Source of the DNA: Pavona decussata
Lineage: Eukaryota
Reading direction: 5' to 3'
NCBI GenBank assembly: GCA_977016875.1
Contig: CDRNST010000012.1
Span: forward strand, 2,046,001 to 2,110,000
Length of the DNA stretch: 64,000 nt
The notes below the pieces were generated by a model, which had not been told where the DNA came from, ran no database searches, and saw nothing but the letters and a program-made list of their open reading frames with translations. Positions 1 to 64,000 of the stretch are shown here, one piece after another (position 1 is the first letter of the stretch; every line of letters starts with the position of its first letter). The translations under genes were made by a program, and so were the position numbers.

Positions 1-2579
1 GGCTCTGATACCTTGCCCGTCTCCACTAAAGTGAACATGTGGGCCAAGATGGTGGCATGCATTGTTAAACCTGCGAACAAGACAAAGTACCCCAAGGATT
101 ACTTATACAGGTCTTTGCAAATGAAAGAGAGGCATTCAGGTTTGAACGGGATTTGAATCCGCAACCTCTGTGACACCAGTACAATGCTCTTACCAACAAT
201 GCTATCAAGCTGACTGGGAGCGGGCCACAGTCGTTATGTGACTAATTTTGTTCGCTGATTTGTAATTACCTGCAGTGTGTGATGTATCAGTGACAACCGA
301 CAACACATGTTGTACAATCATCATGTAGTATGTCTGGTAGAAGCTTTGCACAGCTGTCTCTTGTTCCAAGCTCTTCAACAAAGAGTACAAAATATGAAGC
401 CCTGTCAAGAAATAGTACGATAATATAAGTACAATGCCGTAACAACCTGAAGTGAAATGAGCCCAAATAGCGCTAAAATAATTGAACAAGCAATATTTAC
501 CAATATCAGCAACATTTCTCATTGTGTGTTTGAATGCCCAGACAATGGAATCCAGCACCAACTTGAATTGCTCCGCAGGTATTAATAGCAATGCTGAGGA
601 GAAATTTGAAATGACAATAAAGCATAGATCTGTATAGTGACAGGTTTTAAGTCTGAGAGGAGTTGGGGAGGATAGAGTGCCCTTGGACAAGAACTTATTA
701 CTTGGGTAGGACAACTACATGAAACTGGACAACATTTCAATAGCTATGGTATCTGCAAGTAGTTGTGAGTACAATAGCTGTATTTGCACCTTTAAAAACA
801 AACATACATTGTTTAGACATGAAAAGGACTGTGCAAGGAATTTGTAACATGCTTCACGTAGAAGACACAATTACCTTGAAAACAGTGTTGTACCACGGCC
901 TGAAGAAGGAGGAAAAAGTTTGTTCTGTGTTCAGGGAACTCCTCAAAGTTCTAAAACAACAACACAAACAAAAAACAAAGATAAAGATTATGACATAATA
1001 AGCACCTGTACAAGGAAGCAACAGCATCACTGCTCACCAACAAATGTTGACAGACTCTTTACTAACCTTATTGATCATTTCTAACGTGCACTTAAACACT
1101 GCATCAAATATCTTTGGAATGTGCTCTGTCACATTTCTCTGAAAGAAAGAAAAACAAATCAAATGAATACGGTAAGTCATCTGCATACTTTAATGAGGGA
1201 ACTGAAGCATTGTTGTGGATCAGATGCTAGTTCATCGCAGGGTTACCTCCAACATTGTCTTAGCAGTGCCCATTTATACACCTAATTGATATGAGACTGT
1301 GGAGCAAAGTTTCTTTTTCAAGGAAACAATGTTATTGCACAGGGTACCAATAATTGTCAGATCAGACACTCAATACGCTAGCCAACTACACCATGGCGCC
1401 TTCACAAACGGTGCTAACAAAGATCAGTATGGATTAGAAGTCAATGACTAGAAGAAGGAACATGCCAAATCTCTTGTTATTTTGATCTCTTATTTGCTGA
1501 TTATTTCTATTTTCTGTCTTCCTATTCGTTCTTATTTTCCTTGGTCAAGTCAATAAAATAAATATTAAAAGAATGTTAAATTAAGTGGAAAGCAGCAGCT
1601 TGTCCATACAGTACCCTTCATTTTGCCCCAATTCTTCTGCGGGACTTACAAGATGTTCTTGCATGTGTTCCCGGACAAGATAACAAATGGATGTTAACAC
1701 AAACCTCTAACTTGTTAACAAATGTTGCCATGGTACTGAGCACTTCAGGTTCTCTGGCATTGGGTACGTTCCTTTGATAATCTCCAAGTACAGCATCCAA
1801 CAATGGAGGAATGAAGTTGTCACAGACAAGCTTGGCATCATTTGATTTGCTCACCCAGGTTGATATTAGTCTTAAGGTTTCTGTTTTTACCGTCCTCATT
1901 GCTCGGATCAGAGGCTGTTTTGTGACTATCTCACCATTCTCAGCTATAGCCACAGAAATGTTTTCACTAAGACAGCGATATACGTTGAGCATGTCCAAGT
2001 ATATTCTGCCAAGCTGTGTAACAAATGGGTGTCCAACAGACTTGCATCCTCTGACATTTGTTTTCAGAATGTTTCCTAGCTGTTTGACAACTTCAATCTC
2101 TCTCAAGTGGTCAATATTCTGAAGAGAAAACACAAATAATAATAATAATTATTATTACAATCCAGTTGTACACAAAATACTAACTTGATTCAGAATTGCT
2201 TACCCTTGTTGCCTCTTTAACAATGTTGTCCCAAGCTTGGTTTGGAAGTGACATATACTTCTCGATCAATCTCTCCATGACAACTGAATCCTGCAACAAC
2301 AATACGACAAATACTCACAACAAAATTCAAACCCAGCCTTAATAGAGCATTTCCGCTTAATAATTCTGCAATAAAAAACAGTTCATGTCTTTGCACAGTA
2401 TGTGTGACAAATATGACAAAATAAAGACCTATATGTAAAGCTGAACTGCAGACAAGGGCTAATATATAAATCCCTCTGTTGAATCAGGAATGCAAAGCAA
2501 GTCAATTTGTTATTTCTTTTACCTAATAGAGCAGACAAAATGTTAAGTGATGCCATAATAATAATTAACAATTATTATT

Positions 2580-2625
<46 letters not shown>

Positions 2626-5600
2626 TAATAACTACTTATATAGAGCTTATCCAGTTCTGTTCTAAGCGCTTTACAAAGTTTTAAAAAATCATATCTGTTT
2701 AAAATAATTCGAGTCTTAAGTTTACGTTTAAAAAGATTTAAATTGTCACAAGAACAGTCATGCCATACCAATGTTTATAGTCTCAGCTACACAACCAACC
2801 AATACAAAATCTGACCAAATGCAAGTTGTTAAATACAAAAAAACAAAATATGCTTACAGTTTGAGCACTGATCATATAACCAACTGCCTCATAAAATGTG
2901 TGCACCTAAAGGAAAAAAAGAGAGAATATCAACAAACAAGAACACAAAGCAATCTTCAGTCATTCATTACTGTTTCTGATGTAAGTTTATTGTTTGTTCA
3001 ACCAGTGCTGTAACAATCTCTCAACATCCACTCTTGTATTTTAAGGTGTAGCCGCTACTTTTAGGATATGAAACTGAACTTTCAAAACTTTATGGTCTAT
3101 AATACTATTAGGGCAAAGAAAGTTACCTGCTGAGGTTGAAGATCACAGATAATAGACTGTGTGTTATTCAATATCTCTTCTATGAAAGGCATAACCTCTC
3201 CAACTTGCACCTGGAAAAAAGGACATAATAGGTGGATTTAAATTTGCATAATGAGCATGCCTAGTTTCTTACTTACATAGGTGTTAATTTGTAAGTTATT
3301 AAACAGAAGACATAATATTCTTACCTGGACAAAATGTCTTCTACATTTCTGAGCAATTTTAATGAAAGTATCACAAGCCATGTCTTGCACACCATCATGT
3401 GTTTCTGGTAAAAACACAAATACAACATATTACCTACCAGGACTTTTGATATTAAAATGACCCTTAGCACAGTTCAATATATCAGACTGTAAAAAGCAAT
3501 AAAGAAATGCTGTTGATGGACTAAGACTAAAACTATATTGGGTAAAAAGAACAGAAAGCCTACCGTGCATGAACTCAAAAAGTTTGTTTACAACAGTCTT
3601 CAGAAACTTCCAGTGAGCCCTAAAAATAGACAGAAACAAGGTCACTCCAAAAAAAAAAAAAAAAAAAGCAAATGGTTCAGTTAAAAAAAAAATATTGCAT
3701 TGATCAAATGGTCAAGTGTCTCCTGGTGTTAAAGTGCCTATCACCCCTACCCAATTCCTTTCATTCTCAAAAGTAGACGTAGAAAGTTAGCCAAAACAAG
3801 CAAAATAACGAGATTTGAAGTTATTCTCGATTTTTAAAACGCAATCGAAATCACAATTTCCGAAGTTAAAACCGCGCCATTAGAGGACTGGCACTAGTGA
3901 GTTGTGACGTCGACCCGGTATCTCGATAACCAGCACACAACAAAACAGTAGTGAGTCGGAGTGAATTATACGCGAGCTGTTTGGGGTTTCTGGTCGATTT
4001 TTTTAGCCCAAAAGCCGAACACTGACACCGAATCCGAGCAAAGCAACAACTCAGATGACTCAGAATTTAACTACAACCCTGGCTACGTGATTGACGCGAC
4101 GATCAAGCACGTAAAATAGGAATGAAAGGCCTACACAACTCCTACTCGTATGTTTAGCGCTTCTATCTCTGTCAGTCTTTGGTCAATTTAGCCTCTTGTA
4201 TGTTTACAGCTGGTTGGCATGACGAGTTGAAGGATTCGTATGATAATCATAGAACAAAACCATTTGCTTAACTGTAGCAAGTTTTGTATTTTGATCTCAA
4301 AGGACACTTTGGGTTTAGAGTTCTGCGTTTAGTGCCTGTTTATTTCACCTCTTGTTGTTTCTGTTTAGCCGCTGTCGTTCTCATGCCATTTCATTTTACT
4401 AGTATTTATATCTAGTTTGGCTCTTTTCAGTTCGCGGTCCGGTGACAGTACAGCTTCTAGTTAGGATTGAACCGTGCGATAATCTTTAACCTCCGAAAGC
4501 GACCGCTATTGTTGTTATCTTTGTTAGGATTCAACTGTGTAATTACATCAGTTTATCTTACAGTTTTTGTATTGCGGGGCCCGGCCATTTGTTTTTGTGG
4601 CAAGATGTTGTGTCTCTGATCGTTGCTATTTGTTTTTTGATCCTTTCTCTAGCACTGTAGATTTCTTCGAGAGCTGTGCAATGCGTGAAATTTAGGGGTT
4701 AAGTCTGTTTAGTTACGGCTTCGTTTTTACAATGACCCATTGCATCGCCTCGCTTCGCTCCGCTCTGAGGTTTGTGTTGGGGGAGCTTGCTATTTTCTAA
4801 ATATTTGAAATCTTTCGGTTTTAAAGAATATTTTACTGGGGCCCGAGGGAAGTGCAAATAAGCAAGACTTGCCTCTTGTCAACGAAACCACCACATCAAA
4901 TTTTACTTCGCGGCAACATGCGGACCGCTGAGGAGATATTTTTCGTGGCGTAAATATCAGCTTGTTCAGTTGATATTTTTACCATTTTCAAATTGTTTTT
5001 TAGCTGAAATTGGTCCGGTAGTAAGAGAAGTAAAACCGCACAACGTTTGAAAAGCCGTTGCGTGTGTTATTTTTCAAAATATCTCGATTTCCAGGTAAGA
5101 AAAGCCGACCTTTTGAGCAGTATGTCAATTAATCGATCGAGATGTTCGATTGACTCTTTACCTCGTTCTTCACAGACAAATTCAAGACTGAAGCTTTTTT
5201 AAAAAGAATGATCTGCTCTTCTTGGAAAGGCTACTCCCAAATTTATACACGTGGAATTGAGAAAGAAAAAGAACTAGCTTTATCATGTCACTGTGGCCCT
5301 TCATCCGCTAGCTCGTCAACAGACAGCAGTCTCAGAAGTTAGAGACTCCATTCGCCTCTTCGCATTCTTGTGAGTCTAAACCCATTGTAAATTAAAATAA
5401 GTTTACTATTTCAGTAGGTTTGTTTAATGGCTGCACCTATAAGCTTAAATAAAAAAAATGGAAACATTTCTTACCGCTCGTTCGCGGCGATGTTTGGCAA
5501 TGGTTTAAATCAGTACACCTGGACTCGTGGTCACCGCTTTAGTATGGGCAGTTGGCGTCACATTAATACCGATATCATCTCGTTTCAGTCTTGAGAGGAT

Positions 5601-8600
5601 TGGCTTGTTACTCACTTCATCAATAAATCAGAATCGACGCATGAAGTCGTCGTTCGTGAAGTGCTTGGAGCATATTGACGATTTTCCGGGTTAGCCCGCT
5701 TTTGTTTCATGAAATCGATCTATTTCTTTCTGCATTTCCTTGCTCCATCATTATCGAACAGCATAGCGTGCAGAACTATACCCTTCTACATAACTGAGAA
5801 GGCAGGATATTCACCTACCACATAACCTCCCGGCACATTCCAAATTCAGTATAGGGAATGTAGCAGAGTGACAAATGAGCAAATGCTCTGTGGCTGAGAT
5901 ACCGGGTCGACGTCACAAGCTTGTTAGAACCCAGTCTCTCAACTGCTCCTTTTTGTATTCAATATGGCGGAAAACGGCCTATTTTGGGCGATTTTGTCGT
6001 CTGATAAAAACAAAACGAAACATGGAATACGGTTTATTTCTTCGCAAAGCGTCTTAGATATGCATAAATTTTCGAAATTCATTAAAACTGTGTAAGGGTG
6101 ATAGGCACTTTAAATAGAGCATGTACTGTAGTGTAGTGTAGTGTACTGCACCAGGAAACAGGGCGTAAGAGGAATGGGTATGGGGATCAGAGCTTGCAGG
6201 GAAGGAACTCACCAAAGACAGTGAGGGAACAACAAACTTCACACAAAGTAATAAATAAATAACTGCTATACCTAAGGAATCTAGGATACTGTCCCACTAT
6301 GTACATAATGTTTGAGGCAATGATTGCCTTGTTGTCCTTTCCACGTTTGATTTCACACAGACCAAGAAGATCCTGCAGAACAAAAATGATTGAAAATAAG
6401 TCAATACCACACTAAATAGGGACAACTTGTATGGGTTTCATAAGTTTAGGTGGAGATTTATAAATTTAATTGGAAGGGCAGTTCTAATTTGTGGACAAAT
6501 TTCAAATAGCCTTGTAGACAGTGATAATGCACTATTAAAACTGAACTACAGATGTATTTCTTTACTTGGAAGAACAATAATGTCCTGCCAAGTCACCATT
6601 TTGATTAAACAAAACAGTTTGCTAAGGTAAAGTTTTGCATGTATTCATCTACAAAATGACAGTCACTGCTAAAAGAAACATTTGTCCAGACATTGCATCC
6701 GTCAGACAACTCTTGTTATTTGGTCCAACATATACAAATTTGGTCAGCCACCATCTTTTGATGGACTTTCTGCAGTTGCAGCTCTTCTAAAAACATCCAT
6801 CACTGCTGTAGTTGTTCCACTTATTCCTTAAAGATTAATTGATGTTGACATTCAAGCTACCTTGATGACAGTGACCAGAAATCTCTTCTCGTCCTCTTCA
6901 TGCATTGCTCCACTGATTGAGCCAACTGCCCAACACAGCTGTAAAGAGATAAGGGGGAATCAATCAAATTCTCTTCTTTGTCATCACGGGGTACAGGCGC
7001 ACAGCATGAGGTCAAGGGTCAAAAGAGTTAGATCTACATGTAGCTGTCTTTAGATCTGCAGATATTTATCATTTAATTTGTCCAATAAATGCAAAGCTGT
7101 CATAAGCAGCTGGTATCTGGCTTCTAAGTGTATTGGCTAGCAACTACAGTGAAGACAGCCAGATACTCAGAGTAAAGATGACAGAAAGCCGACAGCAACA
7201 GGAAACTTTCTTTAGTTTCTGGCCGGTTTACTGTCCTAGTGTAGCTGAACTCATCAAAGCTTAGTGACAGCACTGTCAAATGGCCGACATTGCCTGCTTT
7301 ATTTTAAGGGGGATAGCCGTGACAGGCTGATGGTTGACATGGGGCCAACTTTTCCACTCGTAAAATTATCCAGGTAACAAAACCCTCTCTGTCTGATCTA
7401 GTCCTATATGCCACATGGAAAATGAGAATGAAATAATGCAGACCTACACTAGAATTGAGTCCCAATTAACCCTTAAACCTCGGAAAACAGAAAACAAAAA
7501 AAATACCGTGTTAAGGTTCTTCCATGACCACTCGGTACCATTAACTTGATTCTGAAGTTTTTCTGTCATGATCCTCTCCGTGTCCTGATAATCCAAATGT
7601 GTTAAATACACTGCAATTCAAACAAAAATTCAACCAATCAGGCAAATATCAAAGGCAAGAAGTTAATGAAGAATTTAAAGGGGTCATTAGGTGTAGATTC
7701 TCCAAATCTTAACCTATTGCCTCCTACACCAGCCAAAACCCGCTGCGATGCAAACATGTTCTGCAAGGAAAACACAAAATCTCCTCCCTTCCCTACTAGA
7801 GCTTTTTTTTGTCCTTTAGAACTGTCAATTGTTTAGGAGACAAAATACCCAATCAAAATCTGTAGTCTGTGCATATACTATGAGTTTTAGGGGGGTAGGA
7901 ATAGGTACCTGTATCTGAAAAACTGATGGTAACCAACCCTCAGACGGTTCACTCACCTAAAGTTTCTCTCATATTCTTGTACAGGTTGATAGCATCTGTG
8001 TCCTTCATAAACTCTCTGACAACTTCACCTTGGTCATTTTCAACCACAAGCACCTAAACAAATGAAGCAGGATTGAACCATTTTACTTTTAATTACAAAT
8101 GCAAACTGATGAAAACCATTACCTACTAGAATTTGCCTTTTCCAACACTTCTAATCACAAAAAATTAAAATGACTTGATACAAAATCCATCATAATATTC
8201 AATTTTTTATTACCTCTTCTGGTTTAGCCATTCTTGCAATCATAGTGAGTCGTACCTAAGTTGAGAAAAAAGGCAGTATCTATTATTCTTAGTTCTGTTT
8301 CATACAGTGATGACAGCCGATATTTACACCTACGCAAAATAAAACTCACAAAAATCACAAAACTGTCACATTATTCCAGATGTTCACCTTACTGATTGTC
8401 ACTATTGTAAAAGTTACCAGCTAAGAGTCAAATACATGAAGCTCTCATGAATAAAGATTAATTCCTAAATAGAACATTGTATTCAAACAGTACATGGGTC
8501 CAATTCATCCTTACAGGTAGATGGTTTTACGAGTCTGGCCTGAGCAAACCATCAACAAGACTGTCATATCAACCCTTTACACTAGATTTTGGAAATGACT

Positions 8601-11600
8601 TAAAACAATATCAGCAATGAAAACTGCATGCCAAAAATAGCAAAACGATCACAGCTGAATGTTGTGAAATCTTTTTTAAAACCACTGTGAAACCCACTGT
8701 TGAACTCAGAGACCTAAACTTGGCCATTTTTCTAATCTGGCATGCTTTTCCCTTTTATTTCTTGTTAAGTTGTAGCTCATGAGCCAATTTTTTTTTCTGC
8801 AAACTTCAGGTGGCTTGACCTCAGCTGCAAAGACCCCTCTATTTGGAATTCACCTCATCTTTCAACCTTTCCCAGAAAGCAAGCTACTTACACTGCCACA
8901 ACTGACTGCCAGACGTTAAACTTACTTTGGATAAGACTGAAAGGTACATTTGCCTTCTGGGTGGGATCTGCTGCGACTGAGAGTTGCCAATCAAAAGAGG
9001 GGTGCTGGAAGGGAATGGATTCTCACGATACAGATCTGATGCCAGGGCATTCCAGTATTCTAAACAAATCTTGAAGATTTCCGTCTCCTCCACCTCTGAG
9101 ATAAGGACAAGGTAATGAAGAGCCTATACAAAGACAAATTTGAAAACAGGTTGCAGGATGATAAAAACAAGAACAATGGCCAATAAATGTTATTTTTAAG
9201 CTCAGCCATGAAATAAAAGATTGGATAAAGAAAAAATTCTCAACAAGCAAAAGGAGTCACACCCATGACATTCGGAAACACCAGTTAGAAGCAGGGAGTA
9301 TCATTGTGAGCTGCAATGGGTGACAAAATGCTGTTTCGCTTTCGCCTTGATTGCATCTTCCTCCCTTTCCATCATCAAATGTTGTCTAGAGAGTTAGATG
9401 TACTGCAAAAGACTTTATGTTCCTTGTGCTATCCAACATTGCATGGGGGAAAGGAGGCGGGTGGTCGAACGAACTATGGCACTGGCTGTGTGTAATCTCC
9501 TAGATGTATACATGACATGTATCATACAGGTTTTCTTGCTTGTTCAAACAAGCATGCATAGCCCTATAACCATTTTACTTCAGTTGAAGAAGGTTCAGTC
9601 TAAAACCAGAATTAACACTACCATCTTCTTTCTTCAGTTTTCATCCAAACAAACCTTATGTACCATTCAACACTGGAAAAAATGCAGCTAATTATAGCCT
9701 GGATATTTTTTCTGGTCAGCCCTCAAGAGCAGTAAATGGCTTCCTTGTTCCCAGTTTCATACTCTAAAATAAGGAATGTCTAATAGTTTCTAGTTTATGT
9801 ACATGTACATTTATCAGTTGATGCCTTGCATTTTGCTTCATTACTAACCTCCAACAAAGTAGTATGAAGTTCCTCCTAAAAGAAAGAAGAGATTTTAAGA
9901 TTACAAAAATGAAAAAGAACACCAAAAATTTCTTTGTTAAGCTTGAAAATTCAAGAGAATAGTTTTCATACCTTCTTTTCAACTAATTGGCCATGTTCCT
10001 TTAAGAAAGTACAAAGAAACAGACTCAGATTTTGAATGAACTTCTGTTCATCATCCTTTCCATTTGCATAAGCATCTTTGATGTTGATTGTCAAAGGAAG
10101 CATCTATAACAGAAAAACAGCAAGTTTATTTTGATGGCAATTCAGGATTCTCATTGAACACTAGCAGCCAGCAAAAACCCGGTGGCTTCAATTTCTAAGT
10201 TGCCTACTTTTTGGAAAAAGAAGACTTCTCTACAGTGTGACACTCATGTACAGCTGCTTCAAGGGCTTAAAAAAATTATCTGGTGATTGAAATCAGATTG
10301 AGTCCTTTACACACAAGGTAGCACTGGATAACCATGAAATACTCAGTGTCATTGGTGATGTTTAACATATGCATCCAAATTTATGATTTTGGTGACCAGA
10401 TAAAGGACTGATCAATTTGCTAGCCTGGGGTGGAATTTTAATGCTAAAATATAAACAGCAAAACTTAAATAAAGGGCTGACAGCATCACTATCTTGTGTC
10501 GAATTGTAGACTGATTTTTCATTTTGCACAAAAGTGCCTCAATTTTATCAAGTGGCCTTCAATTTAGTTAAGAGAATGTTGCTGTGTTTTTTCGGTGGTT
10601 TATATCCGGTTTTTGAGAAAACAAGGCCAAACTATCAAGTCATCGAAAGAAGATAACGGAAAAACGGATGCTTTGGAGTGAAAAAAAAAAAACAACAACA
10701 ACAACAACAAACAAACAAACAATGCGATGTTCTTTAAGAACACTGCGTTATGTTCTTTTGCTCCAAAGCATCTGTTTTTCCATTAATTAAATTGAAGGCA
10801 ATGCACAAAAATCAACCTAAAATTTGACATAAAGATGATAATGTTCTCAGCTCTTCAAACAGCAAAACAAAATTCACACAGCAATAGACTGTTATACTTA
10901 AAACTGCTAAATGACCTTTTACTCTTGAACAAAAATCCATCTTTGGATTGAAGTTGTAAACTTACTTGTTTTAACTGAGCCATGGTCAACGTAAACAGCA
11001 CCACAAACTGCTCATCATATTGATTTGCACCAATTCCAGCTGTTATTTTGAAAAAAAGTTCATGTTAACTACAGAACGTAGCACAAACATGTCTTTACTT
11101 ACTTGTAATCAACAGGTTTAACTTTCCATTTTACACAAAAACTATTATTTGGTTCAGTCAGTTGAACATGGTGGTACTTTCAGAAAACAGAGACTGAGAA
11201 AGAGGGGTTTGGGTTGAATTGCACCACAAATCATTACAAGATGGTTTCTTTGGTAAATACCTGGACATGGACCTAATTAAGACACTTACCAATTTCAGTG
11301 AGGCACTTTAGTGTCACATTTCTGAACATTGGTACATTAAGGAACTGCAGAGAAAAATATGTAAAGAATTTGTAATCCCTTGACTGAAAATATATACTAC
11401 TATAAGTTCAGAAAAGTAACTTCCCTTTATTGTAAATAAAGCTATGTGATTACCTTGTATACAAGTGTGCTTATAAGCTGGGTCTCAAAAATGTATCCAA
11501 GAGGTATCCAGTTGAGGAAACGCAACAGTGTCTGAAAAATAAACATGGAGTTTAAATACTGTTGACATCTTTTACATCTAGTTTCAGAGTTCTACTTCTG

Positions 11601-14600
11601 AAGTCTTATAAAAGCATTACAGTCTACAAGCACTATTAGCTATTTGAGACATACTCTTATACACTACACAATGCAAAAAAGAGTTCAGTAACATAACTGT
11701 GTGCTTACCTCTAAAGTTGCCCCGATGAGGGTAACATTTTGAGAGTTGTCCTGAAAATAAAAACAAAACTTTACTGTTTCTAATCTCCTGTGGCAGTAAC
11801 AGAAATTACCTCATGCACAGATTTTTATTTGCCTTGTCACATGTCAGTTCCTCCTGTGAACATCAATGCATGATTGTTTGTTTGTTTTACTATTATTTTA
11901 CAATAAAGGTTCTGTTACATGATAAACATTTTTTGTAAAGCTTGCCTTGCAGAAAAGACATTTTTGCAAGTTGCACACCATAAATATACTTTATCCCCCA
12001 TGCAACTCAGGTTTTGATTTTCAAGTTGCACAAAAAGTGATTACTGTTTCTACTTCCCGCAAATTTTTTTTGAAGTTGCACAACAAAAACTTGTGACGTT
12101 GATCTTTCAAATTGTTATGTGACGCGTTTAAGCAGCTGATTTTTCACTTTGCCACTCAAAACATTTTTTACAAGAGAATCTACATGGCAATTGTAACTGA
12201 TAACATGAATGCTTGTAACTTGCAACAACTTTTCACGTAAGACAAGCTGAATGACAGACTCTTAGAAAAAACAGGGCACTTATGGAAAAAAAAAAAAAAT
12301 GGAAAACCCCAGACTGTTATCACCCAAAAAACAGTTATTTGCCAATGACAGGCCAAAACTCACATAAACTAAAATAAATAAACAACTAAAATAAACTTAT
12401 TATTAAAGCAATAGTTGACAAGATCTTTAAAAACCTGCCAAAAAAATAAATTATTAAATAAAAAAAATAAACAGCCCTGTCAAAATGTACTGGTCAACAG
12501 CCAAAAGCAATTTTGCCGCCTACAGATGATGATCTGTTGCAAATTTCACACTAATTTTCTCCTAGACTGCTCTGGAATTAGCCTTTGCTGCCTGCTATGC
12601 GCATTATGTTGCCTACTACTGCAAAACATTTTGAGAGGGCTTTGAGCATACAATTAAGATGGGAAAGCCACAACAAGCATAAACAACTTACCATAACAAA
12701 TTGGCAAAGGGTAAAAATCTGCGAAAACTCACTGCACATACTAAAAATGAAACAAATTTATTACATCAAAAAATTGCTCACTTTAATATTTTTACTTCAC
12801 TGGTAAAATAAAAGGAACTGAACTTTTACAGCCTTGTTTAAGATAACCTTTCCTTATTACGACACACCGGCAAGTACACGCTGAACAAAGTATTTCAATG
12901 TAACTTTAGTTCATTCTAACCTATCTTTCAAGTGTTTTGCCTTTGCTTGAGTCATTTGTCCACTGGAGAAATCAAAAACCTCTTCACTGAAAAGAAACAA
13001 AGAAATAAAACACAATAAAACATTTGTATTCAAACAACTCTCCACAGAGGCAAAAACTGAGAACTTGGAAGAAAATCCTCAACAAAAACTTCCAGCTAAG
13101 ATGACCCTGAATCAGAGATTTGAGCCAAGCCACATTGGTACAAGATGATCCCTTCCACCATAGCACCAAACTATACCTCAATATCTAAAACAGGCCACTG
13201 TAGGAACTTTTTCTAGGGAATTGTCTGACTGCAAACTTATGGAAATTTTTTACCTATTATAATATGCAAATTGAGGCCTTTCGTTTTTTAACTTTTGAGT
13301 GAACATTTAACTCATGATAAGTTCTTAATTAAAGTGCTGAGAGCGTAACCAACCTAAATGACTTTTCAGATATTCTTTTGTTGTTTTAGTTTAGATTCAC
13401 TAGAGTTTTTACATGTGGCCTTGAATTCCTTCAGGAAACATTGCTCCAATGTTTTATCCGCTGCTTTGCACTTTGTTTGCAAAAAAAACCTTATGATTAT
13501 GGGTTTTAAGCACAAAGATATGGATAAAACATTTTCTGAAGGAATGCCATGTGCAGAGACTGCAAAGAATCCAAGCTAACAGAACAAAAATGATCTGAAA
13601 AGTCAGTTAGGTCAGTTATGCTCTCAGCCCTTCAATTGAGACTTGTTAAGTTGCCATTAATGCAACAGGTGCACACAGCTAAGTAAACCAACAAGAGCCC
13701 AATACAAATACACTTACACATAAATCACACCAAAATGGTAAAAATAGTGCCACATGATCAGTTTTGGTTATACTTCCAAATGGTTACAAAAGTGGAGCAA
13801 GTAAAGTTTTAACCAATCACAAAACAGACAAGACCTGAATCACTTCTGACACTTTACAGAAAAGTCACTCTAGTGACAGTTGGAAATATTATTAACAATT
13901 ACCTGAGCAGTTTGAGTATCACCATGTTATTTTGACACAGAGACTCATTTGCTTTGCTGGCACCCACTATATCACCGACAAAAGTCGGCCACTTCTTGGG
14001 CCACTCATGTTTTAAAATCTGAAGGAAAAAAGGGAAATAAACAAGATCCATCACCAAAGAAATCTAATCCAACAAATAAACATGAATGGAGAGTAACATT
14101 TTAAATATTTAAGATAAGGTTTGAACATAAATGGACACTTGCCAAATTACTATAATACACAGCATTGTCTGACCATGTATGGCAAAAAAAGAAAAAATTA
14201 AACTTAGTATATGAATAAACACTATTGATCTTGCTCTGATTCAAATCATCATCGGCAGTTATGAAATTTCTAAGTGGCAGTTGACAGAAAATAAGTGGAG
14301 TAATTGGCCATCTGCCCAGTTGTAAACAAACTATGGACGCAACACACCTGCTAACCATCCCACATCTCTGGAGAGTATTAGTTGACTAAACAGCTTCATA
14401 ATATACAAATTTTACATCAATTCACAAACAAAGAAACCATTTTCATGTTATTTTTAATCGCGTTTCTCCAGTGGCTTCGAAGCCGCCTCGCATTCCAAAT
14501 ACGAATTTTTTGGCGGGAATCTCCCTTCCATAACGAAAGTGACACTTTAAATCGTACCTCGACTAAAATCATGTTCAGCTTTCCAATGTATGTCTTCTCT

Positions 14601-15391
14601 TTCTATATAAAAGAAAATAAAAGTAATATTAATTTGCGACAAAGTTCAAATTGTTTGCAAAGACTCTACGCCAGACAATGGTCTAAATACGCGACAAAAC
14701 TATAAAACCTTGACAGAAAATAAAAACAAAACACACACCCCTAACATATCAGCATCAGAAGAAATCTTTATGATCAGGCCCACGATGTATTTCTTTATAC
14801 CTGAAAGTAAAAATTTAACTCGTAACCCTGTCGTTCTGCGAAGGATTTGTTTTTTTATTTCAAATTAACCTCAACAGAAAAACATTCATTTATGACAGCT
14901 AGTGTAATGGTAGCAAAGCTTACCTTCACATTGTTCCGACGGGAGAACTTTCCACCGCGTTTTTATCACTGCTTCAAGTATTTGGAGCGCGAAGTACTGC
15001 AAGAACAAATGATATTAATGGCAAAATAAAAAAAAGAAGGGTACGAATAATGCAGTTGTAGCAAAGAGCATACCTTTGTCTGTTGGTTGTTTGAAAATTC
15101 TAGAATTGTATCCACTCGCGTCCAGGCGTCTGGGTGCTGTTTGAGTTGAGTTAGGATCTGGTCTGCCATTCGTTGCTGTAGAGGAAAATAAGATTGCCTT
15201 CCATAAGATTGCCCTGGAATTTAAGTCTGCAGCTTCAAAAATTCGAAAAACAAACGCGAGAATGTATCAACCTGCGGTCCATGAGCCATGTAAAAACAAG
15301 ATACGACCGAGTCTAGTAAAGTTATATCGAGTTTTTGCGAGAAATCCAGCAGCTGCGTGGCGTGCTCTATGGTTGCCATTGCCGTAGGCAT
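1..15391 (-). CDS. XPO1: Exportin-1 (CRM1), about 30 coding exons in window, 3' end beyond left edge
   Basis: Exon 1 (15391-15272) [34 protein letters not shown]; exon 2 [28 protein letters not shown]; [21 protein letters not shown] (~9123-8925); [33 protein letters not shown] (~6372-6272); [18 protein letters not shown] (~3619-3564); [23 protein letters not shown]...[11 protein letters not shown] (2118-1705); [13 protein letters not shown] (70-1). GT-AG boundaries wherever checked. Confidence 0.98.
109..235 (-). mobile_element. Degenerate tRNA-derived repeat in XPO1 intron
   Basis: Minus strand shows decayed A-box/B-box-like sequence (GGATTCAAATCCCGTT) and no intact cloverleaf. Confidence 0.45.
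1195..1400 (+). mobile_element. Old SINE fragment (Deu/Nin-domain-like)
   Basis: CCCATTTATACACCT...GTGGAGCAAAGTTTCTT...AAGGAAACAA resembles the conserved core of Deu/Nin-type SINEs (recognised from memory). Confidence 0.4.
2562..2625. repeat. (TAA)n microsatellite
   Basis: Run of AAT/TAA triplets in an XPO1 intron. Confidence 0.9.
3733..6109. mobile_element. Non-autonomous Kolobok-type DNA transposon (~2.4 kb) in XPO1 intron
   Basis: TTAA at both flanks (3729-3732, 6110-6113); TIRs AGTGCCTATCACCC...GGGTGATAGGCACT with AG..CT termini; subterminal IR TTGTGACGTCGACCCGGTATCTC (~3903) and its inverse (~5897-5918); internal THAP relic. Confidence 0.85.
5550..5840 (-). pseudogene. Decayed THAP-domain coding relic inside the Kolobok-type element
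   Basis: Minus strand reads [26 protein letters not shown]...[29 protein letters not shown]...INVTPT. This contains the THAP CSxHF and PT motifs, with stops and frameshifts. Confidence 0.7.
10473..10854. mobile_element. MITE with long imperfect TIRs
   Basis: Left end AGGGCTGACAGCATCACTATCTT..., right end ...AAGATGATAATGTTCTCAGCTCT; inner IR GCCTTCAATTTA / TAAATTGAAGGC. Confidence 0.65.
13333..13631. mobile_element. MITE (~300 bp), AG..CT termini, TTAA-like target
   Basis: AGTGCTGAGAGCGTAACCAACCTAAATGACTTTTCAGAT / ATCTGAAAAGTCAGTTAGGTCAGTTATGCTCTCAGCCCT, ~40-bp TIRs; flanks TTAA and TCAA. Confidence 0.75.
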
Positions 15392-18247
15392 TGGAGTAAA
15401 TACACAGATCACGAAAAAATAAATATATTCTGGGTACAAACTGAAGAAATTCACGAAGGAAACTAATACACGACTTCCTCTGAACACTGATTGAGATTTT
15501 GAACGAACACCGCGGCCAGTTTGCACCGCTTTTCCCGGTTTAAACCAGTCATAAATGCTGGAAAAGCCCGGATGTAACAGGTTTGTCTATTTTGCTTTTT
15601 CCGTGAAACTGCAATCAAGGGATGAATCATCTTCGAAAATTTCCTGCAGTTTAGTCTTCCGATAAGAATAATTTTCGCTTTAGCAACATTTCACGGCACA
15701 CTGATAGTGAGGACCGTAAAATTTGATAAGTCACGAGTTCAGGACCGCGAGTATAAAGTTGTTGTTGTGTTGGGGTTAAAAATAGTAAAATTTGACAGTT
15801 CAGTTGCCCATTTCCGCTCTTTTCATAGTAAAATCCCATTCACGAACACTGCACGTGCACTTCATGAATTATTAATGTCGAGTAAAACCTCGTCTCCGTG
15901 CAACTTCATCTCCAAGAGGCAGCCGTCAGTTCCGGTCAAGGAAACAAGGCACATTTGACACTTCTTGTCGACACATTCAGTCTCTTAATTGCTCACCACT
16001 ACTACAGACTGCAAATTAAGGTTCCTTTATGTTGTTTTTTCTCTTAAAATTACCAAAACAAGTGAATTGACTAGTTTCTATATATAACCCCGTTTTCGCT
16101 TTCCACTTCCGGTGAATTCCATCACGAAGGCGCGCTTAGATAGCTGGGATATGCTCATTTGGCGAAGACGAAGGATGGCGGATAAACCATGATAGTTTTT
16201 CACAAAAAAAGACCATAATATATCACGAAAAGAAGCGGGAAATACAACCAGCTGAAGGTAGTTTGCGAAAGGTATTTCCACTCGGTATATTTCCTAACAA
16301 GAATGGTAAATTATTGTGGAGCAGTTACGACAAATTATAAACGCAAGGTCTCTCAAAGCGCATATGTCGCTCATAATTGCCGTCAAATTTTGTGCGAGAA
16401 ATTCACGTGAAAATGTTGACCAAAACCTTCGGAACGCGGTATGTTCTTTTGAGTAGTGCATTCTGTTTGCTGGAGTTATAAAGGATGTTAAAACTTATTT
16501 AAAAATAGATATCAAAGCGAATCACTTGGATCCATTGAAAGCATGCAATGACGACGCCACATTTTCATTTGTCGAAGCTGCTGGAGACGGTGGCGGGCGT
16601 ACGGAAAATGATGACAATGTGAACATGTTTCTTTTTACTTGTTAAAATATTTGTTGCTGATTTTTAGGGAGTGTAAGCGATAGAACGCCTGCTATTGATT
16701 AAAAAAAATCAACATGAAATGTACATGCTATATATGTTGGCCCTATTCTCCTTTTCCCAATTCCTATTGCATTTGTAAACGCTTATAGATCTTATATGAT
16801 GGCCGCCAACATGTTTTGGGTTTATATATATATATATAAGCTTAAAGCTTCAGTAAATCTCATATATTTTGTGAACTTGACTGTCAGAAAATTTTAGCAA
16901 AACACCTTCACTGACCATTAGCCTCCGTCTTTGCAGACAAAGGAAATAGGAGGCGTCTGCATGCGAATACTTTTTCGTGAAAGTAAACCTTGGATACTTA
17001 TACTTACACTACAGACTGGACAGCTTATAAATTAGGAAGAAAGCGATTTTGATGTTCATTCAGCCCATATAAGCATATAGCGCTCAAAGCATACTCTAAT
17101 CCCTTTCCTATTTAGGTGGGTTTTATTTTTATGCATTTATGAAGTTTTACGAAAACACAGAAATGCAAGTTATGTACATGACTGGTAATTGTTACGCGGG
17201 ATGCCCTGAAGGGGCATACCGTGTCTAAAAACGGGTCGATTTCTTTTTTTTTTTTTTCTTTTTTTTTTTCTTCCTCGTAGCTACAAATCTGTACATTAAT
17301 TTAATCATTAAACTCACCCCTCTCCCACTCGGGATGTATTGTTCTGATTGTCTTCAACAGAAGCAGGCCAATCAAAATCCATTCTTGCCGCTTACATCGC
17401 GAGGGAGGGGACCCACTCACCCCTACCTGTGTGACATCAACGCATCATTTGATCTATTTATTAAAAACAGATTAAATTTGGCGCATATTGTTAACATGTT
17501 CTGGACTCAAGTGTGCCGTTTTCAAACGGAAATTTCACCATTTTGAAGCGGTGAATCGAAAGAACAACTTCTAAGAAGCACTCGACACCTAAAACGGTGG
17601 AAATTGGAGAGTTCCTGGCGAAGGAATCGTGCTTTGTTTGACAGTCTTAGACCACGACGCGAGACTGAGAAGAGGTCATTGAGAAGCTTACGTTATCGCA
17701 ATGGAATTCCCGCAATTTCCCTTGAAACCCTGAGTAGCGTAACACAAGGGAAACAACGTAACGCGATCGTCGTGACTCAAACTATTCCATTAGCAAGGAT
17801 AGTTTTATCAATAGGCGAAGCATACAGTTGGAATAAATGAATCAGCCCCAGCATCTCGCATAATGCCAGTATAGCAGGCATCTTGTTTGCAATAAAACCA
17901 GTTTTGCACGGTGCTGGACTTCACTGCACACGTTACTGAGATTACAACTGTTAATCTTTTGGACTGAAAGTTTTGGACAAGTCATGCTCAACAGGATGAT
18001 GCAATCCTTGCATGTGACCCATGCTTCTTATGCAATCACCTAAACTTGTACCTTGCAAAAAATAAAAGATGCCCGTTTTGTAGGTAACTTGACTGAAAAC
18101 AAATAAATTTTACCCACAAAACTTTTTTGCCAATAATAATTTTGTTTCTAATTTTCCATAAAAAAGATATCAGAATAGATAACATGATGTTTTTTATAAC
18201 TTGTGAACTTGTCTGTTTTTGCAGTTTGTGTTGTTTCTCTGTGTGTG

Positions 18248-23228
<4,981 letters not shown>

Positions 23229-23781
23229 GTCTATTAATTTTATTAGTAGTAATTAATGTCAACGTTCTTGGATGTAGTAAACAACACTTATGGTAGAGGA
23301 TTCAGGGTAAAGAGAAAGATTCTTCACTATTGCAGATGCATAAGTCTCCATAAAAGTCACTTTATTTTCTCAGTCAGTTGACAGATGGATAATACTACCA
23401 ACATACCCATCTGTTTAAAATGAATGAAGTGATGTTAACGTTGTGAACCTTTTTTGCGAAGTCCTAATATTTAAGCAAAATTATACTGTTACTGAAAAGG
23501 ACAGTAACTGAATTCAAGATAATCACAATTTAGTCTGTGTATAGGGTACGTAAAGCAAATTGATTAGTGGTACACGAATAATGTGTACTAGATTTGAAAA
23601 TTCACAAAAGTTACCAAATAAAGTCGTGCTGCACGTGAAAATTGTCGATCTTGTAAAATTCTTATTACCGTATCTCTCTTTTATATATATAAGAACGACA
23701 TGTGAGTTGTAAAATCCGACGTGCGAGTTGCCTCTAACATATTGACATCCGACATCCGAGTTGTAAAACGGCTGGCCTAAA

Positions 23782-23960
23782 GCGCGAGGTCACAGGTAAG
23801 CAGGCCTGATACTCAGGTTAAGTCACAGATAACAGGTTACCAGGTAACAGGTACAAGTAACAGGTTAGCGGTAGCAGGTAACAGGTACAGGTTACCAGGT
23901 CACAGATTACCTGTTTCCTGTCACCTCCCTGTTACCCGTGATCTGTGACCTGCGATTTGG
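23782..23960. repeat. ACAGGT(A/T) minisatellite followed by its inverse (fold-back repeat)
   Basis: Many ACAGGTA/ACAGGTT units, then TACCTGT/GTGACCTG units. Confidence 0.7.
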
Positions 23961-24704
23961 ACCCGCCGATGGCATTGTAAAACTCAACATTTGCCTCCAA
24001 AATCACTGCAAACACGGACTAAACGAAGGCAACATTGTTGTATTCGAGTAAAATATAGGCTAATTTAGTGAACAGTACTTTGTGAACTGAATTCGTAAGA
24101 CTTGTTTAATTTTCCTACGGGTTTCGCACGACTAGCGCAGACTTCATCAGGGAGTTCACCAAATAGAAGTTACCAGCTCGTATTTTACACAATGTAAATT
24201 GTAGAAACCGTTTTCAGATTTACGTAGATACGTTCCCCACTTATCTAAATGCCTGGAACAGAGTAAATATAAATATAGGAACCAAGAAAGTTATTTGGGC
24301 AAAGCGTGACTAAGGTGCAGCAAGTGTGTAACTTCACTTTTAGTAACAGTGGGTTTGGAGACAAACGTTGGACTTTTACAACTCGCATGTCAGATCTCTA
24401 TAACTCGGATGACAGATTTTTCAACTCACATATCGGATAACATCAATGATTGCATAACTTTTCTTCAGGGGACAAATTCTTTTAAAATAGCCTGCGCAGG
24501 CGTAAGCAGGGGGGGGGGGGGGGGGAGGGAGCGAGAAAAAATGAGAGGAGAATCCCTCCCTTTTTCTCTAACTATTCGCGAAATCCGCAACATTTAAATC
24601 CTAACAGTATGCAGGATGTTTGTCGCATAACCATGTGTAATGACCTTAAAGTCGTCCCTTTATGGATTATCAATATTTAGCATTTTATAACATTTCAAGG
24701 TAAT

Positions 24705-25163
24705 TAAATGACAAAATGCTCTTTGCTGTGAAACAGAGCAATGAGTTTTATACCAGCAAAATGCACGCTCTACGCAGGTTGATCCACGGCTTTTTCGAAA
24801 GTCGACGAAATAAAGTAATTTGGGGAAAGGGAAAATTGCATGATCTTTTAACTGACAAAAATCCCGGTGGGGGACAAAAGTGCACTTTGCTGTGAAACGG
24901 AGCGATTATTTTAATGCCAGAACAGCAAAACGAACCCTCTACGCACGTTGATCCTCGAATTTTTTGTAAGCCAAAGAAATAAAGTAATTCGGGAAAAGGG
25001 AAAATTGCATGATCTCTTAACTGACAAGAATGCTCTTTGCATGCTGTGAAGCGGAGCCATTATTTTTATGCCAGAACAGCAAAACGAACGCTCTACGCAA
25101 GTTGATCCACTGCTTTTTCGAAAGCCAAAGAAGTAAAGTAATTATGAAAAAGGGAAAATTGCA
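24705..25163. repeat. Three tandem copies of a ~150-bp unit
   Basis: GCTGTGAA...CTCTACGCA..TTGATCC...TAAAGTAATT...AAAGGGAAAATTGCA recurs at ~24720, ~24885 and ~25040. Confidence 0.85.
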
Positions 25164-26690
25164 GGAAAAAATAATTAAACCAAATTAAGGAGCAGCAATC
25201 AGTCTTGAACTCTGACGCTGCAAGTGCCTTTTCACAACCTTTCAAAAGTTGTTTACTACTTTTCAATTTCCTCCGCGAACAGTTTGTTTTTACTGATACA
25301 ACAGCAACAAAGGCACTTCTACCTTGTGAATCGGAAATAAAAACCAAAATGGATCGAAATCAACCATCTCAAGCCGTAAAAGCTGTTGAAATAAACTACA
25401 TGTTTTCTAACACGTCCGCTCATTTACAGCAATACAATGTCCTTAGACCTCCTTAGTTTATAACAATTTAGTGTTCGCGCGTTGTAGAAAGCCACACAAA
25501 TATGTCCTCTCAAGAGCTAGAGAAAACATTCTCCAGCAGTCGGATTCTGACTGCCCGGTTTAAAAGAGAAGGAAAAATTTGCCGTCGTTTGCTTACGTCC
25601 TTCTTCAAACGTGAAATTAGGAAACTTCAGGTGGTAGTCCGCGTAAAAGAAACAGCAAAAAAATGTACCAAAATGGGTGATACAGATGCAAAGTTATTGT
25701 TTTACTTACTAAATCTACTGGGTTTTTTTATGTTCTCCTTGCATCTTAGAAACTCCCCAATCAGTCTGTATTCCCTAATCAGTCTGTTGTTTTTTTTCAG
25801 TAGTAACGGGGCGAGGGGGGGGGGGGGGGGGGGTGGGTAGTTTTGTTTAACTATTTTGCTAAGTCCCCTCAGTTATTTTAGCCTTGCTACGGGCCTGTAT
25901 TTCAACGTACAAATGCTCTATGGTGTAAGACTACACGATCCTTTAACTGCATCAAGTGAGTAAGTAAAGGCTTCATTTAGAGAGGGTAACACCAGACAGT
26001 AGTAAAAACACTGATAAACCCATAGCCCTTGTTACAATATAAGAGCACCTAAAAGCCAAATTAATATTATAAAAATTCAATCACTATACACATAACAAAA
26101 TTAAAAAATCAAAGCAGTGCACGGTGAAAGAGACAGTTTGATCGTTAGTGTGAGTGAGAGTGATGATATTTACTATGAACTTGCACCGTCAACGGCAAAC
26201 AAACGTTGCAGCACTAGAAGAGGACGGAGTGCCACAAGTTTTGCGTTACGTTCAACAGGTGAATCACAAGCTTGTACAGCTGCCACCCCCCCCCCCCCCT
26301 TCCCAGGTTAGCTTTATCACCACTTGTGTAACGTAGAACACAGAATTTAAAAAAAAAAATACGGTTCTGGGAGATGGAGCTAATATTAGTGTGAGCTTAT
26401 TATTTATTGAAATATACTTGTTATTCTCATTAAAATGAGCTCCAAAAAATAAAACCCAAGATTCATTTAAAAGAAACTTTGTTTACAGATCCACCAAGTG
26501 ACCTATAAACTGATAACGATAATGCCCCCCCCCCCCCAAAAAAAATAATGCCCTCCCCCACCCCCTCCCTTATCCCTTGTTCTAGTTTTTGGTGAATCCC
26601 CCCCCCCCCCCCAAAAAAAAAAACGGTCAAAAATCATGCCCCCACCCTCAAAATCATTATAGCTCCCCTCTGCATAAATTATGAACTCTT

Positions 26691-26830
26691 CCTTAGCTCC
26701 CACGAGTTTTCTAGAGCTCAGCGGTAGAGCATCCGAACCAGTAATCGGAGGGTCTTAGGTTGGACTCCCGATAGGAGCACTCGGATTTCTGCTTTTCCAA
26801 GTGTGCCTGTGTCAGTGACTGAATAATACA
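26691..26830 (+). mobile_element. tRNA(Thr)-derived repeat, second copy (3' part)
   Basis: CCTTAGCTCCCACGAG...GAGCTCAGCGGTAGAGCATCCGAACCAGTAATCGGAGGGTCTTAGGTTGGACTCC...TGTGTCA matches the reverse complement of 18425-18560. Confidence 0.75.
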
Positions 26831-27114
26831 TCATTCTCGTTTATTTTAGAGAAACCAGTATACACTTGAAAACTGACAAAAAACCCGGTGGGGGACAGGG
26901 CCTCTACCAGTTTGGTAACTTGGTGTTAACACTCCCCCATCCCCCCCCCCCCTCTCTCTTTCTCTCTTAGAATCGGAGTCGACCATTAGATTTTTTATAC
27001 ACACCCTCCCTATAAAGAAAAATTAAATGATAAATAAAGCATCTGAATTCTTCACGTATTTCTCGACCGCTGTGCTTTTTATTCGGCTAACGACGTTTGA
27101 CCAGGACTTAGCAG

Positions 27115-27198
27115 CAACCTCGTTCCCAGGGTCTCTCATCTTTCCACCCCCTGGAGCGAGAGGGGGCAGGAAGATGAGAAACCCTGGAAACGAGGTTG
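27115..27198. mobile_element. Short hairpin MITE (~84 bp)
   Basis: CAACCTCGTTCCCAGGGTCTCTCATCTT...AAGATGAGAAACCCTGGAAACGAGGTTG, near-perfect inverted repeat. Confidence 0.85.
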
Positions 27199-27262
27199 GA
27201 CCTGACAGTTATTTATTTCACCAATGGCGAAGCGCTGTTACACGCGCCAGTCTAGATTGGGG

Positions 27263-27497
27263 AATAGGCCATTTTACAGTTGTGCGTTTAATGACCTGGC
27301 CTTGAATTGGAAGCGAGGCTGGGGGTAACCTTAATTGTTTTGATACAAACCTCAATGTTTTTCATATGTAAATGCAAACTAGTTAGCACAAACTACAAAT
27401 GAAAAGCAGTGAGGTTTCTATCAAACGAGATCACCCCCAGCCTCGCTTCCAATCCAAGCCCAAGTCACTTAAGTACACAACTGTAATTTGGCCTATT
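27263..27497. mobile_element. MITE (~235 bp) with ~60-bp TIRs
   Basis: AATAGGCCATTTTACAGTTGTG...GGAAGCGAGGCTGGGGG / CCCCCAGCCTCGCTTCC...CACAACTGTAATTTGGCCTATT. Confidence 0.85.
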
Positions 27498-27994
27498 GTA
27501 GTCCTAATGTGGGGGATTAGTATCCAGTAGTAAGTCGAGTGTTTTTCATAGACTACATGGCTGTTCAAGACATCGAGACACCTACAAGCATTGTCCTTGA
27601 TTTCGCTCCAAGTTCTTTTTTGTTTTTCGCATTTGCCAGAAATCAATGACTGGGTTGGGATAGCTTACATAAACTAAATAATTTTGCAGCTCGTTGTCGG
27701 GGAACACAAGTAGATATCTTCCTTGTCAAAATATCACCTCCCCAACAGTGAATAATTCTACGTATACAGAGGTGGGTTTAAAAGGCCCGCAAGACAATGT
27801 TTCTTTGATCATTTTAATAACCAGAGCTATTTTCAGTGCAAATCAAAAACTGGTCAACAATCCTTACTTAACTTCGTCACGTCACGCAATCCTCACGATG
27901 AAGATTGCGTGACGTGACGACCCAAAGAACGTCTGTCGGGGGTGGGAAGGGGGGGGGGGTCAAGTCAGGAAAGAGATAAAGACCAAACTGAGAG

Positions 27995-30900
27995 TATGTA
28001 TTTAAACCAATTTATTTTCTCAAAATCACCAACTACAAGTCTGAAAATGATTAATCTCGTTTGAAACAAATTGGAGACTGAACCCGAAAAAAAATCTCTA
28101 CCAAATTATGAAAGAAAAAGCCAAACCAAAACATTTGAACGCCGAACTTTTCTTAGACGCCACTGAAATATTTCCAATGAAACAAATGAAAATAAGCAAA
28201 AAAAGAAAAAAAGGAAAGACAGAAACCCTAGCTCTATGCTGCCTGCCGGCTGCGAAAAACCAGACTTAAAAACCCTTAATAGGGAAAAAAGAGTCTGGAA
28301 ACATAGTCCTGGACCCAATGCAGAACAGCAAGGCACCCAGGCGTGCCAAAAAAAACTAGCTCAACTGAAATGGTTAACACTTTAAAAGAAAATCTCCAGG
28401 ACCACGTCATTCTTCAAACTTCTTGTCATTAGGCACCTGCAAAAACAAAGTAAGTAATGATTACCTGTGTGCCAAAAAAAAAAATTGGTAAAAGAGGAAT
28501 TCTTTCTTCAAGTTTGTTGCTGTCATTTCATAACTTTTTCATATTCTTACCTTGTGGTATTCCTTATCATTTAATAAGCCAGCGATGCCCTCCTTCTTGA
28601 ATGTCTTGACCCCTTGCTCCTGCCACTGACCTGGTGGGATTTAAATGAAACCAAACTATTCTTTTACACATGTTCACACTTCAAAGCATTGGGGATGGGG
28701 GAAGGGGCATATGGAACTCAACTAACCTTTGAGAGATGCCAGTCCGCCAGATCCTCCTTCGTGGTACTTCCGTTGCTCCACAGAACTGCCAATCTCACTC
28801 CTAACAAACAGCTTCCCTATTATCCCACCCGCCTACACCCACTAACCTAAACTCAGCCCATGAGTAGTGACACTGCTGCATACATGATCTTTACTAACAA
28901 GTCTTACTTTAAACTTCTAAAGTAGTGTGAACTGTTGCTAACATTACTTTTAACAGTTGAATCCTGAGAACTAGAATTGTGGCAACCAAATCTGCTTGTA
29001 TTAATAGAAGTTCCAAATGTAATGTAACAGTTGAAGTTAGCAAAAACTTGTAGTTGAATTCAAGTTGTCATGATTCTACTGTTTCAAAAAGGTACAAAAA
29101 CATTGATCAGGAAACACAAAGAAACAGACCACAAAATCAATGGTGTGGCTGACCTGAATCTTCTTTCACAACTGTAAAACTGTCGAGACTAGAATGAAGC
29201 ATGCACTGTTTGCACACACAATGTTTACTTTACTCGCATGTACCTTACGGTATAAAATCTACTGTTATTATCTTAAGTTCAACTAGTACTTGTTTATTAT
29301 GATTGTGTTCTATTCTCTCTTTACTTTAAAGGCTGCTTTGCCACTTTTCAAGCTGTCAAGACTAGAATGAAGTATGCACTGTTTGCACACACACACACAC
29401 ATACAATCCTAATATCTACTTCTACCTCGTGTAACTTAAGATATGCACTTTTATCTTTTGAAACAATACAACCATATTATATTACTATTATACAAAGTAA
29501 GCACACATTTTAAGACAAAATACATACTATTCATCAATTGACAAGTTTAAAACTACCACTTAATAAAAAAAAAAAAATTCGAGAAGGTAGAACCTTACTT
29601 TTGAAATCCTTTGTCTGATTGTTTGCTCATTTTGGACTGAGATGCAGTACTGGTAGTTAAATTTCTCCAGTTGACACAAACTTCATTGAGCATGGAATCG
29701 GCTGCTGAATTGACAAGAGTATGCACTATGCAACAACTTTTTAAAACAGATTAAAAAAATGAACCTGTACCTTTGCTTTTGTAGGCTCGAATTTCGAAAA
29801 GGAAAGACAGCCATCTCATGGCTTCAACCTTAATAGCTGCAAAGAGATTGATGGAACATGCAACATTTATCACAAACGAAAGAAATTCAGGATATTGAAC
29901 GCTGAAAACAAATACCTGGGTGTCTGCTATTCAACGGAACAATTTGGCTGAGTAACTGTTGGAAAACATGCCGCATTCGAACAAGAAAAAAGACAAACAG
30001 ACGAAACTAAACTCGAAGCGTGACACCATTTACAACCGGTGGAATGGATGTCGCAAGCTGTAGAGACTAAAAACATATGCCAGGTTGCTGTACATGAAAG
30101 AACACACTGTAGAATGTCTTGAACTTACTGCCGTTGCAAAAACGACTGGACCGTCTGCTGTACAATCTGCTGCAAAATTTGAAAGAATATGCACCACATC
30201 CACACAAAAATGTAGACCGCAAAAGTAACTATACCTTTGTTTCTGTCAACTCGGAATTCCAAAATGAAAAGCCAACTGAAGGTAGCTTACCAAATAAAAT
30301 TCGACGTCTGTGAATCTGTAGAGAGAGCACGCACTGTTTGCCACAAAGGCCGAAATCATACTCGGCTTGAAACTGAAAATGGAGAAATACCTTGGTACCT
30401 GGAGTTCTTCACAAGAATCTGGCTGAGAAAGTGACTGCGAGAAACATGCAATGTTTTTGACTATCAGAAGAAAATTGAAACCTTGGAACACGGCTTGAAA
30501 GTGAAAGTCATCCTAAACTGTTGAGACTGAAGAAACATATGCACTGTTTGCTGCACACAAAAGAATGTATAAAAACAGAAATAAACCTGATCGAAGAATG
30601 ACAATTCAGTATCTTTCGGAACGAACCAAACTTCATCTGCCATGGAAATTGCTGTAAAACGGACGAGAATATGCACTATTTTCACAATAAACTTTCAAAA
30701 CTGAAACTGCAGATGCAAAAATTCAATCTGTACCTTGTTGCGCGAGGAACCTAGCGTAATTCCACTTTGAATTCCAATATAAGGCTTCTCTGATTTATCC
30801 TGAGTTTGCTGAAATATCGACAAGAACAAAATGCGTCCTTTGCAACAATACGAAATGCAGCAAAAACCTGGTTGAAAAGTAGCACCATCTTCGCAGATTG

Positions 30901-31985
30901 CTTGAACTGTACATCGCCTGGTGTAAAAGCGACCAGATCACACACAACATTGCAAGAAATGATCACAGAAAATTTTGGATAGCTTTAGTTTTCATGCCAG
31001 TACCTTTTTACCTAGAATCCAGTGTTAAGAATAATTCAAACAAGAACAGAGCACAATCCCATTTCAACATGGTGCCCGCTGTAAAATGAAAAAAATATGC
31101 AATGTTTTCGCTAGCTACAAGATACCAAGCACATTTGACTGAAACCTAACCTGCACCTACTAACATTTCCAGAAGCAGAAAGAGTGATTAACATATCATA
31201 CAAAAACTGCTAGACAGTTAAACTACCACCTAATGTCAAATATTTCCTTAGATTTTTTATTGAGCAACATTTTAATACTTTAAATTCAACACCTTGAGCC
31301 TGAAAATGATCTACACCAAATTCTGACTGCAAACATATTTTAACTACCATATGTGACAAGTCATTTTTTAATTTAATAAATTTAACACAAGTTATATTAT
31401 GCCTGCCTTGCACATAGGCCTTGATAATCCACTGCAACCCGAGACACAAGAACTGTATGCCAGCTTGTGACTAAAACACAAAGAGAGACAGCAAAAACCC
31501 AACCCCCAACAAACATACCAACTCTTTTAAACATTTAACCCAAGAAAAATAAAGCATTAAATAATAACTTTGTATGTGTCAATTTATTAAGCACTGAAGG
31601 GTGCTAATGAAAATACTACCTTAACTGAAGACTCCACATTAAATTATAATTTACTAATTCTAGGTTACATGAACATAACATGATAGTAACTTAGCTATTA
31701 ATGATAAAAACATGATTGTTTATAAAATGAAGATTAGAAACGAGAAAAATGTAACAAGATAATTATTATTCATACCTGGGCGAGGAGTCATGATCACTAT
31801 AACTATACATTTGATGATAACTCTTTCTGATGTTATTTGTTCACTGAAAACTTCGAACTGCCACAAGGAACAAACTATAGACCACTTTCTGTTTAAAATG
31901 CTTACGCATGTGGAATGGTTGGTGCACTGCACGAAAAACTCATCTTTCTACTCTTGACAACTGTGAACATTGACAGAATATGCAC
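27995..31985 (-). other. Putative unannotated spliced gene made of about 15-17 very short exons (orphan protein or lncRNA)
   Basis: Regular alternation of GT donors and CAG acceptors on the minus strand. Candidate exons: 31906-31960, 31012-31078, 30868-30917, 30734-30808, 30587-30651, 30482-30517, 30391-30422, 30291(or 30235)-30307, 30129-30169, 30013-30057, 29916-29947, 29771-29836, 29599-29701, 29325-29352, 29154-29179, 28727-28800, 28551-28630, and a terminal exon from 28436. AATAAA at 28016-28011 with a U/GU-rich downstream element. Confidence 0.65.
28011..28016 (-). terminator. Polyadenylation signal AATAAA of the micro-exon gene
   Basis: TTTATT on plus; GTTTGGTCTTTATCTCTTTC lies about 20-40 nt downstream on minus. 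Confidence 0.55.
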
Positions 31986-32549
31986 ATGTTTGGACACCTT
32001 AAAGTATTTAACTAAAATTGCTCATTACAGAAAGGGCTAGTTAATTTAACATATCTTAACTGCAAGCAGTATCTCATTCAATTAATTTCAATTTTCTTAT
32101 TAGTTCAACCGCAAATATTCAATAAAAATCAATTAAGATTGTGTTAGCAGTTACAGAGTGATTGTTTAAAGATGTTAATACATAAATGTTGATCTTTGCA
32201 TTTAAATAAGCCTTAACCTCATATTAGAACTGACCTTTCAATGGATTGTAAGCAATACCAGTACTTAAGCAATGGGCGTTTAATGGACATTTGGTCAACT
32301 TTTCAAACAAATGGAAAATGTCCGTCTTGTTAGAATACTACTTGGGCAGGAATCTAAACATGAACATCTAAGGCTCAACAGCTGGAACTTCCTATATTTT
32401 CAGACTTAACTCATTCCATTATGCACTGCACTGGGCACACACGTCTACAGAGATTCCAGATCTTAGCCGCCAATAAAGGTAAGCACATTTGGAGAGCAAG
32501 AACTTTACAGGAAGCTTTTTGGACTGAACATGGTGGCTGGCTACTGCAC

Positions 32550-35500
32550 TTGCTACTGCTACATTGGAGGGAAGATGCTTGATTTCTAGGGAGGCCACTC
32601 AAAAGCAGGATGCACAATGCCAAACCTTACATGGGAAGTTAGCTCACTGAAGCTTACTGGAATGGAATTCCTACTGCATTGGTCATGTCGCGCCAACGAA
32701 AAGGTGTAACTTGAAAGAACTGTCTAAACAACTGCAGAAAAAACTGCTGCCTGCTTCCAAAATCTCACTTGAAAGATTTGTTTTGAGGAACAGGGAGGAA
32801 ATCTGCTTGAAGGAGGTTGCCCGTTGCTGAAAATACATGGAGTCTCACCCACTACTGCTTATTGGATCAACTGTCCTATGGATTACTGGCTATGGCACTT
32901 GGGAAGATGTCTGCTAAAACAGAAATGCCCACTGCTTTCTACTGCTTACTGGACTGCTACTGGTATTACAGCAAAAATGGAACTTGAAACAACTGGATTT
33001 GGATAAATATCAAGACAAATGCTGAAGGTAGGATGTCCACTGCTTTAATTGTCTTACTTGGAACTTAGCCCACTTTGATTATGATAAAACACCACTGATT
33101 CACTCCACTTAGCTTCCTGAAAAAGATTGCTTCAAAGCACACACATATGTTCTCAACATAAACGAGGAAAAAAAATGCCAAAATTAATATTGGAACTAAG
33201 CCAAATGTCGATAGTATGAACAATACTTAGACCAAATGTTGATAGTGTGAACAATACCTAAACAAAGTTGAATGAGCTTTTATGTAGCCTTCACCTTGAT
33301 GATAGTAGGCCCAGAAAGTATGAATCAATCGCCATAACATGTTGCTACTGCTACGTTGGTGAGTAGGTGCTTGATGTCTAGGGAGGCCGCTCAAAAGCAG
33401 GATGCACAATGCTGAACCTTACATGAGAAATTAACTTGTTGAAGCTTACTGGAATGAAATTCGTACTGCACTGGCCATGTCACATCAACCAAAACATGTA
33501 ACTTGAAAGAACTGTTTAAACAACTGCAGAAAAAACTGCTGCCTGCTTCCAAAATCTCACTTGAAACATTTGTTTTGAGGAACAGGGAGGAAATCTGCTT
33601 GAAGGAGGTTGCCCGTTGCTGAAAATACATGGAGTCTCACCCACTACTGCTTATTGGATCAACTGTCCTATGGATTACTGGCTATGGCACTTGGGAAGAT
33701 GTCTGCTAAAACAGAAATGCCCACTGCTTTCTACTGCTTACTGGACTGCTACTGGTATTACAGCAAAAATGGACCTTGAAACAACTGGATTTGGATAAAT
33801 GTGAAGAAAAATGCTGAAGGTAGGATGTCCACTGCGTTAATTGTCTTACTTGGAACTTAGCCCACGTCAATTATGATAAAACACCACTGATTCACTCCAC
33901 TTAGCTTCCTGAAAGAGATTGCTTCAAAGCACACACATATGTTCTCAACATAAACGAGGAAAAAAATGCCAAAATTAATATTGGAACTAAGCCAAATGTC
34001 GATAGTATGAACAATACCTAAACCAAATGTTGGTAGTGTGAACAATACCTAAACAAAGTTGGATGAGCCTTTATGTAGCCTTCACCTGGATGATAGCAGG
34101 CCCAGAAAGTATGAAGCAATCGGCATAACATGTTGCTAGTGCTACATTGGTGAGAAGGTGCTTGATTTCTAGAGATGCCGCTCAAAAGGTGGATGCACAA
34201 TGCCGAACCTTACATGAGAAGTTTGCTCGCTGAAGCTTACTGGAATGGAATTCCTACTGAACTGGCCATGTTGCGCCAACCAAAACATGTAACTTAAAAG
34301 AACTGTTTAAACAACTGCCGAGAAAAATGCTGCCTGCTTCCAAAATCTCACTTGAAAGATTTATTTTGAGGAACAGGGAGGAAATCTGCTTGAAGGAGGC
34401 TGCATGTTGCTGAAAATACATGGAGTGCCACCCACTACTGCTTATTGGATCAACTGTCCTATGGATTACTGGCTATGGCACTTGGGAAGATGTCTGCTAA
34501 AACAGAAATGCTCACTGCTTTCTACTGCTTACTGGACTGCTACTGGTATTACAGCAAAAATGGAACTTGAAACAACTGGATTTGGATAAATGTGAAGAAA
34601 AATGCTGAAGGTAGGATGTCCATTGCTTTAATTGTCTTACTTGGAACTTAGCCCACTTCAATTATGATAAAACACCACTGATTCACTCCACTAAGCGTCC
34701 TGAAAAAGATTGCTTCAAAGCACACACATATGTTCTCAACATAAACAAGGAAAAAAAATGCCAAAATTAATATTGGAACTAAGCCAAATGTCGATAGTAT
34801 GAACAATACCTAAACAAAATGTTGATAGTATGAACAATACCTAAACCAAGTTGAATGAACTTTATGAAGCTTAACTTTACTTGGATGATAGTAGGCCCAG
34901 AAAGTATGAATCAATCGGCATAACATGTTGCTACTGCTACATTGGTGAGAAGGTGCTTGATTTCTAGAGATGCCGCTCAAAAGGTGGATGCACAATGCCA
35001 AACCTTACATGAGAAGTTTGCTCGATGAAGCTTACTGGAATGGAATTCCTACTGAACTGGCCATGACGCGCCAACCAAAACATGTAACTTGAAAGAACTG
35101 TTTAAACAACTGCAGAGAAAAATGCTGCCTGCTTCCAAAATCTCACTTGAAAGATTTATTTTGAGGAACAGGGAGGAAATCTGCTTGAAGGAGGTTGCAT
35201 GTTGCTGAAAATACATGGAGTGTCACCCACTACTGCTTATTGGATCAACTGTCCTATGGATTACTGGCTATAGCACTTGGAAAGATGTCTGCTAAAACAG
35301 AAATGCCCACTGCTTTCTACTGCTTACTGGACTGCTACTGGTATTACAGCAAAAATGGAACTTGAAACAACTGGATTTGGATAAATGTGAAGAAAAATGC
35401 TGAAGGTAGGATGTCCACTGCTTTAATTGTCTTACTTGGAACTTAGCCCACTTTGATTGTGATGAAACACCACTGATTCACTCCACTAAGCTTCCTGAAA

Positions 35501-37250
35501 AAGATTGCTTCAAAGCACACACATGTTCTCAACATAAACAAGGAAAAAATGCCAAAATTAATATTGGAACTAAGCCAAATGTTGTTAGTGTGTACAATGC
35601 CTAAACCAAGTTGAAGGAGTTTCTATGTAGCTTAACGTCACCTGGATGATATAGCAGACCCAGAAAGTATGAATCTATCGCCATAACATGTTGCTACTGC
35701 TACGTTGGTGAGAAGATGCTTGATTTCTAGGGAGGCTGCTCAAAAGCAGGATGCACAATGCCAAACCTTACATGGGAAGTTAGCTCACTGAAGCTTACTG
35801 GAATAGAATTCCTACTGCACTGGCCATGTTGCACCAACCAAAACGTGTAACTTGAAAGAACTGTCTAAACAACTGCAGAGAAAAATGCTGCCTGCTTCCA
35901 AAATCTCACTTGAAAGATTTGTTTTGAGGAACAGGGAGGAAATCTGCTTGAAGGAGGTTGCATGTTGCTGGAAATACATGGAGTGTCACCCACTACTGCT
36001 TATTGGATCAACTGTCCTATGGATTACTGGCTATGGCACTTGGGAAGATGTCTGCTAAAACAGAAATGCCCACTGCTTTCTACTGCTTACTGGACTGCTA
36101 CTGGTATTACAGCAAAAATGGAACTTGAAACAACTTGATTTGGATAAATGTGAAGAAAAATGCTAAAGGTAGGATGTCCACTGCTTTAATTGTCTTACTT
36201 GGAACTTAGCCCACTTTGATTATGATAAAACACCACTGATTCACTCCACTAAGCATCCTGAAAAAGATTGCTTCAAAGCACACACATATGTTCTCCACAT
36301 AAACGAGGAAAAGGAAATTAACATTGGACCTAAGCCAAATGTCGATAGTATGAACAATACCTAAACCAAATGTTGATAGTATGAACAATACTTAAACCAA
36401 GTTGAATGAACTTTATGAAGCTTAACTTCACCTGGATGATAGTAGGCCCAAAAAGTATGAATCAATCGGCATAACATGTTGCTACTGCTACATTGGTGAG
36501 AAGGTGCTTGATTTCTAGAGATGCCACTCAAAAGGTGGATGCACAATGCCGAACCTTACATGGGAAGTTAGCTCACTGAAGCTTACTGGAATGGAATTCC
36601 TACTGAACTGGCCATGACGCTCCACCCAAAACATGTAACTTGAAAGAACTGTTTAAACAACTGCAGAGAAAAATGCTGCCTGCTTCCAAAATCTCACTTG
36701 AAACATTTGTTTTGAGGAACAGGGAGGAAATCTGCTTGAAGGAGGTTGCATGTTGCTGAAAATACATGGAGTGTCACCCACTACTGCTTATTGGATCAAC
36801 TGTCCTATGGATTACTGGCTATGGCACTTGGAAAGATGTCTGCTAAAACAGAAATGCCCACTGCTTTCTACTGCTTACTGGACTGCTACTGGTATTACAG
36901 CAAAAATGGAACTTGAAACAACTTGATTTGGATAAATGTGAAGAAAAATGCTGAAGGTAGGATGTCCACTGCTTTAATTGTCTTACTTGGAACTTAGCCC
37001 ACTTTGATTATGATAAAACACCACTGATTCACTCCACTAAGTTTCCTGAAAAAGATTGCTTCAAGGCACACACACATGTTCTCAACATAAACAAAGGAAA
37101 AAAATGCTAAAAAACTTAAAATTGAAACTAAGCCAAACATTGTTAACTAGTATGAATAATGCCAAAACCAAGTTGAATAAACTCTTATGTAGCTACTTCA
37201 CCTGGATGATCTAGTAGACCCAGACAAGTATGAACCAATTGCCATAACAC
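32550..37250. repeat. Tandem array of about six ~790-bp units
   Basis: Anchor GTTGCTG(A/G)AAATACATGGAG at 32823, 33615, 34406, 35201, 35964 and 36752 (periods 792, 791, 795, 763, 788). High inter-unit identity; most periods are not multiples of 3. Confidence 0.97.
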
Positions 37251-40200
37251 TTTTGAAGGAGAAATACGGGAAGACCTTGAAAGGGATTGGACGACAGAGG
37301 TCACATGTCCCCACCAACTTGATACTGATTACGATTTGTGCTAGGAATCCCCAGGAAATTGAGACTTTTCGCCAAGAACCACAATCAGCTAGGGTTAACT
37401 GGTCAAGAAGGATGAATGGATGTGCTTTCCAAAACTTTCACTTACAGGGAAGTCCAACTGCCTTCATTCCTATCCACTGCACAAGCTAACAAGGCAATGC
37501 TGCCCCAACAAACTGGAACTTAGTTGGATGGTCAGCGGAAGGACTTTAGATCGCTTACTGGGGGTGGACATCCAACCACATCCCCTGCTACTGACACTTT
37601 TGCTTATTTGGACATAAATGGAGCTTTTAGGAAATGCCAACTGATGTATCTTACTTGATTTTGCACAATCATTAGGATCCCCATGTGCACCATTGCTTCA
37701 CTGCGTTTTCCTGAAAAATACTGCTTACAAGTATATGTCCTAAACCTAAGAAAGTAGTTCTCTGCTTCCATGCTGTACCAAATGAATAGATGAACTTGCT
37801 AAATTCAACATCCATCAGAGAATTCACCACTCTTACTACGAACTGCACACATTGAACACATCTACGCCATTGAAGGACACAAAAACACACTGGAACATGA
37901 ACTATAAACACTTTCAGGAGTAAGTTCTCTTTGGAGTGCTTACCAGATTGGACTTTTCTCTGCACTGGCTAATACTACAGCAACCATGGACATAAAAAGA
38001 GCAGTCTTGCAGATCAACAGAAAGCTTCACACTTGCAATTGCTGAACCTTAACTGGAATTTAACACTTTGCTGTTCATAAATTCCCATTTGTCTTCCTGC
38101 AAAAAACTGTTGCAAAGCACACATACATGTTCCAAACCTGACCAATAATGCCAATAGATATCACTTTGTGAACGAAACTTTTATAAATCCTTTGCCCAGA
38201 AAAATGGATGATTTGAGTTACCTTGTGTTGGTGATTGATGCATGTTGGGTGCTCCATAGTTTTAGCCAACTTTGGTAATTTGAAAAAGTTTATAGGGATG
38301 AGCTTGTCCAAAATTTGACCAACGATTGCAATTCAGATTTGATTTAGTGAAAGAATGTTCCAGGAATAAATTGTAACTTTGAGGAGGGCTATCATTTAGG
38401 CCATGTATCAGCAAAACTGAGGGAGTTTTGGTCATCTTCAGAATTTCCACCATGCAACACAGTCCAAAATAGGTAGCTTAAAGAAATGACAACACTTGCT
38501 CTGGAACCAAACAATGATCACTGAAGGTAGCGGGACTTTTGGTTTTATGGTGTTTACTGTCACTTTGGTACCAAAGGAACTTGAAAGCGCTGCTGTGGCA
38601 AAATCAAGCAGAAAAGAGTGCACAAACGAGGACGCTGTATAGCACTTGACATTAAGTGACCTACTGCTCAATGAACTTGCTTTGGTAACAATGAAACTTG
38701 CCAACCATGCAGGCATGTGAAGGCAAAATGCGGGAAGCTGACCAGCCAATGAAACTTTACACGGATGGAATTAAGCAGGTTTTGGCCCCAATTAATTGCT
38801 GCCGTTATTTCCCTGAAAAAAAAAGAACTGCTCCAACGCACACATTTTCCTAACACAGACAAGCTGCTAAAACCATAGCATTGTCAAAACAAAACCGAAT
38901 TTTAAGGCGACAGGTAAAATTGCTGCAAATAAATGTACAAAAAATCTTGTACAAGATGACTACAGTCAATTACCTTAGGTTACATGTGGTGGGATAGGCC
39001 TACACTGTAGATACTCCACGATGCTTGCTCGGTTGACAAAGATTTATATGACCAGACAAAGCATGCGCTAGCACTGGAGCTGAACGTCATTTCAATCTCT
39101 GCACGCTAGGGTGGGAGACCAAGAACTGCTTGGAACATCACTGGATCAAGATCCGCCTGGTTTTGGATTCCCTCCAAATATAATAAGATTTTTTTCCGAT
39201 TCATCTGAAAAAAGTTTCAAAACAAGCACACATTTTCCGACAAAAAAGGAATATGGCATTACCTCGGGAGCAACGAAAGAAGTCAGCGAGAGTGAATGGC
39301 TTGTCATGATGTGCTTCTGAATAAGATTGGACATACATCCTTCAAGAAAATATAGGCATGGAGAGACTGACTTTCAGAGGTTGAAACAGGAACCGTCTGT
39401 TTTGGATTTCAGTTCTCAATTTGACACAGGATGTTTCCACGACACTTTGGTCACAAGCCTGTCTTCCACAGTCCTACTGTACTGTAAAACTGTCTCGTTC
39501 ATGCTGCAAGAGGGCAAAAATACCACACGCATATCCCAAACAAATTACCAGCATTGGCAACCATTTACATGCATGAAAAAAAGAACAAAAGCTTTGGAAA
39601 ACCTTGCAAAAATTTATCTGGCATTTACCTTTTTTGCAAACGCAAAACGATACATCACCGAGATCCATAGATGACTCTTTTTCCCTTGAATTTGCAGTGC
39701 CTTCTTGCTTTATGAACTGAAAAAGCTTCAGAGCATGCACACTTTGGGAAAGACAACCAAAGAGAATTTGGACACAGGACCACATTCTTACTTGCCATTT
39801 CAGTACACTAGAGTCCATTCTGTTAACAGCTTCAGAGAAATTTCATACAGTTTCTTTTTTCATAGGTTATTAGTGAGAGCCAAAAAGTTGATCCCCTTGC
39901 TACAGAATCTTCCGTCAAATGTATGGAAATCAGAATCTTCACTACATCTCTCTGTTCTTGACCTTTACATCAGGATGCTAATCTTTGGAACAGAAACAGG
40001 AAACAAAGCCCCAAATGCATACCTTACAATGTTTTGTCGCAGTCGTTGTCAGTAGCGTGGAGAATGAACCAGGAATGATCAGAATTATGTTGATTGAACC
40101 GTTTGGGGAATGGCTGGCCAACTTAACTGGGTTTTCTACTTTCGTTGCACAGTTTTTGATGGACAATAAACTCCTGTAATTTCTACCAGTTTGCATATGG

Positions 40201-42926
40201 ACCCGGGGTTATCATGTGAAGTTTCAGGAAGCCTGTGCCTGCCGGTAACCTTCCTTAAGAAGAGTTGGATGAACTAGGCTGCGCTTATGCCAAACTAACC
40301 GCAGGGCTGTACTTTCCAGCAATTATCCCAAGGATTGCGGGGCAAAATGAAGGTGAAGGACATCAAATGCAAAAACAAAACAACACCATTCTCAGTTTGG
40401 TAGATGGAGGACTTGCGCAATCCTAAGAAAACTTTATTATCACTTGACAGCATATAAAACACCCCAGGGCTTGGAATGCATCAGACTAAGATGACTTGGG
40501 TTCTATAACTGAAATAACTTCATAGCACACCACGCACAGGAAAATAATGTTTCTTTTATGCTAAATTAGGTTTAACTTGATCACCAATCAACAGAAGGTT
40601 GGTACATTGCTACTAGCTTACTAGGCTTGATGTTGGCCTCCTTCAGAATGCCACGCGCTTTTATCTATCCATCGCAATCCTCCTGCGTGTATTTCAAGTT
40701 ATGGCAACTTCAGCTGCATAACGATAAAAAGACAAAAACACACAACCCTACCCGAAGAGCATTGAGATGAACAAAGAGGACACAAAGGGCCATCTACACT
40801 CTACGTATTGATTGAAGATATTGTGTAACCTTGTAATGACTGTGGTTGAATCCCTGGATGCAATAGTTTCTTACTCCTGATCCCACAACTTATTGTAGCT
40901 TTGCCATACCATTTCACTACAGTTCACCTTTGTAGACATTGAAATCCAACTACTTAACTAAATGAGCGACGACTCTTCATTTCAATATCCGACTGCCACT
41001 TAGAATCTCTTCCCTTTGACCATTGCTGAACATGAGTAAGTTTTGATGTTATTGCTTACGGTTTAATTTAAGTTCTCGTCTCTTCTCTTTCAAAGCCATG
41101 TAGTTTGCATGCCACTTTCCTTTTTTCCGCTTTGGATCAAATCAAAAGAACATACGTTGCAAAAAAAAACTCCTAACACTACTACATTTTTTAATTAACA
41201 AAAATTAGCAAGTAATACATGTATGCAGCAGTGTCAAAAATTAGTGCCAGTCATAGTTTTAGACTTACATGGGCTGAGTATTATCAGTTTCCTTACCCTC
41301 CCATTTGTGAAAACTTTATTTCATTCAAACTTCACTCTATATAATATAGGCTCTATATATGAATTCAGTTCCAATTAATAACATTATCACAAGCCTTAGG
41401 GCTGGCCTCTCTGGCTTATCCTGAAGACATGCTCCACCAGTGAAAGCTCCTCCACTTTGTGATTCCAATACAAACTGAAGTTGACAAAAGCAAATACTTA
41501 AAAACTGGTAAATTTTCTGTCGCATTCTGAAGCAGCATAAAAAGAACAACTAAAAAGAAATGGAGACTATTTTCTCCATACACTGTACTATAAAGAAATG
41601 GGCAAATGCTGAGCATTTACCAATTGATCACTTGACGCAAGCCATCTCTGTCCAGATTGGCAATCCTTTCTTTATTCATCCAGGTGACACAATGGCGGAC
41701 GGTAATCTCTGTTGCAGCACACTTGAAAAGAAACGATTTACATTTAAAATCACTCTTCTATATTCACACAATATGTGCTTTGAACATGTAACATAATTTT
41801 GTAAACTCAGAATTTTGAGTTTAGGTGTTTAATTCCTCTCCAATTTTTTTGCCAACCACTCTAAGAAGTGATAATCTTCTTTTGACGCCATCAAATCCTT
41901 TCCAGAGCTCAGGACTAAACTTTTAGTTCACTTGCCCAACGGCTAGTAAGAGGTCTGATTTCACTAGCCAAAACAAATGTTTCATTACCCATACAGTTTC
42001 AGTAATTTGCTTTGCAGAAGTGAAGGGAGTAAACCTCCCACAACTGAAGGTTTTTTTTCACTGTTTATGATTTGCGACTGAAGTTTCAAGTTTACCTTGA
42101 CGTGAAAAAGCCTAACCAGTGGACATGCAGCCCAGAAAGTGGCTGAATATAGGTATTGTTCTTTTGTGATTGTTTAATAGTTTCGTCTATGTTTTCTGTC
42201 CAGCACTCAACGCTTCACAATGACACTGAATTTTACCAGTCTGTGGATACCATTGGCCTTGACCCCTGCTTTCCCATTGTTTCACACCACATTAACCCAA
42301 AGAAAAACATACCCAAAAATAAAAAGTAAATAAGTCATTTCAACAATGTGCCATCACAATGCAATACCTTGTAGGAGATTTTGGTGTGCTTTTAAGGGTG
42401 ATGCATGGACAATACAGCTGGAACATCAGCTGAAGAAATAAAGCTCAACCTATAGCTGTGAAAGCAATCAACACATATTAGGACATGCAAACTATTTTTT
42501 ACACTAACTTGTTTAGTGTTATAAACTTTTATTTACAAAACTTTCAAATAAATAATATTTACAATAAAAAATAGTTGTCTGTAGGTATAAAATGTATCAA
42601 ATTTCCAAGGCAAAACATCAAGATAGGAATAAATTTCTTCAGTTCATTTTCTACCTAAATATAAATAGAACTAGACAATACCCGACTATAAACCACTGTA
42701 ATAAAAAAAACCCCTAGTACTTCTGGATTTTCCAACTTCCTGGTCTTTTGGCAGGATATTCTCACTGCTGGATATAGCACTGGAATAACCCTAGACGATT
42801 TAATAACCGAGATAATTTTAGAAAACGATTCTCGCGCTTTCAGATCTCTCGACTGGAATATCAGTAGGATTTACCCTTTTCTTAAATTCTCTTTTAGTGG
42901 CTTCAGGCTAGGTTCAGTTTCTAATA

Positions 42927-43313
42927 CTACGTTTTCACACTTCTCCGAGTTTGACTACTGGTACTTATTCTTTGAAAGAAATCGTCGATACCTAGCATAT
43001 CTTCATCGTCTTGGTACGACGCAGTCATGTTCCATCCAAGTCCATTTGATGACTCATGCCACTCGTAAGAATCATCTACTTTCCGACGTTTCACCTTGTT
43101 CATACATCTCTCCGTGATCTCTTCATTCAGTCTCTGTACTATCAATTCCAATACCGCGTTCCGTAACATGTCTGGATCCCTTTTCCTTTTGTTTGCTTTC
43201 TTCTTTTCCAAGGAAGTCGTTAGCAGAGACCAGAGTTCCTTATCTGTGTAAAGCGAGTGTTTTCCATGTTTGACTCTGACACTTGGACGATTGCGGTACA
43301 TGCTATTTCGCAT
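42927..43313 (-). CDS. Intronless SERTA-domain-like (SERTAD/CDCA4/IER-type) small regulator, 128 aa from first ATG
   Basis: LWSLLTTSLEKKKANKRKRDPDMLRNAVLELIVQRLNEEI fits the SERTA pattern (SLxK...P.L...VL....R...EI). Basic KVKRRK and acidic-hydrophobic tail DDEDMLGIDDFFQRI. AATAAA at ~42533-42528. Confidence 0.65.
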   Translation of the reverse strand: MRNSMYRNRPSVRVKHGKHSLYTDKELWSLLTTSLEKKKANKRKRDPDMLRNAVLELIVQRLNEEITERCMNKVKRRKVDDSYEWHESSNGLGWNMTASYQDDEDMLGIDDFFQRISTSSQTRRSVKT

Positions 43314-43804
43314 GAGAAAACAAGTAAACGAGTTACGTTTTGTAGGAGACGCACTATCGGTCAAGTTTCGTCAGCGCTAAACTATGAAGAATTAGCAATT
43401 CTGTAAGTCCTATTTCCAATTTCAGTTCTCCTTTTCAGTGTTCCTTGTAATTTTGAAACGTTTCTTTTCAGAATAAGTCGTTTCTCGTCCGATTTTCCGA
43501 AGCGAGAAACGCAACAACACTTGACCAATACTTGCTGAAACACGAAGTTCTTGAACAAAAGCGAAGAAATCAACTGCAAAATCGTCTCGTTCACGAGATT
43601 CCTCCGTCAATGAACGTTGTCTGCTTAATTCCTTGCACTAAAAGAGCGAAGATTTGAGTCTAAAAGGGTATCAAAGCAGACTAACCCTTCTACCTACTTA
43701 CTTCCACCAACGATGCCCCAAACACTGAACAACGCAACAAACGTTCACCCTACGTAAAGGCACACCCAACCGGATAAACTGGAAAAACCGGTTCTCCTCA
43801 TGTT

Positions 43805-43920
43805 TCTAACCAATCATCTTTCGAGAACTTGAGAAAATTAGCCAATCGCAACCAATCGCAAGCTGCGTGAATAATAAATTTGACGTCAAAGGGTTTACGT
43901 CATGATTGTTTACGTGCGCG
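43805..43920 (-). promoter_or_regulatory. Promoter module upstream of SERTA-like gene: three CCAAT boxes plus CRE/ATF sites
   Basis: CCAAT at 43810, 43842 and 43852; palindromic TTTGACGTCAAA (core 43881-43888); TTACGTCA at 43895-43902. Confidence 0.65.
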
Positions 43921-44590
43921 TGCAAGCTTGCAGTCTTCGAGGGGAAGTACTCGTGAGATACCGATCTATATTTATATATGTATAAAAAAAGAAAGAAACA
44001 GGGAATATTTTTAGTTTAATTACGCAATTTATTTCCTATCGCTTTGTAATAATTTTATTTTTCCTCTCTTTGAAGGGTAGTTTCTGAATACGTACTTGTT
44101 CGTGCACGTTGCAACTGACACGCTCGCACGCGTGGGTCTTCCTGTATGTGGCCTTCTGATCGGCAAGAAAAACAGTAACAAAATTCATACAAGGCACCAA
44201 ACTGCCTTCAGAACCTTCTTGTCAAACACAAATAAAGAAAACTTGTAACCGTGACGGATATTTTTTTTTTAACAGCCCTTTACTTTGTTTGACAGCTCTT
44301 GACAACTCTGATGCTCTTTCATTTCGATTGGCCGAAAAAATGCAAGAACTGTACATTTGTTGGGATTGTTCAGTTTCACTTTCATTTTCGACAAATGACT
44401 GGTTGAAATAACAAACTTTGTCAAGAACTAATGTTATGCAGTTGTGAGTGTGCACTGTAACACTATTAATAACACCATTATTTTAACGCTATTTTGGGTC
44501 AAACACTTCTGAGTTTTGTGAATTAACGTAACTAAACAATCATCAACATTCTGAACATTGATATTTTTATTATTATTTACTTATAAATTA

Positions 44591-47500
44591 TCATATTTCC
44601 TTCATCATCCAAAATGAGCCTGTAAGAACAGTCGTGCCAGGATGTGAATTTGGTAGCTGTTGCAAAGAAGGGGGAGTGGGTGGGGGTGGAGGGGGAGGTG
44701 GGGGTGGGGCAAGAGTAGCTGTTTTTTGTGGAAGTGATGATGACGATGATGACAGTGATGATGAAGATTGCAGGCTGTTGGTTAAACATGAATTCTGTTT
44801 ATTAGCGCCTAGAATATCAGGGTTTATTCCACATTTATGAAGACTTGTTTCAGAATCTTGCACACTCATACTGTCATTTTTCACCACAGACTTCTGAACC
44901 TTGCAGTCATCATCCTGCATGTCATGCTCATGTTCCATTTCTAGTTCGCATTCTTGACCTCTTAATAATGCAAGCTGCAACAAAAGTTTGTCACAAAAAA
45001 ATCAGCAACTTGGACAAAGTAAAAAAGAAAACATACTCTGAGATGCCTAAATTTCTTGTTAATACCCACTACTCCTCAAGAAGGAAGGGCTTATTAGAGA
45101 GGGGGGCTTGTTTTTCATTATGAGTTTTGAACAAAACTTAAAATTATTGGCTTTTCCACAACTTCATGATACACCGAAATGAAACATAGCACTGATGGAT
45201 TGTCAGTTTCCTTAATCTTATGAAAAGTGATTAAAATAATATTCATTTGGTAATTCTTCCTGTTTTTGTAGCTATTTGGCTTTCAATGTTACACATTTCA
45301 GATGTACCTATTTAAGGGTGATGCCTTCTAATACGGTGGACAGGTATTTTTGCACAGTTTAATTACTATGTGGGAAACATAGATCTTACAATAGCAAGGT
45401 CTACTGGAATCCAAAGTGAAAATTTTATAGCTTCAGTAATATTGAAAATTGCATGGCTATCCCTAATAATATTTTCATATTCTTGGATTCCAATAACCCT
45501 TGCAAAGATCCCATAAGCTGTCCAAAAAGACCTTTGTGTCAGTAGGCACCATTCTGAAACCTGAGTTTCTTGGACTGTCCAGAGATGNNNNNNNNNNNNN
45601 NNNNNNNNNNNNNNNNNNNNNNNNNNNNNNNNNNNNNNNNNNNNNNNNNNNNNNNNNNNNNNNNNNNNNNNNNNNNNNNNNNNNNNNNNNNNNNNNNNNN
45701 NNNNNNNNNNNNNNNNNNNNNNNNNACAAAAGGAAGAACTGTCCTTACTCTACATCTAATAATTATTGGATTTATGTCAGTTTGCTAAGATTTTAACATT
45801 TCGACATTATTAATTCTTTGTCACTACATGCCGCGATTAGCTGTATTGTATAAATCAGTAACATAACTTACTTGAGAGGAAGTAAAGAGACTTGAGCTGG
45901 CCTTGACTGGCGAGACTTGAGTACAGTACTGATAACCCAGATGTTTGTAAAATTCACACTTATCGGTTGTTGAGAGGTAGATGGCTGTACAGCCTAACCT
46001 ATAATGACAACAGGAAATTGACAAAATTCATGGCAACACAACGGGAAGGGCTAAGGCTACACCCTCATAAAATCTAGCATCTAATACAAAGCTGCAGTTG
46101 ATTATGTAACAATAATATTAACCCACATCTAACAAAATCCCAATTTTGGTCAGACAAGATATCTGAGGAATTGTAACAAAACACCATTGATCATCACTTC
46201 ATAACTGAAGAGACAAAAAAACATTCAAGAATATATATATTACCTTAAATTATAGTACCAACTGTTAAATTAATATTCACAATATGCGGTACTTAATGGT
46301 AAAGCTCATCAACCCTTTAATGGTCTGGGTGATCCTCAAACTATTAATGACCACATAATTCATCAGGGAATGACAGCATGGCACTTTTGCAACAGTGTTG
46401 TTGCTTTCATTACTTTATGGATTGTTGGCTGATTTCAGAAGTCTTGTGATTGCTGTTTTGGTTGAGCATGACCAAATGCCTACGATAAACAACCTTGAGA
46501 GAAATCAGGTAAACCTAAAACCAAACTCATCCCAGTTGGCTTAGTTAAAAATTCCCAGAACACTGCCTGATATTAATAAGCAAATCATGAAGGTCAAATC
46601 ATGGCCAGTGAACCATGTTTGAAAACCTGGTCGACTCAATGAACAGAAGTGAAATTGGCTTGAATATTACAGACAGTTACATAATCAAAATAACAACACT
46701 TTTTCAACACTTTCATTATTATTTTCAACAAATATATAAAGACAATTAACCGCATATAGCTTGCTGCAATACTACAGTTTGTTAATTAGGGACTAATCTA
46801 ACTTATCAGTATGGAGATCTAAATCGTAAAATCATATTAAAATAGTATTAAGATGCTATACTAATTACATAACATAGAGCCATAAATCCTAATCACTGAT
46901 CCTAATCCTAAATCCATTAAGAAACTCACTGAGAAGCATATGATTCTGTCAGCTGCATGAGCTTTTTTCCAAGTCCACATCCTCTTCTTGCCTTTTCTAT
47001 AAGAACTTGATGAGGATAACAGAAATATCAAATAATATAATACTTTAAATATTTTAATAAATAAATAATGTTTGAGTCACTTACTCATAATGGATTGACT
47101 TTCACAGCACAATAATTTTTATGGTTCTAATTCTACAACATTTTTTATCTAAAGGCTACATTTTAAGAGTGATCCATTTTCCTTGAAATTAGTCCCTCAG
47201 GCATAATATTTTTGTTGTGGTCTTAATTTTTCTTTTGGTTTAAAAATTCTCAAACCAGTTTGATTTTCATTTCCCTTTTCTTGGATCCTGGTAATGAATA
47301 TTGCATAAAGGAAAATAAAACTTAAACTGGTTTGAAAATTGTAAAACCGAAAATAAAATAAATTATGTGCCCTGAAAACTAACAGCCATACAAAATAACC
47401 TCGTAACACCTTTAGATTCTCTGAGAAAAAACAGTTGACCTACCCCCCCTCCCCTCCCCTCCCCCTCAGGGCACCTCTCCTTGATCTGCCACAGATAATC

Positions 47501-48464
47501 AATATGCTACAAAATACAAGGGATATCAGATCATACCACAAATTAAATGAAAAGAAAATTAAGGTCAGCTTGCTGAAAAGTATACAGCGTACTCAACTAA
47601 TAAAACTATCTCTTAGAAAGGGATTTTTCTACTGGATAAAATGTATGCATTCTTTGTAAAACTGGGGCAACATTAGGTACAGAGTCTGTCATCCTCATTA
47701 TTTCTCATTTGTACATACTGACCACATGTTAAAAAAGCTGCCTTTGGTTTTCCAAGAACCTTGTTTAGTCTGCTATGACCAATGACTTTTGAGTGACTTT
47801 TTTGGTCTTTTTTCAGAAGAACGAGTGAGCAGGGAAAGTCATCTTTGTTTTCAGCTAAGTAGTGAAGCCTTAAAGAAAGCAAAAAAAAGAAATGAAATGT
47901 AGGAAAAAATATATAAATAAGCTTAAGACGAAGTGAAGAAAAAGTGGAAATTAAAATAAAAATAAATATGTATTTTACGTTACTCTTCGGTTTGATGGCG
48001 AAAAAACGTTCTGCAGACAAATTCCTTAAGTTATTTTCACTGTATAAAAGAAGTAGTAAACTTTTTCGGAAAGATTTTCACACAGTCTCGCACATATGCA
48101 TAATGCACAACTGTGGATGTCATTAAAACGGCGAGCGTGAATAGAATTTGAGTCCGAAAATGCGAATATAATTAACGTGCAGGACTTTGCGAAAGACTCG
48201 CCCTTTTTTCGCGTAATAGTATGTGAAGAAAAAATCTTTCTCGTGCCTAAAAAACGTTCGCATTGTAATTAACCTTATATTAAAAACTTTGCCCAAGCCC
48301 AACTTCCCTACCTGTTTAGTAGATAAACAAATTACAATATTATTAATTTCTGACCTTGCTGTAAGACTCAGCGGCCATTCAGCATTCAAGAGATTTGCCG
48401 TTTCCTCCAGAAGTTCAGGATGTTTACGCATACAAACAAATGCCAGGACGTCTTGACTTTCCAT
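44591..48464 (-). CDS. NAA80: N-alpha-acetyltransferase 80 (actin N-terminal acetyltransferase, GNAT), 5 exons
   Basis: Exons ~48464-48355 (ELLEETANLLNAEWPLSLTAR), 47869-47722 (DDFPCSLVLL...VIGHSRL), 47005-46930 (acetyl-CoA motif RRGCGLGKKLM), 45998-45872 (YLSTTDKCEFYKHLGY), 44974-44591 (polyproline, FWMMKEI*). Confidence 0.92.
45311..45587. mobile_element. Degenerate copy of the 58926-59318 MITE family, cut by an assembly gap
   Basis: Shares TTAAGG..GTGCCT.CTAAT, AGATCTTA..AGCAAGG...TGGAATCCAAA and AGTAGGCACCA...GAAACC.GAGT.TCT with 58922-59280. Confidence 0.65.
45588..45725. other. Assembly gap (N run) in the last NAA80 intron
   Basis: Run of N characters. Confidence 1.
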
Positions 48465-48610
48465 AATAGACTGCAGTCAATCTTCGTCCGCCATGTTGGA
48501 TTCGTAGGACCGATAATGTCCTGGGGCGAGGTCACTTGCATCTCCATTTGTGAGAACTTGAACTGTCTCCTTAGTTCGAGATTACGTGGAACCGGCTTGC
48601 TGATTTCAGT

Positions 48611-51600
48611 ATGTCTGTAGCTAGAGAAAGACCCGAACCTTTATCGGGAAAAGATGAAGGGTAAGTAGGTGAAAAAGATCAAATTTGTAGAAATAATTAT
48701 GCAGACATATTATGTATAAAAAGTTGATGGATTCAATCTAATCTTTGGCCTGCAGATCATGCCTCCTCAGTCTCCTCAGATCACTGTTGACTCTAAAGCT
48801 AAATATAACTATTGTTTTGCGGAAAAAGTATTTTTTTCGTTAATTCTTCTGGCGTTTTTATGTTAGTTTGAATGAATATTGCCTTCTTTGTTCGGCCATT
48901 AGCTTGAGGGATCAAACAGTAATTGAGAGTTTGGAAGTACAGTATATGGAAAAACTTTTTTTTTTTGCAAGATGGGGTGAGGGGGTAGAGGGCAATTAAA
49001 CCCCCTCGGAAAATTTGGTACACCACAAATAGTGTATTATTTTTTCCGAATAACTGGTCATGGACCTATCCACAAATCTTTGTTTAAACTGGTATGCGAT
49101 CTTTAGCTTTCAACTAATCTTTCACAAGACTGAATCTTCTTCCCAAAATTTCAGTTTGCCTGTGTAGCAGTTGTTTTCTTTTCCAAGTGCAAGAAACAAA
49201 TGAGAAGTAAATGAAAGCTTCCAGGAAGAAGGAGCAAAAATGGAGCAGTCAATGGTTTTGCTCCTTTTCACATTCCATGCCTTCACATACCTCCTGGGCT
49301 CATATTTGGTCAAACTTTTGACCAAAACTGGTGGCTGTTTTGTCAGTTGTCTGTCAACCAACTGTTGGTTTACATTCGGCCGACATTTGGCCGACAGTTG
49401 GTCGACTGTTGGTCAACTGTCAGCCATATGTCGCATGTCAAACATTTTTTTGTTTTGTTTATGTAATCTATATTTATGTTGGCGAAGCTAATAAAAAAAT
49501 TTACAAAAAAAAACCATCGCTCGACAGATGACAGACAGTTGGTCGGTGGAAGTGAGCTGTTCTTCACAATTACCGCCTCATGGAAAGGAAACAACTGCTA
49601 TCCCACAAATGTCTTCCCTATGGCTCTACAATAGTATTAGAAAGTGTTGTATGCTCACTTACCAATCCCTTTGGGTTCTGACAAAAAACACTACACTACC
49701 AAATACATTGCATATAATAAACAGGTGGAAATGTGTGCCAGGCACAGTGGCATACAAAATAAAGAAATTAGTGTGTGCATCAATATTATTTGACACATAA
49801 CAGTGACCATTTTAGCTCCCGTCCAGCTGTGTGAATTTTTAGATATTTTTTCCTTTCAGGTCATTTGCTTATCTGACAATTCGTGACAGACTGCCAGTGA
49901 TTCTGACCAAGGTTATTGACTTGGTGCATCGAAGGGCTTCAGCATTCTCTGATGAAAACCAACAGGTTGGCTGTTAAAAATTGTTTAAGCATTGGTGATA
50001 ACAAAATGCAAGATTTGCACCTGTATCTCATAAGATTGCTGCTATTTTCAGAACAAAACAAGTATTCAGCCATGTTTGTTAGAGGCAAATAATTTTCTTC
50101 AAGGTACTTTTAAGTCAACTGTGTCCTTACTAGACAAAAAATGTGCTCCTCATTGTCTTTCTCTAACTGAATATTAATATCCTTAGCCCATAAAAACTAC
50201 ATAAGATCTTTAAGCTTTTAAGTGAAGCTTAAATACCTTTTTGTAGTAATCATGATCATCCTTCAGTCCCTCAAAACAATAGTCATAATACTGCTAACTA
50301 AAGGTCAGAATGCTAACCAATTCAATGGGCTTATCCAAAACTTTGAGTTCTAAAAACTAGGGATTATTGTGGACAGAAAATGCACAATATAAAAATTTTG
50401 GCCCCATTGCAGTCCGTTTCTCCAAACAAAATGGAGAGGGGCACAGCTGCCGCCCCATATTTCCTGGGATCCATATGAAAAGTACATATAAGTAGCTGTC
50501 TGTTGAAGCAGTGCTAGGCTCTGCAATTTGCAAGACTGAAACACTTTGTCTCATCTTCTTTCTTTCTACCAGGAACAAACAGAGGATAGCAAAGTGGTTT
50601 TAGCAAAACTCTCTAAATTGAGGTATGAGATGAAAACTGACAAGCCATTAATGCTGATAGAAGATGACCATCCAGATGCAGACATCTGGAATGACACCAT
50701 TAAGAACAGCAAATCACTGGTTGAGGAAACTAAGATTGCATCATCCTTCACTGGGGCATGGCTTACTGTTGAATGCTACATGTATCGCAAGATTTATGAG
50801 GCATTTGCTTTAAGGTCAGTACAAATGTTTTTTTTTTTTTCTGAAGTTGAAACTTAACTTGTTTTAGGCCCCGACATTTTAGACATACTTGATGCTATAT
50901 ATTATTTAAAAATGTGGTGTCAATGCCGAACTTCCAAAAATATTTCCTCATAAATTAACGTCAACTGACAATGCTTTGTTAGACAATGCATTGTAAGAAT
51001 GATATCCTGACCGGCCAGGCAATAATCCTTCATTTGCAGCTGGCCATATAGTGAAATTATAGTAACTACCTATATACACTATATACCCATTATTCACCCT
51101 TTCTCCTGTCCTATCTACTGAAGTAAACAACACGGTTATTTCATTTTAGTCAAACCATGTGAAAAATAAGTGTCTACACATTACCATAATTATACCATCA
51201 AACTAAAAAAAACATGTTGAACACTATGAATTATTTCTGGAATATTTATTGTTCTATGACCAGTGGGAGGTAAAATCAAATCGCAAGAAAAAACCACAAA
51301 CTACAACTACAGCTTGCAGTTTTTCCACTCATATCTGATTGGTTTTATTTCCAAACACAATAAACATTCCAAAATATTTCTAGTGTTCACCATTTTCTTA
51401 GTTTCACAGTAAATGGTAAACAGTTCTTAGTAAATTAACTGTAAAATATTATTGTAATTTGTTTTCTTTCAGCAAGCAACACCAGAGCTTTGATCCTTTT
51501 GAGGAGCAGAAGGAAACTTCTTTCAAAGGACTTCAGGACTCAGCAATTTACCTGGCTCAGTTCCTTTGTCATGCCATAGAGGCTCATGCTGTTGATAGTG

Positions 51601-52813
51601 ATGGAGGAAATGTGAAAAATGTCTTCGACACCTTGCTGCAGGTACATACAGGGCACTTTCCAAATCAACCAAAAGTTCTAGAATTTCGGGGTAAGGTAAA
51701 AAAATGGAAATTTGGGTATGGTTCAAAACGATGTCTCCGGATTTCAATGAATAAGAATGACATGAAAATTCTATTCCATTCTTCCAGTCCTACGTTGACC
51801 CACTTTCTCCCTGTTGTTTTGGTTTGGATTCACAGTCACTTGTTAATGGAATGGGTGTATTCTCATCTTGGTTACAGTCAACTGGATTATTTATGCTTTT
51901 CCATTCAGCAACAAAATTGTTTTGGCCAATGGAGAGCTTATTAAATACTAATTTGCTGCCAGCCTATTCCAATATCCTGCACCAGTCAGAATCCTTGCTT
52001 TGATTGATTGGTTGATTGGTTGACTGACTGTAACAACTGACTAATCAATTTATTTTCTTCTAGTTTTGTTTGTGGGGAAACCGCTGCGATCTTTCCATCT
52101 CAAGTGGAGAAATCTTGGTAGAGCAAGGAGCAGGCCAGACTGCACATCTTCAGCGCATGAAAGAAAACATCATTGTTGACAATTCTGAGGATGTTTGGAA
52201 TGTAATTCACAAGAATGAAAACACCAGGATTGACTTTGTCCTAGACAACTCAGGCTTTGAACTTTTCACAGATCTTTGTTTTGCAGAATTCCTGTTGCAT
52301 GCAAAGTTAGCTGAAAATATCCACCTTCACACTAAGCAGATTCCTTGGTTTGTTTCTGATGCTAGCAAGAAGGATCTTCTTTGGATGGTGAAGCAGATGA
52401 AATCATCTTCAAATAAGTTCTTAACACAGCTTGGAGAACGCTGGCATCAACGTTTCCAAGATGGATCATTTGTGCTGGAAAGCCACCAGTTTTGGACTCT
52501 GGCACAAGATTTTAGTGAAATGAAAAGAATTGCTCCCAGTTTGTACCAGGATCTGTCGAAAGCCAAAATAGTATTTTTCAAAGGTGATCTGAACTACCGT
52601 AAGTTGGTTGGTGATCGTAAATGGCCTCATACAACTCCTTTTACAGAAGCTCTGTGGGGATTCTTGCCTGCACCCTTATGTTCATTGAGAACTCTCAAAG
52701 CAGACGTCCAGGTTGGTTTACTTCCTGGTCAGGATGGCAGGATTGAAGCCGTCAGTAAAGACTGGATGACGTCAGGCAATTATGCCGTCATTCAGTTTGC
52801 TCATCCTATTTAA
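48611..52813 (+). CDS. ARMT1: Damage-control phosphatase ARMT1 (DUF89 family), 5 exons
   Basis: Exons 48611-48660 (MSVARERPEPLSGKDEG), 49860-49965 (SFAYLTIRDRLPVILTKVID), ~50573-50814 (WLTVECYMYRKI), 51471-51641 (FDPFEEQK), 52063-52813 (LWGNRCDLS, VLDNSGFELFTD, IPWFVSD, FKGDLNYRKL, RTLKAD). Confidence 0.96.
49300..49573. repeat. Interspersed repeat rich in CCGACAGTTGG/CAACTGT units in ARMT1 intron 1
   Basis: Clustered CCAACTGTTGG, CCGACAGTTGGTCGACTGTTGG motifs, ending GAGCTGTTCTTCACAATTACC. Confidence 0.55.
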
Positions 52814-54600
52814 TGACAATTTTCTTAAAATTATTAAATATATGTAGGGATACACTGAAACAATATCTGCTTGTTATAATAATTAGATGGATGTGGGAAC
52901 ATGGTGTTATAAAAGCAAGCACTAATTTAGCTTAAAAGCCTGGGTTGGTATGAAGGGAGAAAACTACTTTTCTTTTCTTATTTGATTATTGTTGGAAATA
53001 TTGATCCTTATAAAAGGTGATAAGTTAAGGTTAAAAATAGTTGTCAAGAATAGTTTCAATAAACAAGTACCACTATTTCAATATTTATTTCAATTGAGTG
53101 ACGGACAGTTTGCGAATAACTATGTTATAAAGTGTAGTTTCCACGATTAATTCATGTCGATCTTACAGTTTGAATAAAAACTTTACCAGCAGTCTAACAC
53201 TCTATTTGCCTTACTTTGATGATATCAACTTGAGTTAAAACAAGATTAACGATAAACATATAGTAATAGAAAAAAGTAACTCATATTTTTCATAGTTTTA
53301 TTATTATTGTAATATCATCACCTAGAAGAGAGTACCAAGTGAAAAAAAAAACATTTTCGGCATTTCCATGTAGTTCCTTTTTATAAAAATAATAATATGA
53401 AAACATGATCGTTTCCAAAACTGTTTGCACTTCAAAAATATTTTCTTCTTGCTATAACCTTGGTAAGCTTGTTTTTGATTCTATATGGAGGGCTTGCTGA
53501 CAATCAGACCAACAGTTTCTATGGGCTATTCTACAATAATTATTTTGTTTACTTCCTATATTTTTATCTTATCAATAATTTATTTTACCTACTTTATCAT
53601 GCAAACAAAAAACTGTGAACAAAACTATCCATCACATGAAACCTCATACTTCAGAAAATGTGCACGAATAGACAGTCGTGGATTTTTGTTGGAAATTACT
53701 TTATAATTTTTCTTGAAGTTCTTTCTCCTTTTTTTTTTTCACTCTCTCTGTGTTTAATAAAAGTGCTCGCTGGTTTTGCATCGGCCTCACACAATAAAGC
53801 TGTAGCCACAACATATATGCCTGGTAACGTAGTTTTATGTAGGCAGGCTTCATCCACGTTCAACCCCTCACCATTTCACATACAGCCAAACCTCCTGTTG
53901 GCAAAGACCTCTCATAAGTGGACACTTAGTCATGTTCTCAGCTACATACAAACACTACATTTTTAACCTCCCTTAAGTCCCTGACACTTCTCTTAAGCTG
54001 GCACTTTTTCTGGTCCTGAGGGTATCTGCTGAAGGGAGGTTCAACTGTACCACCTTTTAACAGGATGGTAGCCATTTCACATGCATGAAACAGAAAATTG
54101 CACCCCTTTCTTAGAACTCAAAGATATGCCATAGAACACTGTCCCCGGGCTACTGGTACTGCAGTGCTAGTCCCAGTAAGCTTTGCATTGCAATTTCTGG
54201 TAGTAATTTCTGTGCCATTAAAGCTACCCTTCTAATAGATGGCATTTATTGCTTTCCTTTTGGTTCACAGTCTTTTTGCAAACCTTTGAAATGCTAAATT
54301 GTAAATTTTGCTACTGTCTTGTACATTATGAGGATGAGAAAAAGCACCATTTTTTTCGGGGGGGGGGGGGGGGGCTTGAATACCCCACCATATAGAGTAC
54401 CCACCTCTCCTTCCCCTTTGGCAAAAATCTGAAATTTAATTGGACATACGGCTACTTTGAAATTTCTCTTTAGATTTTTTTCTAACTACATTTTGTTAAG
54501 GAAAGGATCAGTGGAATCATTTGCAAGTGACAAAATGCATGTTCATTTGTGTTTGGGCAAAAAAAATTGGAATGCGAAAATAACTCCAAGGAGCCAATGA

Positions 54601-55890
54601 TCATTGAGCATAACTTGTTAGTTTCTTTTCAATTTCCTCGATACTTGACAGGACATTTGACAACTGTGATTCATCCATTTCAAAATGAAATACATCTGTT
54701 TCCTGAAAGGCAATAACAAAACGAAAATAACTATGACTATAAAATTAAGGGCCATAAAAGCCAGATTATTGAAACACTGTGGCCTATTTGACCTATTTCT
54801 TTTAGTTTCTGTGCTTTCCCTTCTCTTCGCTCCAAAAAATGCGACAACGGTAAATATGTGTAAGAACTTCTTTTATGGTAAACCCTTCAGTGGCTGTCAT
54901 AATTCTCTGAATTCAAACACTTCATGTAAGCTGACTCATGCCCCACAACATCTCCACCCACACCATACAAGCCTTCCTCAGAGAACCTATATCCCCATAT
55001 CCAATCCACTCCCAAAAATCTGGGATGGGGGAGGGGGGGCTTACTCCCATATATACGCTACTGGCTATAGAGGTATGTGCAGTGTGAAGGGTATATTTTT
55101 CAAGCAGTTTAGAAAATCAGAGAAGAATTGACAAAAAAATAGTTAAGAACAGGTCCCCAGGATTAAAAGTTAGGGTAAAATCTAGGAAAGTGTAGGGGTT
55201 TTTGGTGTCCAGTCTAGAATAGGGTGTCAAAGTGTGGCCGGGTGTGGTCTGGTAAAGGGTAAGGGTTTCGGAGTCCCAGCGGCACACCCCACCCAAAAAT
55301 CCACTGAGTACCCCCCAGCCCTCCCCCAACCCTGCCCCAGGCACAAATCCTACTCCTCTAAACTGAAATCTACTTTGATTTTACGACGTTTTCAGACAGA
55401 TTTAGTCAGCCTGATGACGAGCACTTACTTTATTTTCTGTTGATCTTTTCTCGACCTGCATCTCCACAATAGCTACAGGAGTATTGATTTGTTCCAAGTG
55501 CCTTGCCTGACTCTTCAAATCAATTCTCCAGTTGACGTCTTTCAGTTTGTTATTCCAAGAAGATTTCTGAACTAAGACGTCGTGGATCTTTACCTTTTGC
55601 GATTTCCAGAATTTTAAAAATGCAGCGGCTTGTTCTTGAGTGAGTGATCCTTGTTTCCGCTTCATCTGAGAAGTGAGAAATGCTTCGAGCTGGTTGAAAT
55701 CCATATCCGCAGAAACAATGCTTCGCATCAGTGCCTCGTATCTCTTCAACATGGCATCAAACTGTTCTTCAGAGAGGTCAGAGAAAAGTTCCTGATGAAG
55801 AAAATCATCGGTGATCTCTGATTCTCCAAAATATTCCCTTCGAGCAATACCATTTAGTAGTCCAACTACATTCTTGTCTGCAGCAGCCAT
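54601..55890 (-). CDS. COMMD1: COMM domain-containing protein 1, 2 coding exons
   Basis: Exon 55890-55429 (GLLNGIA...SIVSADMDFNQLEAFLTSQ...KFWKSQKVKI...WRIDLKSQARH...INTPVAIVE) and exon 54702-54601 (ETDVFHFEMDESQLSNVLSSIEEIEKKLTSYAQ*). Confidence 0.96.
55028..55320. mobile_element. MITE-like element with GGGGG.TACTC termini in COMMD1 intron
   Basis: GGGGGGCTTACTCCCATATA...GAGTACCCCCC; same terminal motif as 56498-56945. Confidence 0.5.
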
Positions 55891-56057
55891 CTTGGATTTA
55901 GATAGAAATCCCGGAGAGACATTCCATTACACATACACGAAGACGGAAAAAAGCTTCCTGTGTAAGCGGCTTTTGAAACGTCAACTATATACTTCATGAT
56001 AGAGGAATTAAAAGTCGTGTCACTTGTGTGCAAACGGACCCGTGCGAAGCATGAGAA

Positions 56058-59000
56058 ATGTTTTCATCAGCTGTGAAGAAATCCCTTGGATCTTGTAAAT
56101 ATTTTGTAAGGTTGCGAGTATGTTCCTTTTGTTCAGCTGCCAGTAAAGACGTGCAAGATTTCTATGATGTTACAATCGTTGGTGGTGGAATGGTTGGTGG
56201 AAGTTTAGCTTGTGCATTAGGTGAGTTTCTTCCTTCTTTGCAAAGTAGCTTTTAAGTCTTACATTTTTTGTAAGTGTTGAATCTTCCTAGCTACAATGCT
56301 TGCACATTTTTGCTCAATTGCAAATTTAAAAAATAACATTTTTATAAATAGCTGTTCAAATTAAAAAAAAAAACAATAACACATTGACATGTATACAAGC
56401 ATGTTTGAAATATGTTACGTTTGATCAGTTTTAGCTAGGAAGATTTAACACTTACATAAAGATGCTTTGCACAGAAGGACAAATTATGCTGTCAATAACC
56501 CTGGGGGGCTACTCCCAAAAAAAATGGACAGGGGTGTGCGGCCCACTTCCCAAAACCCTTACCCTATTTATGACCAAAATGTGCGATTTTCCCTACCCTA
56601 TTTATGACCTGACCAAAAATTTGATACCCTATTTATGATCTGATAGTGTCTGGTCAACTTCAGTTCAAAAACCCCTGGAGTCCAGTGCGTGACCGGAGCG
56701 CGTGGCAAGCCGTTGTGGCACGTACACAGCTCAGTTGCTATAAACATCATGATGAAGAAGTAGCTTCTTCAAACAAAGAAAAAAAAAAACGAATTCAAGA
56801 CTAGAGTGCAAAAATTGATACCCTATTTATTACCAAAATGGCACCAAAATGGCTAAAATCGATACCCAGACCAAAGCGGCTGAAAAACCATACCCTTTGG
56901 CACCGCACATACCTATATAGCCTATATAAGGGAGTACCCCCCGGGTCATTAACCCAGCCTGACATATCTTTTCTAACATCTATTTTAAAACACTTCAAAC
57001 TAAACTAGTAGTATCTGGTTGATATAATATATTTCAAGAATACTGAGTTGTCATTTTCACTTTCTATGTAAGGCCTTGAAAAAACTTTGGATGATCACAA
57101 GATTCTATTGTTAGAGGCTGCACCAGACAAAACAGAGAACTTCACTTCAGTTTACAGCAACCGTGTCAGTAACATCACTCCAGGATCAAAAAACCTTCTG
57201 GAAAGTAAGCCAAAATAAGATGCCGCTATCTTCTTTATTTATTTTTTTAGTTATTTATTTATTTATTTATTTTTTTTTTTTTTTGAAAAAAAAATGTGGA
57301 TGTGGTCTGGGAGAGAGGGGCAGGGGTCAGGGGGCAGCAAATCAATAATGGATTTAAGAGAAGCAAAGTTTTTTGCACCATCCAGCAAAAGGGCCCAGAG
57401 ATAATAAAACCACAGGGAAGGGGTAGGAATAATTTTTTTTCCACTGGCAAATTATGGGAGTTGAGTCCATGTCTTTTCCCGCCTTTGAAGCTTTTCTTTT
57501 TCTTTTTCCTCTTGTACAATTTCACACGGTTCATAGTTTATGGGTGAATTGAATAAATTAGTTGCTAAAATATAATAACTTATATGGTAACTTATATGGT
57601 AATGTTCTTATTATCTTAAGGTATTGGTGCCTGGGACCATATTTGTAACATGAGGTACAAGCCATTTCGAAGAATGCAAGTAGGTATTAAATTCTTACAG
57701 ACTGTGTGAAGTTGTACTTGGTATTATTAAATGTATGTAATAAAATCACAATACATGTAACTAGATTAGTGAGAAGGCTCGGCCAGTGCTAGTCTAATCA
57801 ATATGGTGTTGTGACATAGTCACCTGTTTTTATGTTTATTATACAGACAGCAGTATTTTACTGGAAAATACACCACTTGTAAAATTCATGCGAAACTACA
57901 TCCAGGACCCAAGTACTTTATTTTCCATATCCTCGCTTTTGAGGATGTTGATTACATCATTTCCCACTTTTTTGTGGTTGTTTATGCAAACAGTCAGTGA
58001 AAAATTATGATGAGCGATAGATTTGTCTATATGATAAAAAGACAATTACATGGTGATTGGTATGAATTTTATTGTCTTGTGTTAAAAATAATATAATATT
58101 TAACAAACGTGCACAGCAAGTGAGTACTGGGAACTTCAGAACTTGAAATAATTCATGTTTTACCTATTTCCTAGGTTTGGGATGCTTGCAGTGATGCACA
58201 CATTTCATTTGATCCGTCAAGAGAGTTTGGTGATAGCTCCTCAGACATGGGATATATTGTAGAAAATCCTGTTACTATTGCTGCTCTTAGAAAGCAACTT
58301 AAAGTCCTTGATTCTAGAGTGGATGTTTTCTATGGAACAAAGCTCAAGAAATTGACTCTTCCTGATTCAACAAGAGACATGGTAGGAAGGCTGTTTTTGC
58401 TTATTAATTACTTGCAGGGTTTTGACTGTCTGTGTTTGGTTTGGTAAGCAGAAGGGTTTTGACTGTGCATGTCTGTAGGTGGTTTGGCAAGCAGAAGTAT
58501 GAAAATATTTTCATCAATAGTTATTGATGCTTGTGCTTGTATTTCTCAGAATACATCTATTTGTATGAATTCTGACTTATACTTTCAGCAAACATTTAAC
58601 AATGTGACAATGATTACAGTACTTAAGAATAAGTTAAAGAAAAAAGAAAAGGAACATCACAAGTTTTATAAAATTATTTATATACAACTGCAGATATCAC
58701 TGTCTATATACACTAAATTATCTATAACGTAATTCCATGTTGACACAAAAGCGCGCACACATTGACTCACAGAGATTAATGTTCAATTTTTCAATCTGAA
58801 GGATGCTGAAGATGTCGATCATCCCTGGGCTACATTAGAGCTTGAAGATGGAAAAACATTACACTCAAGATTAGTGGTATGCAATGTACCTGAAAAAAGA
58901 AAACTTGATCAATTAAGTTACTTAAGGACGGTGCCTACTAATGCCGAACTATTTTTGTGCTGCTTATGACTATGGGGGAAAAACAGATCTTAGCAAGGCC

Positions 59001-59273
59001 TCTTGGAATCCAAAAAGAAAATTGGGGGTAACCACGCATTTTTCAGAGTAGTTAAGCAGTGATATCTCTAAAAAGCGCCAAAATGTAAAGCAATGTATGG
59101 GATTTTTTTCCTAAATTGAAGTTTAATTATCTCTGAAAAATGCATGGTTACCCCTAATTTTCCTTTGAGATACCAAAAGCACTTGCTAAGTTCTGCTTTC
59201 TCCGTATAGTTTTAAACCGCGCAAAATTATCCCTGTATTAGTAGGCACCACCCATAGGAAACCCGAGTATCTC

Positions 59274-59309
<36 letters not shown>

Positions 59310-62300
59310 CCACCGTCCTTAACATTCCTTGAGAGTAGTTATCTTGTGCTCAGTGAACTGTAGTCATGCAAGTCATCATTGTTTTTGCTGCAGTTTTAGC
59401 TCTTTTTTCCTGCTGAAGAAAGTTGAAAAACAAACAAGATAGATCAATTTAAAGAATTTTGTCATTATTATGACATAGCTTGTAAGTTTGTAATGGCAAT
59501 GGCTTCCTTCTCTGCCACCTGGCTAAATCAGTGCAAAATTCAAGAGGTAAGCGAGCATCTTCATGGGCTGCTCCAAAGCTGTGGAACACTCTACCTGTGA
59601 CATTTTTTAATTCAAACTGAAAACTTATTTTATTCAGAATTTAGTTAAATTTACTATTGTTTCAGTAATAAATTATTATTTTAGTCTACTTAATTCTGTA
59701 ATTTTTATTAACTTCTGTCTTTTTAACTTGGAAAACTGTTTAATTTTTTTATAAATTTTAGTTTATGTTACTCTTGTGTATGGTGGCCTACAAGGGGCAT
59801 GTTACAAACATAAAACAAACCATGCAAATAAAAAAGGAAAACGCGCCAATGAACAAAGAACCATGCAAATAAAGAGAAAATGCAGGCCATCATATTTGTG
59901 AAATAAATAGTTATTTGAATATTAACATAGAAATGCACTTGTCTATTAATACAAATTTTACTGTTATTTATTTATTTATTTATTTTGTATTATTAAGCGA
60001 TCACTATTTTGTTTTTTTCTTTTGGAAATGGATTTCTTCAAAATAAGGTCACCATAGATATGTTGCCTGTTAATGACTTGGTCTCTTTACCTTAAAGATA
60101 GGAGCTGATGGCCCACAGTCTTTGGTGCGCAAACAGGCAATGATGGATTATCTCTCTTGGAAATATGATCAGTCTGGAGTAGTAGCAACCCTTCATCTTG
60201 GCGAGGTATTTTTTTTCTAAAGCTGAATCTCACTCACGCTATTATCGATCATCAGATTAGACCAGTACTGAATGTTGACTGTGTAATATTTGCATCGTGT
60301 CCTCTGATCTATGCAATGTTTCAGTTAACTTTCAAAGTAAGGGAGTCAATGAAGGATTTTAAGGGATCAGTAGAATTGTGGGTCTCTCCTAGTCTTCCTA
60401 AGTTTACCATAATGATTCTATTTGTCGGGTAAGGAAGCCAGCTGTCTTGAGTTTTTGACTAGCCTGCGAATGCAGACGTATTTCCGGCTGTTGCTTCTCT
60501 CCAACAGCCATAAATACATCTGTGTTTTGAGGCTAGTTTTTGAACTGTGACCCCTCTCTTATCTGGAACACTGTCGATTTGCTAAAAGATGTGGCACAGC
60601 TTGAAAATATTCAAAGGCTAACTGTCAGTTTGTTTTTTAGATTACAGAGAATATTGTTGCATGGCAGAAGTTTTTACCAACAGGACCCATAGCATTATTA
60701 CCGGTAAGGAGCTAAAGATAAAATGTGTTTAACTTGACGGTAATAAATGCCAAGAAGGGAGGTGTTATTTACTTTGATAACGTTTCATCTGAAGTACAGA
60801 AATTGTTGAGTGACATAATTATGGAATGTACAATTTTCGAGAAGTTAGCCTTCATTCATGAATAAAACCCAAATATCACTTAATAGACCCTATGCAAAAA
60901 TGGCTGACATTCTAATTATTCTTTTGTAACTCGAGTTCAAATTACTCACGAGACTACAAACCTTGTTTTTGAGCTCAAAAATCAAAAGAATATTTTACCT
61001 TGAACAAGGCTAGTAGGGCTTAGTTGGATGTAGACAAAAAACATTGAAGTCATAGCACATAGGGTTTATAGACTATTAATATTCTCAAACATGATTATTT
61101 TTCAACTAACGAATTGGGACCAAAGCCTCTATGCAAACAATGAAAAAAAAGTCAACTTATATTTATTTAATAGTCTTTTTATTATTCTCCACAGTTAACA
61201 GAAAATTTAAGTTCATTAGTGTGGTCGACAACTCCTGAACATGCCAAGCATCTGATCTCCATGGAGGAAGACAGATTTGTTGATGCTGTTAACAATGCAT
61301 TTGTAAGTATGTAACTATGTTATTTGAATTTTAGTCAAAATCAGGAAGAACAGTTTGTATATTAAAATGTAACCACAATATGAAGTCAGTAGGTATTGCC
61401 TGTTTAATCTTTACAACATTTGACAACAGCTGAAGGAAATTTGTTTAAACCAGTCTGTCTCACCCCTCTTCTATCTAAGTTTTTTGCTGCCAGTACTCCT
61501 GCCCTCTTTCTTCTAGTCTAGTTCCCCATTCTCCAGGGTGTCTGTTTCCTGTCCTATTACAAAGTAATTTCTGTTAGTTTTTGTTACCTTACAGACCAGC
61601 CATTTTGCAAATGATGTACCAACTTGAAGGGGCAGGTTTACTGCTTTCTAATTTCTCTTTCTGTCATTGTTCAAATCTAGTCACGTTTGTAGCCTAGAAT
61701 TCTTTATTATTATTTTTACCTTAAATTTTGTTTATTCCTTCATAACAAGTGGGAAGACATGGAGCGCAATCCCCTTGTGGATCAGGTGACAGGAATGTCA
61801 CATCTTTTAGCTTCTGTATTTCAGCCATGGACAAGTGAGTAGACAAGAGTAAGCTTTGCTCATGTACAAAGATTTTTCACTGACCATGTTATTCCCGAGA
61901 GAAGTTCACAAACGTGAGAGAAATTGCGAAGATGAGTTCATGCATTACACAAGAGATGCATTCAAAGTTGGCTCTGAGTTCATGTATGATGAGAATTTTT
62001 ATTTACTGTTTTTATGTACTAGACAAGTTCTGGATTGTGAGTAAAAATTACTAAATAAATGCAGGTTTACATAATATGATGTAAGCACAAGTATAACCAT
62101 CAGCATATTAAACATAGACATATTCTCAATTGAAAAAATGTTGTCAGGTTAAAGGTGTATCGTGGATGATAAGACCAAGCAGCTTTCTGGGTAGCATTTG
62201 ACCTGTGATCTTTTTTTGCATATACATGTTTCTCACAAAGAGAAAAAAAAATATGAAATATGCACCTGCTAATTAGATCACCCATAATCCTATCAGGTTG

Positions 62301-63620
62301 CATTGTTTGCGATTCAGATTTTGCACAGACAAGGTTTTGTTTCCATTGAGTGTATTCTGTAGCCCAGTGATAAAGCCCAATCAGAACAAGTGGTTGCTCA
62401 CATCATATGAAGATGTTCATAAAATGCCATTACCTTGATTTACCATCTAGCATCTGGTACACAGTCTCCTCCAAGTGTGAGTTCAGTAGACCAAGGTAGT
62501 CGTGCCATGTTGCCTTATGGCTTTGGTCACGCGACAGAGTATGTCAGGCCAAGATTGGCTTTGATAGGGTAAGTCCATTTGAGTACTGAACAAATGACAC
62601 TGCCCAACAAATTTGACTGCTTAATTCACAAGATGTTGATCATCTAAGACCTTAAGCCAACTTTGAACATATAAACTGGTTCCATCCGCACAAAAGAAAC
62701 AAAATGGCTATTATATTGTTTATTGTTTTCACTCATATATATTCAAACCACGAAGAAACAGTCACTTTGCCTTTGCCTTTGCCTTGATGGAAGTAAATGC
62801 AGACCCCACAGAAGTTTTGTGAATTTAGTTATTCTTACAGACTGGTTCTTAAAAGTTCTTTACTTGCCAAACCTTCTGCTAGTTTTCCCCCATCTTCCCT
62901 ACCGAAGTTTAACGGTCAAAAGTGACACTGTTATCTCCCACTATTTTAGACTGCAACTTGATGGAAGTAACATCAAAATGTCGGAAAAAATAGTTTTAAT
63001 GACATTTTATCTTTTTAAACAGTGATGCAGCCCATAGAGTCCACCCTTTAGCAGGACAAGGTGTCAACCTTGGCTTTGGAGATGTTGCTTGCCTAAGGGA
63101 TGTCCTATCTGAAGCTGCTGAAGAAGGGAAAGATATTGGTAATTTAGAACTGTTAATGGTTTTAAAAAACCTGAACCTATGAAGTTTTCATTTTGTGTTT
63201 AAGCCATTAACGCCATTATTTTGATTACTGCGATCGCTTATATCTGGTTTCCAAAGCATGAACTACAGGCAAACTTAACCTCCTCTCAGCAGTCTTCGCA
63301 ACACTCAAACACTTTGTAGAAACTTACTTTAGGTATATTTCAATTTGCATGTTTAACCTCAAGATAACACAGCAAAACTCAAACATATTTTGAGTCTAGT
63401 TGTTAATTAATGCTAACAGAGAATTTGTTCTTCTCATCTATTTCCTTCTCTAGGATGTCTGGAACATCTGTTAACCTATGAAACCAGGCGACAACAGAGC
63501 GTTGTTCCCATGATCACTGCCATTGATATTCTAAAGAGACTTTACTCCACATCAAGTCCTTTACCAGTCCTTGCACGTTCAGTCGGCCTTATAGCAACTA
63601 ATGCTTTAGCACCAATTAAG
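56058..63620 (+). CDS. COQ6: Ubiquinone biosynthesis monooxygenase COQ6 (FAD-dependent), 12 exons in window, last exon beyond right edge
   Basis: Exons 56058-56221 ([12 protein letters not shown]), 57073-57204, 57621-57679, 58175-58381, 58802-58876, 60098-60205 (IGADG), 60641-60703 ([15 protein letters not shown]), 61195-61302, 61750-61834, 62451-62568, 63023-63138 ([20 protein letters not shown]), 63454-63620. Confidence 0.97.
56498..56945. mobile_element. MITE (~450 bp) in COQ6 intron 1
   Basis: TIRs CCCTGGGGGCTACTCCC / GGGAGTACCCCCGGG; internal TACCCTATTTATGACC repeats. Confidence 0.75.
58926..59318. mobile_element. Kolobok-type MITE (393 bp) in COQ6 intron 5
   Basis: TTAA|GGACGGTGCCTACTA ... 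TAGTAGCCACCGTCC|TTAA; GG..CC termini with TTAA duplication. Confidence 0.85.
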
Positions 63621-63889
63621 GTAACTTTTTATGCACAAAGCTTAAGCCCATGTATGTGGGATAATTTAGGATTACATTTTCAAATGACTCTGCTTTGAAT
63701 GAAAGAGCATGATAACATATCATGTTAGCAAACTTTGTGTTAGCAAAGTTAGTTCATGTTTGATGTTTCTTCCATTGAATTATTAAAATTAAAAAAATTT
63801 AAAATTATTAAACAAATTTTGTTTCCCACTTACAGACCTCAAATCCCAACAAACACCTTCCAGTTGTTCAAAGAGCAGAAAACTGCAAA

Positions 63890-64000
63890 TCAGGCCCCAG
63901 TTGTTGAAAGAGCGGATAACTTTATCCATTGGATAAGTCCAGCTGAGCGAATGTACTCCAACCAATGCTTTTGGCAAATTTTCCACACTATCCAATAATC
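63890..64000. mobile_element. Left end of a MITE-like repeat (truncated by window)
   Basis: CAGGCCCCAGTTGTTGAAAGAGCGGATAACTTTATCCATTGGATAA resembles an abundant anthozoan GGATAA/TTATCC-motif repeat. Confidence 0.5.

Follow-up and report, generated by a model that had tools for sequence, protein, structure and literature searches.

A minus-strand chain of predicted micro-exons

On the minus strand of the window, i.e., the whole 64,000-nt stretch of Pavona decussata DNA analyzed here, a candidate micro-exon chain occupies positions 29,150–32,000. It comprises 15 predicted exons of 17–103 nt, 13 of which are preceded by an intron-end module of ~42 nt. The locus is single copy in the 602-Mb genome and sits in the interval that separates the zinc-finger gene from the ~790-bp array. 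Its motif geometry, strand-specific splice syntax, duplication history, unequal conservation and restriction to this locus are established below; the whole looks like a duplicated splice-acceptor cassette under selection, with splicing predicted. The predicted units are listed in 5′ to 3′ order on the minus strand, together with three downstream exons:

31906–32002 (−), E1: module 32002–31961, exon 31960–31906 (55 nt), donor GTAAGC; profile E 2.7e-4; predicted downstream intron of 827 nt
31012–31120 (−), E2: module 31120–31079, exon 31078–31012 (67 nt)
30868–30959 (−), E2b: degenerate module TGCAAT...GTGTGTG, exon 30917–30868 (50 nt)
30734–30850 (−), E3: degenerate module (CGCAT), exon 30808–30734 (75 nt), in-frame TAA
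30587–30693 (−), E4: module 30693–30652, exon 30651–30587 (65 nt); paralogue of E8 and E12
30482–30561 (−), E5: module 30561–30518 with inner AG, exon 30517–30482 (36 nt); paralogue of E9, E13 and E14
30391–30468 (−), E6: module 30468–30423, exon 30422–30399 (24 nt) or 30422–30391 (32 nt, homologous to E10 in this form)
30235–30351 (−), E7: module 30351–30308 (GCGT variant), exon 30307–30291 (17 nt) or 30307–30235 (73 nt, homologous to E11 in this form)
30129–30211 (−), E8: module 30211–30170, exon 30169–30129 (41 nt), donor GTAAGT
30027–30099 (−), E9: module 30099–30058, exon 30057–30027 (31 nt); an alternative donor gives 45 nt
29916–29990 (−), E10: module 29990–29948 (GGCATG), exon 29947–29916 (32 nt)
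29771–29880 (−), E11: module 29880–29837 (TGCATG), exon 29836–29771 (66 nt)
29599–29743 (−), E12: module 29743–29702, exon 29701–29599 (103 nt)
29325–29396 (−), E13: module 29396–29353 after a (TG)n run, exon 29352–29325 (28 nt)
29154–29223 (−), E14: module 29223–29180 (39/41 identical to the E13 module), exon 29179–29154 (26 nt)
28407–28800 (−), X1–X3: codon-biased predicted exons that lack the module; X1 28800–28727, X2 28630–28551, X3 28436–28407 (TGA end)

E2b is an exon-like unit additional to those of the initial annotation, with which the sizes otherwise agree: the 14 modelled introns measure 59–121 nt plus 145, 246 and 827 nt (minimum 59 nt), and eight of the exons are ≤36 nt. Donor-like AGGT occurs 18 times on the minus strand and three times on the plus strand (shuffles, 8.0 ± 2.7), and AGGT(A/T) 17 times vs 4.6 ± 2.0 in shuffles. 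The predicted exons contain 41.5% GC and 29% T, the introns 35% GC and 39% T. The minus-only enrichment of AGGT, combined with this composition contrast, argues for exon–intron syntax rather than a satellite. Several predicted donors are weak (GTTTTT, GTTTAT, GTTTCA and GTGTCA).

Geometry of the intron-end module

The initial annotation had listed 14 plus-strand ATGC positions (ACGC at 30329) together with 14 CTG positions; every coordinate proved exact, and the ATGC-to-CTG distance is 18–23 nt in all 14 pairs. A CTG at this distance accompanies 14 of the 22 ATGC in the locus; for the remainder of the window the figure is 36 of 277 (Fisher p = 2.8e-7). The 14-mer AAACAGTGCATAYT, with ≤2 mismatches, has nine minus-strand matches, all inside 29198–31107. 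Conservation of the intron 3′ end, as claimed, holds, but what is conserved is a block of ~42 nt rather than TGCAT alone. In order, the module consists of a U/GU-rich stretch, (C)AAACAG, UGCAU(A/G), a pyrimidine tract, frequently an AG that would be bypassed, and then CAG.

In the module alignments GCAT is invariant in 13 units, an invariance qualified by the part that the motif itself played in ascertaining the units. UGC or GGC-AU lies ~24 nt 5′ of every acceptor; TGCATG is exact in E6, E11 and E14, GCATG is also present in E10, GCATA in eight units and GCGTG in one. GCAT does not match the branch-point consensus yUnAy, in line with the misfit noted initially. Tandem AGs, also anticipated, are found in seven units, where a second AG lies 8–12 nt upstream of the chosen CAG; in one further unit it lies 3 nt upstream. 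Read on the plus strand, the module contains TGTTTGC, which resembles a forkhead site and is exact in four units (E5, E7, E13 and E14); this part of the module is less conserved than GCAT and CAG.

Duplication history and unequal conservation

As judged from self-alignment, growth of the array is by nested tandem duplication of exon–intron units, among them:

29696–30565 (−): four-exon super-unit of ~465 bp, two copies (E5–E8 and E9–E12)

The two copies align over 433 nt with 61% identity (E 9e-15). In ungapped columns the module is 75% identical vs 67–80% for the rest; when gaps are counted, the values are 68% vs 53–54%. In this older comparison the advantage of the module over the rest is thus only moderate. 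E13 and E14 represent a recent copy, in which 39 of 41 module positions (95%) are identical vs 38 of 55 in the flanks (Fisher p = 0.0015; flank identity 60–74%); gene conversion could mimic selection in this pair.

Across unit types, blocks score 17.7 on average in local alignment vs a null of 11.05, and exons 11.4 vs 10.6, i.e., the exons are unalignable. Cross-type similarity ends at the CAG: the exon and the 5′ part of the intron are unrecognizable while the block can still be recognized. The claim that the exons are mutually diverged is therefore correct across unit types; at equivalent places of the super-repeat they are still ~60–67% alike. Lengths of paralogous exons differ by non-multiples of three (36/31, 73/66, 41/103). 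The AGGT strand bias, the composition contrast and the E13/E14 pair together support the proposal of a minus-strand micro-exon chain, absent from the ORF lists, in which intron 3′ ends appear to be kept and exons to drift.

Restriction to one locus

Genome-wide, the bare 14-mer has 41 matches vs 19 for the control, and none of the other genomic copies (n = 39) has the pyrimidine-tract/CAG acceptor context. The extended block has three matches, all at the locus. In a genome-wide profile search the top matches all come from the locus, and the remaining ones are isolated matches whose E exceeds 0.4. TGCAT and GCATG have flat positional profiles ahead of the 1139 acceptor-like sites present in 264 kb of other sequence. 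The wider splicing code envisaged initially is not supported, as the module is absent elsewhere in the 602-Mb genome and TGCAT has no positional peak before acceptor-like sites in those 264 kb. A species-wide branch-point-like signal was rejected because the other 14-mer copies lack acceptor context and the TGCAT/GCATG profile is flat.

Other origins of the array were considered and set aside. A transposon or introner family does not fit a single-copy locus with the extended block found only here and with no similar copies in unrelated genes. Against a mirtron or miRNA cluster, the 13 introns folded have z-scores from −0.95 to +1.38 and form no end-to-end hairpin; an Rfam search of the locus returned nothing at gathering or E ≤ 1 thresholds. 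Docking/selector pairing was rejected since the transcribed strand has no reverse complement (≤3 mismatches) at the locus or close to it. The neutrally decaying minisatellite, named at the outset as the alternative, is contradicted by non-uniform decay and by TRF, which lists no array and, at the locus, nothing but a (CA)10 run. A metagenome scan with the E13/E14 block gave no match.

Reading frame and coding evidence

Walking the frame along the joined predicted exon model uncovers a stop-free path of 530 nt through the chain, in frame with X1–X3, a length matched by 6 of 5000 shuffles. A 2-nt tail of E14 and a 1-nt lead of X1 preserve the frame, which depends on the inner donors of E6 and E7, both derived. 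Upstream of X1 there is an in-frame TAG, and X1 lacks an ATG, so an upstream exon is required. The ATG of E2 opens a weakly signal-like hydrophobic stretch of 19 residues, D and E among them, and the frame from this ATG meets the TAA in E3.

The codon-usage score per codon of the chain (−0.099) equals the genomic null (−0.095 ± 0.057), vs +0.25 for X1–X3, in a test of low power in which known coding ORFs score only −0.04 to +0.07. The predicted exon lengths are 55, 67, 50, 75, 65, 36, 24(32), 17(73), 41, 31, 32, 66, 103, 28 and 26 nt, and four of the 15 (75, 36, 24 and 66) are divisible by three. Since skipping of most exons would shift the frame, combinatorial skipping of the schistosome type is unsupported. 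No match was found for six exon pieces in Pfam or for X2 in PDB, and no homologue candidate emerged for the contiguous 73-residue frame that spans E4, its intron and E5. Among 1.8 billion representatives, the only match to the 33-residue peptide of E12 was a spurious repeat match.

A gene-private cassette and its alternatives

The favored explanation, to which we give about an even chance, is that the array is the repetitive middle of a single-copy gene and that selection keeps the module; because the module is kept while the exons drift, it is most likely a gene-private 3′ splice-site and intronic-enhancer cassette. An ancestral unit composed of an intron 3′ end and an exon would have expanded by nested tandem duplication into ~15 short exons with short introns; selection, possibly aided by short-tract gene conversion, would hold the module as exon sequence and length drift. 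The likely branch A, of the UUCAU or UCAA type, would lie inside the pyrimidine tract, 3′ of UGCAU; the inner AG would be too near this A for use, and the downstream CAG would be chosen. The cassette would let the spliceosome pair close sites across 60–120-nt introns (intron definition), leading to inclusion of exons too small for their own definition. A factor with sequence specificity for UGCAU and the GU run probably serves all units together, and the chain most likely continues into X1–X3 (28,800–28,407). Transcription and possible translation of the chain, use of the predicted junctions, the branch site and the binding factor are what we infer from sequence. There is also a small chance of a portable acceptor cassette, each copy of which would turn the following sequence into a micro-exon: a dedicated GUGUG...UGCAU binder would splice the chain as a block, or the excised intron ends would be the product, with 13 protein-binding sites per transcript. 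If the portable-cassette reading is true, the gene grows by copying splice modules rather than coding sequence.

A real possibility, though not the expected one, is that the chain has no coding role, being a leader or an lncRNA of its own, in which splicing as such or the intron ends that it releases would matter, e.g., as 13 AGUGCAU decoys for an RNA-binding protein, and that the small protein of X1–X3 starts at its own ATG near 28877. The null-like codon score of the chain next to the +0.25 of X1–X3, the paralogous exon lengths, the TAA in E3, the reliance of the long open frame on the derived donors of E6 and E7 and the lack of homologues for the exon peptides are all consistent with it. 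Yet the 530-nt path is rare in shuffles and in frame with X1, the codon test is low-powered, and a separate start would need a 46-nt G-rich intron, shorter than the 59-nt minimum of the modelled introns. Rather unlikely is a scheme with the same exon chain in which the module is an ordinary branch site, tract and AG, alike by descent and gene conversion, and the TGCAT core is a passenger. The similar identity of all column classes in E5–E8 vs E9–E12 (67–80%) suits it; no trans-acting code is needed since the motif is unused elsewhere in the genome, and genome searches for Fox-1_C (six-frame) and SRRM_C gave no match, with controls equally silent. Against it stand the (partly motif-ascertained) invariance of GCAT in 13 otherwise dissimilar units, the misfit of GCAT to yUnAy, a block that alone is recognizable across unit types, unlike the exon or 5′ intron part, and the E13/E14 pair, whose flanks have diverged by 26–40% while the block has changed at 2 of 41 positions. 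That there are no exons at all, only a tandem DNA repeat undergoing decay or forkhead-like TGTTTGC sites in a homotypic cluster, is highly improbable: unit spacing is roughly 110–140 bp and TGTTTGC is exact in four units, as such models would have it, but TRF finds no array, donor- and acceptor-like signals are enriched in a strand-specific way, exons and introns contrast in composition, GCAT and CAG are better conserved than the forkhead-like part, and similarity between unrelated unit types stops at the CAG.

It is quite unlikely that the exons are co-regulated and combinatorially skipped through RBFOX (UGCAUG) or SRRM4/eMIC (UGC) to yield schistosome-like protein variants. UGC or GGC-AU before every acceptor, exact TGCATG in E6, E11 and E14 and eight exons of ≤36 nt favor this scheme, as does the GU run that adjoins UGCAU, an arrangement known from the cooperative Fox-1/SUP-12 element of C. 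elegans egl-15. The module resembles RBFOX and GU-rich SUP-12/RBM24 elements in its GCAU core near the branch region upstream of the exon, beside a GUGUG run; RBFOX elements in this position repress the downstream exon (CT/CGRP exon 4, egl-15 exon 5B). However, GCAUG is present in only 4 of 15 units. The exact UGCAUG element noted initially stands for three units but not for most, which have GCAUA (eight units), not a known RBFOX motif; the chain overall does not carry the (U)GCAUG in the flanking intron that characterizes RBFOX exons. With SRRM4/eMIC microexons the chain shares tiny exons, an unusually conserved upstream intron end and a UGC close to the 3′ splice site, but the functional UGC of the SRRM4 type sits between the pyrimidine tract and the AG (10.1101/2024.09.17.613571), whereas here the order is UGCAU, pyrimidine tract, AG; the UGC is on the wrong side of the tract, and the eMIC signal proposed initially does not hold. 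SRRM4-type intron ends are conserved between orthologues of many genes, the ~42-nt unit here between paralogous units of one gene. The element has no genome-wide use, and skipping most exons would shift the frame.

Relation to known systems

The analogy to schistosome micro-exon genes (MEGs) drawn initially fails on exon symmetry. A MEG's coding region consists chiefly of very small symmetrical exons that can be skipped without a frameshift; every product carries a signal peptide, and the family is apparently restricted to platyhelminths (PMC4350168). The chain is similar in its many tiny, ORF-missed exons, possible hydrophobic leader exon, fast exon divergence and internal duplication, but 11 of its 15 exon lengths are not multiples of three and its introns are tiny. 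The repeated intron-end module is the hallmark here and is not a described MEG feature.

Dscam-type and protocadherin-type arrays likewise have a conserved short element before each tandem exon, followed by constant exons. Unlike Dscam-type docking/selector systems, the chain has no complementary docking sequence on the same strand, and its exons are unequal in length and not interchangeable; each has both an acceptor and a donor, which argues against alternative first exons. In titin PEVK, short exons are also multiplied with their introns in nested super-repeats. Such tandem exons keep length, phase and peptide motif, whereas here the acceptor module alone is kept, unlike exon length and phase.

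The spliceosome recognizes micro-exons with difficulty, and the origin of new ones is an open question. The locus provides 13 natural replicates of one acceptor module within the same gene, ahead of exon sequences (17–103 nt) that are unrelated. If the junctions are real, it would be a test bed for which intron-end sequences suffice to define a micro-exon, for the creation of exon chains by tandem duplication and for whether exon content matters; if RNA does not support splicing, it would be a curiosity of duplication history. A further candidate intron may belong to the same transcription unit:

39718–39791 (−): candidate upstream intron, 74 nt, GTAAGA donor; weak (profile E 0.24)

This candidate has GTGTGCATGCT ~24 nt before its CAG.

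Motif Geometry and Unit Anatomy

The sequence pattern on the minus strand at 29,150-31,990 is real and statistically solid. The minus strand of 28,900-32,300 was read through and each coordinate of the initial annotation was checked: its 14 ATGC/ACGC and 14 CTG positions are all exact, spaced by 18-23 nt. A CTG is found at this distance from 14 of 22 plus-strand ATGC in 29,150-31,990, as against 36 of 277 in the rest of the window (p = 2.8e-7). The 14-mer AAACAGTGCATAYT, at two mismatches or fewer, has nine minus-strand matches, every one inside 29,198-31,107; at three or fewer, the window contains 35 matches vs. 22.9 ± 4.7 in shuffles. Tandem Repeats Finder reports a (CA)10 run at the locus and otherwise no array.

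With CAG acceptors as anchors and the first good donors as ends, 15 exon-like units (intron end plus exon) were delimited, numbered E1 to E14 in minus-strand order plus E2b, which is absent from the initial list. Predicted exons measure 17-103 nt; 11 of the 14 predicted introns between them span 59-121 nt, the remaining three 145, 246, and 827 nt. The aligned intron ends form a module of about 42 nt that opens with a U/GU-rich run, continues through (C)AAACAG and UGCAU(A/G) to a pyrimidine tract, and closes with CAG; 13 units share an unchanged GCAT, and E2b and E3 have degenerate versions. At 29,386-29,405 (minus strand), the GU-rich start of E13's module has grown into a (TG)10 microsatellite, showing that length change is tolerated there. 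In seven units, a further AG lies 8-12 nt upstream of the CAG; yUnAy-like sites (UUCAU, UCAA) lie directly 3' of UGCAU, only a few bases from this inner AG, a closeness that would explain its bypass.

The locus is most likely a duplicated chain of predicted micro-exons with a locus-private acceptor module. Its AGGT signals are strand-specific (18 on minus vs. three on plus; dinucleotide shuffles, 8.0 ± 2.7), with 17 AGGT[AT] vs. 4.6 ± 2.0 in such shuffles, and predicted exons (41.5% GC, 29% T) differ in composition from predicted introns (35% GC, 39% T). Both features argue against a neutral satellite and against a cluster of sites acting at the DNA level.

Privacy of the Module

The locus is present in single copy in the 602-Mb assembly. 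Genome-wide, the bare 14-mer occurs 41 times vs. 19 for its reversed control, and at none of the 39 other sites inspected do a pyrimidine tract and CAG follow with the expected spacing; an extended block has three matches, all at the locus. Among the best 150 candidates scored with a sequence-only profile built from 13 modules, the top matches come from this locus only, and those elsewhere are isolated (E > 0.4). Ahead of 1139 acceptor-like sites in 264 kb of other sequence, neither TGCAT nor GCATG peaks at any position. The module is thus not a species-wide intron signal, given the flat profile before other acceptors, nor a transposon, given the single-copy locus and confined block, nor a code common to other genes; the wider splicing code envisaged initially finds no counterpart in the 14-mer, profile and positional searches. 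In sampled loci L045-L064, CTRAY rises sharply about 50 nt ahead of acceptor-like sites (17.9 vs. ~2 per 1000), most likely owing to a repeat family within these 200 kb.

Duplication History

In self-comparison, 30,565-30,164 aligns with 30,102-29,696 (433 nt, 61% identity), which indicates a four-exon super-unit of ~465 bp, with E5-E8 the counterpart of E9-E12; E4/E8/E12 and E5/E9/E13 are equivalent units. E13/E14 is a younger copy, with modules identical at 39/41 positions and aligned flanks plus exon at 38/55 (p = 0.0015). The contrast between module and remainder is milder in the older super-unit comparison. Between different unit types, modules reach a mean local score of 17.7 (null 11.05) and predicted exons 11.4 (null 10.6); the module is the sole part still recognizable. 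Unit comparison also shows ancestral lengths of 32 nt for E6 and 73 nt for E7, the predicted 24-nt E6 and 17-nt E7 forms relying on derived inner donors.

Candidate Mechanisms

On the best reading, the module would be a cassette, kept by selection, that combines a 3' splice site with an enhancer and makes micro-exons visible by intron definition, with a putative sequence-specific binder sitting at UGCAU and the GU run. The chain is a variant of two known themes, tandem exon duplication and conserved intron ends before micro-exons.

Three models suggested initially do not fit. Schistosome micro-exon genes are defined in part by exon lengths that are multiples of three (PMC4350168); only 4/15 exons here have such lengths, and the analogy is therefore rejected. 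RBFOX as a class fails because the exact UGCAUG is present in three units, GCAUG in four and GCAUA in eight. The SRRM4 arrangement places a functional UGC between the pyrimidine tract and AG (10.1101/2024.09.17.613571) and is rejected because UGC lies 5' of the tract at this locus. Searches of the genome for Fox-1_C and SRRM_C gave no match, the controls being silent as well. Mirtrons were discarded, as the introns lack a fold (z -0.95 to +1.38) and have no Rfam match, as was docking/selector pairing, for which no complement was found.

Coding Status and Downstream Exons

The odds that the chain is translated are roughly even. When the reading frame was followed by script through the joined exon model, the 24-nt E6 and 17-nt E7 gave a 530-nt stop-free path from just past the E3 TAA to the end of E14, a length reached by 6/5000 within-exon shuffles with the best of eight model variants taken. 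The frame continues across the predicted junction from E14 to the first of three downstream exons:

28,800-28,407, minus strand: X1-X3, three exons without the module, clear bias toward coding codon usage (+0.25 per codon)

X1 needs an upstream coding exon, since the sequence ahead of it contains an in-frame TAG but lacks an ATG. A rival start at an ATG near 28,877 requires a 46-nt G-rich intron, shorter than all 14 modeled introns. Several points count against translation: at -0.099 per codon, the chain's score equals the genomic null (a weak test); length differences between paralogous exons are not multiples of three; E4 and E12, compared by eye, differ without any excess at third positions; reading on from the E2 ATG runs into the E3 TAA; and homologue searches with the exon peptides returned none.

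The three codon-biased exons within 28,407-28,880 (minus strand) code for a C-terminus rich in glycine and lysine that finishes with KKFEE-stop, with AATAAA near 28,012; pieces of them found no match in Pfam or PDB. Either they form the micro-exon gene's 3' end, or they encode a ~72-residue protein of their own.

Upstream Neighborhood and Other Features

A weak look-alike of the module, on the same strand as the chain, may mark the start of its transcription unit:

39,791-39,718, minus strand: 74-nt intron-like stretch with GTAAGA start, CAG end and GTGTGCATGCT ~24 nt before CAG, preceded by a short ATGGCAAG exon end and followed by an 88-nt exon-like segment that finishes in AAAAG|GTAAAT

32,497-37,000: head-to-tail array of a ~790-bp unit, six copies, immediately upstream of E1 in the minus-strand direction

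The ~790-bp copies are spaced by 792, 791, 795, 763, and 788 bp; the 300-nt segments of them that were compared share 78-97% identity. A gene start near 39.8 kb, if true, would place this array inside one of the gene's introns.

Elsewhere in the window, Rfam matches two minus-strand tRNAs at 18,467-18,540 and 138-211 (50.7 and 32.2 bits); only the former is also called by ARAGORN, whose reading of its anticodon loop is an odd two-base one. At 45,588-45,725, outside the locus, the sequence consists of 138 N.

Follow-up and report, generated by a model that had tools for sequence, protein, structure and literature searches.

What fills a 9-kb block of coral DNA that has no long open reading frame (ORF) but is partly built of near-identical repeats, and does it give rise to an RNA of its own? 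To answer this, we focused on a 64,000-nt stretch of the Pavona decussata genome (hereafter, the window), in which the block occupies 32.4-41.3 kb. The window has one run of N, at 45,588-45,725. The features discussed are as follows.

32,497-37,249, putatively minus strand (RNA sense strand): single-locus tandem array of six units, from unit alignment, genome search and RNA contigs from 34,928 upward.
35,128-35,377, putatively minus strand: conserved core of the unit, as in the fourth unit, from alignment columns 201-450, with both CTACTGCTTAYTGG copies.
37,606-38,872, putatively minus strand: eroded, older partial copies of the unit, from nhmmer.
37,250-41,300, putatively minus strand: single-copy portion of the transcribed block, non-coding and without repeats, from genome search, Pfam and RNA contigs to 40,927 (in run X5 to ~41,026).
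41,335-41,360, putatively minus strand: candidate core promoter, TATATAG / TATATTATATAG, proposed from reading the sequence, with the skew onset below ~41 kb and the X5 contig to ~41,026.
27,940-41,900, putatively minus strand: zone without dispersed repeats and depleted in CpG, possibly a full transcription unit, from repeat queries, CpG observed/expected ratios and poly(A) signals.

The tandem array consists of six units of 763-795 bp (u1-u6), which start at 32,550, 33,342, 34,133, 34,928, 35,691 and 36,479 (start-to-start distances of 792, 791, 795, 763 and 788; unit lengths of 792, 791, 795, 763, 788 and 771). It ends at 37,249, and its register can be traced back, more weakly, to ~32,497. 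The array takes up only 4.75 kb of the 9-kb block, a correction to the initial annotation, which had nevertheless rightly described six near-identical units with frame-breaking indels: whole-unit pairwise identity is 91.3-95.4%, and the indels between units (1, 2, 3, 4, 7, 27 and 31 nt) break the frames. The internal sub-repeats and the duplet that it reported were also recovered. Every unit has exactly two copies of the sub-repeat CTACTGCTTAYTGG, giving 12 in the window against 0 in shuffles. A duplet of ~31 bp characterises four units, whereas u4 and u6 have this element once. The conserved core of the unit (alignment columns 201-450) is 95-99% identical among units, against 62-90% for the unit flanks; it contains both CTACTGCTTAYTGG sub-repeats, which read CCARUAAGCAGUAG on the minus strand. 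Decayed copies, corresponding to positions ~387-634 of the unit profile, were detected by nhmmer at 37,606-37,754, 37,911-38,154 and 38,661-38,872 (E = 3.8e-8, 1.6e-4 and 1.9e-4, respectively).

The description of the block as 9 kb without a long ORF held: the largest listed ORF within 32.4-41.3 kb has 116 aa, and no stop-free stretch is above chance (the longest has 83 aa for the array and 122 aa for the whole block; shuffled mean, 106). Each frame of the array has 71-99 stops, and Pfam returned nothing significant for the block. Based on the ORF statistics, the indels that are not multiples of three and the Pfam result, a repetitive protein-coding exon was rejected. Rfam gave no match over 27.8-42.6 kb at the gathering threshold or at E ≤ 1, including MALAT1-type triple-helix or tRNA-like 3' ends, snoRNAs and miRNAs. 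The unit folded no better than its shuffles (z of +2.45 for the minus and +0.89 for the plus strand), 120-nt windows folded no better than controls, and the array has direct repeats only, with no self-complementarity. A tandem snoRNA or miRNA host of the SNORD116 type was rejected on the missing Rfam match and the folding results, which leave room for a wholly new small RNA. The terminal ORF-like exons at 28.4-28.85 kb had no match in Pfam or among 1.84 billion representatives, a weak test with a 33-aa query in which the putative exons were searched singly and never joined.

The array is private to this locus. In a search of the 602-Mb genome the unit was found at six places only, all in the array, which answers the question of whether it is single-locus; a 33-mer from the unit, allowing up to 3 mismatches, had six matches, again all within the array, and no unit copies were detected in JGI metagenome contigs. 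A dispersed satellite, a MITE or SINE, or part of another transposon was ruled out, as no copies exist at other loci. The query 37,250-41,300 returned one candidate genome-wide, which was itself, whereas the 23.7-27.9 kb spacer returned 3,616 repeat candidates, in agreement with the earlier observation of a block without MITEs or SINEs beside a spacer full of them. Two 10-kb control stretches returned 1,453 (XPO1 region, 5-15 kb) and 1,272 candidates, flank queries overall ranged from 771 to 3,616, and the flanks carry one dispersed repeat per 2-3 kb. The zone without dispersed repeats is larger than first stated, at ~14 kb (~27.94-41.9 kb), and a dispersed repeat follows at 41.9-42.2 kb. This zone may represent a full transcription unit that comprises the block, the micro-exon chain (29,150-31,990) and an AATAAA at 28,016; the array unit showed no homology to the chain by nhmmer or low-stringency BLAST. 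The CpG observed/expected ratio is 0.18-0.59 across the zone, and the values of 0.18-0.45, which resemble the XPO1 gene body, suggest long-term transcription.

Contigs from three probable RNA runs of three studies (X1, X5 and X6) cover 30, 28 and 28 of the 30 bins across 34,928-40,927, respectively; their RNA label is a guess, and the contigs carry no strand, end or expression-level information. This range makes up 6 kb of the 9-kb block (three units plus 3.7 kb that is unique); individual contigs are up to 1,243 nt long, and one from X5 continues to ~41,026. The k-mer depth in the unique part was 3,000-8,000 in X1, 300-800 in X5 and 570-1,500 in X6; it was higher in the array, and in X1 it climbed toward lower coordinates. 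Overall, the depth in these runs was 300-72,000, against a flat 97.7 in the DNA-like run X15, and it does not derive from genomic DNA, because the RNA-type runs assemble to just 130-177 Mb and X15 to 734 Mb.

No skipping or intron-type joint was found across 34,928-40,927 in any run, and the sole joints in the contigs lead backwards by a single unit (767/788). Six loose ends of RNA contigs were compared with the window: allowing up to 3 mismatches, no string matched, and no end lies at a canonical splice site. Local splicing hidden in them was rejected, and chimeric contigs or insertion polymorphisms are their probable source. The contigs differ from the reference by 1.8-2.7% within the species, indicating no strong constraint. 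These differences are balanced among types, transversions included, which identifies them as polymorphism, and A-to-I editing was rejected. Given contigs that are both deep and joint-free, the block appears to be an abundant RNA without visible splicing, and thus a giant exon.

Nascent or intron-retaining RNA could produce such contigs if the block were a long (first) intron or the unprocessed precursor of a highly expressed gene, with the micro-exon chain, perhaps plus an exon-like module at 42,455-42,368, as the exons. The candidate start is soon followed by donor-like sites (41,296 and 41,268), the block contains acceptor-like modules, the chain downstream is rich in acceptor-like sites (12.6 per 2 kb), and contig assembly loses rare spliced forms. 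Nonetheless, an intron would have to reach a depth of thousands over 6 kb without a joint in three runs, and to remain free of transposons, unlike the XPO1 region; the scarce minus-strand poly(A) signals (see below) fit a retained exon. We regard this origin as rather improbable. Because exon-like modules in the block are unspliced in the RNA contigs, splicing of the micro-exon chain should not be assumed.

The composition of the block points to transcription from the minus strand, given an excess of U over A, an excess of GUAAG and scarce poly(A) signals. The climb of X1 depth toward lower coordinates and the surplus of donor-like over acceptor-like sites in the array (see below) point the same way. 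On the plus strand A exceeds T in 23 of 23 consecutive 500-nt windows (29,501-40,501), and the skew is ~0 above 41 kb. The minus strand had been described as U/G-rich; the U-richness was confirmed and the G-richness was not, the GC skew being ~0 within 32-40 kb. Below 41 kb the unique part has a single minus-strand AAUAAA (at 40,438), and neither AAUAAA nor AUUAAA occurs between that position and 37,250. In the array, five of the six units have AUUAAA, with one GUAAG located 4 nt before it.

The candidate core promoter is followed by GUAAG motifs at 41,296 and 41,268. There is no CpG-rich promoter at 41.3 kb, and the CpG-poor domain extends to 42.5 kb, beside a SERTA-like gene (gene X; CRE/CCAAT promoter at ~43.8 kb, CDS 43,313-42,927) on the same presumed strand as the block. 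The RNA might be a read-through or distal-poly(A) isoform of this gene, that is, a downstream-of-gene transcript with no gene of its own: gene X shares the strand and owns the sole CpG-island-like promoter nearby, the CpG-poor domain begins at its poly(A) site (~42.5 kb), and the RNA contigs extend beyond 40,927. However, the U over A skew is missing at 41-43 kb and begins just below ~41 kb, the dispersed repeat at 41.9-42.2 kb intervenes, and an AATAAA with a T-rich tail closes gene X near 42,535. The sustained depth in three studies would also demand enormous read-through, and we consider this explanation distinctly improbable.

The initial annotation had offered a giant-exon lncRNA or a piRNA precursor. 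The former is supported by the joint-free deep contigs over 6 kb and the lack of coding potential. The piRNA pathway is active in cnidarians, and pachytene piRNAs derive from long single-stranded precursors. A one-stranded source of piRNAs or other small RNAs would fit an RNA that, as at this locus, is long, U-rich, without visible splicing and presumably from one strand. On the other hand, the locus has no transposon sequence to guide silencing, which speaks against a piRNA cluster directed at transposons, though not against one of the pachytene type. It also lacks self-complementarity, and efficient processing would not be expected to leave so much of the long form at steady state. A small-RNA precursor is, in our view, highly improbable.

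The sequence motif that stands out is GUAAG, which occurs four times per unit on the presumed sense strand of the array. In the unique part (37,250-41,300) it was counted 13 times on the minus strand and twice on the plus strand. The 13 occurrences compare with 4.3 ± 2.0 in shuffles (roughly 3-fold; 0 of 300 shuffles reach 13) and make GTAAG the top-ranked of 1,024 pentamers, a result obtained by noticing the motif in the array and then testing it in the independent unique part, and one that as a blind 1,024-way test fails multiple-testing correction. The unique part has no GTGAG or TGAGT, which makes this an enrichment of GUAAG in particular rather than of donor sites at large. In the array, 9.7 donor-like sites per 2 kb were predicted (2.6 in shuffles) and 5.5 acceptor-like sites (10.1 in shuffles), using an approximate position weight matrix of human sites.

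These motifs and repeats might have no function of their own, as decayed exon-intron modules or hitch-hikers in a neutral young duplication within a transcribed region. The 5-9% divergence of the units, the polymorphism of 1.8-2.7%, the lack of a structure signal and the ordinary decay of the nearby copies would all be expected, and joints in unit register, seen in DNA as well as RNA contigs, hint that the array is unstable. Neutrality sits poorly with a core that is far better conserved than its flanks, with the GUAAG excess in the non-repeated 4 kb, with 14 kb free of dispersed repeats between flanks that carry them regularly, and with the very high RNA abundance. We judge it unlikely, though worth keeping in view.

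Our preferred reading, held with about even confidence, is that the block constitutes the main part of a highly abundant long non-coding RNA, without visible splicing, that forms a multivalent platform for U1 snRNP and splicing or hnRNP factors. The minus-strand RNA would most likely start at ~41.3 kb and pass through the unique part and then the six-unit array, exposing many U1-type 5'-splice-site motifs on its sense strand through the four GUAAG per unit and the ~3-fold excess in the unique part. In vertebrates, U1-site-rich and poly(A)-poor transcripts escape premature cleavage (telescripting) and stay nuclear or chromatin-bound. By analogy, few poly(A) signals combined with U1-type motifs could protect the long coral transcript from early cleavage and retain it in the nucleus or on chromatin. 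A 7-nt U1 motif is reported to drive chromatin retention of RNAs (10.1101/310433), and 5'SS motifs to keep RNAs nuclear (PMC9074902). The retained RNA may then act as a scaffold for U1 snRNP together with further splicing or hnRNP factors, and the tandem array would multiply the conserved 250-nt core, as in hsr-omega-n, NEAT1 or chicken LL2R.

A more specific version, which we put forward tentatively and hold to be unlikely, is a coral architectural lncRNA of the hsr-omega or LL2R kind, highly abundant, ~9-13 kb long and without visible splicing. Its locus-private array would multiply a core rich in U1-type GUAAG motifs, and the RNA would tether U1 snRNP and splicing factors to chromatin or within a nuclear body. 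If true, nuclear condensates seeded by repeat RNA would predate the cnidarian-bilaterian split, or they would have arisen by striking convergence. To our knowledge, functional lncRNAs in cnidarians are almost uncharacterised, and a literature search found no published abundant, repeat-built, single-exon RNA in corals or other cnidarians. With its private 790-nt repeat and high abundance, the locus offers a tangible candidate that is easy to probe, and it could reveal repeat-RNA scaffolds, U1-motif RNA retention or telescripting outside Bilateria.

Among known systems, MALAT1 and NEAT1_2 are very abundant, several-kb, single-exon, non-coding nuclear lncRNAs of mammals, and the coral RNA shares their abundance, size, lack of splicing and lack of coding potential; it differs in having an array, as MALAT1 and NEAT1 are without a macro-tandem array. 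Xist and RSX have tandem repeats in large exons, but nothing at the coral locus points to chromosome-wide silencing. LL2R of chicken lampbrush chromosome 2 is a one-strand, poly(A)-signal-depleted transcript of a tandem array that recruits snRNPs, with predicted donors at >5 and acceptors at 1-1.5 per 2 kb, a >3-fold donor excess (10.64898/2026.03.19.712899). The coral array resembles it in its donor-like (9.7) versus acceptor-like (5.5) sites per 2 kb, with donors at 3.7 times the shuffled level by the human-site matrix; however, it is far smaller (4.75 kb), its donor/acceptor ratio is ~1.8 rather than >3, it has no retrotransposon promoter, and its RNA is abundant in bulk RNA libraries and not known to form an oocyte lampbrush loop.

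In Drosophila, hsr-omega-n (93D) is a nuclear transcript of >10 kb with an unspliced repeat part, about half of it consists of locus-only tandem repeats with fast sequence turnover, and a recurring donor-like motif in these repeats, ATAGGTAGG, binds hnRNPs (10.1101/695486). The coral locus lies in a cnidarian host, shows no sequence similarity, has six units of 790 nt rather than many copies of ~280 nt, and has no visible omega intron, ORF-omega or miRNA. Like hsr-omega-n, it combines locus-private repeats with a recurring motif, GUAAG / CCAGUAAGCAGUAG. Two hallmarks of architectural lncRNAs were found at the coral locus: the array is unspliced within a long transcript over 34,928-40,927 (three units, no skipping joint), and its repeats, at six copies in 602 Mb, belong to this locus alone.

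Contigs of three probable RNA runs from three studies (X1, X5 and X6) and of one DNA-like run (X15) were placed on 6 kb (34,928-40,927) of the non-coding block (32,400-41,300), which consists of a tandem array of six units (u1-u6; 32,497-37,249) and a unique part (37,250-41,300). Across 31,900-41,300, 12-43% of the sampled words occurred in 14 probable RNA runs (five studies) and 74-78% in four DNA-like runs (a sixth study), and a run of a congener contained 14%. X15 behaved as genomic DNA, with one 8,620-nt contig, a flat depth of 97.7 across the unique part and 734 Mb of contigs in total. The contigs of X1, X5 and X6 covered 30, 28 and 28 of the 30 bins, at k-mer depths in the unique part of 3,000-8,000, 300-800 and 570-1,500, respectively. 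Depth was greater still on the array, where it is the sum over all placed contigs, many of which fit two places. The assemblies of these three runs total only 130-177 Mb, and a 602-Mb genome at such depth would assemble in full; the signal is thus very probably RNA, the "RNA?" label of the runs being itself a guess.

No joint that skips sequence was found in 34,928-40,927 in any of the four runs, and the only two joints detected "go back" by 767 or 788 nt, that is, by one unit, which fits repeat-register variants. The deep RNA contigs without skipping joints therefore indicate that the block occurs in RNA without interruption and at very high abundance, and nothing suggests that it is spliced. 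A rival explanation is that the block is a giant intron or precursor RNA from a spliced gene with high expression. Six contig loose ends had no match within the window, none of them lay at a canonical splice site, and one X5 contig extends about 99 nt past 40,927. The initial annotation had proposed the block as a candidate giant-exon lncRNA, a reading that is now partly supported and is strengthened by abundant, non-coding RNA over those 6 kb. The contigs are short (up to 1,243 nt) owing to differences from the reference, which affect 1.8-2.7% of positions. These differences are of all types and common to the runs, and are therefore polymorphism; RNA editing was ruled out as their source on the same grounds. 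A 17-nt insertion behind 40,676 in RNA contigs of X5 and X6 is a structural polymorphism.

The absence of a long ORF, noted at the outset, holds, as the largest ORF listed in 32.4-41.3 kb is 116 aa and no stop-free stretch exceeds 83 aa in the array or 122 aa in the block, compared with a mean of 106 for shuffled array sequence. The five longest ORFs of the block had no significant match in Pfam, and these results together ruled out the block as coding sequence. Rfam had no match anywhere in 27.8-42.6 kb at a cutoff as loose as E<=1, which ruled out a known RNA family. Folding of the unit did not surpass that of its shuffles (z = +2.45, minus strand; +0.89, plus strand), and 120-nt folding windows behaved as those of a control region.

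The array units are 792, 791, 795, 763, 788 and 771 bp long (start-to-start distances of 792, 791, 795, 763 and 788 bp), with whole-unit pairwise identities of 91.3-95.4% and separating indels of 1, 2, 3, 4, 7, 27 and 31 nt. TRF left the 790-bp period unreported only because its maximum period was 500. Both the internal sub-repeats and the duplet described earlier were recovered: CTACTGCTTAYTGG occurs twice in each unit and is absent from the rest of the window, and the duplet, of 31 bp, is double in four units but has one copy each in u4 and u6. That there are six units is taken from the assembly; in u4-u6, unit-specific sequence is confirmed by short DNA contigs, which do not span the array. 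The two unit-register joints (36,310/35,544 and 37,102/36,315), one from the DNA run and one from an RNA run, suggest hybrid or extra units in other haplotypes.

The unit is single-locus, as a one-unit BLAST against the whole 602-Mb genome gave only the six copies (one first-look candidate), and a 33-mer of the unit core with up to three mismatches occurred six times in 602 Mb, always in the array. Decayed partial copies detected with a six-unit profile (37,614-37,752, 37,911-38,154 and 38,661-38,872; E 3.8e-8 to 1.9e-4) directly adjoin the array on its minus-strand upstream side and so place it at the young end of an older series of local duplications. A rival reading is that it is a neutral young duplication within a transcribed region. 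Divergence is far from even along the unit: the unit core (alignment columns 201-450) is 95-99% identical between units with 13 of 250 columns variable, 42 of the first 200 columns are variable, and identity falls to 62-89% in the last 200.

The lack of transposons remarked on for the block proved real and wider than the block, spanning about 14 kb (27.94-41.9 kb) without dispersed repeats. A genome search with the unique part (37,250-41,300) found one candidate, itself, and 27,901-32,500 gave 11 short trivial matches; with 41,301-45,580, repeats began only at about 41,900. There were 3,616 candidates for the adjacent spacer (23,700-27,900) and 1,453 and 1,272 for two control stretches of 10 kb, the matches listed for one control (45.8-55.8 kb) sitting at four sites in 10 kb. 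The repeat-free searches ruled out the block as a transposon. A piRNA precursor is a further rival reading of the block RNA.

The contigs are strandless, and the minus strand was deduced from five indirect lines, among them the one-sided distribution of GTAAG (see below), by which the block is likely transcribed from that strand. On the plus strand A exceeds T in all 23 consecutive 500-nt windows of 29,501-40,501, a skew that is gone above 41,001 and has the same sign in the minus-strand XPO1 gene. The minus strand of the block has few AATAAA/ATTAAA signals and none between 40,438 and 37,250, and on the plus strand AATAAA occurs four times from 37,176 to 40,165. The depth of X1 climbs toward lower coordinates, weakly suggesting the 3' bias expected of a minus-strand RNA. 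The acceptor-like and donor-like modules of the block are oriented as those of the micro-exon chain (about 29,150-31,990, minus strand). CpG o/e is 0.18-0.45 across 32-42.5 kb, matching the XPO1 gene body, against 1.06-1.34 across the adjacent gene X. Invertebrate gene bodies can be methylated, and if this applies here, the low CpG o/e marks a long-standing transcription unit. Candidate ends of the transcript are as follows.

41,360-41,335, minus: candidate start, a TATA-like stretch predicted from sequence, with GTAAG next at 41,296 and 41,268
32,284, minus: candidate 3' end, ATTAAA (hexamer scan)
31,588, minus: candidate 3' end, AATAAA (hexamer scan)
28,016, minus: candidate 3' end, AATAAA (hexamer scan), at the edge of the repeat-free zone

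The neighboring genes and related features are listed below.

42,510-43,950, minus: gene X, directly upstream of the block, with a 128-aa CDS (43,313-42,927)
205-2,133, minus: XPO1/CRM1 exons
55,402-55,890, minus: COMMD1
20,712-23,228, plus: C2H2 zinc-finger gene, between or beside XPO1 and COMMD1
51,459-52,813, plus: ARMT1-like gene, likewise
138-211, minus: tRNA-model match, 32 bits
18,468-18,540, minus: tRNA-model match, 51 bits

Gene X has an exon-1 donor near 43,701 and an AATAAA near 42,535, and its CpG-island-like promoter (o/e 1.06-1.34) carries the CRE sites TGACGTCA and TGACGTAA and three ATTGG (CCAAT) boxes, a layout that looks like that of an unmethylated, inducible gene. Pfam found nothing in its protein; ESM-Atlas features (SERTA-domain, score 0.90, 26 of 30 matches) point to a SERTA-domain protein. 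At the candidate start near 41.3 kb a CpG-rich promoter is absent, and the CpG-poor domain extends to the gene X poly(A) site near 42.5 kb, so that read-through from gene X remains a rival origin of the block RNA. XPO1 and COMMD1 are neighbors on human 2p15 as well, and their presence together in this 64-kb window hints at ancient microsynteny. The weaker tRNA match, in the XPO1 region, may be a tRNA-derived SINE head.

In the chain (29,150-32,000), acceptor-like sites number 12.6 vs an expected 7.2 per 2 kb and donors are not enriched. Further exon-like sequences lie on either side.

28,407-28,832, minus: three exon-like pieces, all with good splice sites, whose shared frame ends in a stop (...KYHEGGSGGLASLK / GQWQEQGVKTFKKEGIAGLLNDKEYHK / VPNDKKFEE*)
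42,368-42,455, minus: chain-type exon-like module (TTGCATG, pyrimidine tract, CAG, 88 nt, AAG|GTATTG)

The three pieces precede the AATAAA at 28,016; they had no Pfam family and no match in 1.84 billion protein representatives, a weak test with a 33-aa query, and putative exons were searched one by one rather than as a joined model. Read by eye, the chain stays open for only a few putative exons before stops appear, and the block's own exon-like modules (polypyrimidine tract, CAG, then GTAAG) are unspliced in RNA contigs. With unspliced modules, stops in the chain and terminal exons without relatives, the entire 14-kb unit may be non-coding. The module at 42,368-42,455 lies between the gene X poly(A) signal, which it closely follows, and the block; it may belong to the long unit as an upstream exon, or it may be a decayed module.

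The splice-donor-like motif GTAAG has a density of 5.0 per kb in the minus strand of the array vs 0 in the plus strand, with four per unit, every one retained in all six units. It was spotted in the array and then tested in independent sequence, the non-repeated 4 kb, where 13 copies lie on the minus strand vs 2 on the plus strand, against 4.3+-2.0 in dinucleotide shuffles (0 of 300 reached 13). In an unbiased ranking of the unique part it is the most over-represented of 1,024 pentamers (z = 4.1), which as a blind multiple test alone is not significant. Neither the chain nor the XPO1 control shows a GTAAG excess. The unique part has no GTGAG or TGAGT, so what is enriched is GUAAG and not donors in general. 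By an approximate donor PWM based on human sites, donor-like sites number 9.7 per 2 kb on the array minus strand vs 2.6 shuffled, and 5.9 vs 3.2 in the unique part. Acceptor-like sites in the array are below expectation (5.5 vs 10.1). Array and chain thus appear as complementary halves of the repeat-free unit, one donor-rich and acceptor-poor, the other acceptor-rich. In five of the six units AUUAAA lies 4 nt downstream of CAA|GUAAGA, u2 having no hexamer match in the scan. A GUAAG just ahead of a poly(A) signal is the arrangement by which U1 silences poly(A) sites.

The block RNA is abundant, non-coding and transposon-free, with no sign of splicing and a repeat private to its locus. We propose that Pol II would transcribe it from the minus strand over about 9-13 kb and that its full length would be preserved by the abundance of U1-type motifs and the scarcity of poly(A) signals. 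The same motifs would probably hold the RNA nuclear or chromatin-bound, and the array, by multiplying the conserved core, would offer a multivalent platform to which U1 snRNP, other splicing proteins or hnRNP proteins could bind, from which we infer a scaffold function. In mammals, chromatin and nuclear retention dependent on U1 motifs has been documented (10.1101/310433, PMC9074902). The hsr-omega-n RNA has 280-bp repeats that are private to its locus and turn over fast, and its recurring donor-like nonamer ATAGGTAGG binds hnRNPs (10.1101/695486). In the chicken LL2R repeat RNA, donors exceed acceptors more than 3-fold, poly(A) signals are depleted and snRNPs are recruited (10.64898/2026.03.19.712899). 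The block has no sequence relation to either, and membership in these families is not claimable; hsr-omega-n and LL2R are the closest described cases to the block RNA.
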